Below, one piece after another: positions 1 through 64,000 of a DNA stretch of 64,000 nucleotides; positions within the stretch are counted from its first letter, which is position 1; each line of letters opens with the position of its first letter. Made by a program: the position numbers and the translations under genes. Origin of the DNA: Rhodosorus marinus CCMP1338 (lineage: Eukaryota; Plantae; Rhodophyta); contig JAMWBK010000003.1 in assembly GCA_029953675.1 (NCBI GenBank), forward strand, positions 186,001 to 250,000, given 5' to 3'. The notes under the pieces were generated by a model that was not told the DNA's origin, did not search any database, and worked only from the letters and a program-made list of their open reading frames with translations.

Positions 1-2671
1 AACTGCTCGGACACCGCGAGCTCATCTTCTCAAGATGAACCAAAATCGTACAAAAACCTACAAGCGGAAATAGCTATTGCGAAAAACCCTATTGAAACCC
101 TTATTTCAGGTACAGTCCGACGTACTTCGACTGTCCGCGTAAAAAAATCCGCAATCCAGCTCTTAAAACGTGTTTACAGGTGGCGTATCTCCTTCAGATT
201 CTCGTTCATTCAGTCCGGAGTACCGGAAATTTTGTCTTTCGATCTCCTTTGCAACAGATTCTTCGCAAAACTTCAAAAATCGATCTCTCTCCTTGTTGTC
301 CACCAAGGATTCGCTTTCTTCTCCAAGCTCAAGGAACAACTTTTCAAGTGTAGCGCATAGAAGTACGACATGCCCCATGTGGCCAGGTCGCTTCTTCTGA
401 CCGCTCACCTGGACAGAAAAACAAGATCGTAAAAAGTAAGAAGACAAAACCACCTACAGATGGCTGATCAGGACATCTTCCTTACCTCTTCGCTCTCAAC
501 CCAGGCGCGCATTATCTTCGGGATAATGCCTGCCTTCAACCAAGCCTTTCTCGCGTCAGTGCTCCCAGCCTCGAAGCTGTAACGGATGGTCGTTGTCACG
601 GTGTTTAAAACTATGCTGTTCCATTCTCGGGAGAAGAAAATTTGTAGGAAGACTTCCGGAACTTTCTGCTCCAATAGAACCGCCGCTGTTTCCTGAACCC
701 GACAATCCAATGACCACTTGAGTCATAAATTCTCGATCCAAAGTGGAACGATATTGCTCACTCGCTAGCTTACTCTGTTTCCGTTCTTGGTGCAGGCCAG
801 CACAAATTCTGCAATCCTGAACTTCGTAATACCAAAAGGATCGGCAACTTCGTCACAACTGTTCGAAAATGAATCTTGGGTCCTGTCCTCTGTAAGTATC
901 TTCACCAGCTCGTCAATGCGCTTCCGAAGGCACCGCTCAAACAACGCAGTGCTCTCCTGCAGAGCAACCGGCCAAATAACGAGAAGATTTTGTTCAGAGT
1001 TCTTTTCTTGGTCATCCGTTGTTCGTCAACGTTGTGCCAAGACGTCCAGAAAACTCTGAAGCAATCCTTACCAAGGCGGTTCTGCTTTTCATGACCGCCA
1101 ATTCGCCGTTAGCTTCCGATTGATTTCCTTCAATGCCAAATATCTTCTGCCTTGACATCCGCGAAACCATGGCGATGACACTGTTGATCGAGCTTGAACC
1201 AAGTGACGCGTCGTGCTCCACCCGATTCACTTCAGTAGTCAACAGTTCGGCAGCAACATCTAAAGACGCCATGAGTGCAACTGATCGACCGTTTCCTGAT
1301 GTACGAGAGCGTGCTACTGATCAGTTTCCAATCCCGCTTCTACATGCACAGACAGAAAGTAAGCGAGTCCCATTCTTCCTCGGCATGGACAAGTCCCTAC
1401 CCTGCGCAGCATAATCCTTAATCCCCGCATCGATCATTACCCCAAGGACTTCCTCCGGCTTCTCAAAGACGTTTAACTCGGATGGTATCTCCATCAGCAC
1501 TCGTTTCAATTGAAGAACTCTCAGGGATAGGTTCAGCACGAGCTTAGACGTATTGATCAAAGTATTCTCTCTAAAGCCCTCCCCCTGTTCAGTGCTCCCC
1601 GCGCTCTTCACAAACATCTTTGCAAGTTCTACATTCGCAAGAACAAAAGAGAGGTCCAAATGAGAGATATGGGTACGCACTTTCAGGCCTCGGAGAGCAT
1701 GACGAGCTCGCAAACCTGATAATACGTTGCCGCTCACAAGAAGATCAACAGACTCCTTTCGAGGTTGTCCAACCTCGGAACTGAAGAATCTCCCCTGAAA
1801 ACACGCGCAAAACCAGATTATTAATGAACTACAAAAAGAAGATATTTTCGCGTGACAACAAATTAAGAGGAGCGACCTATTCCTTACAGTATCCGCGCTA
1901 TCAAGAACTCTGAGAACAAGGTCGGCAACAGACTCCTCCGCAACATGCACGAGCAGCGAAGGAATGAATGACTTGTTGTGAACTAGGTGGTGCAGTACTT
2001 CAATCTGCTCAGAGGAAAGAGGAGATCGCGGTTAGTACAGGCTGCCTTGATATATATCGGAAACACTACACGCTTACATTTTTACATCGCAGGAGGGCCG
2101 ATATTATTTTTGTGACGTAGGAAGCCCGAAGACTGTCCACAGTCTCAGGATTTTGCAGTTCGAAGAACCCAAACAATTTTACTGCAAGACCGCGACTGCG
2201 AACCATCGCGTCAGAAATTCGGCCGTTCTCAGACGCCAAGATCTCCGACGCAACGAACGGGAACTTGAACTTGCGTTTGGAATCCAGATCGGAATCTCCG
2301 GACGGAGTAGTATTCTCGGCTACACACATGTCAACAAGCGCCTATCAATCAATCGCCCAAAACGGGAAGTGGCTTCAGCGGTCTACTGGCTAACACGAGC
2401 TAGGGCACGTGCCACTGAGTCCAATTCTCATGCCACGGCCAAAGAAAATACAACTAAACGCGAAGCATTTGATAGAGCTTACCTCCATCACACTTGGGCG
2501 ACAAAGGAAGGCAAGGAGCCTCTTTTCCTCGGAGTTGACCTCCGCGATGATGTCCTGTCGGTCAAGAAGCTCATCTAAAAACACGCTGATTGGAAGCTTA
2601 TTATCCTCAGCCTCAGCACGAGCAACAATATCCTCAATAGCGGACGGTCCAAAGGTGTTTCGAAACAACAT
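1..2671 (-). CDS. SIT4-associated (SAPS / PP6 regulatory subunit) family protein, multi-exon, 3' end probably beyond the window
   Basis: ATG at 2671 gives MLFRNTFGPSAIEDIV...LDELLDRQDIIAEVNSEEKRLLAFLCRPSVME then a GT donor. The next exon has KFPFVASEIL, typical of the SAPS N-terminus. Later exons include HMGHV and a W/F-x-x-F..E helix. The exons match ORFs 2066-2329, 1321-1950, 1012-1272, 468-710 and 163-453. Confidence 0.78.
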
Positions 2672-3384
2672 GTCTCCTCTTCTCAAGACGTGACGAACCA
2701 ACTCAATAAATACTCTCCACTTTGCAAATATCAGGATAATGCACCATCCCACGGCGACCGTCCAGAGAAGCGTCGACGATCGCTCGAGAGCAGCTTGCCA
2801 AAAAAGCGCCGTGGCGAAATATCCAAAACCTACGGGTGCCCCCCCCCCCCGGCCTCCTTCAACAATTCGACGCCTCCTCCGCAGCTCCCACCACAAGTAA
2901 CTACATTCAAATAATAGCAAAAAAACTACCCAGGTCTTCTCTAACGCCTAGAAGGAAAGCCTCCTTCACACTCCAACACGACTTCTACAAGAAAATCCAA
3001 AACCAACCTATTCTCCCTAAAATAGCAATCGTGGACATTTCCAAAGCACTTCACCAACCGTTCTCCTTAATGAAGAGCTACACAACCCGAACTAAACCAC
3101 TGTTGGCCACCCCCCCCCCTAACACGTCCGACCTTGTCAAGGATATCGAACTTCCCCAGATGCCCTGTTGCAGTGAAGGCCCCACTAACGTCAGCCAAAC
3201 ACCAAGACAGTTTCTCGCTTAAACAAGTAAACTGCGTTCAGAATATTTCCGAAAGTGGCTATACCTCTGCGAATCTATTCGACGCTGCTCCCACCATCCT
3301 CAAGCAAGCGCGCTTCCGCACTCACTTGGCCCATCCAAACACTCAACCCCGGTGGCGATTTCCACAAAAAAAATATTCTCGTCC

Positions 3385-3480
3385 TCACCTTCTCACACTC
3401 TCACTCTCACTATTTCTCGCTCCGTCTCACTCTGTCTCACTCTGTCTCACAGTTCGCAGTCTCTCTCTCACTCTCTCTTG
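3385..3480. repeat. CT-rich degenerate microsatellite (ctcact/tctgtctcac units)
   Basis: tctgtctcac occurs tandemly among ctcact/ctct units, upstream of the SAPS gene. Confidence 0.6.
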
Positions 3481-4890
3481 CTACGTGCGAAAAGAGGCTC
3501 CATTACCTCCTTTGTCGCCCAAGGAACAAAAATTTAATGAAAATATGACGATTCCGTCAGGTTTTGCAAAATAGTTTTGAGAGATCATTGAAACAATAGG
3601 CTGTACGAAACAATGTACTAAATCGTACAAGAACAGCTATCTTATCCTATATGAAAGTAAAGAGGGCTATACAGTCTGTTTGGGATACTTGACCAGAACG
3701 TAAAGCTTTGATTGGTTTATTTTGATTGAATATGATCAGGACGGGTTTATTCTTGGAGGAAATTTGAAGGGACTATTGGCGTGTTTTCCAGCTAAGCGGG
3801 GCGGGGGGGGGGGGAGATGTAGTCCCGCAGCCCATTGCAAGCAAAAACTGATTCACTTTCAGGGGAGGGTACGTCATCTAGTAACGGAAGAAGTACTGGT
3901 TTTTTATTTTTCTATACATGAAATTGAACTCGACCACAACGAACTAAGGGAGGTTGCGGTGGGAACTTGTTTCGGTGTTCTTCGAAGGGGTAGATTTCGC
4001 GGCATTGATTTGCTGAATCGGAAGGGTGATTTCTAACGATGTGCAAGACATTTCGTTGCATCGCAGCTTGCCAAACTTCGACCCCGTAGCTACTGTTTCT
4101 AGGTTCCTCGGGTAAGTCGACCGTTTCCAAGGTGTATGGTTTAAGCTCCTTCCCCGATCATATGGAGCGGTATTTAGGATCTATTGATCCGACCTCGACG
4201 CATCAGAGGGATCACTGCCCCTCTTGGTCATCGGTTTCTTCTGTCGTTTCCAACTCATTCGCTGGCTTTTCTGGGTCCTCGTCAATTGGTAGCTCAAGCA
4301 GCGAACACCTTGCATCTTCAGGTTGCACTTCACCTTCTTGCAGTGGGAATTCTCAGCACATATCTTCACATTCCCGACGGCAGCCAATCAATCTTGGCCC
4401 TTCTACATCGATTTCATGCCTGTGAATAGCTTATCAGCAATCTGCCACAGCAGATTGTGGCAGATTGTTGAGACTTACTGAGCTAGTAACCCGCCTCGGG
4501 CATGGAAACCAACACCGATCGCGAGCTGAGCTGGAGCATCTAGTAAAGGCTAATGCTCAGGTTAAGAATACTGCGAAAGCCCGCAATGAACTTTTCTGGC
4601 ACCTGGGATGGAGACTCCACAAAGCTTGAGAACCAGCGGCGTTTCGCCGAGCTTCCTTGGCGCTGTTCACTCTCGTACCAGGAAATACCGGTCTCGCACC
4701 TGACATGGAAGGTTTCGTCTGATTCTCTACCCAGGGTAAAACTTAATAGTAAAGTATGTTTGGTACTAAGTAAACCTCTGCTTTGATGTAATTGACTGCT
4801 CTAGTTAGTGAGTCCTTTACAATACCGTTCTGTAGTTATGATTCAACTATGTCCAGTCCCTCTCGGGTAGTGTTCTGCCTCCCTATGTCC

Positions 4891-6760
4891 TCACATGACT
4901 TCGACTCCAAAGCCAAACTGCACAATGAGCATCCACATGTTCAAGGCTATTAGCACAAGAGCTATAGTCCAACCGACCATAGTGAGGACTTTAGGGGCGA
5001 TGTTGTCTTCCCCTACAAAGTTCTGATCCGCAGTAAAGATTACCAGGGGAATAATGGCAAAAGGTAACTGAACGCTGAGAACTGTCTGAGACCAAAGCAG
5101 CATCTCGTTCACCTTCTGCTCCCCGTACAACATGACCACAAACAACGCAGGTGCTACAGCCAATGTCCGCGTAATCAGTCTTCGTTTCCATGGGGATATC
5201 GGTAGCCGCACAAAACCTTCAAATACAATCTGCCCAGCAAGAGTGCCACTTATTGTGGACGATTGTCCACTTGCCAGCAGAGCGAGAGCGAATAGAACAC
5301 CTGCGCTGGGGCCCAGCGCATTACCTAGCAAGCCTGCGGCGTCCTCCAGGGAGGTGATAGAGTTCACAGATGATAATCCAGCGGCAGCTGTGATAAGAAT
5401 CGAACTACTCAAGTCCAAGGTAAATCGGAAACAAGCTGGCAGGTTAGACCGATTTGCAAGAAGCGGATATCCAGTTTTCCAATCCTTTGTGTCGCTTTTT
5501 GAACTTACGCATTCACCAGAAACGCCAAGAATAGGGCGATCGAGGAATCCCAGGTTGCAAGCTTGACAGCTTCTCGTGGAGGCTCCATTCCAAGCCGATG
5601 TTGTACAATACCCGAATGCAGGTATAAGTTGTGAGGCATCACGGTAGCACCTGTTGGGCGCGGTACATGAGCGTTCAGAGCCTTCAAGGCTGCAGCTAGT
5701 GGATGGGCTGCACGTACCAATTATCCCAAGACTAACGAAGAGAGCATGTTGCTCCTGGAAAATACTGAAATCAGGGAGGAACATGCCCCGGAAAATTGAG
5801 GGATACTCGGGTTTGGCGAGCCAAACTTCAATCCCAAAGCAGCCACCAACGATTGCTACCAGAACTAAATACGAGAATGGAACATGGAGCGCGTTAGGGT
5901 GATCTTCTGATCAGGGCATGGGCTACACACGACCACCACTCCCCTCTTCCAATTAGATGACGTGTTCACTTTCAAGTGTGTACTGTTGCTTACCAACGAC
6001 AACGAGCTCGAGGGGCCGGAAACCTCGAGATCCTATTCCGCTGAGGAAAAGAAGTACGTCAACCATGGTAATAAGGATCCCCAAAACCACTGGGACGCCG
6101 AAAAGAAGCTTGAGCGCAATCGCCCCTCCGATCACTTCAGCTAGATCACAGGCAATGATTGCCACTTCAGCTAGTAACCACATGGGCACCCAAATCCAAG
6201 GACTCTTCAGGTGCCTAGCCAAACAGAGAGATGCGATCTCGTTCAGTACAAGGTCCAGACCAAAAGGGCAATATCCTCCGTGTCCGGGTGAAACGTTGAT
6301 TTCTATCTGGGTACGAGTCACGCACTTTCTTGTGGCCGCGGCCAGGTCTATTTCGCCTAGTATTCCAAGCCTCACTGCGAGATGTTGAAGAAGCATGGCC
6401 ATCAAATTTGCCAGGAGTATTATCGAGAGCAACTCATACTGATACTTTGCTCCGGCTTCGAGACCAGTGGCCCAATTGCCTGGATCCACGTAGCCCCTAT
6501 ACATGGTTCAAGAATGAAAGTGTTTAAAATCTGCTTCAGAACTTGTCCATGTCCCGCTCTGTTTCCCTCGTGTTCTTGGTGGGAATATCTCACACAGAAA
6601 CGACGAAGCCGGGTCCAAGGAAGGATAATATCTTCTTCGCGATTTGCCATCGGCTCTCCTGCGGCGCAACGCCGTTCGCTTTCCCAAGCAACCCCGTTCT
6701 CTCATCGACCTTTGATGTCGAGCCATTCTCCGCGCCCCAAAACCATTTCCTGCTACTCAT
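4891..6760 (-). CDS. NRAMP: NRAMP/MntH divalent metal transporter
   Basis: ATG at 6760 (MSSRKWFW...[10 protein letters not shown]). Motifs [35 protein letters not shown] and [23 protein letters not shown] are present. Stop at 4891. Confidence 0.95.
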
Positions 6761-8125
6761 ACTCAAGCCAAAATTCCCAAGGTCGAAGAGCTTTACCCCC
6801 CACGCCTACTCTGTACACAAGACCTCACCAACCACCCACACCTCTTTCCTCCTACACCTTTGTCAAGTCTCTGAGAATAAATACATCCACCCTACATGGC
6901 AACTACAATGAATCCATTCATTCACGCATCTATATACAAATACACAATCAAAACATCACTCCACAAAACAAAAACAAAAAACACAAAGCTCAGATAAGGG
7001 AAAAAAACAACCACAGAGCTCAGATAGGGAAAAAAAAAAAACCTTCCACGCCCTTCATGCACACCCACCCATCCGTTTCCAATCCCTAGTTGCTCACCGG
7101 ACAACACCCGTTCCCAGCCAAGCCCTGACAGGTGTGGCACCCTGCCCCCTGCCTCGCCTTGACCAGCCTGCCCCAAAAAACCAAAAACTCGGAGCAGAGG
7201 GCAATTACCCTGTCCATAGAAACGCCTTTTTGCTGGCTCATCTAAAAATAATCTCATTTCAATAAATAACCGGGGAAATAGGAATTGCCCCAATGGAAAA
7301 ACCCCAACCCGCCCAAACAATTAATTTTGCAACGGCCGTAGACTAGACCTAATAAGTCCAAAAAATTGGCTCCTTTTCTTCTCCCCCCTTCCCCCGCATC
7401 CCCTCCGTATTTTTTTTGAACTCTGGAAGCAAATGATGAAAATTGTCATCAAATTATTTCGGAAATATCAAGAGTAACATACAAGAAACGAGAAAGAGGG
7501 GGGTTCAAGTTTTTCCTCAAAAACGTGTTTTTTTGGTTTTTTTCGTTTGGGCCAACCCGCACGCGCCCGCACCCCGTTTGTGATTGGGGAACTTGAGTTC
7601 CACTTAGATTTTGGTTTCCTAAAATTATATAATATTTTGTTCGGGTGAAAGAGGCGCCCTGTACGCAATCTGTGTACATATCCACAACAACAACAATTGC
7701 ATGGCGGCGAGTAGTTAATTGAAGGATTGGGTCTGGCACGTGAACACCGTTAGTTTCCTGCGGATCCCAAACTGGTTAGAAACGGTTGGACCATGGATCG
7801 TGTTTTTCTAGAGTTGAGAACAAAAGGCCTACACCAGCTAGTTCGTTAGGTTCGTGCAGGGTCCCAGACTAACGTAACCCTGATCATGGATGCATTCTTT
7901 GTGACGTTCCAGCGACGAAACGTGACAGTCTAGGAGGATTTATGGACCAGTGGGCATTTAACCAGATTGAGTCAAGGCCCATCCCACGGAGTTATTCGTC
8001 CTCTATTGGGACTAGCGCTCAGTAGGCTTACGCTTTAATTAAATTAAGAACAGATCCAGGGATTCAGAATGCAGGAGCTCAGCCTTGTCCCGTGCAATCG
8101 TGACCACTTGTCGGCTTAAAGAGGT

Positions 8126-9740
<1,615 letters not shown>

Positions 9741-9900
9741 CCTCGCATCCGCTTGGCACTCTCAACTCTTTTTTAACTCCCCACTCCCGGGCGGTCCGAG
9801 GCAGTCCTACCTAGACCCAGCTGTTGACCCTAGCCCGCTTTTACCCATATGAAATGTTCACTTTATGGCAACATTTAGTGAACCGCTGCACCAGAGCAAG

Positions 9901-9930
9901 CCCAAACCAGCCCAAACCAGCCCAAACCAG
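9901..9930. repeat. Perfect 10-bp tandem repeat (cccaaaccag)x3
   Basis: Read directly from the sequence; lies upstream of the MYST gene. Confidence 0.9.
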
Positions 9931-11648
9931 GCTAAAGACAAGAGTCGTTTCTCAAAATCCTTTTCAGAGTCAAAAACTCGAAGCGTTCACGACCGCAATT
10001 GAACAAAACAAAAGCCTACCTTCCTCTCTTTGCTTCTTGAAATAGCTTGCCGCAAAGTCGTCCCGCAACCCAGAATCAACATGACGAAAGCGTCTTAGGA
10101 AAACTTTTTCCATCCTTGAACTGTCCACCGGCTTCGTTCCCATAGCACTGGTAGTGCGTTTTCATGCTGCGAAAAACAGCTCCGAAAAGAAACAACGAGA
10201 AACGTCTAGTATCCCAATAAAAACAGTCCAAGTGTCTCGAGTTGGGTTTTTCGTCCATTAGGACTGTACTGTCAAATTGATTAGTAACACGTCTCGCATA
10301 TCAGGGAGGCTGATGTGTTGAAGAGCCTGCTTGGGCGGCAGACCCAACCCTTCCGGAGGTGAGTTTGCCGGTACAGAAAATTGGATGTGGCTTTCCCATA
10401 TACAGTGGTTATTCCGCGCTCACCAAAGCTCGTCTCTCGTCTTTTCCTCCTTAAGCAACAATTCTGTGTGGGTTCTCCAGTATGTCAAAAGATGCATAGC
10501 GGAACCCCTGCCGTACGAGGGAATGCGCGCGATCTGCTTGTAGACAGAACATTGCAGAGGCCAAACACGACGCAAAGGGCCTTCCGAAGAGCCCTAGAGC
10601 AAGAGCTAGCGCGAAAGTCGACATGACATGAGATGTTGAAAATGTAGGCAAATTGGTATTTTTGAAGCGACTCTTCCCCATATCCTAGAAAGCCCATAGC
10701 TGGTACTTGCCACTGTCCGGGCAGGTGAGAAGGTGGAATTGCTTGGATGATCATCGGAGAGATACAGAGTCGTGTCAGTGGAGAACTTAGGTTTTGCTGG
10801 GTGCTGGGGTAGAGAAGGTATTGGATCATTATCATCTGCAAATGATGTGAATGGTTGGATTCTTGAGGCTTGTTCAGAAAGTGTTTTGTTGCTGCGGAGA
10901 AGTGTTCTGAATCTAGAAAGTCACCTTGGCGCTCGAAGGATCAAGTTTCTAGCATGGGATACTTCACCAACATCCTTGGGGCCGTAGGTGGTTAGCAGTC
11001 AAGAAACCTCCCTGTAGCATGTCTCTAATAGCGAGAATTCGATCTTTCGTCGCTGCTACAGGATATTTATAAAAACAGGAGCAGAGGAATTCTCTTAGTT
11101 TTTTGTTCTGTTGCAGTTTCAGTGAAAGTAATGAACCTATTTCAAGAGGAGAATGAGCTGAACGGTCTTATCCGCGAAATCCCTTTCAAGGAAAGACTTC
11201 TGGAAGAGCGGAAACAGGCGTTCTTAGAGGCAACTGGAAAGAGGTGGCCTTCACCAGAGGAACGTCGAGAAAACGCCAAGCAAAGGGACCTAGCTCCCCT
11301 ACGGACACCGTAGCGGGGCAGCGTGGCAGAGTGCCATAAGAGCATCTGGGAAAGCCAACAGCTGAGCAACCCCTTGGGGGCAAGTATCAGTCCAGCCTTG
11401 CTCGTTCGAAACTTCATAATACACTTCATCAGAGCCAGCGTGCCCACTTCTTGCGCTTGGCTCGAATAAACTTATTCTCAGATCTGTCATACTACTGGAC
11501 CCAAGACTTGAATATGAGCATTACGCCGTGTCTTCGTCGTTTCGCTCTGACTAGAGACGGCGGGACCAGGTCAGGGGCGGATGTTGGGAGTATAGGGAAG
11601 AGATAAACGTTCGAGCGATAAGCCAGCGACAAAAGGTCTCTAGCGATT

Positions 11649-12421
11649 ATGCGTCCGGTGTTTATCAGTAGCTTGTCGATGAGAGGGGATACTCCTGAAC
11701 TCGGCAGGCGTCCTAAAATAAAGAGGATTGAGCTTGTATCGGCCAAGCCCTGTCCGTATGCTCAACGGGCATGGATCGCTCTCGAGGAGGTGGGGGTCGA
11801 GTACACTCTTCGGGAAGTTGAGTTGTACGGAAGCAGGAAACCGGATTGGTTTTTAAAAGTGAATCCGAAAGGGAAAGTCCCAGTTCTTCTAGTCTATGAA
11901 GAAGGTGATAACCAACCGCGGCTTATCGTAGAGTCCAACGTGATCTGTCGGTACATCGCGGACAATCTACGCACTGAAGGTTCTGAACTTGCAAATCCTG
12001 AGGAAGCGAAGGTTTGGCATGAGTGGATCGATGATGACCTGGGCTACCATGGCAAAGAGCAGGTAACCAAGAGCCGAAGAGGTGGATCAGTGCTTGGTGG
12101 CGAACTTGAAACAAGCCTGCTAAAAGTTGAAGAGGTAACAACCCTCAAACGAACCCACGCAGCTAGTGAGTCTGTGGCCACCAAAGGCTAAGCTGCTCTC
12201 TTAATATGCCCTAGGCTCTAAGAAAAGGAGGGCCGTTCGTATGCGGAAATGATTTTTCGACTGTAGACGTTTCGATGTACCCTTTTCTTTCGCGACTTGA
12301 AGAGACGTTCTCCATGGAAGAGACTCACTTCTCTCATCTGCTTACCTACATCCAACTACTCAGGAGTAGAAGAAGTATCCAGCGAGCTTCCACCCAAGGA
12401 GGCTGGTGGTGGTGGTGGTAG
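11649..12421 (+). CDS. Glutathione S-transferase, cysteinyl (omega/lambda-like) class; start codon uncertain
   Basis: CPYAQR active-site motif, VNPKGKVPVL and IVESNVIC. Intron 12135-12214. Exon 2 reads ALRKGGPFVCGNDFSTVDVSMYPFLSRL...GGWWWWW-stop. Confidence 0.9.
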
Positions 12422-12548
12422 AAATGCGGGGGACTTGCGAAACCCTCTTCAAGGCTCTTATTGGTTACATAACCTCGTCCGCTCGGGGGATAGGCACTTG
12501 GCTCCATGGTCTCCGAGCGGAATAGCAAAATATTGGACGTATTCGAGC

Positions 12549-12599
12549 TCTCAGAGCGAGCACATTGCGGAACACCGAAGAGGTTCACGCCCTCGTTGT
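12549..12599 (+). repeat. 51-bp copy (49/51 identical) of P4-ATPase coding sequence 14736-14786
   Basis: gagcacattgcggaacaccgaagaggttcacgccctcgttgt is identical at 12558-12599 and 14745-14786, with a 2-mismatch extension upstream. Confidence 0.92.
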
Positions 12600-13751
12600 T
12601 CAATCAATCATTTTGTTGCGAAAAGACAATTTGGAGAGCCGTAGACCATCGTTGGAGGAGATGGAATCCGGCATAGCTTCGGGACTGTTTCGCGATCGCG
12701 ATGAGACCACTCTCGTTTCATATATCGCTGTCACCCTTTCTTCTCGTACTTCTACTACTACGTCCTCGCGATCATGGGATGAATTTATTCAGACACACAG
12801 ATCAGTTCAACGAAAGTGGTTTTCATTGCAAACGAATCGAAGGAGGCGTTATTTTTTTTATTTTTTTGATTAATAACGTCTCCTTCGTGATGATCAATCT
12901 CCCATCGAAAACCAGATCGCAAGAAAATACTCCACTAAAACTAGTTAAAAAAACGGACATTACCTTAAAGCGCCTCAACTAAACCCTTTTAAAATTCACA
13001 ACTGCGGCAGACGGCGGAATCCTAGGACCCAAAGCAAGCTGCTGTTAAACAAACTTACGAAAGAAGCTCAAATCTAGCTGCGAAGAAGCTCTTACCTAAA
13101 TACCAATTGATCTCAACGTGCCTGTTTACTACCTACGATTCCGACTGGTTTGCATTTCGGTGAGTTTTTCTCGAAGAAGCATCGATGTATGTTTTTAAGG
13201 ATTTTCAGTAGTAATCGTGATTGATAGTTTCCTGGGATGGGATTTGGTTTTCGATAGGAAATAGATTATTCTCTCGAACACCTGTTTTTGAATAATCTAC
13301 CAACGAACCACAATCACTTGAAGCAGCGCTAATCGCAAAGATGCTAATTGATAATTAATAATAAATAGGTCAATCTGTCGAAGATCGAATTTTCTTCTTT
13401 TTTGGGGGGGGGGGAATATGTTTTCGTCCGTTATCGGTAGAATGAGAGAGGAAATGGGCTTCGTAAAAGTAAAATTGGAAGAGGTGCCGCGCCTCCTCAA
13501 CTTTGCCAAGAGTCTTAAGATGGGCGTTGATGATCAGACAGAACGAACTGCTGGAAAGAGAGGAGTTGATTGTAGTGGAATAACTGGGAGGAGATTCTGT
13601 AGTGTGGGTTTAGCTTCAGGGGCTGGTGTTGAGACTGCTTCTGCAGACTTGATGGAGAGTCGAACATGGTGTTTGGGGAAGGATCAGATGGCTGCTTTTG
13701 TCTGAAGGTGACTTTGGGTTGTGATCTTTTTATTTCTAGTTTTTGGTGAAG

Positions 13752-16700
13752 ATGGGGGACGAGGATTTCGCTCAAGTGTTCGGAGGAGAGGCAGGAGCGA
13801 AGACTCTCGTGTCAGACACTGCGATCCATGCAACGAAGAGGGAGCTGAACCAGAAAAAGCAAGCTCCTGAAACACGAGTGGTGGAATTTAATAATGAGCC
13901 GGCGAACACTGGTTTCGTTAGCAACGTCATCAAGAGCACAAAGTATACCTGGTGGAACGTAGTTCCAAAATCCTTATGGGAACAGTTTCGAAAGGTCGCC
14001 AACTTTTATTTCCTGATCGTTGCAATCCTTACATTCATTCCGGGGGTGACATCGTTTAGCCCTAGTACCGCGGTGATTCCTCTTGTGCTCGTCGTGGGCT
14101 TCTCAATTGCAAGAGAACTTTATGACGACGGCATGAGGGGACGTTCGGACAGGAGATCGAACAACCAAAAGTTTTCCGTTTTGAACCGCGACGCGAAAGG
14201 TTCGGGGACGACAGAGGAGGTCAAGAGCTTGAACATTAAGGTTGGGGACATTCTTGTGCTGAAGAAGAACAGCCCCGTTCCAGCGGACTGTATTCCGCTT
14301 TTATCAACGGAAGAGGGTGGCGTACTCTACGTGTCAACGGCCCAACTCGACGGTGAAACAAACTTAAAGAGGCACCTCGTAACACAAGCTACTAAGGATC
14401 TTACGGACGCCGCACAGGTACGCGAGCAATAGCATTCACGTTCTGAGCAATTGTCTTCAAGTCCTGCAGATACATGCTTCCTTTTTTGTTCTATTGATGT
14501 GATACGTTACGTTCTCTTCACGAGCTAGCTTGTCTCCGGGAGGGCGCTCTCGATCGGCGGCACCTTTCCCCCCCGAACCTGATTTTCAAAACTTGTTCGC
14601 TCGACCATCTTAGGTTCACGCGCTCGACGGGCGAGCCGAAGTGAGTGGACCCAATCCTCAATTTGAGGTTTTCCAGGGAAGCGTCAAGCTTGCCGGTGCA
14701 GAGGATGCGGTTCCCGTCGACAGTCTAAACCTGGTTCTCAGGGGGAGCACATTGCGGAACACCGAAGAGGTTCACGCCCTCGTTGTGTACACGGGAACCG
14801 ACTCCAAGGTTGCTCTGAATATGAGAGATCCTCCGAGCAAAATGTGTCAACTGGACAGGACATTGAATTGGACGGTGCTGATGATCTTCGTTCTTTTGGT
14901 GATCCTGGTAATCGTCTTTGCGGCGCTCGCTGGTGTTGCCCAGGAACGAGTGGTTCAGGATTCTTGGTATCTTGGACCCACAAGTACAGATTCAGGCGTG
15001 GAAGTTGGCTTCCGTTCGGTTGGAACCTTTCTCGTTCTCTTCTCTGCTTGGATTCCAATCTCGCTTTTCGTTTCGCTGGAATCGGTTCGGGTATTCCAGG
15101 CCTTGTTCATGTTCCGAGACGAGAAAATGAAGAGCTTCGATGGACGAAGGATGGCAGCGAGGTCAACAAACCTCAGCGATACATTGGGGATTGTTCATAC
15201 GATCCTCAGCGACAAGACTGGAACGTTGACTAGGAACGTAATGGAGTACGTCGCCTGCGCCTTTAGCGGAGAGATCATTGACATCAGGGAAGATCCCTCC
15301 TTGATGAAGGATAGGCTTGCAGCTGGAGATAAGAAGGTTAACGATATGGCTTCAGCAATGGCTATATGTCACTCGGTCGTGCCAGACTTTCACGGAGGTA
15401 AGTCGTTTTGCTCAAACCACGTGGTTTCTTAATCGTCCAGCCTGCTTACAGACGTTGTTCGCAACTTCTGAACCTTAGAGGATGAAGGAGAGATTCTGGA
15501 GCATCCGACGTATCAGGGTCAGAGCCCTGACGAGGTCTCTCTCGTGGAGTCTGCGAGGTCCTTTGGTTTAGAGCTTGTGGAAAGGTCCGTAGACAATCTT
15601 GTTCTTGATCGAAATGGCGTAAAGGAAACGTACGGGATGGTCGGCGAAATCGAGTTCAACTCTGATCGTAAGAGGATGAGCCTCGTGGTTAAGATGGAGG
15701 ACGGGAATTACCGAGTCTACACGAAGGGTGCGGATACGACCATGTTCCCAAGGATACTGCTCTCTTCTGAGGAGGAAAAGGGAATCGAAGATGATCTGCA
15801 CATGTTCGCGGTGGAGGGGCTTCGAACGCTCGTGTTCGCTTCAAAGGACATCACAGAGGAGCAATACCAATCATGGCAAACGACGTGGAGAGAAGCTCTG
15901 TTAAGCACTGATGAGCGCGAGGAGAAAATGGCTGCCGCTGCGGAGGTTGTGGAATCGGACATGAAGTTCATTGGAGTGACGGCCGTAGAGGACAAGCTCC
16001 AGGATCAGGTCCCTGAGACAATCGAGTTTCTGCGAAACGCGGGAATTTCTCTGTGGGTGCTTACGGGAGATAAGCGGGAAACCGCCGAGAACATAGGATA
16101 CTCTGCAGCGATGCTAAGCCGATCAATGACCGTAGTGCACATGGAGGCACGTTCCCAGGAGGAGGTTTCGACCATGCTCGAGGACACCTACAAGACCCAC
16201 TGTGACAGCGCTGGGTGAGCCTATCTTTATACGGCTTTGCAGCAGCCCGGTAACACACAGATGTTTAAAAAATATTTCGCTTTTTTTTTTGGGCCCGTGC
16301 GTAAACAGGTTCGAAGGTACGGTTGGAAATATGAAGAGCCTACGGTCATTGACCAACGTGAAGCAAGCAAAGAAGTACAGGCCAGGCGTGCATGATGGGG
16401 ACAAGTCACTGGCAGTGATAATTGACGGGAAGACACTTCAGTTTGTTCTAGACTCGTATGCGAAGTACTTCCTCGCAATTACGGACCACTGCCAAACGGT
16501 TATTTGCTGCAGGGTCACGCCGATGCAGAAAGCCCTCGTCGTTCGGATGGTGAAGAAGCTACGTGGGTGCGTTACTCTTGCAATCGGTGACGGGGGAAAC
16601 GATGTTTCGATGATCCAGGTACGGAAGATATTCTCATGAAAATGGGCGAGTAGATGAAAGGGGAAAAAGCTTAAATACGCCGAGTCAAAATTGACCTGTA

Positions 16701-17927
16701 TCACTAACTGCGTTGCCCTGGTACTATTTGTGTCCTCATTATGCAGGAGGCTGATGTTGGCGTGGGACTGTTTGGAAAAGAAGGCACGCAAGCGTCACGC
16801 TCCGCGGACTTTGCGATTGGCGAATTTAAGCTCTTGAAACGCTTGTTATGCATTCATGGGCACTATTGTTGGGTTCGGAATCCTGGGTTGATCAACGTAT
16901 CATTCTATAAGAACGTGTTTATCACCATGGGGCAAGTCTTTTACCAGTTCTTCTGTCAGTTCTCTGGGACCTCAATCCACAACGAGTACATCGTGACGGT
17001 ATTCAATGTCGTCATTACGTTGTTCAATCCGATCTTCTTCGCGCTGTTCGAGAAGGACTTAGATGAAGAAGTCCTAATGGAAAAGCCCGAAATGTATCAA
17101 GCTAATCGTGAGCGCAAGAATTTCGGGAAGAGAACTGTCTTAGAGTGGGTAATGGGCTACGCCCTGTGGCACTCCATCGTGACCTTTTGGGGCCAGTACG
17201 GAAGTCTCGGTTCGGTAGGGAACATGTCTTGAGCCTCCAAATTGATAATGCGACAGGGCATTCATGCGTATCACCCCCTGGAAACATGCTGAAACCCTCG
17301 TTCGCGTTATGCCCTTAGGTTCGGGAGTCGAATTGGTTGGACGGTTATGAGGGGGGAATCAATGCGTGGGGATTCGGCCTCTCTACGCAGGTTATCGTTA
17401 TTGTCCTTGTTAAGATGTTGCTCATGGCACGCACGTGGAACGGTCTATATGTAAGCTTGACATTGCAAGTTTTTGAAAGGCCGGTGGACTACTACGCTGG
17501 GAACTATGCTGACCCATATCTTTTTTCCCTGTACTCGCAGCTCGCGTCGTTCGTCATCAGTCTGGGTGTCTTTTTCTTGATTGTACCCATAATAATTTCT
17601 TTCATCGACGACAATTCTCTCAACGGAGTCCTGCCAACCACCTTCTCCTCCGGAACCTGGTGGATGACCTTCATCGTCAATGCGACTGCTGCGTTCATGC
17701 TCGACTTCATTGTCGTGCTTATTCGAAGGTGAGGAGCTCGTCAGCAGTTTCAAGTCAGCGGAAGTTCCCCGTTATGTGTTTCCGCACCTTCGCAAGTGCG
17801 GGATGGGACTTTTGTGAGGGGCCGGACACGTCTAACGGCTCAGTACCTATCCGTCAGGTTTTATTTTCCGGACGCCATAACCATGGAACAGGAAAGGGAA
17901 TACAGCAGATACTGGACACGGAAGTAG
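13752..17927 (+). CDS. P4-type ATPase (phospholipid flippase, DRS2/ALA family)
   Basis: DGETNLK, PISL, DKTGTLT, SPDE, FNSDRKRMS, KGAD, LTGDK and GDGGNDV motifs. The final exon reads FYFPDAITMEQEREYSRYWTRK-stop (TAG 17925-17927). Confidence 0.97.
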
Positions 17928-18312
17928 AGGTCCTAAATCGGAGAACATCGTGTCTCGTGTCCGTAGCTTGCGCCTTAGTGCTGCGCGCGTTCGCGAAACC
18001 GATCTGGTTCTTTCCTAGGTTCCTCTCAAAGTCTTCTTTATTTACTCTCGTATTTGCGGATGATCTCTGTGTTGTCAACTCAACGGGATTTCGGATGCGG
18101 ATGTATGAACCCAAGATGAGACCCCTGTACGGACTCGGGAGCGATGACCAGCGCTTTCGTCATAGCCCAAGGAGTAAACAGCTCGCTGATCACCCAGGAC
18201 CGTTTGGTCTGGTTGGCAAGAAGGCAGTTTGGCATTACAATTCTTTTAGCTGAAAGAACGGTTTCGACTGATGATATTGTAAGATGTTGCCTATGCAATA
18301 AGCACCGTCCGG

Positions 18313-18933
18313 TTAGCGAAGATCGCACTGCAAAAGGACGCGCGTGTCCGAAGTGTGTGGTGACCGATGCATCGCTGGCGGCGAGAGGAACAGTGCGTGG
18401 AAGTCAGGTGTAGCGGTGAGTCCTTTGGGCGCCACTACTGACTCATACTCGAGGTGTTCCATCGGGAAATCCAACTTTTGTAGGTCGTTGAATTTGACCC
18501 AGTCCACGGTTTCTTCTTGCGCCCACATGGTTGAAGGTCCTACGAGCGTTGCCAAAGCTCTCAATGGGACCTTGTCGAAGTGTAGCTTGGGACACTGCGT
18601 CCTTCTGATCAGCGCCAGGCGCAGCTCCAGATCCTTCTTCTGATTGGTTTCGCTCAGTCTCGTTTGAAATTCCTGACGCATCCATTCTGCAGCCTCAAGA
18701 GTGACGTCCAGTAGCTGCTCTTTTCCTCCACAATATTCAATCGCACAGCCGAAACCCTCTCTCGCTTCCGGATTTTCCTTCAGGTTCTGCTCCCTACTCC
18801 CGACAACGATTCTAACATCGAACGGAGGAGCTCGCTTTGCTACGTTTCCCCAGGCGAACGATGCTCTCTCCAATGAGCGATTGCTCGGTTTCACAACAGC
18901 AATGCTGCCAGTGCTCATAACAAAAGACGACAT
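18313..18933 (-). CDS. DUF1826-like protein (2OG/Fe(II)-oxygenase-like motifs), intronless, putative transit peptide
   Basis: CPKLHFDKVPLRALATLVGPSTMW ... MHRSP ... RVLLQCD resembles the DUF1826 pattern CPRFHxD...TYxGxGTEW...HRSP...RLLL. The N-terminus is S/T-rich (MSSFVMSTG). Confidence 0.72.
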   Translation of the reverse strand: MSSFVMSTGSIAVVKPSNRSLERASFAWGNVAKRAPPFDVRIVVGSREQNLKENPEAREGFGCAIEYCGGKEQLLDVTLEAAEWMRQEFQTRLSETNQKKDLELRLALIRRTQCPKLHFDKVPLRALATLVGPSTMWAQEETVDWVKFNDLQKLDFPMEHLEYESVVAPKGLTATPDFHALFLSPPAMHRSPHTSDTRVLLQCDLR

Positions 18934-19140
18934 CTCTCATGTGAATGCAGTCATACCCAAAACAAACTTCACTCTCAAAAGGAGAATCTCCATCTCAGCA
19001 GCTTTTCTGTGCTTCCCTGCCTGCCCCACAATCTCCTCCGCAGCCCAGCGAACAACCATCCCAATTCTCGGAAATCCCCCTTGTCCTGGTCAGGCACTTT
19101 TGCAGGAGGAACCGCGGGAACATCTCAAGAGGGCGGGCCG

Positions 19141-19194
19141 GGGGGTCCAGACGGTCGCGGGGGGTCCAGACGGTCGCGGGGGGTCCAGACGGTC
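19141..19194. repeat. 19-bp minisatellite (gggggtccagacggtcgcg), about 3 units
   Basis: Units start at 19141, 19160 and 19179; the last is partial. Confidence 0.9.
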
Positions 19195-20519
19195 TCATAA
19201 CCTGAACCTGCGGCGCTCCTCATCACGCCCTGGAACTGATGCACCAAGGCGGCGCATGGTGGTAGGGACACGGACTATTTTCTATGAAGACGGATGTCCT
19301 TGCATGCAGAGGTGCCGCTTCTACTAAACTCTAACAACTTTCTCGGAAACCAAGCAAGAAACCAGAGATGACCTCCAATTCGCTGACGGGACAAGAACTA
19401 GGCACTGACCAAAGCCGCTTCCCAAGGCGCCACAAAGGAGCATCCCATCCTGAAAAGTACCAGCTCTCGGAAGCCCCAAGCTTGGAAAAACTCTTCCAGC
19501 CCACGCACAGCAGATGAGAGTCGAATGCAGTTTACCCATCAAGCAATCAAACGTCCTGAAGCAGTCCACTTAATGTCACCTGCTTCCACCCCCCTCTGTT
19601 CCCTTGAATTGACCGAGAACCAAGAAACGGGACAATCACCAAAAATCCTGTTTACACGGATGGTTGAGAGGGTGGGTGAGTAGAGTATTGGGTTTGTTAA
19701 GCCGCTGGGTCAAGGCCGCAAGAAAAGGCATTCCCCCCCGTAGAACCCCCTATTGAACTACCCCCAGGCCCAGGCAGCCTCAAAACTGATTTCGGCTCTT
19801 ACGAACTCCAAAAGAGAGATCCCCAAAAGAAAACGAACACAACCACAAATCCCAAAGCTGCCTTAAATTATTAGGATTAGACAAGATAAACCTAACGAGA
19901 AACCTATCGTGAGACTACCGTTTTGTTTTAAATGAACTAGTATTCGCTTTCTATTCGTTAATATGCTTCAAAAAGGATAAAAAGTAACGAACTGCTAGGA
20001 TGGACCCATTGGTCCGATATAAAGATGAAATTTGCTATTAATATTTCTTATTGCTGATACTCTGGTGATAATCAAGTTACTATTGGTTAGTATTAGTGAG
20101 TGCTTTTGTGTGATTTGATAGTTATTCGAGGAAGAAACTTCATTGGTAGAAAGTGGAATGTACCGAAAACGTGTAAAAAAAAAAGAGGAGATGCTTAGCT
20201 AACGGCCCACCTGGGGCGTTGAGGCATTGACGGATTTGCCGGGAAAGAAGGAAAGAGGAGAGATCTGTCTGGAACCGATGAAGTTTCTTCCGGGGAAATG
20301 GAAAAGTTGTCACGGGTTGATTGAATCTGGAGTGGACGGGTATTGAATTGACCATTGAATCTCAGAAGCGAGCTGGATAATAATTACCGGAGGATTGATA
20401 TATAGGGTTGATGGAGTACCTCGCGGCGTTGGGATATAGATGGCGTGGTAGCGATAGGAGAGAATTGTTTTGCTGGATGGTGCAAGTGGGCTTGACATTC
20501 GGATGAGAGCTATCTACCA

Positions 20520-22050
20520 GTTGAGGAGTTGGATGGTGATGGTTTGATGGTGTATCGTTTGAGCGAGTCTATGTGTACGATGGGTATCCGGAAGAAGAGG
20601 TGTTTGGGGAAGAGACGAGGCAGTGATAGGAGAGTACGCAGTGGAATACGTCCTCGAGAACGGCTTGTGATGGGCATACTGTTTCCTAGCGAAGAAAATA
20701 CCCAGCTCGAGGGTTTGCTGGGCTTTGAGCCCTTTGTGCTCGTGAACAGAAGCATTCGGTCCGTGTGCACATAAGCTAGATGGGGCTGGAGCGAGCGGGC
20801 TATATATTGTGCATTGAACGGCTGGACTCGATGCTTCTAAACAGAGAACAGTGGACGTAATGACGGGGTTCTGCTTTGACCACCAGAAGCCTGACTGAGA
20901 TGAAAGATAGACTTGTAGATTTGTTGTTTATCGGCCACGCCTTTTCACAAAACCTGAACGAAGCTGTGTATACATTTGTTGAAGATGGCTCTAGTTATTT
21001 CTACCATCCTTGTTGCAAACCATCGATCTTGACCCAGATAAAAGAATTCCAAGCAAGGAGAAGCAAGGAGAACTCTCTAAAGCGCGCTCTCTGTGAGAGC
21101 TATGCCGTTAGGTGTATAGCTCACTATTCCCCCAGCTACTGTCCTATTGTCTGTACCTCTCGTATGGAGATGCCCTTGTCAGCACCAACTCCGGTGACAT
21201 ACAATGGCTGTGAATATTGAAATTCGAAAGCATTTCTCATTCGTGAAAAATGGGCACGGTCAGGCTAACAAGATTGAAGGCAAGATCAACAGAGAGCACT
21301 GAAACCAAGCCATGGATTATTCCTTCTCCGAGCCGCAGCAGGTACAAAAGACGATGGACGTCCTCGTAGCTTTTTGAGGACCGTTGATTCGAAGACTTGG
21401 ACAGCCAGCCAGCCAAAATGGGGCGAGTTCTACTTCAACGATAGTCCTCTGGAGGAACTTGAGAAGGGAATACCCTCGAGGACACGTAAATGGGCTTCCT
21501 CAATATCCTTGCTGACCTGGCCCGGAAAAGGGACAATCCAGGAGCGGAGTTCCAGATGGTTGTTGGTCTGTCCTTCACTCTTCTCCACAATCGTGCCTGT
21601 TTGTTCATGCCTGAGAAAATTTTCGAGCTTCAGCAATCACTGCCTACCCATGTAACTAGACTAGGTCGTGACAAGGTCATGTCTACAGCAGAGATAGAAG
21701 CAACATATCCCCAGAACGGGCTCTTTTGTCTTGTCGATTCATAGTCATTGAATAAGATCAGCACCGATCATCGGTGGTCTTCGAGATTTAGAGTCGAGAA
21801 CTCAAAACGGATTCAGAGTTATGAGAGGTGCAAGCGTTGAGACGGGATTACAAATCGATCTGAGGCATATCGCGAGGGACATCTGTTCCTGCGATAGGGA
21901 GTTGAGGTAGTTCGTTACCACGAACGAAAAATGGAGAGAAGAGATTCAAAGTTTCCTTCGGTATTTTGGACACGCACCATCGCGAAGCCTTTTCAATAGA
22001 CTGAACTGGGCCGAAACCAGACAAGGCAACCGAGAAAGATCGAACTCATA
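20520..22050 (+). pseudogene. Probable decayed coding remnant of unknown family
   Basis: Protein-like open stretches (20876-21220, 21490-21744, about 21820-22050) are separated by stops and frame changes, with no clear splice signals. No recognisable motif. Confidence 0.25.
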
Positions 22051-23176
22051 ACGAAGATGCATGCAGCTTTGTCTGTGACTTGACATCAACCCCTTTCTTC
22101 ACAGCCTAACTAACCTGAGAAGCGGGAGAGAAGACACGTATAACGCGCGCCCAACAACGAAGCGCCGTGCGGAAGCAGAGTGTCAAAAACAGCTGCGTGA
22201 AGAGACTAACAGGACGAGCCGGGTCGATACGAAAGAGGCCAGGCAGCAGTCGAAAACCCTCGCCGTCTGCGACTGGCAGAAGCATTGGACAAGTACCTAA
22301 CAGACCAAGACTGCCAGTCTTTCGATTGAAAAAACAATCATTTAGAGTTACCGTGTTTCTCTCGCGCAATACCTGGGAACATGCCCAAGATCTATCCAAC
22401 CAAGGGGGTTAAGTAGGTCCCCGATGACTTCCAAACCAGAATTATTCCCTTTTTATCTTATAAAAACGATATTACACCTCCTCAGGAAGTGTAGCGCACC
22501 CCCTCGAGGAATTGAACCAATCGATCCTCTGCGACGAGCCAGTTTGATTGCTCTGAATCAACTAGATGAACCTTGAAAACAAAAAATCAACCGAATAACC
22601 CCCTCCGAAAAAACCCAACCTCCAACCCCCTCGAGGACTTTTCTTTAAGTACTGGAAAATGATTGAGATATAAAAACAAGTCTTTACAAGTACAGACAAT
22701 AGACGTACCGCGTTTCCGCCCCCATCCCGACACATTGCTCAACAACGGGAATATGTGAATTTCGATGACAAATTTCTTAATCGCTACGTTGTTCTCCACA
22801 AGGGGTAGAAAACATATCTTCCGCTATTATTACCTCTCGAAAAAGATCCCTCGGAAATTATGGAAATTCCGATGGCGTGACCCGGAAAGGCTTTTTGACA
22901 ATTTGCATAGGGGGATTCCCTGATTCGCCCTTGTGGCAGGGTACGCTCAGGCCACATCCTCTTTGCGAGCACATGGATGCGGCTACGCGCTCATCACTAT
23001 GAATCTGTGTAGAGGCGCGCGCGGGTGAGACCATTTGCGCCTGAAGTATGGTTAGTGGGATGGTGCGGTGGATTTGAGTTCCTGAGTTGGGAGCAGGGTT
23101 TAGGTGACGGCTTTTTTTCTTTTTGGACCGGATTTGGCGTTTGTTGGCTTTCGGGGGATGGTGCCTCGATGCTAGA

Positions 23177-24973
23177 ATGGGTGAATTGAAAGAGGTGGTG
23201 AGGAGGGGGCGCGTCCCTTATGAAATCGCGGGGTTGATTGCTGCGCTGGGAAGTGTTCTTGTATGGACCGAGTTGCTGCCCCTGTGGGGATTTCCTTTGG
23301 TATGTGCAATTTTAGGAGAGGCAGCGGCGATGACGATCGACGTCGTTGAAAGGAAGCGCCGCTTGAGAAGGGTGGAGTCTATGCCGAAGCCGGTTAACGA
23401 GAAGAAAGCGTACACGTGGGAGGAAGTGGCCCTGCACAACACAGCCGAGTCAGCGTGGATAGCCATCAGGGGCAAGGTTTATGATGTGACAACCTTCTTG
23501 GATAGGCATCCAGGAGGATTCGAGCTGCTTCTACTCTGTTGTGGCAGGGACGCCACGGACCTGTTCATCTCCTACCATCCATTCACGGACAAACCGGATC
23601 AGATCCTAAATAAGTTCGAGATAGGCGAAGTCTCAACATATGAACATGCCACCTTCGCTGACGATGGCGGATTCTACGAGGAGTGCTGTGAGAAAGTGAA
23701 GGAGTACTTTGAGAGCACCAAGCTGGATCCGAAGAACCCAATGCTGATGACCGTTCGAATGGTCCCAGTCTACGTGGTCAGCGCATTTTGTTTCTACGTT
23801 TCGTTCGTTTCCCATTCTTTTTCATGGCCTGTGCGTGCCCTGAGTGCGCTCCTATTTGGCGTGTGCCAGGTAAGGTGATGAGCATGCAGTCGGCAATTAC
23901 GGAGCAGAACAACTGAACGCGCCTGAACTCGTTGTATTACAGGGTCTGCCTCTAACTGGGTGGATGCACGACTCGTCTCACGCCGCCATCGGGCACTCGG
24001 AGACGTGGTGGTGGACGGTTGGGCGCCTCTCGCTCGACTGGATTTCTGGATCTTCCATGCTCTCTTGGCGTAATCAACACGTCATCGGTCACCATGTATA
24101 TACCAACGTGTTCGGTGCAGATCCTGACTTGCCCGATGCCAAGGAGGGTGATTTCAGACGCATCACCGAGCATCAGTTCTGGGACAATGTCTACTACTAC
24201 CAGTATTTGTACGTACCACCGCTTTACGGTCTGCTTGCCATCAAAGCAAGACTTCAGGTGAGAAATTCACTCTAGCATTTCAAGCCTCCTGTTGTAGTGT
24301 CCTGCTGGGCTTTTGTTGATTGCAGCCTATGCTCACAGGCCTAGTGGGCAGATCCTCTGACATTCTGGTGCTTTTGTTTTTTTTTTTCCTGGTCTAGGAC
24401 TTTTACTCCGTCTTCTCCCAGCACATGAATGGGCCAATTAGAGTGAACCCGATTAGCGCACAGGATTACCTGAGAATCGGGTCCTCCAAACTGTTCTGGG
24501 CTTGGTATCGATTGGTGGTTCCATACGCGCTTTTTGACTGCAATCTTGTGGATTTGGCTCTGCTGTCATTCCTCACCGACCTTGTGGTTGGATACTGGCT
24601 TGCGTTCAACTTCCAGGTATCGCACGTTTCCGATATATGCGAATTCTATTCCGAGGTCGAGCACGGTGGCAAGCCATGTTTCAAGGAGGGCTGGGGTCCC
24701 CTGCAGGTGAAAACCAGCCTGGACTATGCGCATGGAGATCCGATCGCGACCTATCTGTCTGGAGGCTTAAATTATCAGACCGCGCACCACCTGTTCCCTT
24801 CCGTGAGTCAGGTCTATTACACCGAAATCACGCCTATCATCATCGATGTCTGTAAGAAGCACAAACTCCGCTATAACGTGTTGCCAAACTACAAGGCTGC
24901 TATTTCTGGTCATATTCAGCACCTGAAGAAGATGGGTGAAGAGGGTAGGGCCCCAGAGCTTAAGCTTGAGTAA
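23177..24973 (+). CDS. Front-end fatty acid desaturase with cytochrome b5 domain (delta-5-like)
   Basis: HPGG cytochrome b5 motif, histidine boxes HDSSH, HVIGHH and QTAHHLFP; two introns; stop at 24973. Confidence 0.93.
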
Positions 24974-25394
24974 ACTGCGCTCATCGTCGGTGCTTGAAGT
25001 AGGAGCGTGGACGGTCAACTGTTTGGGAGTAGTGAACGGACTACACGCGAACCCGATGGAAGAGGCGACAGATGCACTGACTCTTGTTGCTCAAGCGGAA
25101 GTTTGCATCAGCGAAGCTGTTAGTCGCAATGCGTATAGATATCAGATGAATTGGCAGTAGTCAAAAACCCAATCACATTTTGTAGTAGTGGATAGAGTGT
25201 TTCAGATTTGACAGAAAGTAAGAATATACGAAGCTGAGGTTCATGACACGAATCGTTTCCTTCCACCAAGCAGTGTTAAAGGCATCGCTGCCGGGGCTAA
25301 CGTGAACTTTACTGGGCAGCTGCCTACTGCAGCGCATCACTATTGCCCCAGAGGACTTGATGCTATCTCGGCCTCAAGGCCTCTTCCGACATGC

Positions 25395-25659
25395 AAAGCG
25401 GAATACAATACTTCACTTTTCTTCCCAAATGCTGATATGCTTTTAACCAAGCCGCCCCACCCTCTTATGTCAGTGTACTATTTCGTACTATGACTTCAGG
25501 TGGGAAAAGGAACGAGGCGTAGTGAAAGCGGAATACAATACTTCACTTTTCTTCCCAAATGCTGATATGCTTTTAACCAAGCCGCCCCACCCTCTTATGT
25601 CAGTGTACTATTTCGTACTATGACTTCAGGTGGGAAAAGGAACGAGGCGTAGTGAAAGC
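25395..25659. repeat. Perfect 130-bp tandem duplication
   Basis: 25395-25524 equals 25525-25654, followed by a third AAAGC at 25655-25659. Confidence 0.95.
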
Positions 25660-26222
25660 TCAAGTTGGTATGAGGAAGCTCAGACTTCACTAAAACTGGC
25701 TGACGGGAAGGCGGTTCTCCCCCCCCTGAAACAATGCAACCCATTATCTGGCAATAATCGCAATTTCACGATGGGATACATTCCACTCCAAAAAGAAGTT
25801 TAAAAGAGTCTTAAAATTTGCTGGACATTTCAAGTACCCCTTTCGCAGAAAACCCCAGAATACCCGAGAAATTTCCCACAGAAATCGACCCCTAAGGAAA
25901 AAAACAACGAGAAATATTTTGATCCGCATCGTGGAATTGTTTTAGAAAATAAAGGACAGATTAAGAAACGCTTGATTGGGGCTTTGTTGGACTGTGTACC
26001 CTGTCCAATTTTGGAAGAGGTTGAGAGGGAAAAGGGGGAAGGGGTCGAAGCTGAGGGTTAGATCTGCAGGGGTTTAGCGCGTTGGGATTGAATCAGCGGG
26101 AAAAGGAGGTTGTTGGAGTGATCAGAGGAGGTTTCCCGGTTTAGTATAGTGAGTGCTAGCTGATTGGTACTTGATTTGCGCATAGAGAGAGAGAGAGTTA
26201 TCCATTTCTTTGGCAAGGAAAT

Positions 26223-28315
26223 ATGGAAACAGCGTCCCAGAAATACATTGACCAGCGAGTTCAATCGGCTCCAGATGAGAGTCAGAAAGCGGAACTTGGG
26301 AAGCTCTCGGAGCTCTACCAAAAGCGGTTATGGCACCAGATGACAATGGTACGACCTGTGTCGAATCGATGATGGCGGTTTGGCTGTTGTATTCTTGATC
26401 CGGATCCGGGTACAGGCTGGATAATAATACCACGCATTGAGTTCATGGACTGAGACAACACGATTTCTTGCGTTGAACATTGAACATTGATGTAGGAATT
26501 GAGAAGAATCACAAAGGAGGAAACAGTTGTGGACATGTTGCCCTTGTACTCGAATTTTGTGCAAGAGTTTGAAGGAAAGCTTAACCCCGTGGAGCTCATC
26601 GGATGGGCTGTGGATGTCTCAAGGGGTTTCTGTGCGAGTAAGAGCATCCATTCATATCTCCTTCATTGCCCACGGTTTTCCGTTTAGTATGGTTCTTGTT
26701 GCTTGGCTTGAGGGAGTAGATCCGGTCTACTCTCGAGAAGTAAAATCTCAGCTCTTACCTTCCCAACTCGTTCGTCTCCTGTATAGCTCCCACAGACGCT
26801 CTAGAATTTCTTACCCCCTTCTTGGACGAAGCCCAGATGGCAATGCGCAGCACCCCGGCTAAGATTCTACTTCTGAGCGAGATCGCGGGACTCAAGTTAA
26901 CACTGAACATGCACGAAGACAGCAAAACGGTAACTAATCCCTTGGGCTCGCAAGCCTGGAGATTTCGAGTCCTGCTCAGTCTCACGCTTTCCCTGCTCAG
27001 GCAATAACCAGTGCTAGAGAACTCGTGGAGGGCCAGTTGGAACTACCGGGACACATCCATTCAGCTTTCTATCGCTCAGCTGCGGAGTTTCACAAAATCG
27101 TAAGTCGGAAGTTCTACATTGAGGAACATTTGCAAGCTCTGCTCCGATGTCTAAACTTGATCTCCACGCCTATATATCAGGTTGGAAGCGCGGCCGAGTT
27201 TTACCGAAACGCACTTCAGTTCCTGTCCTACACGAAACCGGAGAGTTTGTCGAAGGAGGAACAATTGCAATGGTAGTGCCTCTAGCCTTTGAAACCTTGA
27301 CATAAGTCTACCCAACAGAGTACGAAATCTGAGTGAACTTTGCTTCATTGCTTTGGAAAACCCACCCAATTCGACTAGGGCATTTGACCTGGGCAACGCA
27401 GCTCTCGTCGGTGAAGACATTTATAACTATGGCGAGCTATTGGTGCACGGCGTTATCTCAGCTCTAGAGGGTAAGTGAAGACTTATTCTGAATAGCAAAT
27501 GCGCAGTGGAATAGTTTGCAGACGCCGACGATGAGAATGCTTACGTCGTTACGGTTTTTTTCTCTCGCAACCCCCGCGCACAGGAACCGAGCATCAGTGG
27601 CTTCTCGATCTCCTCCGCGCTTTCGATCGTGGAGATCTGGCAACCTTCGAAGAAATTTGCAGTATCGCAAATGATAGAATGATTCAACAGCCGGTCCTGG
27701 TGGCCCATAGGGAACTGATTAGGCAAAAAATCACGATCCTGGCACTGATGGAGCTCGCGTTCACTCGTAAGTACAAATCATACCGAGCGCCGTTCGGTTG
27801 ATAGTTGAGAGCTCGCAGCTTACAGGCTTCGAAAAATTGTCCTAGGAACCGCCGGACGGACGATCACCTTCGCAGAGATATCCGAAACGTGCAGGCTGCC
27901 AGAATCCGAGGTAAGTTTCCGCCCTTTTCCCAACGCTGGACTTCAGTTTGGAGCAGAGCGCAGCTGACACATAATATGCAAAATGTCTGCACCTGACCAG
28001 GTTGAGTTTCTGCTGATGCGAGCCCTTAGCTTGAAATTAATATCCGGAACGATTGATGGCGTTGACCGCTGTATCACCATCACAAGAGTGCAACCGCGAG
28101 TACTGGGAAGGTGGGCTGAACCCGCTCTTAGGACGGCCCGCTTGAACATGGCTTTCTCTGAAATTTCATATCTGATTATCCATCTTCCATTTGTTTGTGT
28201 GCTTTCAAACAGAGACCCCATACGCCTTATGGCGGAACGCCTGGACGAGTGGAGTGCAGAGGTTAATGAGACGTTGTTGTTGGTTCAGTCAAAGACTACT
28301 GAACTCAACTCGTGA
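26223..28315 (+). CDS. RPN9: 26S proteasome lid subunit Rpn9/PSMD13
   Basis: METASQKY...ELYQKRLWHQMTM, LYSNFVQEFEGKLNP, AALVGEDIYNYGELLVH and the PCI end VEFLLMRALSLKLISGTIDGVDRCITITRVQPRVL; many short introns. Confidence 0.92.
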
Positions 28316-28938
28316 GGACGCTCGAGTTCGTGCTACTAGTCACTCGCAACCATCCCTTGAATGTCCATGTCAGTCAGTACTGGGCATTCGTGCACCAAGT
28401 TTTGATTGGTCTGGTGGAATAACCAGGAAATTTCCACCGGAGAAAATGCTGAACTGTGACGGATAGAGAAAGTTCCACTCTGGCCCGCACTAACCTCAAC
28501 TATAGAGTACAAACCTACAATCCTGATCATCCGAGTCATGAACTGATGGTGAGCCCGTGTTAGATTCGCGGCCAACCTGTCACTGGGACATTTGCTTTCC
28601 CGCTCGTCGCAGTGTACAAGTAAAGCGTACAGTACTTTAGTTGAAACAGAATTTATCTCAGGAAACAGAAAGCAGAAGAACCGCTTCCCCCAGCTCCGGT
28701 TACAGCCACGCATGGCCTAGTTTTCAGCTACTACCAACATGAATACTAGCCGTTATACATTTTTGGGAAGTTTTTTTTTCAGCTGGGCTTAGAATCGAGC
28801 TGTGACTGCTCCTGGTTGCGCCGATGCAGGAATTGTTATCTCGTTCGCGAACATACTGAAAAGCTTGAAACTCTGATGGAACGATAGCAAGTGGGCTTGC
28901 AGAATGCTGGAATTTTGGGTGGGGGGGTAGGGGTTGCG

Positions 28939-29673
28939 ATGAGTGCAGTGACAGTTGCGAGAGGCTCAGTGACGAGTTGGTCAGGATCGATCGTCTATTG
29001 GGCCTGTGTTTCCTGCTCGCGAAAAGTAGCCGGTCCGGAGCATGCCCCATCTATAGAGACGTTCTGCAATCGATGCAACCACGGTGTACGAGTTGTCGCT
29101 AGATATCAGCTCTCAGTGGATGTCGCAGACGACCTCCAGAGCGTCTGGTTTTCGATATTTGGTGACGCCCTACAGCCATTGTTCGACGCCCCCGCAGACG
29201 AAGTGATCAGGCAGGTCGAACGTACGCCAAGAGGGAAGCAGCTTCTGATACAGGCAGTTGACTCGATACTGCTCGGCTCAGCTGTGGTGCTAGAGGTCCT
29301 GCCCCAGAGAGGTGAACTACGACCATCGAGGGGCTGCCGAGTCAAGAAGATAAGCCTCATTTGCAGCTGTGGGGACTCGATAATGAGTGAGCTCTTGCAT
29401 CTCTCCGAAAAGGCTGTACAAGCCAACCAAGCGAACATTGAGTCAAGAGGAGCGACGTCCTCCTCGAGATGCAGTTTTCTTAACCGAAAGCGAGTCTTCG
29501 CGAGTCCCGACTCGTTCTGTAACATGAGCGAAACGGTTGTGGAGGAATGCTTGGAGGTGAATCAAATTCTTAAAGACCCAGCCGCTTGGGGAATCGTTTT
29601 CAGTCCGGAAAAACTTCCAACGACGATCAAGCGCAAGCTGGACTTCACGCGCAGTTCGCAGGATCTGACATAG
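28939..29673 (+). CDS. RPA1-C-type OB fold with C4 zinc ribbon plus low-complexity tail (DDIAS/noxin-like), intronless
   Basis: YWACVSCSRK...FCNRC...ARYQLSVDVAD...FSIFGDALQPLFD matches the RPA70C/DDIAS OB architecture (YxxCxxC..CxxC..RYxLxxxVxD..xFG). Confidence 0.75.
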   Translation: MSAVTVARGSVTSWSGSIVYWACVSCSRKVAGPEHAPSIETFCNRCNHGVRVVARYQLSVDVADDLQSVWFSIFGDALQPLFDAPADEVIRQVERTPRGKQLLIQAVDSILLGSAVVLEVLPQRGELRPSRGCRVKKISLICSCGDSIMSELLHLSEKAVQANQANIESRGATSSSRCSFLNRKRVFASPDSFCNMSETVVEECLEVNQILKDPAAWGIVFSPEKLPTTIKRKLDFTRSSQDLT

Positions 29674-29998
29674 CCGAACGCTCTCGATAATCGGCAAACT
29701 TGTTGCTCTGACATGACTGATGCAGCATATGAAAAAGCGTCCGACTTAGTTTACAGGGCAAGCTCTGCTAACACCATCGCGAGGTCCTCGCCACGAACGA
29801 GCAATCTCAGTTGGTATTAAGCATCAGCGGTTAAGGAAATCTCACAGATTCACCGTGCGGCGTAGATGTGAAAGGGAGTTTGTGAAAGTCCGGGAAAGAT
29901 ACCCAGGCCTTGACTCGTCAAAAGGCATCTTCAAAAGAGCAAAGCACAGCGCGTCAATTCACTTCTGCCTAAGATCTCGCAATCAATCGACACAGTCA

Positions 29999-31773
29999 CT
30001 ATTGAGAAGGGGAGTCGCTTGACGACGAAGTGGAGGGTGAGGACAATCCAACTACGACATCCGCAGCACTATCCCGGCGTGAGATTTCAGCTCGCATTCC
30101 CAGAGGGCTCATGTTCAACGGTGGAAAATACCCCTGGAAGTGGACAGAGGGAAAAGATGCTTCGATGAACAACGCTGCTTATCCTTGGCGAGTCATTGGG
30201 GGGGCTTCTTACGGGTTCAAATGGTGGAGGAAAGCTTGTTTCGCAGTCGTACTGGTACGCAAACCTCGCGACGAATATTTTCAGCTCCATAACTGCCAGC
30301 CGGTATCCTCCACACATACGTGATCCCCTGCTGAATGGTACGTACGCAAAAGAAGAAGGTGCACCGCCGCTTTCTGGGGCGTTCAAGAACCTTTCTGGGC
30401 GGAAATTTTCTGGCTCCTCCCAGCTCTTTGCATTTTGATGGACCAACCACGGTACAATATATACAGAGGTTCCACGTGGGATCATTAAACCCGCGAGATT
30501 GTCATCACGTTGACATTCCTTCACCAAAACCGGAAACGGAGGCCTCAGACGGAGCGTCTCCCTCACTACAGATTCAGTGTAAACCATGGGCTTGAGATCA
30601 TCGTACGACATCTCCGAGATCTTTCTCTCACCTGTACAGACGAGAACAACGAATCGTTCGTTGGTCATGCAGTAGACTGAAACACGGATTCCGTGCTTTT
30701 TTCGGAATTGGCGCGTCAAACTTACCGAGGATCTGCCTGAGCTCTTCTCGGATCGTTTCAAGGGCGTGTGGATGCTCTGACAAGTAGTAGATGAGCCACA
30801 AGGTCGCTGTCGGAACAGTTTGCGTAGAGGCCATAACGAGACCGGTGACTTTTCCGAGTTTTCCCACTTTTCCAACCTTTCCGATCCAAGAGTGTACCCA
30901 TCCTTTTGCTCCGGCGCTGGCGAGATGATCAAGATGGCGTCCCAGCGCGCGGCCAAATCTGATGATCGCGATCGCATCGATAAGGAAGCGCACAACTGCA
31001 AACGGCCGAAACAGAAACCCGAGCGGGTTTACCATCTCCTGGGCAAACTCACGGCCAGCGTGCAGGATTCGCATGCCGATGTCATCTGCCCGCCTTGAGT
31101 CGCTGTAGTCGAACAGCACCCGAAGGTTCAACCTGGTTATCCCGCTCTGAACAATCCCGATCACGGCATCGTCATCCGACTCCATATCTTTTGCGGTCAG
31201 CCCCTCTAGACGAGAAAGGAGCTCCCCCATACTGACCAGGATGACTTGAAACTTGTCCTGGGCGAGCTGTCCCAATGCTCTACGGGAAACATCTCCTTTT
31301 TCATCCAGCTCAGCTGTCTCCAATTCCGCCGCTTTCTGCTGACTTGCCACTGCCGTCTTCACGGCCTTTGACCTATATCCAAAGTACTTGGGTTTGCTAT
31401 ACACACCTCCATCCCCGCCCAAGACACGACGAACGGAGTCCGGATCTGTCACCACGACAAATGGCATCGATAGGATCCAAAAAACGCTGCTTTCGCGATC
31501 AATATACTGGTACAAAGTTTTGTAGAAAGCTCTGCTCAACTGCGGAATGTTTCCGAGCAAAAAGGTTCTTGGTGGCCCATCTGGTCTGGAACCGTCCACC
31601 TTGTGGAGATGTTTCTCCCACCAACGCAATCGATACCATTCCTTAACCAGCCATCCAGTCAGACCCAAACCAACCGCCGTTCCACAAGCTCCAGCAAAAA
31701 ATTTCCATGGCAGATCGCCCTGAGTACCCCCCCAACCCTTCAAGGTTGTTCCAATCCCATCCTCGAACATCAT
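29999..31773 (-). CDS. Cytochrome P450
   Basis: N-terminal TM anchor, PPRTFLLGNIPQL, ETLR (ExxR), PERF and heme motif FSRGSRMCGG. The last exon after GTAAG..CAG reads GYFPPLNMSPLGMRAEISRR...stop at 29999. Confidence 0.92.
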
Positions 31774-32575
31774 ATCGAGATCAACATTGCTTTCTCCAAA
31801 ACTCTACTCGATATCCTCCTCGTAGATTCTACATCAGCTACTAAAAACTGCTCATCAAAAGGGCACCCAATGACACAAACCCTTCAATTCATTCTCGTCC
31901 AAACTTACATCCTCTACGATCCTCACAACATCTTTCTCGACCGGACATCGTTGACAAGAAGCCGTCTCGTCTCTTCCTGGGAGCCGGCAGCCCACCATCT
32001 CGCCAAACCAAGCCTACTCTGCTGAGAAAGTGTTCCGATGAACGCATTTTTGACTTCATTAGTCTTGCTGGGCAAGCGCTGATGTGTCAGTTTGGGGTTT
32101 CGATAGTAATGATCCCAGAGCATTTTTCCTTACTCGTAGTGCACGCTTGGAATCATAAAAAAAAAAAAAAACAACTCTCAGTTCCCAGAAACGAGGAAAG
32201 ATCGCGCTGCATGGTTTTCGGAAGAGTAGCTTGCTGCTGGCCTCTGACCGCAAACTGAGGCCACTTGCATGCAGCACAAACACAAAGCGTGGTTGGATTG
32301 CCAGCTTAAGTCTTTTGGTAGGATACTAGTGACGCTAGAGTTCCAGGTGGTAACATCGACCCCGGAACGCTGGATGAGGTTGAGTTCCGTCTACAGCACA
32401 GTTCACGGATGTTCATCGAGGTGCTGTAGGCAGTCCGGTTTAGCAAAAAGTGTATCCAAAAAGGCCCGGCGAAACCTCCAACTTGGCCAGAAGAGAAGTT
32501 GGCAGTCTGTATCGCGGCAGCTCTAGTTTCAGTTCAATTTGTATTTTATAAGCGGTTGTTAGTTGGGTTGTCAAG

Positions 32576-33889
32576 TTAGCACTTGCGTCGGTTGTGTTCT
32601 ACGGGAAACGTCTGTATGAGAGAAGGATCTACAGGAAGAGGAGGTTCTGTGAAGAACGGATGCTTCATAGCCTCGCTGGCAGTAATTCGCTTCTCCGGAT
32701 CGTACGTGAGCATCCGGTTGAGTAGGTCGAACCCATTGTTCGTAAGCGTTGTTGGAAATTTCTTCCGCAGAAAATTGTACGGCTGCTTGGAAAACTTCAC
32801 CTTCCTGGCGTTCGGAAGCTGGCTCATTCCTGGCCAGATTTCCTCCGTCGGTGATCCGAGCATCTTGGACATCAGGTTCAGCTGATCCAGTTCGCCCTTC
32901 CCAGGCAGCAGCGCCTCAAGGGTACACAGTTCAGCAAATATACACCCCACGCTCCATATATCGATCGCTCTTGAATACCGCTTGTCTCCCAGAAGAACTT
33001 CCGGGGCCCTATACCAGAGCGTAACTACCGTTGATGTATAATCGTGGCTTGGGTCGCAAAACTGTCTTGCCAACCCGAAATCACAGACCTTCAAGACACC
33101 CCCGTTCGTCACCAACAAGTTCGATGTCTTCATATCGCGGTGGAAAACCTGACCCAGGTCAGAGCAGGAAAGTCAAACGGATTCAGCCCATGCTGAGATC
33201 GCGTTTTCGCCGGGCGGGCGCCTACGCGGGGATCATTGCTACGCATCCGTCACGAGCTAAACGCTTACCCAGTTCTCATGTAAGTGATTGACACCTGCGA
33301 GCAGTTGCTGCATCAAACTCTTGACTTCGCTGGGAGAATAGGGCTGTTTTCGTCTCTTCATGCTCTCCAGGACTTCTTTCAAGTCGTGCTCACAATATTC
33401 CATCACCATGAAGATGAGATCCATGCTGCTTCCGACGACGACTTCTCGAACGTGGACGATATTCTCATGTCGAAGCGATAGAAGGATGTTGATTTCCCTC
33501 AGGCACGTGATTGGAAACCCTTCAGACTCCTTTGACAGTTTCACCTGCTTGAGCGCATAAATTGTCCCGCTTTCAATATCGCGGGCACGCCAAACCCTGT
33601 GTAGGTTCAACGAGCAAGTTGCAACGCAGAGTGAGAGTCTGGAAGCAAAACCTGACGCCGTACATTGCGTATATCTGTAGACTCCTTACCTTCCGTACGT
33701 TCCCTCATCGACAAAGTTGAGTCTCTCATAATTCTCAACAGAACGACATCCGGTTAGATGCGACAGGTACTTTCCATCGGCAAACGAAAGGGCAAATTCT
33801 TCAGATTCGTCCTGTTTCTGATCAGTATCGGCACCTTCATCCGCTTTCCTCTTCCTGTCCTCTGGTGACAGGCGTTTGTCCGCCGCCAT
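32576..33889 (-). CDS. Cyclin-dependent kinase, CDK11/CDKG (PITSLRE-like) group
   Basis: [14 protein letters not shown] cyclin-binding helix, [16 protein letters not shown] and [10 protein letters not shown]. Confidence 0.95.
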
Positions 33890-35437
33890 CACATCATCTA
33901 TACCGTCTCAGAGCATGAATACCACCAAACAGCCTCCTCGCACCGATTCTTCCCTTCTCGTCCCTTGGAGTTCGGTACTAGCAACTCGCAACTCGATCCA
34001 TCTTGAACGCGTCGGAAACTCCCAATATAGTCAACGAGTTCTAGCCTCGATCCACTAAAGCAAAGCAGCAGCACCGCCTTTGATTCAATTCTCCACTTCA
34101 CGAAACATCCCTTCTTCGAGAATCTAGTTTCTCTCAGTGACTTTGCATCAACTTCCAAGTTTCAATCCCTACCTTACCAGGGCCATCCTACTCTGTTTAA
34201 GCAGTAGCGCGAGGCCGTCTTGAAGGAGCAACCCAAGCCTACCCTTGACGCGACCTGTGCAGGGGCGTATGACTAGACATTTCGTGTTGAGCATGTGAAA
34301 TTGAGAACGTCGCCTTCGGCAAGAAACGTCTGGTTCGACCTGCCCACCGATGCCCTCACCGATGGGGTCATCTGTGGCTTGCCGGTTGACCGTCAAGGGG
34401 AATAGATTTTGCACCGCCAAACATAGAGCCACTTTGTCTCGAGAAGCGGCTTCATATAATCCGTGAAAAGCGGAGGTGCTTTCCGCTAGCTCATTCTGGG
34501 AACAAAAGCTGATGCGCAAAGAACCCCGTCCTCCTCGCTGCGTTCTTGAGAGCGCGGAGTCTTAACAATGAGGCCTTGATATCATTGCTTTCCAATACGT
34601 TCCGGAGTGAACTGTCTCGCACTTGGTGAAGAAGCAAAAAAGCACGTAGGGGCGAGAATCACATCTGCAAGAAAGAATAAAGTTCATCAGATAGAAAAAC
34701 AAGACGTCTTGACGATTTGTTCTTCCTCACTCGTACCGCTGAGCACCTTCAAAAGTACTCTTAGTACAGGTCCAAATCCAAAAGTACTGACACAGTATAA
34801 ATTGATCGTATTTTATTGTATTTATATAAGTAAGACGGTAATATATTGTTTAGACGATTAAAAGGAACCAAATCGTTTTCTCCTTTTTTTCGATATCGAG
34901 AGATTGGAGCTCACAATGAAAAGTCGACGCGCGACAAATCTCAGGTGACTAAATATGCAGCACGTGCTAACATGAGCTGGTCTCGGACTGCACTGCAGAG
35001 ACAGTCTCATCCATGATCGCATGTTTTCTATTTCGCCTCACCGTTTGAAACCGTAAGCTCGATGCCTGCTTTACGATGGATCCGATCCCACCTGCTTCTG
35101 TTCTGTTTGGGAGCATCCTCGTTTGTGGCGGTGCCTCCAGTTTGGCTTGAGCCGGTCAGTGGCAAACGCAAATCAGGGGGACTTTTCGGAATTGGGTTGA
35201 TACGATGTACAAGGCGGGGTTCTTTTCGGGGAAGGACGGCGGCGCAATCGATCTCTTCGCTGGGAACAAAGTTGGACTATTGGTGACGCTGTTTGATTCC
35301 ACTGTTGGGGCGGTAGGGAAATACGGGGTGCTAGAGTGTGATCTTGGAAGAGCGAAGGGGTCGATTGGTAGAGACTACTGAACAGGTGTAGCCGTGACGT
35401 GGAATCTTCTTGAAGCAAAGACCCAGTCGAATTAAGA

Positions 35438-36654
35438 ATGATCGGGTTTGTTGCTGGCTGGTTTGGCCATGCTGCTGGGGCGGCAGAGTCTCGAAATGCA
35501 CAGTGCAGGAGAGTACAAAGCCCCATTCGAGCATTGATTCGCGTCAGAGCAAGTGCAGATGAATCAGGAGGAAAAGGATCAATACTCCCTACTGCTTTGC
35601 CGGTGTCAACTACTTGGGAAATTGATTTCTACTCGCGGCCGGTAATCGGCGCAGACGGGAAGAAACTATGGGAATTGATTATCACGGACAAGAATGGCAA
35701 TTTCGAGCATGTGGAGAGCGTTCCCAATTCCATGGTCAACTCAAAGGAGCTGAAGAGGAGAGTCCAGGCGGTCATTGATGACTCACCAACGAAGCCCAAG
35801 ACACTCCGCTTTTTCCGCGCTCAGATGCAAAACATGATCAAGATTGCGCTCAGTTCTATTGAAGACGTCGTAATCCTGCCGTCACGAAGAACATACTCAC
35901 TTCTGGAGGTGATAGAAGATAGGGAGACGAACGTCTATCCCAAAATGAAAGGTACAGAATACTATGTAATCCTTCACCGATGAGGGCGGCTGCTTGGATT
36001 ACGGGAATTTGACCCGCTTCGTTTGCTGCATTCCTCAAATGGACCAGGCTACCGGGCGATCTCTGCTGACCCCTTTTCGGCGATGAGTAGTTCGGAGGTG
36101 AGGGTCGGAGAAAAGATGCCCGACTCTCTGCGCGGTGAGAAATTTGCGTTTGTCACGCTAGAGCTGGGTCAGATCCGTGCGCTGAAACCAGAGGATGTGG
36201 GCTTTGGCGAGATCTGCCCAATCCCTCAGAGTTTGCCAGATGACTTGACCATCCCTGGGATTTGCGTCTACTCTGGAAGAGCAGGAGGTATGTGTTTCTC
36301 TTGGAATCGCTGCTTGTACGAACTGTAAAGCAGGGAACGTGACAAAGCGAGAGGAAAAACTGATCAGCATAGCCTGCTTTTTCGTGTTATTGATTTGAAA
36401 TTGCAGGACTCGCTGGATGGCTCAGCGGCAGCGAAATTGCCGCAATATCCGCACTTGTGAAGCAGAGGGAGATTTTCTTGGAGTGCGGATTGAACACCAA
36501 TTTCCTTTTTGCTAGAATCTCCGAAGGTCTTCGAAATGAAGCGAAAGCCTATGAAAACCAGAAGGTGGAGACCGAAGGACTGCACTTCCTTGCAGTTCAG
36601 ACAACTCCAGAGGCCGAAGAGGTGGCCGGGTTCTGGCTCCTACGCACAGTTTAA
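35438..36654 (+). CDS. TAB2: Tab2/ATAB2 plastid RNA-binding translation factor
   Basis: MIGFV transit-like leader; WEIDFYSRPV..GKKLWEL, RFFRAQMQNMI and VAGFWLLR are Tab2 hallmarks. Confidence 0.92.
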
Positions 36655-37437
36655 GTCAAATACGAAGCGTTTCGAGGTTGATCCTTGGCCGTGTTAATAT
36701 TCAACACAGAATGCGTTCATTCTAATTGCCCATGCAGCCGTCATGGGGGATCATTTGGAATTCAATATGGTTCCCCTGCTCCCTAGTACCGTCATTTAAA
36801 GTGCTTGAGTTCTATATCCCAGACGTCTCGCGGTTTCCAGAAATTGAAAGCCTGGGTAAATCCAGCAGAATCTGCACGGGACAACTCGATGCACTCGCAG
36901 AGAGTCTGGTGGGAGGCTTTCATGCCTGGAATTCACATCTGATCCCTCCTACCACTACCGCAATTCCTCACTTTGTATCCATCCACGTTGTCTCAACCAG
37001 TTAGATTCCCTCATCAATCCAACCTTTCTGATCCTCTTTTGTCTCTGCAGTCAACTCGAGCTCTGCCGTGATGTTGACATTTCCGAGTTTTGAATGTGTA
37101 GGATCTGAGATTGTCTAAGAGATTCCCCCAAAAAGTGGAGACCACGTTTTGGGGGTGTTTGCATATAGAAGGAAGAGTCCTTCGTACAAGCCAACGACGA
37201 GAAGCAAACTAATCCTGCGCCAGTCATACATCCTCCCCTTGACAACATTCTTCGTGGAAAAAGCAATATTAGTCAAAACCGTCAATCTAATGCGAAAACA
37301 ATCAATTTATTCAATTTTGCTGTCCCATGGGACTGTGACGGTTCAAGAAAACACATTACTTGTCCCAAGACATCCCCATCCAAATGCTAATTATCAACAT
37401 AAATTAGATTCTCATGGATGAGATCGATGATTTTGGT

Positions 37438-37620
37438 GATGATGATCCGTTTATTCAGAGCCTAACTACCCTGAGAAGCGAGAAAGAAGACGCTGATGAC
37501 GCGCGTCCAACAATAAGTCAGCGTTGGAACGCCACAAGGTCAAGGACAGCTCCGTGAGGAGGCTATCAAGACGACTTGGGTTGTTTTGGAAGAGCCCACG
37601 AAGAGATCTGGCTGTGTCTT
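37438..37620 (-). mobile_element. Solo 5'-truncated 3' end of an RLE-type non-LTR retrotransposon
   Basis: The minus strand reads RSLRGLFQNNPSRLDSLLTELSLTLWRSNADLLLDARHQRLLSRFSG-stop, then GCTCTGAATAAACGG-(ATC)3. It is homologous to the copies at 48.7-51.15 kb. Confidence 0.75.
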
Positions 37621-38120
37621 TGCTTGGTTCGGAGTATCAAAAACTATGGTCCCAGATTTTGGAATCAACTGCTTCAGGGGGATGTGCGCTGGGTAAGGAA
37701 CGGACTGTGATGGGGAAGATAAGCAATTACCAGATTCTGACTCCAATTCTTCGATGAGCAAAAAGAGGAGTCGGGGGGTGGGGATGTTTTGTAGAAGATA
37801 ATATTATGTGTAGACAACTTGTGTGCAATTGGAGCAAGTAAAGAGGGATTGGGCTGAGAATCGAGGATGAGGAAGGACGAAGCGGAGATGGTAGAGCACG
37901 TAAAGCTTCTTCTGAACTGAATTGGAGGATCCAGCTGTTCACGGTTTGATGCTTTGGAGCGTCTACGGATGGAATGCGAGTTTGCAGTTCCTGACGGAGA
38001 ATAAAATGTGAGGAGATGGGACTTGATTGCGAGAAGACGTGAGATACATCCAGGCGGACGATTGGAGCGCTGATCACGTGCTTCGGAGGGTGTCCAGCAC
38101 GGATATCTAGCCGAGCTGAG

Positions 38121-41100
38121 ATGGTTCAGGTTCGGGACGAGGGTGCTTCGAAGGTCGAGACCCTGCTGAACGAGCTCAAATATGCGTAAGTGATTGGTGA
38201 TCTGTTATGCTCACTTAAACATCTGATTAGAATAGTCTAGGACTAACTTCCCCCCCAACGTATTTTGTTCGATCTGTGCGAAGCTCCGGACAAAGCGCAC
38301 GCAGAGCGGCAGCAAAGACGCTGCGTGAGACTCTAGAATTCGAACTGAACCAGGCCGGAGGCACCACCGGCAGAGTTGGTGGCGCCGGAGATACTGTGAT
38401 GGCTTCCTCCGCCGCAGCAACTAATCTGATGAACAAAGTCAGCACACTCCTGCAGGTATCATATACACGTCAAGCTGATCTCCAGACATCGCGCTCTCAA
38501 TGGCTCTTGAACTTTTTACCGAAATTCTTCTCTGGCTCATGGACTCGTCATCCCTTAATCTATTTGTTTTTGAACGGGAACTAGATGAACTTTCTCAGCA
38601 GTGCCGACATGAACGAACGGCTTGCCGGAATCGCCGCGCTGGATGAACTCATAGATCTACAGGGCGAAACATACGAAGCCAAAGTACAACGCTCAAGTAA
38701 TGGATTCCGTGTTATATTGGGAAAGGTTTGGGATGTGGAGACAGCGAGACAGGCAGCAGCTGCGCTCGGACACCTGTCCCGGCTTGGTGGCGTGCTGACG
38801 AATCGGTGAGCTCATCAGGACGCCTCGTCCCTGTTATCTCTTCGTTTATCCTTTGCGCTTCCTGCTAAACGATATGCACAAACTATGGTCGCATAGCTGT
38901 ATAGAAGACGAGCTCGCGCGGGCTCTGGAGAGACTTCGAGATAACTCGAAAGGTACTGGGTCGGTGACCAGAGCAGCGGCTGTGATGGTTTTGCACCAGC
39001 TAGCAGAGAGTGCTCCATCACAAGTTAACGCGAATAGGAACGAGCTCGTGCGAACTATCTGGAACCCTGCCACTGATGTTAAGCCTGAGGTTGGTTGCAT
39101 ATTCCTACCACTAGCTACCGCCGGATTATTGTTGTAGACTGACGACCACTTTTTGTTCATGTGTGCGCAATCAGGTCCGAGAAGAAGCCATAAAGGCACT
39201 CGGAGCGTTTCTAAACGTGGTTTCACATAGGGAGGCCACGGATGCGACGCAAGTGGTTGAAACCCTGTCAAAGCAGATTTTCGAATGGTTACGCTCGCCT
39301 ACGGCAACCAACGAGCAGGTCCATGGATCTTTGCTAGCGCTTGGAGCGTTGCTCAAAAACCCTTTCTCGAGTGACTATCTTCATCCACACTTCGATTCCT
39401 TGTGTGGGCTTACGCTGAGCTTCAAGGCCAGTAGAGACAAGTACGGAAAAACCGATGCCCTCAGGAGAAAATTTCTATTCAAGATTTTGTCAGCCTCTTT
39501 GGGCCACGTCGTTCGGTCATGACTAATCTGCTTAGCTGCGGTGCACAGGTACATTCGAACAGCAGTTGCAGGGGTGATCGCATTGCTAGCCTCGGAAGAA
39601 CCTCGTGTTTTCGCAGAGAAGTACTTGGACTCGTCTTTTAGATTCCTTGCGAAACTCGCCCAAGGAGAGGATAGTAATTCCGCTTTCGCATCTATTGGGA
39701 TTCTAGCCGCGGCGGTTGGAGGGGATGCGTTCGAGAAGTACGTGGATGAGGCCTTTGTTCTCATCGGCAAGGCGCTTTCCCCGGGAACTTCTGGGCACCA
39801 GCAAGTCGGCAGATCTGCCGTAAGTTCCGAAGATGGGCTGCATCATTCAGTCGGAGGAGTTGATTCTTAATCTATTCGTCATTCTCGTTCTATTATGCAC
39901 AGGCCGCCATTGAATGCGTAGGCACCCTCGCGAGAGCGATTGGATCAGAAAATGAGGGCTTTGTCAGAGGTGTTGGCAAAATTATGGACAGACTCTTTTC
40001 AGGGTTCCTGAATCCCAAGCTCGTCGCATCCTTGAACGATGTTGCGAGGAACGTGCCCTCCCTAAACGGTGTTATTCAGGAGCGAATACTTGATTCTGCG
40101 TACTCTGTTCTCGTGAAGAAGAAAGTCCAGGACACAACCCAGCGCTCTACGATAGAGAATGGTACCTCAACCCAGAATATTCTTCGCATGAGATGGATTG
40201 TTTTTTCCCTCAGTATGCTGATCAAAGCTGTCTCCCTCTATTCCAGGCGTGAGAGTCAGAAAGCATTCAATGGAGCCTGTCGTGTTAGCACTCAAGGCAA
40301 TTCCAGAATTCGACTTCAGTGGGATGGACGCAAAAATACTGACGGCCTTCGTCGTGGAGTGTGTTGTTCCCTATATGGACTCGTACGACTCGGTGATTCG
40401 AAAGGAATCGACCATAGCTTGTAGCAGGTTACTTGCTTGCAGTGCTGCTGGCGGCTCGTCTGTTATACGAAAGGATGTGGCTGGTCTGCTTTCTAGGCTT
40501 CTCGCCACTGCAGTCGCTGATATGGATAAGACAATTCGGATAGTTGCACTGCAGGTAGTTGATTCCTAGCGTCAACCAAGAGAGCATACGTTCGGTCGTG
40601 AACTCATTCCGATCTTGTTCGTATCTGGTGATGGTGATTCATGGCTTAGGGTCTTGATGACCGAAATTTCGAGGTATACTTGGCGCAGCCTTCATCACTC
40701 CGGGAGTTGTTCCTATGTTTTTATGATGAGAAATTGGAAGTCCGGGAGAAAGCTGTCAAGCTGGCTGGGAACCTCTGTGCTAAGAACCCTGCACAGTCGT
40801 TACCTGCGCTGAGGAAGTTTCTGATGCGACTCATGATGACTCTACGATGTGGCGGAGATGCACAGCAAGTGAAACAGGGCCACGCAGCTCAGCTTTTATC
40901 TCTGCTCATCCAAGAGGCTCCGCGCCTCGTGCAGCCTTATGTCCGGCCGATCCTTGAAGTGCTCATATCCAGGCTCGCGGAGGCACATATGAGCTCAGAC
41001 ATAGACGCGGCAACTCCGCTCCTCCAGGCAATTGGGGACTTTGCCTCAGGTGGCAAGACGGAGCTGAAAGAGTTCTTAGCCGATCTTTTGCCGCTAATCG

Positions 41101-44100
41101 TCGCGTCCTTGCAGGTAAGGAAGGTCGCGTAAATCTCCTAAGCGCCAAGTCACTGATAACGTCTTCATTTGTCAAATGATATAACGAGAGTAGGTCCAAT
41201 CGGCGGAGCCGGAGTTTCGCAAGTCCGCTCTTCGGGCCCTATCACGGATGGTCCGGAATACTGGGTGTGTCATTGACCCATATAGAAGGTATCCAACGCT
41301 CCTTTCCTCGTTGTTGTCTACCCTACGATTCGAAGTGGACCCTGCAGTACGTTTGGAGGTTGAAACGTTGCTCGGAACGATGGGTGCCATTAATCCCGAA
41401 GACTTCAGCAGCACGGCAATACCCTCTTTAGTGGGGTTTGCAGAAATTTCTACTTCCGACGCTGGTGGCAGTGTAAAGTTCATTGGTAATCGCGGTAGCT
41501 TGCGTGGATTGTTTGCGGGGACTCCACGTTCGCAATACAATGTCGCTGCCGTACAGCTAAGTAAGCCATCGCAAGATGAACATGAGCAATCCATGCCTGG
41601 AAGTGGAATTGGCCAATGACGAAGATCTGTTCCGTTTCGTTAGGTCAAGGCCTTGCCGAAAAGCGCGTGGAGGCGAGGACCAGGGCTATGCCCTTACCCG
41701 TGGAGACTTCAGTTGCGCTAAAGAAGGGGTACCAGACTGAGCAGGGCTTCCCCTGGATGGAGGACGTTCTCGCGAGTCCGTCCTTAGTAGCTCGCTTGAA
41801 CCACCCTTTCACTGCGAATCCGGAGTACTTTCCAAGTGCTGCACTGGACGCTTTGCATCGTATCCTTGCAAACCCGAGATTGGCGGAACACCACAACGAG
41901 GCAGTGAACGCTGTTGTTCTGATTCTCCTATCTCTCAAGAGCGACTGCGTGAAGTTTCTACCTGTCTGCCTTCCTCGTCTTCTGTGGCTCTTACGTCCGG
42001 ATGAAAAGGTGAGCGTTTTAGTGGAACCATCCCGGCCATTTTGAAGACCTGTTGACCTAATGCGCATTTTGCCACCCCTGCAGGTGTATGACCTGAAATT
42101 CAAGAGATATGTGGCCAAGCGATTGGGAATGGTGGTGAAGGAAGCCCGACAACATATGAGAGAGTACTCGGCAGATGTTTTGGCCCTCGTCCGGTGCTAC
42201 TGGAACAAAACAGAGCTACTCCAATCTATGCTCCTTCTAGTGGAGAATTTATGTATTGCTTTAGGCGACTTGTTCCGTCCTCTCGTGCCCGACTTGCTGC
42301 CGCCCATGCTTGGTGTGTTCAATTCAGACAAGTCTGAGAACCGATCAGCGACATTTTACGTTCTTCAAGCTATCGAGAAGTTCGGATCTCAACTGGACGA
42401 CCACGTCGTATCCGTACTACCTGCTATGTTGGCGGTCGCAGAGAATTACGAGGTGCCAAACTCGGTTCGATTAGAAGCGCTTGCGGTGATGTCAAGACTG
42501 ATATCTTGCCTGCCGATCGCTGATATTGCGAGTTGCTTGATATTGCCGCTTTCACGAATTGCGAGTTCAAGCTTGTCGCAGGAGCTCACCGTTGCGGCTC
42601 AGCAGGTTCTGGTCAAAGTTGGCAGACAGATGCAGCACGATTTTTTGATTTTTGCGGGAACCATAAGCAAGGCCATTGCTAGTTCGGGTGTGCGGGAAGC
42701 GTCTCTTGAAGAGCTACTGTCTGATAGTCCGGGTAGCAAATCTAGAAGTCTAGGTCCGCGACAACCGGCGCTGATTATGGCTACCCCTCAACCTGAAGAG
42801 CGGGCTGAGGAAAATCCTCCAGCGGATCGTATCTACGTACATTCTCGCTCGCTGCGAAGAGCCTGGGAAGTAGGACGAAGAGTAACTCGGAGTGATTGGG
42901 ATGCTTGGATGCAGAAACTGGCGTCTGCCCTGTTCCGAGAGAGCGGGTCTCCAGGGATTCGTTCCTGTGCAAGACTGGCCGAGGCTTATCCCCAGCTTGC
43001 CCACGAGCTTTTCAACCCCGCGTTTTTGAGCTGCTGGACGAAGTTGACTAGTGCCACGCAAGCAGGACTCGTTGGAGCATTGGAAACCGCGCTGTCGAGC
43101 GAGACCTTGCCGTTGGATGCTCTCCAAACTCTGCTCGGGCTAGCTGAGTTCATGGAGCATGATGAAAAGCCACTACCGATAGATCTTCGCAGACTTGCTG
43201 CCATGGCATGTAGGTGTGGAGCCTATGCTAAGGCTCTTCACTACAAGGAAGCAGAATATGTACAAAACCCTGCCTCCGCCATTTTGGGGGACGATGGCTT
43301 GATTTCAATATACGACAACCTAGGTCAGCGAGAGAGTGCAGTCGGTGTACTCATCGATGCTGAAAGGCGCTTTGGAGTTCGACGGAGGGAGGAATGGTTT
43401 GAGAAACTACAACGGTGGGACGATGCTCTTGCAGCTTATGATGCCGACGGGATTGTGACAGTGGAGGATGATGGCACCAGGTTGAGCGAGTGGGATAGGA
43501 AAATGGGCCGCATTAGGTGCTTGAACGAGCTCGGCGAATGGCGGAGAATGGACGATTTGTGTGCGCAGGCGTGGGAGGAGAGTGAGGGGAGCGACGATAT
43601 GAGGCAGCAGTTAGCCATGGAAGGTGCAGCCAGTGTTGCCTTGAGTCTCGGGCGCTGGGATGAGTTTGCAGAGCGTGTTGCGTACATACAACCTGACGTG
43701 TTCCAGGGCTCTTTTTACAGGGCGCTTCTCTCTGTACATGCTGCGAACTTTGAAAAGGCCAAGGAACTACTAGACGCTACTCGAAAGATGCTTGACACGG
43801 GCTTAACCGCGCGTGTTGGCGAAGGGTACAAACGGGCGTACTTGGAGGTCTTGAATGCACAGTTGCTCGTTGAGTTGGAGGAGAGCATTGAATTCTTGAT
43901 GGACCCTTCCCAAGCGGGCAAGAGAAAACTGGCTGCGATGTGGCGTTCGAGACTCAATGGGTGCAGAAACGATCATCGTACTTGGTATAGGACTCTAACA
44001 GTTCGTGGCGTCGTGCTTACGGAGCAGGAGAACATGGCGGAGTGGTTGAAATTTGCTAGCCTGTGCATCAAGGCAGGGCGGCGGCCAATGGCAAGCGAAG

Positions 44101-47018
44101 CACTACGTGCCCTCCTTCCTCAATCTGCTGTGGAGGCGGCCACCGGAGGCACCAAGGGTGACATTGTTCTCGCTGACAGGGTGGAACTCTGGGACCCCGA
44201 GGTTGTTTTGAAAGATGCCGACCCCCGTGTGCAATTCGCTTTCCTGAAGCACATGTGGGCAGCCGATCGGAAGATAGAGGCCTACGGGCTCCTCTTGAGA
44301 AAGGCGAAGGAAAAGGTACCTGGTGAAGGGGAACAGGCTTCGCACTTGCACGCGGAGTTCTACCTTACACTTTCGAGATGGGCGAGAAAAATATGGGAAA
44401 ATGCTTCTGCTGGGAATGGCACATTTCCTTGGGAAGAGATACCCGTGGATGACATCCTCGAGCACGCACAGCGAGCGACGGAACTATCTCCATCTTGGTA
44501 CAAAGCCTGGCATAATTGGGCGCTTGTGAATAACGAGCTTGCTACTGTCAACTACGATGGGAGCACGCCAAGCAACGTAACATCCGATGTGAAGAAGCAC
44601 GTAGTGAGTGCTATAAACGGGTTCTTTCAAGCAATAACTCTTGGTGGAGAAACGCGGGGAACTCAACTGCAGGACGTACTCCGACTTCTAACGCTGTGGT
44701 TCCGGTACGGTGGAATACCAGTCGTTCAAACTGCATTCGAGAAGGGCTTTGCAGTCACTGAAGACGACCTATGGCTTGACGTGGTACCGCAAATGATTGC
44801 GCGATTGCATACTCCAGTGAAGGATGTTCGAAAGGGATTGAAGCAGTTGCTAGTCCGCATTGGCCAATCACATCCGCAGGCGCTGATCTATGCCCTGACT
44901 GTTGCAGCCAAGTCTTCAAATAAGGTTCGGCGTGATGTTGCTACAGAAATCCTTTCGACGATGCGTCTGCAATTTGCCGCGTTGGTTGAACAGGCAGAGT
45001 TGGTCTCTAGGGAACTGATACGCGTTGCCATTCTCTGGCATGAGATGTGGCATGAAGGTCTTGAGGAGGCTTCGAGAGTTCAGTTCGGCGACAAGAACGT
45101 GGAAGGGATGCTGAAGGTCTTGGAGCCCTTGCACGCCTTAATGGAGGCTGGCCCTGTGACTAGGCGAGAAGTCGAGTTTGATAGAGAGTATGGTCGAGAT
45201 CTCGCGGAGGCATGGGATTGGTGCAGGCGATATCGAAGGAGCAAGAGGGAGGCGGAATTGAACCAGGCGTGGGAGCTGTATTATCACGTGTTCAGGAAAA
45301 TCGCTAAACAGTTGTCCCAGATGACTACGTTGGAGCTTGGAAAGGTTTCTCCACGATTATTGCATGCAAAGAATCTCGAACTAGCAGTACCTGGAACGTA
45401 CAAATCGAAGGAGGGCACAGGAAGCGAGGGTTTGGTCACCATTCAGAGTTTCAACCCGACGTTAACTGTCATTTCGTCAAAGCAAAGACCTCGCAAGCTT
45501 GTGATGTACGGTAGCGACGGAAAGGAGCACGCTTTTCTTTTGAAAGGACATGAGGACTTACGTCTGGATGAACGAGTTATGCAACTTCTTCGACTGGTGA
45601 ACGAGTTGCTCGCGCAGAGCAAAGACACAGCCTCTCGCGACTTAGCTATCAAAAGGTACGCGGTCGTTCCGCTAAGTCCCAATTCGGGCTTGATCGGATG
45701 GGTCGCGAACTGTGATACGCTTCATACGCTGGTCCGCGATTTCCGGGAGCAGAGGAAGATTCTCCTCAACGTTGAGCTCAGGTTGATTCTCCAGATGGCA
45801 CCAGACTATGATAATCTTCCTCGGCTGAACAAGGTAGAAGTATTTGAGTATGCCCTAGCCAACACCACGGGAGCTGACATCGCCAGAGTCCTGTGGCTTA
45901 AAAGTCGAAACGCTGAAATTTGGTTAGACCGGAGAACAAACTTCATCAGGTCATTGGCAACCATGTCAATGGTCGGCTATATATTGGGACTTGGAGACAG
46001 GCATCCGAGCAACCTTATGCTGGAGAGGTCGACTGGCAAGATTCTTCATATTGACTTCGGTGACTGTTTCGAAGTGGCGATGCATCGTGAAAAATACCCG
46101 GAGAAAGTTCCTTTCAGGCTTACTCGAATGCTTGTGAATGCTCTGGAAGTATGTGGAGTGGAGGGTTTCTTCAGGCAAACTTGCGAGGCTGTCATGACAG
46201 TTCTCCGGAACGACAAGCCGAGTCTGATGGCGATGTTGGAGGCTTTCGTGCACGACCCGCTCATCAACTGGCGTCTACTTGGAGACGCAGAGCAAGGTCA
46301 AAGGAACTCAGATGACGGAAATCGGAGTGAGCTGGTGACAGGAAGTGTCGCTAATGCTGCTGATGATGCGATCCGAGGCATCAAGAGCAAAGGATTTGCC
46401 TCGTCTTTCACGGAAATGGGCGGCCCTGGTGTTGCCAGTCTATCAGACGTCGCTAGACAATATAACAAGATGATCGAAGACGATGAACAGCGACAGTCTG
46501 CTCGGCCACGCCCCTCGCTTGCAGCACAGCAACCCGAAGGTGCTGCTGAAAATGCAGTCCCGCCTTCTCTGTCCACGACTTTTAGACGCGGTCTCCAACG
46601 ACAGGTTGGACCCGAAGGTGTTCAGACGACTGAGGTTGAATACCAGGACGCTGTAAACCAAAGAGCTGTAGCTGCGATTCAGCGTGTTTCCAACAAACTC
46701 ACCGGAAGGGATTTCGACTACTCGGAAGTTCTGGCCGTACCGGCGCAAGTAGATCGCCTGATTCGGCAAGCAACAGCGACCGAGAAACTCTGCTGTCTCT
46801 ACGTGGGTAAGTAATTACCTTCTTGAAAGTCTAATACCTAGTCTCTCGCCACTAACGAGTAGTCTCGACCGTATGCATGCCGTGCTCTTCCTCCCTTGTT
46901 GTCGATGTTCATGACTCCAGGATGGTGTGCTTTTTGTAAGTTCGTAGAACCTCGATTCTCAACGCATGCTTGTGCTTGATCTGCCATTGACCGAGTCTTA
47001 TTCTTCACCACAGGGTAA
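38121..47018 (+). CDS. TOR: Target of rapamycin kinase (HEAT-FAT-FRB-PIKK-FATC)
   Basis: FRB WHEMWHEGLEEASR, kinase SKQRPRK, LKGHEDLRLDERVMQ, LGLGDRHPSN, HIDFGDCFE and PFRLTRML. The FATC end LYVG|WCAF|W-stop is assembled from a 15-nt exon (46921-46935) and GG-TAA at 47014-47018. Confidence 0.98.
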
Positions 47019-47674
47019 CCTGATTCCTCTCAAGTGCATGCTTTCAAAAGATGCCAGGGCCGAACTGTGAAACTGTAGAGGTGAAGGGACACAACTCTTG
47101 CCAGCCGTCGACTTAGGTTCCTAGGACTTAGTTGGGCAAAGTTCACCATGTGAATACTTCTTCAATGTCATAATATACTCTGTTTTCCGAAGCAATGGAC
47201 CAAGATTTTTTGGGGCGACGGAGCAGACGAGTAGACTGTTGTTGCACAGACGCGTTCTTGCGTTGGGCGACGAAAGATCGAAGCAAGGCGGGGCCCGGGC
47301 GGCGGGACGAGCTTGCTGCGATCGTGGCTGAGGCACGCCCGTGGCTTTTTGGGTACTCGTGGTGCAAGGGGCCGGGAAACCCCCTCCCATGGAAATTTGT
47401 ATCAGTTGTGTAGCAGTAGAGCCCGGGTCTTTGGATTTCCGCGTTGTTGAGACGCCCGCACTGGTTCAAACAATGACTTTGCCGCACAACGCAAAGTCAT
47501 TGTTTGAACCAGTTCCTACAAAAAAGTCACCTATGGGTCAAGGGGCAATCATCGAATAGCATGACACCAACTGAACGTTCAACATCAGTACCCTTGTGCC
47601 TCTATGATGCTCCTAGCAACCGGCTTCCGGCACTCCCCGACTTCGTGCCCTGTGCAGCGGTCTCCAAGCGATAG

Positions 47675-47703
47675 GAGGTCAATCAATTGAGGTCAATCAA
47701 TTG
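47675..47703. repeat. 14-bp direct tandem repeat (gaggtcaatcaatt)x2
   Basis: Read directly from the sequence. Confidence 0.85.
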
Positions 47704-48716
47704 GGGAGTACAAGCTACATGTAGACAGGGCAGGCAACAGGATAGACGATCCCTATGACAAAATCCCGTTTCCGCTGAACCATTTACTGCGACTGGGTCC
47801 ATTCTTCTCCTCATCTCGAACGCAGCTGTTGCTTCACGTGATTCAATGGACTTGACTTAATCGCACTGGCAAGTTGAGGTTTGCCCAACTTGCTTCAATC
47901 GTACGCCGCCCAACGCAAGCACGCGTCTGTGAAACATCAGTTGAAGCGCAAACCTACGCAACTCTCAAAAGCGAATGTTCTCACTGTCACCCGCGCGTGA
48001 AGCCCGTTTCTTTTTTTTTTAATCGCAGCACATTCCACTGTCGGTTTCCGATAGTCAGTTTTAGTCTCCTGAACAGTTGAAAGAGCCGCACAACGCATGT
48101 TTCTAAGTAGTTTATGGGGAACGTGCAAAGTGGGGACTAACCTTTCCACTTGTTGCGAGCCCGCAAAGTGGGAAGCTACTTTCCCACCAGTATGAGGCAA
48201 GGGAAAAACGTTCAGGAGGGTTCCTAGGTCACAAACGTGGCGAAGCGGCTCTTGAACGGCCCAAAAGAAGTCTTGAATGTTCCGAAGGCTACAAAAAGAG
48301 TTGTGAACGATCGACCAAGTCGAGAAAAGAGCCTTGAACGGCTGAACGGGCCAAGAAGGGGCCAAAACAGTAGTAAATAGTCTAACGTAACCCCGTACTT
48401 TCTACATCGTTCTCAGGCACTGGGTACGGATCGGGGAGTGGAGTATGTCTGGAGATCTAAACAATTTTTGCCCTTCACTTCCCGAACGACTCCCAAAGGT
48501 AAGACCCCTTGAACAAACCTAATGAAGCTTGACATCACTAGTACCCCGAATTAGTTACTTTTGTCTTTTTCTACCTCTTCCCAAGTTCTGCTACTTCAGC
48601 GCGATTCTAGCATGGTCTACTTCTAAGTAACTCCAATGTATCCTTTAGCGCGATTCAAATCTAGTAATGGCTATTACTAATCGCCACTAACACTAACCCA
48701 AGTCAAGGCCGACTCT

Positions 48717-49225
48717 CCGTTTATTCAGAGCCCAACTACCCTGAGATCATCCGTTTATTCAGAGGCTAACCCTGAGAAGCGAGTGACAAGACGCTGATCA
48801 CGCGCGTCTACAAACAAAGTAGCATTTGAGCGCCACAGGGTCAAAGAAAGCCCCGTGAGCAGACTATCTGGACGCCCTGGGTCGTTGCGAGAGATACCTC
48901 GCAGCCAGCGAGAACCTACAGTATCTATCAAGCCAAAGCATTCAATAATGAGGGGGACACACCGGTATGTCACCACCGAATCGCGAAACGTAGGGTTTGA
49001 CATCGCTGCCGCATACTGCGATTCTTTCACATGCCGCATGGACCGAGCTGCTGCTCCTCGACGCCGAAAAGGATTTCTCATCGCCGACTACGGTACAACC
49101 AAACCGACACTCGATCCGATGCTACCCTCGGCTATCCCAAGGGTAAGATCAAGACCCCAATATACACCCCGACGGTTTACTGGACCTCCGTCGTCGAACT
49201 GTGAACATTGATTGGGTTCGACTTC
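48717..49225 (-). mobile_element. Decayed RLE-domain C-terminus of a non-LTR retrotransposon (CRE/NeSL-like), plus a 30-bp second tail at 48717-48746
   Basis: ORF 48755-49081 reads GAAARSMRHVKESQY...YRCVPLIIECFGLID...RWLRGISR...DSLLTGLSLTLWRSNATLFVDAR...FSGLASE-stop. The stop TAA lies inside AATAAA, followed by CGGATGAT. Confidence 0.78.
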
Positions 49226-49226
49226 T

Positions 49227-49476
49227 CAGTATATTCAAAGCCTAAGTTCGCTGCGAAGCGAGAGGCAAGACGCTGATGGCGCGGGGGTAGAACTACTTAG
49301 GCTCAGAATAAACGGATGATGATGATGATGGCGGGCGTCCGGCAAGAAAGCAGTGTTGGAATGCCAGAGGGTCAAAAACAGCAATCCAAGGCGTCTTGAT
49401 AGCGTGAGGAGGCTATCAAGGCGCCTTGGGTTGTTCCGATTGAGCGCGCGAAGCCAACGAGAATCTACACTATCAA
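49227..49476 (-). mobile_element. Further 5'-truncated retroelement copy interrupted by an opposite-strand tail insertion (49282-49325)
   Basis: The minus strand reads DSVDSRWLRALNRNNPRRLDSLLT...LTLWHSNTAFLPDAR. The inserted piece ends GAATAAACGG(ATG)n and is flanked by TGATGGCG at 49274-49281 and 49326-49333. Confidence 0.72.
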
Positions 49477-49477
49477 T

Positions 49478-49549
49478 TCCTTCGTAATGTAGTGGTTAGG
49501 ATAGCGGTCTCTCACACCGTTGGCCCGGGTTAGGTTCCCCGCGGGGAAA
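49478..49549 (+). tRNA. Degenerate tRNA-Glu(CTC) (pseudogene or SINE-head-like)
   Basis: 72-nt cloverleaf layout with TAGTGGTTAGGAT D-arm, anticodon stem GCGGT/ACCGT, loop CT-CTC-AC and CCGGG T-stem. Mismatches occur in the acceptor, D and T stems, and the T-loop is TTAGGTT instead of TTCGATT. Confidence 0.7.
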
Positions 49550-49554
49550 TATGC

Positions 49555-49890
49555 AATTTCATGGACCGGAATTTGGAGTATGAGGTCGCCCTGCCGGTGG
49601 CAACGGCAATTGCTGATGTTCGTTTTCAACTCTAAACTCCTATGCCAAAGTCACCAAACACTAGACTCTCTAGGTAAACACAAGAGTACGTTTTGTAGCG
49701 CAAAGTCCTTCGGTAAAAGCTCCGTTGATTTGAAGAATATGCTCATAAAACCACCACCCCACGGGTTGTGGGCTTTCGCCCTCCTTGAAGAGCTGCATAA
49801 TCTGCTCTGATATCAACGTTCGACGCGCGTCATCAGCGTCTTGTTTCTCGCTTCTCAGGGTAGTTAGGCTCTGATAAACTGATGATGATG
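49555..49890 (+). mobile_element. Plus-strand retroelement 3' end; core 49820-49890 clear, upstream part more diverged
   Basis: DARHQRLVSRFSG-stop then GCTCTGATAAAC(TGA)n tail. Upstream frameshifted pieces IADVRF, KSFG and LLEELHNLL weakly resemble the RLE domain. Confidence 0.6.
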
Positions 49891-51038
49891 AATGCGGGCC
49901 CCGGAGCGCGAGGAGCGCTGGGGCCGCACGGGCCATCAAGACCCAGAGAGGAGATATGGTCCGTTGAACAGAGTCAACGGCAGGCTCAGCAGGGAATGTA
50001 CGTACCAGGGCCTCCGCGCGGGCCTCGACGGACCCGCGACGGAGCACTTGGGAGTAGGAAGGCCGCACCGGGCGGGTAGCGGCGGCAGGGGGCACGGGAC
50101 CAGACACAGAAGAGTCGCCCAGAAGAGATAGGTTCGGGAGGACAGCTGTCTCATGGACAGCTGTCGCAACCGCGTTTGTCCGAGTGGGACACGCCCAAGT
50201 GGGACATCGGCCGCCGCCGTCGTGGCGCCGGGGCACTGGACATCGGCAAAAGCAGCCAGGGTGGAAGCCAGCTCCGCGAGGCGGTTGGCTTCAGCAGCAG
50301 CAGCAACAGCGCAAGCAATTTGGACAACTAAGGCTTCCGCAGTAGCCTTGGTGCAACCTGGCAGCTCGGCGAGTGTGCCGAATCTTCCGAGTCGTAGCTC
50401 CACTGACTGCGGAGAGGCAGTTGAGGAAACCATCTGAAGCGGAAATTCAGAGGGACGCTGGGGGAAGAGTGGCGCAGGTGAACCCCACAAGCACCGCCGA
50501 TGACCGAAATATCGCCGAACAAAACAGCAACGCCAAGATGAGGCCAATCCCCTACCGGAATCACCTTCCCAGACCAAAACAACCCAAAAAACCCTTCGCG
50601 GACGACCCGGAAACGCCGGGAAAGGCGAGGAACAGCCGCAGAAAGATGGCAGTCCACACGAAGATCGCGAACAAACTCAATCGCGCCCAACCCAGCTAAC
50701 AAATAACCAGTGCGTGTCAACGCCTGAACTATTTCCGACTCTTCTGTGTCTGGTCCCGTGCCCCCTGCCGCCGCTACCCGCCTGGTGCGGCCTTCCTACT
50801 CCCAAGTGCTCCGTCGTGGGTCCGTCGAGGCCCGCGCGGAGGCCCTGGTACGTACATTCCCTGCTGAGCCTGCCGTTGACTCTGTTCAACGGACCATATC
50901 TCCTCTCCGCTGGGTCTTGATGGCCAACGTGCGGCCCCAGCGCTCCTCGCGCTCCGGGGCCCGCATTCATCATCATCAGTTTATCAGAGCCTAACTACCC
51001 TGAGAAGCGAGAAACAAGACGCTGATGACGCGCGTCGA
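49820..51038. repeat. Long inverted repeat: arms 49820-50117 and 50736-51038, 618-bp spacer
   Basis: Manual alignment of the arms shows only two substitutions and two indels (2 nt and 3 nt). The region is visibly GC-richer than its flanks. Confidence 0.93.
49900..50433 (-). pseudogene. Possible gag/ORF1-like N-terminal fragment of a transposon
   Basis: ATG at 50433 starts an Ala-rich helical stretch. After an apparent frameshift come a Pro/Ala-rich linker and RPSYSQVLRRG, similar to the SYAxV motifs of retroelement ORF1 proteins. Confidence 0.3.
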
Positions 51039-51146
51039 GCAATAAAGCCGTGTGGCGCTCAAATGCTGCTTTGCTTGTAGACGCGCGTCATCAGCGTATT
51101 GTCTCTCGCTTCTCGGGGCAGTTAGCCTCTGAATAAACGGATCATC
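50968..51146. mobile_element. Two divergent retroelement 3' ends joined at about 51050 (minus copy 50968-51050, plus copy 51051-51146)
   Basis: The minus copy reads ALLLDARHQRLVSRFSG-stop. The plus copy reads WRSNAALLVDARHQRIVSRFSGQLASE-stop, then AATAAACGGATCATC. Confidence 0.78.
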
Positions 51147-51253
51147 GGTATCACCGTGAAGAAGCGGAAGCTGAGACTCCCCCCCAAACCGCGCAGGCGA
51201 GCCAAAGTCGACGCCGAGGAGGAAGGTCACCTTCCTGAACTCAGAGGGGTGGC

Positions 51254-52520
51254 TTACGAATCCCGATGTATGTCCCACGAAAGGCTTTTTTGGATTACAT
51301 CGATCCTCGAAGGGGCCGGACATGAACCATCCATGGTGGTTGATACTATAGTGATTGATTCCATAGGGATTGATACTATCGTCACTATTGTCGTTAGTGT
51401 GTTCTCGTGGTTCTTCACAGTTTGAGCGATCTCTTCAGCCCCATACGCCGGCTTGGACGACCTTTCGCCTCTTCCGTCCAACTTGGACACCTCCTTTCTG
51501 GGGGGCTCTTTTACGCTGGGCCTGTCGCGTTTTCGACCGCAAAGACCTACTCTACGTACGTAAGTGCGGATACAGTTCGTTGAGAAAGAACTGTATATGT
51601 ATGAAGCCGCTCAGGCACTCCTCGTCGCAGTGCTTGAGGTGCTCCTTTAGCGTCGTCTGAAATTCCGCGGAGTAGTCGCTGGCGCTCGCACCCACGTTGT
51701 CGATCCGGGAAACGCGGTTGGCCAGTTCTGCGTCCTTGTTGTGTACGGCGTAACGCCTTCTCCTGGCCACTTGTAGCACTGCCACAAACAGCTTGACGGG
51801 TTTCTCAATAAGACTCATGCTCGTATCGGAGATGCAGTTGTTCTTTCTGCACGAGGGACAACCAGCAACGCCAAGGGACAGGGAGTTCGAGCGTTCCAAC
51901 TCCGGACAGTTTAGTCAGATATTTCCTTTCGACTGTTCCTGTAGCAGAGCTCTTTCCATAGTGTTGCTGTGAGTGGTAAACATCATCATCCCATCTGCGG
52001 TATAGAATGACTTCGGTAGCCTCTGCCTCTTCTCAAGGTTTTCCAGACTCCGACTTGCGTATCCAGGAATGCAGGATTCTAAAGGCGTATCTACAGTAGA
52101 GATTCATCTTCGGCGATTTCTGCGGTTGTGTAAGCGAGGGACCAGAAACAGCCACACACAAATCTCTCGTCCGCCTTCTTGCAATGAACATCCTCAAATA
52201 GACCATTTGCCTGTGAGGTGCCCCTTCGTCAACGTCTATCGCACGCTCACTAGAGACGAAGTTGCTCCCTGCAACGGGAACAACACAGCGATCATACATT
52301 TCTTAAACACCGGTGATAAGTAAATACGGGCCCATAAAAGATGCCAAAGGGTGGGCAGACGGGCAGAGTCCCTGCAGAGCTCTCAACGAGTGTCCTTAAA
52401 CTAAGCCAGACGAGTCCCTTCACGCGACGCACTACGCTGTCGCTTAGTCTGAGAACTGTAAACATTTGCGTTTGAAGAGAGAACACCATATCCAACTGGA
52501 TTTTACGATAATGCCACAAA
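51254..52520 (-). pseudogene. Unknown gene or decayed remnant
   Basis: Protein-like frames at 52033-52299, about 52090-51552 (one in-frame TGA at 51915-51917) and 51254-51490. No recognised domain. Confidence 0.3.
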
Positions 52521-52711
52521 ATCCTAAAAACCCAGAATATGGCTCTTGAAGGCCAAAAAGCTCAGTTTGCTCGCCGGGCACCTTCGTGGTAAGAAAGGGG
52601 GTTACCAGTGATGATGGTGGGTCGGGGCGAGGGGGATGCGTAGAACAAGCAGCAGCTTGAGCTCTCTGGCGGAGTGGGAAGGTCTGATTTGTTTTCGAAC
52701 TCGTGAAGAGC

Positions 52712-53738
52712 ATGTTGAATTTCCTTTCTGCCGTTTGCTGTATTGGTGGGAGTGACGGCAAAGTTCATCTGGGAAAAAAGACATTGGCCGTGGATTATGG
52801 TTTGCGAAGAGTGGGTTTAGCATTGTCAGTGGGCATTGCTCCTCGGCGTCTTGAGAGGGTTTATAATCGTGGAAATTTGGGGGATGTCGCACGTCGTATA
52901 TCTGATGTTGCTCGACGAGAAATGGCTCTGCAAGTTGTAGTAGGACTTCCCTTGAATTCAAGAGGTACGAGCTATCCGTTGCTCGAAAACACTTGGACAA
53001 TTCCTGTAAAGCGTCGCCCCTAAAACCACGACTGCTTCTGAACTTACCCCCGCAGGTGACGAAGGCGAGCAAGCTGTGGCCACCAGAAAATTCTGCGAAT
53101 ACCTTAGAATCGCTCTCCCGGAACCGCCCATTTACCTTTGGGACGAACGGTTCTCCACGCAAACTGCACGGAACCGGCTGATGAATTCAAGTGCGATTAT
53201 CCTAGAGAACCACACTAGCCTTCTTCTGGCTTTAAGGAGCTTGTAGGGAACTGAACTCCCACTTTGGAATGCATCCAACTCATGGATATCTGTCCTGTTT
53301 GGTGAACAGAGACATACAGGAACCAAGTTGAAAATTACGTCGATTCCGAGGCGGCGGTGGCGATTCTTGAAGACTTTTTCGAGAACAGCGGCGACGATGC
53401 GGAACTCCTCTATCCCGGTCGAGGCGGTCTCGATTACGGTGCGGCTATACTGACCTCCGGTTTCTCCAAGTAGAAGGCTTGGACACGACCCAAAACCTCA
53501 TCGTGGGCCTTGTCTACATGTGTTTCAGGGAAGCCTCAAGAGGTGTGCAATAACGACGATGGTCCTCGTTCCTTCAAGGAGTGGAAGAAGGCACTGATTC
53601 AGACGGCGGACGAAGGGGGAAACCCGCGGTCAAAGGAAAAGAAGAAAAAGAAGAGAAAAAACCGGAAAAAATAGTAGGAGACTCGTCCGTCGCGCTCGTA
53701 GAGAATCCGGGCGGAAACGATCTGACCGCCATCACTGA
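52712..53738 (+). CDS. yqgF: YqgF/RuvX-family nuclease (pre-rRNA maturation), probably organelle-targeted
   Basis: LAVDYGLRRVGLA, VVVGLP, WDERFST and VDSEAAVAILEDF. A probable last exon (53529-53738) encodes a K/R-rich tail; the unspliced alternative stops at 53473. Confidence 0.88.
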
Positions 53739-54136
53739 CTGGAAGCCATGAATTGTGATCGTTCATCATGCAAGCTGGTTCTGCTATGTATTATATATAG
53801 ATTTTTAACTTTCCCACCCCAACCTCTCCTCTGACTGGAACACTATAACACCTCTACAATGTAGCCTTTGAACATGCAACATAAACTGTTAAATGGCAAG
53901 GTCTGAAATCCACACGCCAACCTCCTGGACAATCTACTAATACCGCATATCTCATTTCCCTGCAACGCCAAAGGTGTTGGCCCATTTCGTCCGCCCCCCC
54001 CAACCGCGTAAGTGGCAAGGTCTAAAAACTCCAACACCAACCATCTAGACAAACTGCTAGTGCCGCGTATCAAAATTTTCCCCCCATAACCAGGAATGTT
54101 TGCCCCTTCTGTAGGCCTCTCCCATCCGCCTAGTTC

Positions 54137-55473
54137 CTAGGCCGTAACATCTTCGGTCACTGGTGTGCTCTCGGTCTCAGCTTCAGCTATGAACTGCTGC
54201 CATTTCTTCGAGAGCGCCACAACTTGCCCAATAATTAGCAACGTCGGACTTCTCAGTCCGTTCTCCTCGACCTATTTATGCGAACAGGTCAACTCCGAGA
54301 ATGAGAACAGTGATAAGGCGGGAATGTTGTAGTTCGTGAACAGTTCTACCTTCTGAGGGAAGTCTCCAAACTCTGAGAATACGATCCTCTGTCCAGGCAA
54401 TGTACCTCTCTCCACGGCGACGGCTGGCGTGTCTGTGGGCAGACCATGGCGCAGTAGGACTTCAGAGAGCTTGGGCAAGTTGGACAGACCCATGTATATC
54501 ACAAGGGTGGTATTCTTGTCGACGGCGCCTTGGAAGGACTAGATATGGATAAAGGCCAGGAGCTGACGATTAGTGATCAGGTTCTCAAGCGGTTCGTGAC
54601 AGTCCTGAACTTACATCCTCAAATTCATCACCGTCCTCTCGAAAGTGCCCAGTGATGTACCGCACGCTCGTGGCAACGCCTCTGTGCGTCATTGGAATAC
54701 CTAACTCTGCGCCGATGCCGGAAGCTGCCGTAATTCCCGGGATACAGGTTACCTCGACTCCTTTTTTCTCCAGATACTCAAGCTCTTCTCCACCTCGCCC
54801 AAAGATGTAAGGATCACCTCCCTTGATAAGGAGATACAATCACCGGAGTCTATGTTAGCAGGGAGGCGTTTGAAGTATTAAGTGCTCGAGAATGACGCTC
54901 ACCTTGAGTCTGAGGATAGTGCCGCCGGCTTCAGCAAACTGAAACAGAAGATCATGAATATCCTCCTGCTTTCGCGTGTGAAATCCTTTTTCCTTTCCCA
55001 CGTAGATCATTCTCGCGCTCGGGTTGACGAAATCTAAGAACACGGGAAAAAGCAGCAAGCTGCCAAGTAAATATTCTGCACCACCAACTGATGACTAGCC
55101 CTAACGAAAGCTCTACCCAAGGGGCTTTGGAAGACCACGTACTCATTATGTCATTAGATACCAGGCGATCGTAGAGCACAACGTCGCAACTTTTCATCAA
55201 CTGCACAGCTCCCAAAGTAAGCAAAGAGGGATCCCCGGGACCCGTTCCAACCAGATATACTGATCCAGGCCCTGAGCTATTCTCTCTTCTGTTTTCTCTG
55301 ATACTCTCTACGGCGGCTTTCAAATCCGCCATCATATCCTTCCCGTTCGCAGTCATCCTGGTTGTCGTTCGGGGCCTAAACCGACCGCTGCGGGGAGACA
55401 CCCGCGACCGACGGCCCCCAACCCCAACATGCCCGAGTCCCAACCCTCCAACAAAAGCGCACTGACCCTCCAT
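54137..55473 (-). CDS. UPM1: Uroporphyrinogen-III C-methyltransferase (SUMT/CobA; siroheme synthesis), plastid-targeted
   Basis: MEGQCAFV leader, [42 protein letters not shown] and IYMGL. Confidence 0.95.
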
Positions 55474-57579
55474 TTTCAACCGTCTCAAGTTGGACCAGCT
55501 CTCCCACAAAATCGAACAGAATTCACACCCCCCCCCCCACGAGGTCCTCAATCCAGCTACAAAACTTACCAAAGCAACCCTCCAGGAATCATCGTCGAAG
55601 CCACTCACCCTCTCCCCACTCCCACCCCATATGCAACCATCCCTCCAAAAGCCAATTTTAAAAGATCTCTTCCACGACCTCCCTTCCTTCGTCCTACTCT
55701 AATTTTCTCCAGAAATCTCGTTCGTCAACTGCCTCTCACTCACAAAAGCCCTACTGTTTCCTCCCCCGAAACGCATACACTCCATTTTCACACATCCCCT
55801 GCCAACAGCCTACACACCCCAACTAGCGAGCGATGTGTGCCCTCCCGCCCCTGGGCGAAGCAGGTTGGAATATGTTCGAAAACGATAATACAATATCCCC
55901 TTTCGTGACTTTTTCCGTCCGGGCATGAAAAAAAAACAAACAAACAAACAAACAAAACAAAAACAAGATATCCCCCGAAAAAAAAACAAAAACACGACGT
56001 TTCTGCCTCCAACCGTCGTATTTTTCTGAAAAACAAATTTCGTTTTTGATTGAAGATAAGATAAGATCAGAAAAACAAAACAATACAGAGAGACGAAGGT
56101 GTGTCAATATGGATTGAACGCTTTAAAATATAATCATTTCAACGTTCAGTGGCGGTGGTGGCTTTTCTTCTTCCTATTGAAATCTCGTCTATTTGTCTCG
56201 CTTATATGTTTTTGTTTTTAAGTTTATTTCGGTTGTTCATAAGGTATAGTACTATATTAAGATATATGATTCGATAATATTATTTATTAACGAGATAGAC
56301 TAGATATTATTGGATTATAAGGATGGAATATGGTAAAGTTTATTGATTAAAATTGGATGATGACGCGAGAATTTGCGCGCACTGACTGGCACACGCAAAG
56401 GTTGGAGAAGTGGTGATGCCAAACCATGGCAAGCCAACCATTGCGCAGTTGAACGACGACTTGTAATCGAGGTCTTCAGGTTGTTTTTTTGAGGTTATAC
56501 AAGCGCGACAAGACTTGAGGATAGTTTTCGCGATGACCATACGTCTCGCTCACAATTGCTCTCTTTGCTGAGTGAGTTGTGCAGCGGTTGGCTGAAAAAA
56601 AAAAAACAACTAGCGAGCCCAGGTGGGTGTGTTGGGACAGGGAAAGAGGAGCCACCAGTGTGTGACTACGACGTTAACAGTGAACACAAACTCCTAAAAA
56701 TTATTGGTGGTCGCACCGCTACGAAGTGCAACCAAAGAGTTGCCCATCCACAGCACAGTGGCGTTCTATTGCCGCCTTTGTGTTAGAGGTCCGTTCTCTC
56801 GATTCCTCTCATGTCCGTGAATAAACCCGGTTGATCGACAGACGTGCCGGAATTTTCAGGGTTTGAGCATTCTTGTTGGTCTGCAAAGATTTGTGTCTCC
56901 CCCAGCTTGGAGAACTGGTTCTGAAAGGACCTTCACCATTTATTGTCATATACCGCTAAGAAAACATCCCTTGTACAAACTTCGTGCGTTCTGCCCAGGA
57001 AACCCTGGCGATCAAAACACAAAACCACATCAAGCACAGCAAGTTCCATTCTAAAGCTCGTTGATGATCGCTGCATCAGGTAGATCTTCCTATGAAACAA
57101 CAGAAGTTCTCCATCTCCGTTCTTGTACTAAGCGAGAAATGTACAATCCCCCCACATCCTCCGCTGCCGTCCGCTGCCTACCCCGGAAAGTGCCATATGG
57201 ACGAAGTCTGGGTCTCAGGTCATAAGCGGCGTCGTCGTCGTGGGCATGGGGGGATGGGCTTGCGATATCAGGAGCCTGACAATATTTTTCGAGCTTTGCT
57301 AGAGATAGTTGGAAGAGATTTGGACACGGAAGAGCTGATCTGAGCTAAACCCTGCTAATCGAGCAGTGCTGAATTTGTTTTGGGTGAGTTTGGTGGGACG
57401 ATGATGAGTTTCTTTCTGGTGGGTTGGCGAGTTCAAATGAAGCTTTTTGCATGTTGTTCCGGTGGTTTTTCCTTTTTTTTCGTTTTGATGGACGGGTGAT
57501 GAGTATGATGTAATCTATTTGTCATCACTTTACATATTGCCTCGGAACATTGTGCGGAAACCGACGCGAAAGATCTCCG

Positions 57580-58620
57580 CTTGCTGCTCAACGAATTTTT
57601 TTCTCGTTTTGAGCGCTGGAGGGAGTACCGTCGGAGAACCCATCTGCGCGGTTCCTATGTGCGAAGATTGATTGTACAAACAGCTGACTCTTCCGTCTGC
57701 TTTGCCTTCGAGAAGGTTCCAGATGAGCTTGAATATCGCACGTGGCTTCCGCCTCTAACTTGGCAACAACGTTTCGCTGTTTTCTTGTTTAGGATATGAA
57801 GAAAAGGCTTCAAGTTCGAAAAAGTTTTAAATCGTACGGCACGCTCAGGATAGGCTCAAAACGGATTGAAGGAACTTGGTGAGGAAGAGCCCCTCCCCAT
57901 CATGAGCTGCGAGCACTTCCACGCGAGCCACAGTCGCTTCCTTAGAAGTCTGTTGCTCGATCTCAGGTGAGCTCGCAGCTGTAGATTCATGTCCGCAGTT
58001 CAATGCTACATGTCGTCGCGCAGCAAAGCACAAGATGTTACACCTCGGCTATATGAGGTTAGCCTCCACACGAGATAGGAATTCCGTTCATGCAGAGGTC
58101 CTTTATGAGAAGACCTTACAGGAAAGGAAAACCCTGGATTTGATCAGGGGACTCGGCATTAGCTTGTCGTTTCGGTTGATGACGTACAACGTTCGGCCAC
58201 GCACAAACATGCTTGTGACTCTGGATAGCATGTCCACATCAATCTACAGCCTGTGCAATCGTCACCCACTGTACAAATCCCTTTCCAGCTCAATCCAATA
58301 TAGGTTGGGTCTGGGATCCATACTGAGTAATTTCAACTATTATCCCGGCCACTCGTAAACACCATTAGGGCTTCCAGAAAGACAGGATTTAATCGGAGTT
58401 GTCAGCCAAGCCCCAACTCGAGCGCTGCGGCTGCCAATTTGGGGGAAATGTTGTTCTCGTCGCGTTGGGATCCGACTCCACCCGACTGAGTCCTTCGATT
58501 GACAGCCATTGCGTTTCGTCGACATATACAAATCCTGAGGATTCTGGATGAAACTCACAAGCAGTGTTTTCTATCCCGAACAAGTTCCAGTTCGATGACA
58601 AAAAGCGAAAGTCGTAACAA
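57580..58620. pseudogene. Possible decayed coding remnant
   Basis: Protein-like stretches occur on both strands, interrupted by stops. No family could be assigned. Confidence 0.15.
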
Positions 58621-59833
58621 ACTCTCAGTTGACAACGAACAGACTACAGATTTTCAACACAGACTCCAGCGTATCTCAAAACCCTCCCGACGAATCCTAT
58701 TGGATTCAATTCAATGGGGTCATTGGTGGTTCCACCAATCATACACGCACTTCTAAGAGAACATTATCCAAATCAACGGAATGATTCTAGAAATGGATTT
58801 TCGTCCAGGGGTCGCTCATTGCATGTCTTACAAACATGTATATAAGACCGTCAATAAAACTTAAAAAGTATTGGACACAGGGAACCAGATGGGGTTTTTC
58901 TAGGGTGGATAATGACAACCCTATTAATAAACCAACAGCTTTCTGAGTTCTCTGGTCTAAATTTAGAGTTGTTTTGCCCTATTCAAGGTTTTTCAAAGGT
59001 AAGCTGATCTACGTGGTGAAGGCTGGGGCACAAAAACTGAGAGACGTTGAGCTAGCCGCCGGCAAAGGGCGTCTCACGAAGGCGCAGTCTTTTAGCTGGT
59101 CTATTATGAAAGCTATGTAAGAGTATTTATTTCGATCCTTGAATCCCCAGATCGTTCTCAAACAGGTTATCAAAACAAAAACGGGCGCAATTGAAACTTA
59201 TTCAAACGGACGCATTAGATAAGTGAGACCGCGCCCAATCAACCCAAGTGGAGAAAAGTGGGAAGAAGACGTCCCAGGCACAAGACAACGCACTCCTGCG
59301 TTTCACAAAAGACCAACTCCATCCTGTTTCACGAGTCTCATAGATACTAGTACGCAGCTGCGTAGCAAAAAAAAAGCAAATAGTGTGTCACCGGTGGCTC
59401 TGCATGGATCGTAGCTGCAGACTGGAAGCAGCGATTCCTATAGAAGCAGGCGATGACACATAGGAGATTTATTCCTTAAAAGGGCCCGAAACGGTATGGA
59501 GTGGAATCTCTGGGTGGATGATTACAGAATTCTCGGCTTAGGCTGATGATTAGTTTACTTATTAGGATGACGACAATCTTCAGATAAGCGCGTGGGAAGG
59601 GTGGCGCTGGTCTTTGGGCTTTTGAAGGTGAGCTAGTCGCTTTTGGTATTGAACCTGTCGGGTTTGGTTTTGTTCTTTGGGGCGACCTGGACGCTTTCGG
59701 GCAGTGAATGCTTGAGCTGAAACTCTTTTGCCTGTTGTGGTTGGTCTGGGTGCTTCTTTGTACTGTTATGTTGTCTGTTTGACGTACGTTTCGTTTGGCT
59801 GGTTGCTGTGGATGGTCGTTGATGATAACCAGT

Positions 59834-62045
59834 ATGAAGTTGACAGAAGAAAATCAACAGGAGGCTACTGTTCTGCTGTCTGAGAAGTCCTCTATGTTCA
59901 AGGACTGCTCAGCGGCAAGCCTAGCGCTCATTGTATCGAAATTGGAGCTCTTTCAGTTCGCGAGAGGGGAGAAGGTAGGTTTCCAATGCGACGCAAGCCA
60001 TCCGGAAGGGATCCACAGTATTGAAACCTTCAATCTCCCTCCGTGTGTATATCTAACCTGTAAATCAGTTTTTGGAGCAAGGGGTTGCATCAGAGTACAT
60101 GTATCTTATGAGCGAGGGAGAGGTGCTTCGATATCGTGAGGAGTCTGGAGTAGAGCACCAGGTTGATATTTCACCCGGGGGCATTGAGCAAGCGCCGATA
60201 AAGGCCGCTTCGCCGAGTAGAACCTTGAAAAACAGCACAGTTGATTCATCGAGATCTTCCTCCGTCTCTACTCACCGAATTGTCGAACAGGTTGATCCGA
60301 ACCAGCACCTGGCCACGATCAATTCGATGCACTACTTGCGGGGGGATCCAGCCTACTCGTCGGCAGTTTGCACTTCCACCATTTGTAAAGCGTATGCGCT
60401 CAGCCAGAGTCAATTCATGGACACGCTGTCCACAAGACCTCCACTCGCAGCTGAAATCATCACATCACTACAGAAAGAGGTCCGCGAACAGAAAAACGCT
60501 CTTCGCACACCCTTTCTCGAACTGAAGAATCGCAAAGTACTGCGGCCCTCAACTTCTTCTCATCAAAGAATGACATAAGCGGTCTAAGACGTTTCTCCTG
60601 TGTTTTCGAAATCGCACGCAGGACATCAACATCCCTGCAGTTTCCGTCGCAGCGGCTATCGAATCGTACTATAGATCAGCGCTGAATGCTATGCTGAACG
60701 CGAGACTACTCGGCACAAAAGCCGCCTTCTTCCCTAACATGCACGTTCAGGTAAGCATAACCGTAGCCCCAGACCAAGGCCGCGCGTTCTCCTGTCATAG
60801 ATCAATGCAACGGCCATTCTACTGAGACTGTTGCAACTCTAAACATATGCTCGGAGAGTCGAGACCTCGCTTCTTATCAGTGTGTTAATGCCCCCGTCGA
60901 GCGAATGTCTAACCTTGGTTGATGTGACCTCACTCCTTTGGTAGGTACCCGCCCGTGTGGTATATATCAACGGATTCAAGGGCATGCGGGCCTTTTTGGA
61001 CAGGAACGTGAGACCGGAGGAATACACCCACCCTAATGTCATAAGATGTACCGCAGCGGTTGGGCCTGGTATCCTTATGAATCCCATTTCAAGCGTTTTG
61101 GAAGCATCCAATGCTGGTGAGTTAGATCGGCGCGTGTATGAACTGGTACCAGGGCACTCGTCCTGATAAAAGTAACGCTTCTCTTGCTCCCGGTCACAGG
61201 CCACAAGAATCCGGAAAGTATGAGCAAGCGATGGATGCGGGGGTTTGTACCGAGGGCCGTACGTGAGGTCATTTTTGGAATCGGCTTGAATCAGTTGTCT
61301 GACTGGTTCGAGGAACGTTGGACACCCTACTTGACTTCAAAATCCATGGCAAACGCCGTCGGCTCGCTATCGGCTGGTGTAATAGCTGGTTATTTGTCTC
61401 ATGTACCGCACAACCTGTCAGCGTACAAACTGATGGAACCACATAGAACGTACGGGGAGCACTTTCGGAGATTTATCGACGCTTCAGCTCCAGATCATAT
61501 CGTACCGAAGAGCTTACCTCCCAGGTACCTTGCCAAACCGCGCTCCAGTTGTTCTTCACTCGCATCCATATGACAGTCCCACTAATGAAACGCTTCTCGC
61601 GTGTGTGACTCGATGTTGTTTCAGACTCCGAAGCTACGCGAGAATGACTCTGGCAGTGCTATTTCCCCGTGGGTGCATGATTCGAACAACACAGATTGTC
61701 GGATCGTTTATGATTCTCAATGGTACTATCGGATACCTGGCGCGGCTGGATCAGGACAGAATCAATCGAGCTTTCGGAGAGGTAATTTTCTTTCTTCACC
61801 ATCATTTCTCATCGTTGACTTCCTGTTTACTAACGCTTTCCCTTCTTGTCTGGAACCGAAAAGAGCTCGAGCGTGCCAGTGGTGGAGTGAGGGAGCGGGG
61901 CTCGGGCGAAACCCTAAAACGGAGACTACAGATGAGACTGCGAGCATTTTTGAACGGAGCAGTGGTGGAAAAGCACCGCGTAGAGATGGACCCTGCAGCA
62001 AGCAGGAGCCGTTTTCCTTTTTGTCTGCTTGGCGTTGATACTTAA
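59834..62045 (+). CDS. Fusion of an N-terminal cyclic-nucleotide-binding-like domain and a divergent mitochondrial carrier (SLC25-like) domain; both termini uncertain
   Basis: cNMP-like MFKDC...FQFARGEK|FLEQGVASEYMYLMSEGEV. Carrier-like helices GPGILMNPISSVLEA, WMRGFVPRAVREVIFGIGLNQLSDW, GSLSAGVIAGYLSHVPHNLSAYKL and FPRGCMIRTTQIVGSFMILN. The exons join through GT-AG introns. Confidence 0.78.
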
Positions 62046-62212
62046 TCGTTACTAACTGTTAGATAGGAGTCGCACAGTGGTATTGCAACTTACTCAGAGA
62101 TTTATTTTGTTCAAACTGTACAACTGACGTCATCTTCTCGAGCACATCCGAGTGCTGATACAGTATATGCAATGGCTTAAATACGAACACGCCTAAGGTC
62201 TTTAACAATCGA

Positions 62213-64000
62213 TCAGTCCGCTGGAGAAGTCAACGGTCCCGGAGTCTCGATTGCGGCGTCCGAGACATCCTTCTGCTTGCTAAAGAGCGAGGATACCGCT
62301 TTCATGAGCCGGGAATAGGCCACAAGCAGCTGGAACGCATAAATACGGATGTGCATGTTTAGAGTTCTTGACCTGACCTGAAGCGTGGACATCCAGTCAC
62401 CCGGATCCAAGTTGGAAAGACCCTCCTCCTCTATCACTCGACTTATGGTCTCCGCCGTAATGGTCAACGTGTTCAGTGGGGCCCCTAGGGCACGGTCGAT
62501 GCTCCGAAGATTATCGTTTGTCTTCATAACAAGGAGAAGCTCCCTCGGCATGGACGATAGGAGTTCGCTGATCTCTGGAAAGTACTGTTCGACGTACCCC
62601 CTCAGCTCCTCACTGTTGTCCGTGCCGTGTTTCATCTCCAGCCTATCAAATGCAAGCTTGCTTTCCACCTCATTATCCACCCCAACGATCTGATTCCATG
62701 ATTTCAGCGTCAGCATCGCCGCCAGGAGGCGAAAAGATTCCCCATCCGCCCCAAGTCCGACCGCGCTCGACTGAACCTCTGATTCATTTCTAGTCATCAA
62801 ACCATGCCAAAGATGCGCATAATCTATCCTAAATCTGTCTCCGAGTTCTTTGTACAGGCCATGGTCAAGAAGAACCAGCTGTGGCTTGGTCGGCCTCTCA
62901 GGGTGTCTCCTGACAAGAATATTCCCCCCGTGAGGGTCACAGTGTAGAAACCCATGCTTGAAGATCTAGTCCATGAGAGCGCGCAACAAAAAACAGTGGG
63001 TTCGTGGTACCGTACGGTTCGTCTCAGATTTCTGGACGGAATGTCTCAGCTAGCGGTTAGAGAGGACAACTTACTTGATCCGCAAAAGTCCTGGAAATGA
63101 TCCTGGAGACGTCCTTTGGGTCCAATCCCATCCCCATGATCTTGTCAACCATCAAAATTTGGGTGCCTTCCTCGAAGCTCATCGTCAGAACACTGGACGT
63201 CGTCCAATCCCAGTGCACATCGGGCGTAACCATCTCAGTTGAATCTCCAAGGTTGCGCCTGCACCGTTCCAAGTTTTCACCTGTACGGGGCACATCCAAC
63301 GTTTGGCTTGTTCTTTGAGAAACCTCCTACTTAACACAACGGAGGGCTCGAAAGTCTGTCAACACCGCTTGTCGTGTCCAAACGGACATTTTCTCACCTT
63401 CAAGAACAAAATCGAGCTCTTTTGGAAGGTTTTCTGCGGTCTCCTCTGCTATCCACCGGAAGTCAAAGTTTGGGAAAAGGTGGTGCGCAAGACTGACCAG
63501 TGACGTTACAGTGAAGATATCAGCCTTCGACGACTCTTGCAGTCCTAAATGCTGAACTTTTACGGCTACTTTCTGATTGCTGTCCTTTCGAACTGCAGAA
63601 TGTACCTGTAGATGCAGCCGGATGTCCGTCTTTAAGATGCGCAGGAAAGGCAGTGGAAAAGGATCATGGACGTTGTTACACGTACTTGAGCCAACGACGC
63701 AACGGCGATTGGTTCTTCAGAGAACGAGCTGAAACAAGAGTCTATGTCTGAGCCAAATTCTCTCCTGAAAACTTCACGAATTTGACTGATTGACCTCGGC
63801 CGACAGGCAGCCAACAAGGAGGAGAGTGTACGGCAGTACTGCGCTGGGATGACATGATCTAGTTGAGCCAGATGCTGGCCAAATTTGATATAAAGACCGC
63901 CATTCTTCTCACAGAGCTCCAACAATCTCCTTGCACCTCGTTCGTGAGCTAAATTCCGCAATACGTCAGGATCCCCATCCCTATATCGGTTCAGTTTGTA
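62213..64000 (-). CDS. ABC1/UbiB atypical kinase (ADCK1/5-like), 5' end outside the window
   Basis: NGGLYIKFGQHL, PIAVASLAQV, VLTMSFEEG, HCDPHGGNILV and DHGLY. Confidence 0.93.

Follow-up and report, generated by a model that had tools for sequence, protein, structure and literature searches.

A gap separating a TOR gene from a RuvX-like gene in the red alga Rhodosorus marinus holds a nest of retrotransposon tails, which in our judgement likely consists of dead copies of one R2-like non-LTR family of this species, with a CATCA/GATGA site in the family's own tail serving as a target. [quoted passage not shown] The sequence analyzed (GCA_029953675.1, contig JAMWBK010000003.1:186001-250000), hereafter the window, spans 64,000 nucleotides. 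A preliminary description had reported seven tails in both orientations within 2.4 kb, and all seven were recovered by BLAST and alignment between 48715 and 51146, as copies of a ~60-nt 3' terminus in window 48.7-51.3 kb; the consensus quoted for the tail was likewise reproduced by alignment. With ≤3 mismatches allowed, the 23-nt core of this tail is found at five places in the window, compared with 0.00 occurrences expected from 100 shuffles. The features of the family in the window are collected in the table below.

Features of the retrotransposon family in the window (positions are those of the window)
Feature	Position	Strand	Description
Diverged older 3' end	22091-22258	-	168 bp, ~70%, same family
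Solitary 3' end	37445-37603	-	159 bp, tail GGAT-CATCATCACC..; lies between a Tab2-like gene and TOR
Internal fragment	48389-48447	+	
Copy C	48715-48746	-	32-bp 3'-terminal fragment; directly downstream of the B tail, in tandem and in the same orientation
Copy B	48749-49067	-	319 bp, longest 3' end among the seven nest tails
Copy D-, 3' part	49226-49283	-	Last 59 nt of the element
Copy D+	49284-49326	+	34-nt tail fragment (49284-49317), then (GAT)3
Copy D-, 5' part	49321-49477	-	Positions 183 to 45 from the 3' end
Internal fragment	49563-49618	+	RLE-coding region, 80-84% identity to L002, without tail
Copy E	49822-49889	+	62-nt variant 2 tail (..CTGATAAACTGAT; 49822-49883) and (GAT)2
X-left	49890-50120	-	5'-terminal ~232 bp, 93% identity to L002:8410-8645
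Spacer	50121-50734	.	Unique, 614-618 bp, between the inverted arms
X-right	50735-50968	+	Second 5'-terminal 232 bp, 95% identity to L002:8410-8645
Copy F	50969-51047	-	73-nt variant 2 tail (50975-51047) and (GAT)2, minus-strand reading
Copy G	51048-51146	+	95-nt variant 1 tail (51048-51142) and CATC
Internal fragment	51147-51321	-	82% identity to L002:12066-12232, about 750-920 nt from the 3' end

Several of these copies are inserted into, or abut, one another. D- is a single copy split in two by D+, which sits antisense within it at the insertion hot spot discussed below; the right end of the 3' part of D-, GATGGCGCG (49275-49283), is the 5' TSD of the D+ insertion, and the second copy of this TSD is GATGGCGGG at 49327-49335. 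Copy E is joined antisense to a 5' terminus of the element, and copy G lies head-to-head with F, adjoining on its right, in antisense, the internal fragment that formed its target. The truncated 5' end of D- adjoins a tRNA-Glu-like sequence; tRNA as a target was considered and dropped, as no tRNA was present in L002 (a further R. marinus locus) or in the other loci. The preliminary description had the copies truncated at the 5' end to differing lengths, which holds, and had the longest at ~500 bp, which does not: homology in copy B ends at 49067, giving ~320 bp. The ATG at 49081, where the ORF of copy B starts, is fortuitous. The window's TOR ORF shows 100% identity to R. marinus NDN08_002818, and locus L009 is base-for-base the same sequence as window 28121-57018.

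Part of the nest is an inverted duplication, with arms at 49820-50117 and 50736-51038 that are 99-100% identical. Copy E lies in the left arm and F is likewise contained in the duplication, so the two represent a single insertion, E being a duplicate of F, and six tails are independent. Both 5' termini found in the window are part of this duplication as well. The two arms and L002:8410 have an identical starting base, which makes the end of X-left, CGACTCTTCTGTG, a candidate for the true 5' terminus of the element; X-right is broken by F after ..GGGCCCGCATTC. The spacer, for which no match was found in other R. marinus loci or in the rest of the window, is probably host DNA. A reading of this 618-bp centre as the N-terminal coding region of the element was rejected, since it has no match in L002 and since the shared starting base indicates a true 5' terminus.

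The element as a whole was read from L002:8410-12984, which measures ~4.1 kb once a nested 431-bp copy is subtracted, and is decayed. Its order comprises a long N-terminal region, a LINE-type RT, a CCHC knuckle and a C-terminal RLE of the PD-(D/E)xK type. At E≤10, neither of the two longest copies has a recognisable Pfam domain in its N-terminal ORFs, and no Exo_endo_phos (APE) was detected there at that threshold—these copies are decayed, and such a domain may have been lost. All copies seen carry frameshifts and stops, and no intact ORF was found among them. Most copies end their coding sequence at the TAG of ..CAGGGTAGTTAG.. or at a nearby TAG, ~21 nt before the terminal GGAT, and the 3' UTR is therefore at most ~25 nt, in agreement with the near-absent 3' UTR described earlier. 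The stop inside AATAAA that had been proposed for the family applies to copy B only, in which the TAG of ..CAGGGTAGTTAG.. is lost and the ORF (48755-49081) consequently runs to the TAA of that motif. Two variants of the tail were distinguished: variant 1, ..GAATAAACGGAT, is mostly followed by CAT or CATCAT, i.e., GGAT(CAT)n; variant 2, ..CTGATAAACTGAT, is followed by (GAT)n, with up to (GAT)9 in L002, i.e., TGAT(GAT)n. The (GAT)n tails of the preliminary description thus characterize one variant, (CAT)n being equally common. The last 100 nt at the 3' end showed no significant RNA fold (z -0.04), so that no structure for RNA recognition is apparent, and Rfam searches (E≤1) returned neither an HDV-like ribozyme nor an R2 RNA 3' element.

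The assignment of the element to the RLE-bearing non-LTR class relies on both sequence profiles and predicted structure. RVT_1 was detected at L002:10141-11367 (E 3e-12), and RT, CCHC and nuclease are collinear in L002:10141-12967. Searched against the PDB, the L002 RT piece matched L1 ORF2p at 1.4e-13 and R2 at 1.4e-12, scores by which the RT is no nearer to R2 than to L1. Within the C-terminal module, the motif order is C-x2-C-x14-H-x4-C, then RRH, E, (A/P)D, D and K-x3-Y, and the CCHC, RRH, E, (A/P)D, D, K and Y columns are kept in three Rhodosorus subfamilies and in RT-linked relatives collected by RT alone. Copy B encodes the final ~100 residues of the RLE domain, including K-x3-Y, VPLIIECFG and LSLTLWRSNA; the KxxKY, PxxxExxG and LSxxLWRxNA motifs, from which the RLE reading had originally been drawn, occupy corresponding columns when aligned to RT-linked RLE proteins. 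A profile of the C-terminal module matched R2 structures in the PDB (R2 9nl3, 1.2e-10; R2Tg 9dou, 1.6e-10; 9nl2, 5e-7; R2Bm 8gh6, 0.006), the matches reaching significance only once the RT-linked relatives had been added to the alignment; the Rhodosorus-only profile gave a weak R2 match (E 0.67), a single-sequence phmmer search of the PDB with the RLE piece returned nothing, and Pfam found nothing on the 108-aa ORF or on longer RLE pieces. Direct comparison of the Rhodosorus-only and non-Rhodosorus profiles with hhalign yielded 99% probability at E 4e-18. In addition, an AlphaFold model of the module (pLDDT 76.7) was used for a Foldseek search in which the top seven matches were all R2 proteins, with E-values of 1.4e-6 to 3.6e-4 and probability 1.00, followed by a next match at E 2; a model from a shallow alignment (pLDDT 50) was excluded from this fold search. 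The collinear RT, CCHC and nuclease, together with the R2 matches by profile and fold, indicate that the RLE-type non-LTR reading is correct; RLE-bearing non-LTR elements (CRE, NeSL, R2, R4 and HERO) carry a CCHC motif and then a PD-(D/E)xK nuclease on the C-terminal side of the RT. The preliminary description had called for an RT-linked relative, and L002:8410-12984 supplies it, with RVT_1, CCHC, PD-(D/E)xK and the same tail following each other on one strand. It had also named two outcomes that would speak against it—no RT-linked relative together with no RLE homology, or a repeat that proved to be the terminus of a family of host genes—and when these were tested, neither held.

A phmmer search with the 108-aa ORF against 1.8 billion representatives returned only 12 short Rhodosorus fragments, and of two scans of metagenome DNA, one gave 0 matches and the other three 18-mers, matching by chance, in contigs of no relation. 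The protein relatives are all unnamed R. marinus hypothetical proteins or transcripts, and no paper joining Rhodosorus and retrotransposons was found in the searchable literature.

To characterize insertion behavior, we drew on ~91 kb of genome (the window and L002) and a few transcript contigs, which together provided 25 copies with a common 3' end and variable 5' truncation, from 32 to 1410 bp. Three clean insertions have TSDs, of 9, 10 and 4-7 bp, so that the length varies between 4 and 10 bp: GATGGCG(C/G)G for D+, CACCATAATC for L002:15534-15594, and GATG/GATC for L002:18239-18969. Moreover, four independent insertions at three loci (D+ in the window, L002:18239, L001:769 and L001:397) fall at a hot spot, GACGCGCGT^CATCAGCGTC, located 51-57 nt from the 3' end of the receiving copy; three of them, all antisense, share the nick position and resume at GATGACGCG / GATCACGCG. 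In a coverage-weighted random simulation based on 11 self-insertions counted by hand, the probability of at least 4 of 11 falling in any 15-bp window was 0.003, and 0.0004 for an 8-bp window. Across 23 3' junctions, CATCA or GATGA follows immediately in about half, the repeat being assignable at most junctions to the tail or to the target alike; several others lack CATCA/GATGA, GGAT being followed by CTAAGG.., CAAGTGG.. or CTTCTTC.., and the target of G begins with GGTATCACC. Self-targeting of the element's own tail thus has support from a small sample: the preference for CATCA/GATGA sites and for the element's own tail, as proposed from the nest, is supported by the recurrent hot spot, with only 11 self-insertions.

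Taking the domain content, homology, RT collinearity, 5' truncation, TSDs of three events and hot spot as directly observed, the most likely mode of movement is target-primed reverse transcription, as in R2. The RLE would nick the target just 5' of a (C/G)AT(C/G)A motif—with GACGCGCGTCATCAGCGTC, which contains CATCA, as a predicted duplex substrate—and the freed 3'-OH would prime cDNA synthesis on the 3' end of the RNA, possibly through microhomology with the tail. If a few CAU or GAU repeats are present at this RNA end, the (CAT)n and (GAT)n junctions could arise there by pairing or slippage. Synthesis would mostly stop early, leaving 5'-truncated copies of 32 to ~730 bp (731 bp for the longest), and second-strand cleavage 4-10 bp away would produce the short TSDs. 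The hot spot is a near-palindrome and is struck in both orientations. Because the element itself carries a good site near its 3' end, new insertions would frequently hit older tails and give rise to tail-in-tail and head-to-head nests. DNA-level inverted duplications would later reshape these, E/F together with the window's pair of 5' termini being an example.

We weighed this reading against several others. The nest could be a passive graveyard in which near-random insertion into TE-rich, gene-poor, tolerant DNA was followed by duplications and inversions, with no preference for the element's own tail. L002 consists almost wholly of this family, so a random insertion there usually falls in a copy and many self-insertions are expected by chance; several junctions lack CATCA/GATGA; and rearrangement evidently contributes to nest building besides retrotransposition, given large inverted duplications of 96-100% identity, namely the one that accounts for E/F and both 5' termini of the window and those of 370-390 bp and 96-99% identity in L002. 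However, random landing would not be expected to place four independent insertions within 7 nt, three of them at the same nick (P 0.003 to 0.0004), and the same motif recurs outside the hot spot, at the non-element flank of 37445 and, within older copies, at L002:15190, L002:15534 and L002:19026. We therefore judge a purely passive origin improbable. A specialist of microsatellites, whose true target would be (GAT)n.(ATC)n and whose insertions into its own tail would be incidental to the TCATCA and the GAT/CAT runs there, appears unlikely as well. Microsatellite targets are common among RLE clades (PMC4640811), a (GAT)9 run is present at L002:16330, with (GAT)2-4 or (CAT)2 at other copies, and in the tandem pairs B-C and L002:16249-16257 the downstream copy lies inside the repeat tail of the upstream one; yet no copy has a microsatellite on both flanks, as microsatellite-specific LINEs of the Dong, Togen and Kibi/Koshi type do, repeats being confined to the 3' junction, and the reconstructed empty sites (own tail, L002:8646 and L002 reference ~2203) hold at most one CATCA/GATGA.

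The short copies invite a further reading, in which tail-only units of about 60-100 nt are a SINE-like, non-autonomous mini-element mobilized by the RT in trans through the shared 3' end. Copy F and L002:16257-16330 do share their 5' start, (G)CTTTATTG, along with the variant 2 tail and (GAT)n, and authentic 5' and 3' termini are linked in a single orientation in window 50735-51146. Only these two units have the same 5' end, however; the other short copies start variously (32, 34, 57, 61, 95, 97 and 113 nt), neither an internal promoter nor a tRNA-derived head is present, and we hold such a mini-element to be a poor prospect. Finally, the notion that a family of host genes ends in this repeat, or that it is an LTR, DIRS or Penelope element, can be regarded as refuted: nothing other than the NCBI annotation of fragments as hypothetical proteins speaks for it, and against it stand the collinearity of the repeat with a LINE-type RT and an R2-like CCHC and RLE module, the 5'-truncated copies with TSDs, the lack of LTRs, and a Pfam domain search in which the element showed no tyrosine recombinase or GIY-YIG domain.

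The R2-like family that we favor as the source of the nest bears several implications. RLE-bearing LINEs are early-branching, mostly site-specific retrotransposons, and R2 is under current study as a gene-insertion tool. The Rhodosorus family would represent a red-algal RLE lineage, none having been described in the searchable literature, and its near-absent 3' UTR, short target motif and target site within its own tail make it a compact natural case in which to ask how target-primed reverse transcription couples the choice of target to recognition of the 3' end, and how TE islands arise by self-targeting. For the annotation of R. marinus, the family accounts for the 'hypothetical proteins' NDN08_000222-224 and similar entries, which are fragments of a transposon. 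A bolder and rather doubtful extension is that the last ~57-75 nt serve both as RT handle and as endonuclease landing pad, giving rise to self-extending arrays, ~74-nt mini-elements and TE islands (possibly centromere-like) that parallel Zepp, in an Archaeplastida RLE lineage outside the named clades.

Compared with known systems, the family shares features with several groups. The NeSL/Utopia/Togen, R4/Dong and HERO groups bear an RLE and are mostly target-specific, and RLE clades target microsatellites such as (TG)n and (TAA)n, tRNA genes and other transposons, with tandem arrays at the targets (PMC4640811). Whereas Dong targets (TAA)n and Togen (TG)n, the motif targeted in Rhodosorus spans 5 nt and is neither a long microsatellite nor a long gene site, and the Ulp1/C48 protease domain typical of NeSL was not found in the Rhodosorus element. 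The Utopia lineage is listed only in Amoebozoa, SAR and Opisthokonta, not in Archaeplastida (PMC4640811); Rhodosorus is a red alga. Dualen/RandI elements, from algae and protists, likewise combine RT, CCHC and RLE (PMC5029228). They add, however, an apurinic-type endonuclease and an RNase H, neither of which was detected in the decayed Rhodosorus copies. Zepp is L1-like, with an apurinic-type endonuclease and poly(A), and its clusters occur one per chromosome and are probably centromeric. Zepp and ZeppL, LINEs of green algae, form clusters of nested copies inserted into each other (PMC3446292), and the likeness to our family—nested self-insertion clusters of an algal LINE—is one of behavior only. 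In Rhodosorus, by contrast, the element encodes an RLE as its endonuclease, and its tails take the form GGAT(CAT)n or TGAT(GAT)n. The R2 clade sensu stricto is characterized by a conserved 28S rDNA site, N-terminal zinc-finger and Myb domains, and a long structured 3' UTR. The Rhodosorus copies differ in lying in intergenic DNA and in one another rather than in 28S rDNA (Rfam detected no rRNA in the window), in that no N-terminal zinc-finger or Myb domain was detected in the element, in reading AD or AE at the 'PD' position, and in having a 3' UTR of ~21 nt as opposed to the hundreds of structured nt in R2. Despite these differences, the family resembles R2 (R2Bm, R2Tg; 8gh6, 9dou, 9nl2, 9nl3): both are single-ORF LINEs in which RT is followed by CCHC and a C-terminal PD-(D/E)xK nuclease, the C-terminal ~270 residues of the Rhodosorus protein match R2 by profile (E 1e-10) and by fold, and both lack poly(A), have additional bases where the 3' end meets the target, are truncated at the 5' end and, presumably in Rhodosorus, nick in a sequence-directed manner.

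Seven tails—the 3' termini of one repeat family—were recovered at 48715-51146, in both orientations and with the consensus quoted in the preliminary description, through a repeat search, a BLAST query using the longest copy, and multiple alignment. Allowing up to three mismatches, the window contains five occurrences of the 23-nt core AGTTAGGCTCTGAATAAACGGAT (0.00 expected from shuffles). These tails form a nest between TOR, whose gene ends at 47018, and a RuvX-like gene (52712-53674); no gene was called in this 5.7-kb gap. From left to right the nest comprises C, B, D- split by D+, a tRNA-Glu-like sequence, an internal fragment, E, a 232-bp 5' piece, a spacer, a second such piece, F, G and another internal fragment. 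The window itself is eukaryotic and carries single-exon fragments of genes for TOR, Nramp, P450 and cytochrome b5; its TOR ORF matches NDN08_002818, a protein of the red alga Rhodosorus marinus, with 100% identity. An NCBI locus identical base for base to window 28121-57018 places the window at JAMWBK010000003.1:186001-250000 of GCA_029953675.1, the R. marinus assembly described in PMC10250338.

Family features in the window and hot-spot insertions in contigs L001 (transcript) and L002 (R. marinus)
Feature	Position	Strand	Remarks
Copy C	48715-48746	-	32-bp tail, directly after B's tail
Copy B	48749-49067	-	longest copy, ~320 bp homologous to family
Copy D-	49226-49283 plus 49321-49477	-	single copy, divided by D+
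Copy D+	49284-49317	+	34-nt tail plus (GAT)3; hot-spot insertion
Internal fragment	49563-49618		between tRNA-Glu-like sequence and E
Copy E	49822-49883	+	in inverted duplication
First 232 bp, left copy	49890-50120	-	right of E
Unique spacer			~614-618 bp, between the two 232-bp pieces
First 232 bp, right copy	50735-50968	+	left of F
Copy F	50975-51047	-	in inverted duplication
Copy G	51048-51142	+	head-to-head with F
Internal fragment	51147-51321	-	target of G insertion
Further tail	37445-37603	-	outside nest
Further tail	22091-22258	-	outside nest
Hot-spot insertion	L002:18239-18969		splits + copy 17617-18234 / 18970-19026
Hot-spot insertion	L001:452-769		
Hot-spot insertion	L001:397-453		

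Several details of the preliminary description require adjustment. All seven tails exist, but E and F represent one event, since both sit within a single inverted duplication (49820-50117 / 50736-51038, 99-100% identity), and B, thought to span about 500 bp, is homologous to the family only to 49067. A stop inside AATAAA is true of B, which has lost the TAG stop usual in the family (within ..CAGGGTAGTTAG.., ~21 nt from the terminus). Likewise, GAT runs are present, but (CAT)n follows the terminus as frequently as (GAT)n: the tail variant ..GAATAAACGGAT is mostly followed by CAT runs, and ..CTGATAAACTGAT by GAT runs in E and F and by (GAT)9 at L002:16330, with a third copy (L002:26316) lacking such a run. 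At the other end, the same start bases, (C)CGACTCTTCTGTG, occur at both inner duplication ends and at L002:8410 behind three different upstream sequences, and probably mark the family's true 5' terminus (two independent cases).

The identity of the element emerged from its relatives. B's 108-aa ORF matched only 12 short fragments (phmmer, 1.84 billion representatives), one of which, P0012, led to L002, a 26.9-kb R. marinus contig in which this C-terminal coding region recurs in over 20 copies, which fall into three subfamilies. A decayed ~4.1-kb copy with a nested 431-bp copy inside (L002:8410-12984) carries on one strand, in order, a 5' region, an RVT_1 reverse transcriptase (RT; E 3e-12), a post-RT region, a CCHC motif, an RRH/E/(A/P)D/D/K-x3-Y domain and the same tail. 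Against the PDB, the RT piece matched L1 ORF2p and R2 proteins (1e-13 to 1e-12); searched alone, it found relatives 30-36% identical from sponges, an octopus and marine protists, several with C-termini reading CxxC..H..C..RH..E..RPD..D.T..K..KY..P.A.E.G..LS.A.QR.NA that match an HMM built from Rhodosorus only. The two profiles, Rhodosorus-only and other, align with 99% probability (hhalign, E 4e-18, 201 columns), and the combined profile reaches R2 exactly over the CCHC and restriction-like endonuclease (RLE) region (9nl3, E 1.2e-10; R2Tg 9dou, 1.6e-10; 9nl2, 5e-7; R2Bm 8gh6, 0.006). The Rhodosorus rows strengthen this match, because the non-Rhodosorus profile alone reaches just 1e-7. An AlphaFold model based on the wider alignment (pLDDT 76.7 overall and above 85 in the core) retrieved only R2 proteins from the PDB, the top seven matches at E 1.4e-6 to 3.6e-4, probability 1.00 and TM 0.50-0.58 over ~272 columns, with the eighth at E 2. 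By profile, profile-profile comparison and predicted fold, the C-terminal module is thus an R2-type CCHC+RLE. Taken with the RT, this evidence identifies the repeat as an RLE-bearing non-LTR retrotransposon, as the preliminary description had proposed; neither of the outcomes named there as refuting the proposal was borne out. No apurinic-type endonuclease, zinc finger, Myb, protease or RNase H domain was detected in the N-terminal ORFs, and every copy seen in the ~91 kb of genome examined is decayed.

The L002 subfamilies—the window's (..KDSQYAAAMSNPTFRDS..), a second (..KERRYAESMASLPRAEG.., ending HASLPSS*) and a third (..KKIKYAGALSSPGVRAS..)—have the RLE module in common; the third has a different tail and includes a nearly full-length ~4.6-kb copy (21592-26146). 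In a 5.8-billion-protein collection, all relatives of the C-terminus were R. marinus 'hypothetical proteins' or MMETSP transcripts, and our literature search returned no paper joining Rhodosorus and retrotransposons.

The suggestion that the family prefers TGATG/CATCA sites supplied by its own tail gains support from a hand-made tally over the window, L001 and L002. In 11 cases the 3' junction of a copy directly adjoins sequence of the same family; four of these insertions fall within GACGCGCGT^CATCAGCGTC, at a distance of 51-57 nt from the 3' end of the copy they hit. Their junction sequences differ (GATGATGATGATGGCGGGCG, CTAAGATCACGCGCG, GAAAAGATGACGCGCG, CATCATCAGCGTCC), so the four are independent events, and at the three antisense insertions the target resumes at an identical GATGACGCG / GATCACGCG. 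In a simulation that weighted each position by its coverage in the family, a 15-bp window receiving at least four of the 11 insertions arose in 0.3% of trials, and an 8-bp window doing so in 0.04%. The near-palindromic form of the site (GACGC..GCGTC around TCATCA) would account for insertions in either orientation. D+ is bordered by a 9-bp duplication, GATGGCG(C/G)G (49275-49283 and 49327-49335).

Outside this hot spot, the motif lies in clearly host DNA in just one case. The 37445 copy, in the gene-free gap between a Tab2-like gene and TOR, is followed by CATCATCACC and the L002:15190 junction by CATCAAGG; those at L002:19026 (CATCATTAAGG) and L002:15534 (target CACCATAATC, 10-bp target-site duplication, TSD) lie within older element copies. 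CATCA or GATGA is immediate at about half of 23 junctions and absent at several. At many, tail and target are indistinguishable; G's target begins GGTATCACC after a CATC that it does not supply, so part of the CAT/GAT repeat belongs to the element's own tail.

tRNA genes were also considered as a target. A tRNA-Glu(CUC)-like sequence (49477-49550, +) has element fragments on both sides, and the truncated 5' end of D- touches its first base. Its Rfam score is weak (31.6 bits against a 29-bit threshold), its T-loop/B-box is altered (GGTTAGGTTCC) and its acceptor stem imperfect, and it may be a pseudogene. Since the L002 nest contains no tRNAs, tRNA targeting looks unlikely. Elsewhere in the window, the 37445 copy may lie within a short unannotated ORF (ATGGATGAGATC.., 37415-37700): if GATCT is a 5-bp TSD, joining the flanks gives a continuous reading of MDEIWLCLCLVRSIKNYGPRFWNQLLQGDVRW, then GTAAGG—a speculative placement, at a site with no NCBI gene call. 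Just right of the nest (51330-51382) are three imperfect, 15-bp-spaced direct repeats resembling TCCATGGTGGTTGATACTATAGT, and 48156-48283, weakly similar to the Rhodosorus transcript contig L003:984-1103 (69.5% over 128 bp), may be another low-copy repeat.

In the E/F duplication, each ~300-bp arm joins the element's 5' terminus antisense to a tail, the outer 111 bp (tail plus junction) being 100% identical and the next 172 bp 99%, with small indels between; the arms enclose the unique 618-bp spacer. The arrangement at 49820-51038 may have arisen by palindrome formation or gene conversion, or may be an artefact of assembly. L002, another R. marinus TE island, has two further large inverted duplications of 96-99% identity (7884-8269 / 12916-13301 and 12055-12800 / 13302-14048), which take in 317 bp of flank outside the element. 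Either palindromic rearrangement is frequent in these nests, it would seem, or their assembly is unreliable. L001 (JGI 3300017118, 1629 nt, most likely from R. marinus) carries its own tail-in-tail nest; as it is a transcriptome contig, nests are transcribed, perhaps by read-through.

Alongside the RT, CCHC and RLE content, we observed a common 3' end with variable 5' truncation, short TSDs of variable length, extra bases at 3' junctions and a recurrent nick position. Modelled on R2-type elements, the RLE would nick 5' of (C/G)AT(C/G)A, and the freed 3'-OH would prime on an RNA end bearing CAU/GAU repeats, their number set by slippage or microhomology; synthesis stopping early would leave short copies. 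The tail's own CATCAG site would make old copies preferred targets, and DNA-level inverted duplication (window 49820-51038 and both L002 pairs), if real rather than an assembly artefact, would remodel the nests afterwards.

RLE elements comprise CRE, NeSL, R2, R4 and HERO, and most are target-specific, with microsatellites, tRNA genes and other transposons among their targets (PMC4640811). The R. marinus family has their defining C-terminal module; unlike R2, it lacks insertion at the 28S site, a detected N-terminal ZF/Myb and a long structured 3' UTR. Its self-nesting resembles the Zepp clusters of green algae (PMC3446292), although Zepp is a different kind of LINE.

What the first reader, a model, noticed from the sequence alone, without database searches (positions are those of the whole stretch)
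59834..62045. Cyclic-nucleotide-binding-like domain fused to a divergent mitochondrial carrier
Seen: one spliced frame joins a cNMP-type beta-roll (F..GE..FLEQG....MYL..EGEV; C-helix FMDTLSTRPPLAAEII) to three carrier-like repeats. The Px[DE]xx[KR] signatures are degenerate (NPISSVLEA, VPHNLSAYK), while the even-helix GxxPRxxRE motif is kept. The phosphate-binding cassette reads INSMHYLRGDPAYSSAV, lacking the canonical GE and R. Established: the SLC25 carriers with N-terminal regulatory domains I know of (aspartate/glutamate and ATP-Mg/Pi carriers) use Ca2+-binding EF-hands; I know of no characterised cNMP-domain carrier. Inference: a ligand-gated organellar transporter, perhaps sensing a non-canonical nucleotide or metabolite, which would be a new regulatory mode for this family.
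Basis: partly seen in the sequence, partly recalled or inferred. Interest (0 to 1): 0.75.

Follow-up and report, generated by a model that had tools for sequence, protein, structure and literature searches.

The report
Sensor domain fused to divergent carrier
This red-alga gene really does encode one protein that joins a cyclic-nucleotide-binding-type sensor domain, which has lost its nucleotide-contacting residues, to a very divergent six-helix mitochondrial-carrier-type membrane domain; it belongs to an unstudied family found in many branches of eukaryotes.

Summary
A seven-exon gene on the + strand (59834-61890, not 62045) encodes 472 aa. A 472-aa Rhodosorus marinus transcript ORF, 94% identical, matches it end to end, so the two halves are one mRNA.

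Residues 1-191 are a cyclic-nucleotide-binding (CNB) fold. Family profile against solved PKG/PKA-R/CRP chains gives E 1e-14 to 1e-26, and Foldseek gives E about 1e-6. The phosphate-binding cassette lacks the Gly-Glu and Arg contacts in every member examined.

Residues 204-466 match no Pfam carrier model. They nevertheless fold with confidence (pLDDT 86) into six long helices. Their only convincing structural matches are solved SLC25 carriers: UCP1, ADP/ATP carriers and a Tetrahymena oxoglutarate/malate-type carrier (TM 0.5-0.6, probability 0.92-1.0). The canonical Px[DE]xx[KR] and [FY][DE]xx[KR] gate motifs are absent, while an even-helix [W]xRG..P...R-E motif is kept.

The family is small (359 clusters at 50% identity). 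It occurs in red algae, stramenopiles, Rhizaria, Amoebozoa, Holozoa and Euglenozoa. Some choanoflagellate members lack the CNB domain.

I found no paper on it. Function, ligand and membrane are all inferred. The best reading is a non-cNMP, ligand-regulated SLC25-fold transporter for an anionic or zwitterionic substrate.

The parts
59834..61890 (+). Whole coding region: 7 exons, 6 GT..AG introns, 472 aa, stop TGA at 61888-61890
   Evidence: Splice model (intron 6 read). Collinear tblastn of transcript ORF P0001 over exons 1-6. 442/472 identical with no gaps.
59834..59974 (+). Exon 1 (aa 1-47): N-terminal helices and first beta strands of the CNB-like domain
60069..60536 (+). Exon 2 (aa 48-203): CNB beta-roll, cassette, C-helix and conserved linker (RTPFLE; T194 and P195 invariant)
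   Evidence: Pfam PF00027 at 22.6 bits for the window protein and 27.0 for P0001, against a cutoff of 27.5. Family profile against PKG/PKA-R/CRP structures, E 1e-14 to 1e-26. Foldseek E about 1e-6. Invariant columns.
60180..60299 (+). Ser-rich insertion in a beta-roll loop (aa 85-124), predicted disordered, absent from the closest non-Rhodosorus homologue P0002
   Evidence: pLDDT below 50 for residues 85-124. P0002 lacks it.
60318..60371 (+). Degenerate phosphate-binding cassette, INSMHYLRGDPAYSSAVC (aa 131-148): Gly-Glu replaced by Asn-Ser, Arg replaced by Ala
   Evidence: Column counts over 86 homologues: N 68 and S 73 at the Gly-Glu positions, V/A/S at the Arg position with Arg not among the six commonest residues. 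Same pattern in 47 divergent members.
60622..60750 (+). Exon 3 (aa 204-246): carrier-like helix H1 (207-233, ...AAAIESYYRSALN...) and the loop LFPNMH
   Evidence: AF2 DSSP. Conservation.
60945..61116 (+). Exon 4 (aa 247-304): H2 (243-267) and H3 (276-303, ...GPGILMNPISSVLEASNAG)
61200..61524 (+). Exon 5 (aa 304-412): short helix 311-314, H4 (319-347, RWMRGFVPRAVREVIFGIGLNQLSDWFEER), H5 (351-382, ...AGVIAGYLSHVPHNLSAYKLM), and a loop helix
   Evidence: hhalign places H4 and H5 opposite H4 and H5 of the ADP/ATP carrier.
61262..61267 (+). R325-E326 on H4. R325 is invariant and E326 at least 90% conserved. The pair sits opposite the ADP/ATP carrier's G182-I183 (substrate contact point II).
   Evidence: hhalign register. 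Invariance.
61625..61781 (+). Exon 6 (aa 412-464): loop helix and H6 (429-466, LFPRGCMIRTTQIVGSFMILNGTIGYL...)
61864..61890 (+). Exon 7 (aa 465-472, SSSVPVVE, plus stop)
   Evidence: Identical C-terminus in P0001. Related C-terminus (SSGVAVAE) in P0002.

Best explanation
The gene encodes a member of an uncharacterised, anciently distributed eukaryotic family. In it, an N-terminal CNB-homology domain is joined to a highly divergent SLC25 (mitochondrial-carrier) fold of six membrane helices in three two-helix repeats. The join is a long C-helix followed by a conserved linker, consensus R-T-P-L-L-E-Q (RTPFLE in this gene).

Shown:
- the single mRNA;
- the two folds;
- family-wide loss of the cNMP-contacting Gly-Glu and Arg;
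- retention of the even-helix [W/F]x[R]G..P...R motif;
- arginines that are invariant or nearly so inside the helices (R221, R250, R322, R325, R432).

Inferred:
- The protein sits in an organellar membrane. The mitochondrial inner membrane is most likely, because many members come from plastid-less lineages and the diatom members start without a signal peptide. By the usual carrier topology, both termini and the sensor domain would face the cytosol or intermembrane space.
- The arginine-lined cavity carries an anionic or zwitterionic metabolite. The R-E pair falls at the position that marks amino-acid carriers in SLC25.
- The CNB-like domain does not bind cAMP or cGMP in the canonical way. It binds another small molecule, or uses an intrinsic ligand, and opens or blocks the cytosolic face of the carrier. 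This would parallel the way the EF-hand domains of ATP-Mg/Pi and aspartate/glutamate carriers regulate theirs.
For: Single transcript: P0001 is 472 aa, 94% identical and collinear with the exons.

The fusion is conserved. All 120 best hits listed span 63-91% of the 523-aa query, 115 of them carry PF00027, and 40 of 47 divergent members have PF00027.

CNB fold: profile against PDB, E 2e-26 to 1e-14; Foldseek E 1e-6, with TM up to 0.83 on the target.

Cassette loss.

Carrier fold:
- AF2 gives pLDDT 86.5 with pTM 0.72 for the full length, and 86.3 with 0.76 for the domain alone. The model has six long helices plus short loop helices.
- In Foldseek, 12 of the top 14 PDB hits are carriers. UCP1 8hbv/8g8w gives TMq 0.61/0.59. 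Yeast, Thermothelomyces and bovine ADP/ATP carriers give 0.47-0.55. The Tetrahymena complex-IV carrier subunits give 0.46-0.49.
- Those carrier hits have probability 0.99-1.0. Non-carrier hits have TM about 0.2.
- 7w5z_M2/8b6h is named '2-oxoglutarate/malate carrier'.

Sequence register: hhalign puts RWMRGFVPRAVRE.../...AGYLSHVPHN opposite H4 and H5 of the ADP/ATP carrier. Each family repeat lands on the matching helix of a carrier-repeat profile.

Sub-threshold PF18405 'SLC25_like' hits occur in 11 of 47 members, all covering the C-terminal part of both domain and profile.

UniRef names the S. rosetta member 'Mitochondrial carrier protein'.

The domain is under strong purifying selection, with 58 invariant columns across red algae and diatoms. 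R221, R250, K258, R322, R325 and R432 remain invariant in the wide set.

Plastid-less lineages are represented: Salpingoeca, Syssomonas, Cryptobia, Artemidia, Clydonella, Soliformovum and Papus.
Against: No sequence method reaches significance for the carrier half.
- PF00153 is absent at E<=10 in all 30 and at E<=1 in all 47 members scanned.
- A profile search of PDB sequences finds no carrier at E<=10.
- hhalign P values are only 0.01-0.25.
- Internal repeats are not detectable by hhalign.

Both gate networks that define the alternating-access mechanism of SLC25 are absent. Px[DE]xx[KR] is intact in 0 of 3 repeats, and there is no [FY][DE]xx[KR].

The first repeat is short (69 aa) and has no loop helix.

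I had no model coordinates or PAE. The position of the conserved arginines in a cavity, and any contact between the CNB domain and the carrier, are therefore not shown.

Localisation, substrate and ligand are entirely untested. AF2 could be drawn toward a carrier fold it saw in training.
Confidence: 0.5

Rival explanations
1. The carrier-fold domain is not a solute transporter. Like the divergent outer-membrane SLC25 relatives (MTCH1/2 insertases, SLC25A46, Ugo1), it would use the fold for another membrane job, such as protein insertion, lipid handling, or organelle dynamics or tethering. The CNB-like domain would act as a cytosolic regulatory or interaction module.
For: Both canonical salt-bridge gate motifs are missing, read from the sequence and the conservation pattern. 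PF00153 does not match. The family is as remote from ordinary carriers as those outliers are. Some members replace the CNB domain with a long low-complexity N-terminus.
Against: Six full-length helices are predicted. The best structural matches are bona fide transporters (UCP1, ADP/ATP carriers). The MTCH2 chimera present in the PDB set (12oy) is not among the top 50. Many invariant Arg, Glu, His and Gln residues lie within the helices, including R325-E326 at a substrate contact position. This is the pattern expected of a substrate-binding cavity.
Confidence: 0.25
2. It is a canonical cAMP- or cGMP-gated carrier. The CNB domain would still bind a cyclic nucleotide, using different contacts.
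For: The domain is an unmistakable CNB fold. Several members score above the Pfam cutoff: P0205 at 53.4 bits, P0130 at 49.1 and P0143 at 41.4. The cassette region is conserved within the family rather than decayed.
Against: The Glu that binds the ribose 2'-OH and the Arg that binds the cyclic phosphate are not seen at their aligned positions in any member examined: the six commonest residues per column over 86 close members, and 47 divergent members row by row. The positions are Asn/Gly-Ser/Ala/Thr and Val/Ala-Tyr/Phe instead. From established knowledge, CNB folds lacking these residues (KCNH CNBHD, CooA, NtcA, CprK) bind other ligands or none.
Confidence: 0.12
3. The protein works in a membrane other than the mitochondrial inner membrane, such as the plastid envelope or the peroxisome, as some SLC25 members do. 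Its biology would then be tied to that compartment.
For: The first named hits are red algae and diatoms. From established knowledge, plants place several SLC25 members in plastids and peroxisomes.
Against: Members exist in plastid-less choanoflagellates, Syssomonas, kinetoplastid and diplonemid flagellates, and amoebae. The diatom members begin directly with the CNB domain, with no signal peptide or ASAFAP-type leader. I read this by eye and ran no targeting predictor.
Confidence: 0.13

Closest known systems
SLC25 / mitochondrial carrier family (Pfam PF00153; solved examples are bovine and yeast ADP/ATP carriers and human UCP1)
   Same: The predicted fold is the same: six helices in three two-helix repeats, about 260-300 aa, TM 0.5-0.6 to solved carriers. 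The even-helix motif [WF]x[RK]G..P...R[DE] is kept in repeat 2 and partly in repeat 3. Gly/Ala-rich odd helices with a kink proline occur in H3 and H5.
   Different: There is no PF00153 match. Px[DE]xx[KR] and [FY][DE]xx[KR] are absent. Repeat 1 is shortened. The family has its own set of invariant residues (ESYYRSALN, FPNMHxQVPxR, SHVPHN, QIVGSFxILNG).
Ca2+-regulated carriers with N-terminal EF-hand domains (aspartate/glutamate carriers AGC1/2; ATP-Mg/Pi carriers APC/SCaMC)
   Same: The architecture is the same: a soluble N-terminal sensor domain, a linker helix, then a C-terminal carrier fold. The sensor is expected on the cytosolic or intermembrane-space side.
   Different: The sensor is a CNB-homology fold, not EF-hands; no EF-hand Pfam hit was found. 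The carrier half is far more divergent. Regulation has not been shown.
CNB-homology domains without cNMP binding (KCNH/EAG channel CNBHD; CRP/FNR relatives that bind haem, 2-oxoglutarate or aromatic ligands)
   Same: It is a beta-roll plus C-helix fold that has lost the Gly-Glu and Arg contacts of the cassette.
   Different: It is attached to a carrier fold rather than a channel or a DNA-binding domain. The replacement residues (Asn/Gly-Ser, Tyr/Phe, and Cys148/Cys153 in red algae and diatoms) are specific to this family.
Pfam PF18405 'SLC25_like' (Mitochondrial SLC25 homolog)
   Same: It is the only Pfam membrane-domain model that repeatedly touches the family. It hits 11 of 47 members, with the C-terminal third aligned to profile positions about 150-275 of 285.
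   Different: All scores are below the curated cutoff: the best is 26.9 bits against 34.5. The window protein itself has no hit. I could not establish what PF18405 was built from.
Divergent outer-membrane SLC25 relatives (MTCH1/2, SLC25A46, Ugo1)
   Same: These also have a carrier-like fold with degenerate signature motifs, and non-canonical function is possible.
   Different: No detectable sequence relationship. The MTCH2 chimera in the PDB library is not among the top structural hits. None of these carries a CNB domain.

Membership tests
SLC25 / mitochondrial carrier (PF00153) | Six transmembrane helices arranged as three tandem two-helix repeats | tested here: met
   AF2 DSSP gives H207-233, H243-267, H276-303, H319-347, H351-382 and H429-466, plus short loop helices. 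pLDDT is 86.
SLC25 / mitochondrial carrier (PF00153) | Three-dimensional similarity to solved carriers | tested here: met
   In Foldseek against PDB, 12 of the top 14 hits are carriers, with TMq 0.46-0.61 and probability 0.99-1.0. Non-carrier hits have TM about 0.2.
SLC25 / mitochondrial carrier (PF00153) | Match to the Mito_carr profile, or to carrier sequences by HMM | tested here: not met
   No PF00153 hit at E<=10 for the window protein and 30 members, nor at E<=1 for 47 members. A family profile against PDB sequences finds no carrier at E<=10. A search of 1.84 billion representatives returns only 359 hits, so ordinary carriers are not retrieved.
SLC25 / mitochondrial carrier (PF00153) | Profile-profile similarity to carriers | tested here: inconclusive
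   hhalign against 5 solved carriers gives P=0.05-0.09. Against a carrier-repeat profile it gives P=0.25, 0.06 and 0.01. None is significant, but all are in the structurally correct register.
SLC25 / mitochondrial carrier (PF00153) | Px[DE]xx[KR] matrix salt-bridge motif on H1, H3 and H5 | tested here: not met
   H1 is AIESYYR with no Pro. H3 is NPISSVLE. H5 is VPHNLSAYK. Intact in 0 of 3, with the same pattern in the family consensus.
SLC25 / mitochondrial carrier (PF00153) | [DE]Gxxxx[YWF][KR]G followed by the even-helix P...R | tested here: inconclusive
   Repeat 2 has RWMRGFVPRAVRE, giving W-x-R-G, P and R-E at canonical spacing. Repeat 3 has LFPRG...R. Repeat 1 has LFPNM...P.R. No upstream [DE]G is present.
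SLC25 / mitochondrial carrier (PF00153) | [FY][DE]xx[KR] cytoplasmic network on H2, H4 and H6 | tested here: not met
   H2 is AFLDRN, H4 is DWFEER and H6 is GYLARL. None fits the spacing.
SLC25 / mitochondrial carrier (PF00153) | Inner-membrane location and solute exchange activity | not testable with these tools
   This needs localisation and proteoliposome assays.
Cyclic-nucleotide-binding domain (PF00027) | Beta-roll plus flanking helices, matching the family profile | tested here: met
   The window protein scores 22.6 bits and P0001 27.0 bits, just under the cutoff of 27.5. 40 of 47 relatives hit, up to 53 bits. The family profile against PKG/PKA-R/CRP chains gives E 2e-26 to 1e-14. Foldseek gives E 1e-6.
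Cyclic-nucleotide-binding domain (PF00027) | Phosphate-binding cassette with Gly-Glu and Arg-[Ser/Thr] that contact the ribose and the cyclic phosphate | tested here: not met
   The window has I-N-S-M...P-A-Y-S. In the family, Gly-Glu is replaced by N/G-S/A/T and Arg by V/A/S.
Cyclic-nucleotide-binding domain (PF00027) | Binds cAMP or cGMP | not testable with these tools
   This needs binding assays on the purified domain.
EF-hand-regulated carriers (AGC, APC/SCaMC) | N-terminal EF-hand Ca2+-binding domain | tested here: not met
   No EF-hand family among the Pfam hits at E<=10. The N-terminal domain is a CNB fold.
PF18405 SLC25_like | Score above the curated cutoff (34.5 bits) | tested here: not met
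   The best member scores 26.9 bits. 11 of 47 members have sub-threshold hits. The window protein has none.

The most novel reading that the evidence does not exclude
This may be an ancient family, possibly dating to the last eukaryotic common ancestor. Animals, fungi and land plants are absent from the members that carry an organism name. In it, a re-purposed CNB-homology pocket would sense a metabolite other than cAMP or cGMP. Some lineages add an ACT-like module in the same loop, and red algae and diatoms add a conserved Cys pair. The sensor would directly gate an SLC25-fold transporter that has replaced both canonical salt-bridge gates with its own Arg/His/Glu network. That would be a second, independent solution for ligand control of mitochondrial carriers, alongside Ca2+/EF-hands, and a carrier mechanism without the classical gates.
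Probability: 0.3. Interest if true: 0.8.

Novelty: new variant of a known kind. Interest (0 to 1): 0.62.

Why it matters
As far as I know, the only carriers of this superfamily with an attached sensor domain are the Ca2+/EF-hand ones. A conserved, widely distributed CNB-type sensor on a carrier fold would be a second regulatory mode.

It would also show how far the fold can drift: both gate networks are lost while the protein stays under strong selection.

The family gives an experimentally approachable target in model diatoms and red algae. It links metabolite or second-messenger sensing to organellar transport in lineages where cyclic-nucleotide signalling is poorly understood.

It also shows that profile databases miss this carrier-like domain. 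Public annotations name almost all members only 'cyclic nucleotide-binding domain' or 'hypothetical protein'.

Tried and rejected
- **Gene models ending at 62045.** Models B and C (523 and 551 aa; acceptor 2 nt further downstream, or retained intron 6) are rejected. Two red-algal transcript ORFs end with GESS.V.V.E, as in model A.
- **Separate genes for the two halves.** Rejected on the transcript evidence and on the conserved fusion in hundreds of homologues.
- **Full-length Foldseek.** It returned only CNB-domain hits, which masked the membrane domain. I re-modelled the C-terminal domain alone.
- **The spliced window protein as input for structure prediction.** The 94%-identical P0001 was used instead, so residue numbers are shared but 30 residues differ.
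- **Sequence detection of the carrier half.** Pfam, a PDB profile search, hhalign against one or five solved carriers and against a carrier-repeat profile, and an internal-repeat test were all non-significant.
- **An ordinary carrier gene elsewhere in the window.** A regex scan found none.
- **Plastid-specific family.** I considered this from the first hits (red algae, diatoms) and dropped it after finding members in plastid-less lineages.
- **Literature.** Searches for the fusion, for PTSG_04493 and for PF18405/SLC25_like gave nothing useful.
Full report
**1. What is in the sequence**

The region is eukaryotic and spliced. The + strand carries a seven-exon gene: 59834-59974, 60069-60536, 60622-60750, 60945-61116, 61200-61524, 61625-61781 and 61864-61890. 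All six introns are GT..AG and 82-194 nt long, and the product is 472 aa.

The only error is the end coordinate. 62045 results from an acceptor 2 nt further downstream, or from in-frame retention of intron 6.

The best database hit, P0001, is a 'complete' transcript ORF of Rhodosorus marinus (MMETSP0315, taxid 101924). It is exactly 472 aa and 442/472 identical without gaps. It is collinear with exons 1-6 by tblastn and ends with the same SSSVPVVE. P0002, a second red-algal transcript whose cluster includes Bangiopsis, ends GESSGVAVAE.

The window therefore comes from a Rhodosorus-like stylonematophycean red alga. The two halves are one mRNA, and the stop is the TGA at 61888-61890.

**2. The N-terminal half is a CNB fold with a non-canonical pocket**

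On its own, the window protein scores 22.6 bits on PF00027, against a cutoff of 27.5. The family evidence is much stronger:
- A profile of 87 sequences hits PKG, PKA regulatory subunits and CRP/GlxR chains at E 2e-26 to 1e-14.
- 40 of 47 divergent relatives hit PF00027, up to 53 bits.
- The AF2 model (pLDDT 86.5, pTM 0.72) finds CRP/PKA-R/HCN CNB domains by Foldseek at E about 1e-6, with target TM up to 0.83.

Aligning the cassette to the canonical F-G-E-[LI]-A-...-P-R-[ST]-A-[ST]-V gives I-N-S-M-...-P-A-Y-S-S-A here.
- Over 86 close homologues, the Gly-Glu positions are Asn (68) and Ser (73). The Arg position is Val, Ala or Ser, with Arg not among the six commonest residues.
- In 47 more distant members, the Gly often returns but Glu is Ala, Ser or Thr, and no member has Arg at the aligned Arg position.

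The loss of the cNMP contacts is therefore a family trait rather than decay in this one gene. The replacement residues are themselves conserved.

Rhodosorus also carries a 40-residue Ser-rich insertion in a beta-roll loop (aa 85-124). It is predicted disordered.

**3. The C-terminal half is a carrier fold that sequence methods do not recognise**

Sequence methods fail on this half:
- Pfam gives no PF00153 hit at E<=10 for the window protein or for 30 members, nor at E<=1 for 47 members.
- A family profile finds no carrier among PDB sequences at E<=10.
- An exhaustive HMM search of 1.84 billion representatives returns only 359 clusters. The profile does not reach ordinary carriers.

The structure prediction tells a different story. 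AF2 folds the domain with confidence, both in the full-length protein and alone (pLDDT 86.3, pTM 0.76). It gives six long helices (207-233, 243-267, 276-303, 319-347, 351-382, 429-466) with short helices in the second and third inter-helix loops.

Foldseek of the isolated domain against the PDB gives carriers as 12 of the top 14 hits:

| Target | TMq |
|---|---|
| Human UCP1, 8hbv / 8g8w | 0.61 / 0.59 |
| Yeast ADP/ATP carriers, 4c9h/4c9q/4c9g/4c9j | 0.51-0.55 |
| ADP/ATP carrier, bongkrekic-acid-bound state, 6gci | 0.47 |
| Bovine carrier, 2c3e | 0.51 |
| Tetrahymena complex IV carrier subunits (one named 2-oxoglutarate/malate carrier) | 0.46-0.49 |

Probabilities for these top-14 carrier hits are 0.99-1.0, and one further carrier chain at rank 25 has 0.92. 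Everything else (GPCRs, rhodopsins, designed repeats) has TM about 0.2.

**4. How much carrier signal is left in the sequence**

The conservation pattern shows three related even-helix starts:
- LFPNMHvQVPaR (H2)
- RWMRGfvPRavRE (H4)
- LFPRGcmiRttQ (H6)

It also shows Gly/Ala-rich odd helices, with a kink proline in H3 (NPISS) and H5 (VPHN).

I built a yardstick from five solved carriers. The other four were copied from the printed PDB alignments.

With that yardstick, hhalign places family H4 and H5 opposite carrier H4 and H5 (P=0.05-0.09). Each family repeat lands on the matching helix of a carrier-repeat profile (P=0.25, 0.06, 0.01). None of these is significant, but the register agrees with the structure.

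In that register the invariant R325, with E326 next to it, lies opposite G182-I183 of the ADP/ATP carrier. From established knowledge (the Robinson and Kunji contact-point scheme), that position is substrate contact point II, where R-[DE] marks amino-acid carriers. I treat this as a lead only.

PF18405 'SLC25_like' gives sub-threshold hits in 11 of 47 members. The best is 26.9 bits against a cutoff of 34.5, and the hits always cover the C-terminal third.

The defining gate motifs are absent. Px[DE]xx[KR] is intact in 0 of 3 odd helices, and no even helix has [FY][DE]xx[KR]. Internal repeats are not detectable statistically.

My conclusion is that the fold is that of the SLC25 superfamily. By sequence definition, however, this is a separate and highly divergent family.

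**5. Distribution**

The named members come from:
- Red algae: Rhodosorus, Bangiopsis, Porphyridium, Compsopogon, Timspurckia, Hildenbrandia, Pyropia, Gracilaria.
- Diatoms: Seminavis, Fistulifera, Nitzschia, Cylindrotheca, Entomoneis, Gedaniella.
- A pelagophyte.
- The cercozoan Papus.
- The amoebozoans Clydonella and Soliformovum.
- The holozoans Syssomonas and Salpingoeca urceolata.
- The euglenozoans Cryptobia and Artemidia.

Salpingoeca rosetta, S. kvevrii and an uncultured relative have the membrane domain behind a low-complexity N-terminus with no CNB domain. A few 257-275-aa predictions are membrane domain only. Transcriptome contamination cannot be excluded for single taxa.

Even so, the spread over several supergroups, including plastid-less ones, argues against a plastid-specific protein. 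It argues for an old eukaryotic family that is patchily retained.

R221, R250, K258, R322, R325 and R432 stay invariant across the widest alignment.

**6. Mechanism**

Shown:
- one polypeptide;
- a CNB-type fold without cNMP contacts;
- a conserved linker (T194 and P195 invariant);
- a six-helix carrier fold with many invariant charged and polar residues in the helices.

Inferred:
- carrier-type topology, with the sensor facing the cytosol or intermembrane space;
- an arginine-lined cavity for an anionic or zwitterionic solute;
- control of access by the sensor domain, by analogy with the EF-hand carriers.

The main rival is a non-transport use of the fold, as in MTCH2, SLC25A46 and Ugo1. The missing gate networks favour that rival. 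The transporter-like structural neighbours and the conserved cavity-type residues speak against it. I had no coordinates or PAE, so residue placement and domain contacts are not shown.

**7. Novelty**

Public names for members are 'hypothetical protein', 'cNMP' and 'Cyclic nucleotide-binding domain-containing protein'. One CNB-less choanoflagellate member is named 'Mitochondrial carrier protein'. Full-text searches found no paper describing a CNB-carrier fusion or this family.

I file it as a new variant of a known kind: a carrier-fold protein with a new class of attached sensor and non-canonical gates. Interest is moderate to high. The architecture is real and conserved, but every functional statement is still inference.

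Noticed in passing
P0149, P0310 (pelagophyte, aa about 114-168) and P0157 (aa 168-203); the equivalent loop in the window is 60180-60299: In some stramenopile and uncultured members, the same beta-roll loop that carries the Ser-rich insertion in Rhodosorus holds an ACT-like module. It hits PF01842 at 18-25.6 bits, just under the cutoff of 27. ACT domains usually bind amino acids, which hints at metabolite sensing.
   Followed up: partly
window 60369-60386 (Cys148...Cys153): Cys148 is invariant and Cys153 at least 90% conserved in the 86 red-algal and diatom homologues. The two lie in adjacent strand segments of the predicted beta-roll (DSSP E145-148 and E152-159). The pair is not kept in the wider family. 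A redox switch or disulfide is possible, particularly in an intermembrane-space setting.
   Followed up: partly
P0162 (Salpingoeca rosetta PTSG_04493), P0165, P0151: Choanoflagellate members have the carrier-like domain behind a 100-200-aa Ala/Thr/Ser-rich low-complexity N-terminus with no CNB domain. Salpingoeca urceolata (P0138) keeps the CNB domain. The sensor has therefore been lost or replaced within one lineage.
   Followed up: partly
window 62213-64000, - strand: The convergent downstream neighbour is a spliced ABC1/ADCK (UbiB-type) atypical kinase gene. PF03109 hits on two exon ORFs have E 3e-12 and 8e-10. It runs off the end of the window.
   Followed up: partly
window 54952-55608, - strand: This ORF contains [18 protein letters not shown]...VVLYDRLV, which looks like a tetrapyrrole (uroporphyrin-III C / siroheme-type) methyltransferase motif. 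I recognised it by eye only and did not search it.
   Followed up: no
window 61782-61863 (intron 6): Intron 6 has no in-frame stop codon but is 82 nt, not a multiple of three. Retaining it, or using the AG 2 nt further downstream, shifts the frame and gives a longer C-terminus (523-551 aa, ending at 62045). Alternative isoforms are conceivable, but the homologous transcripts do not support them.
   Followed up: partly
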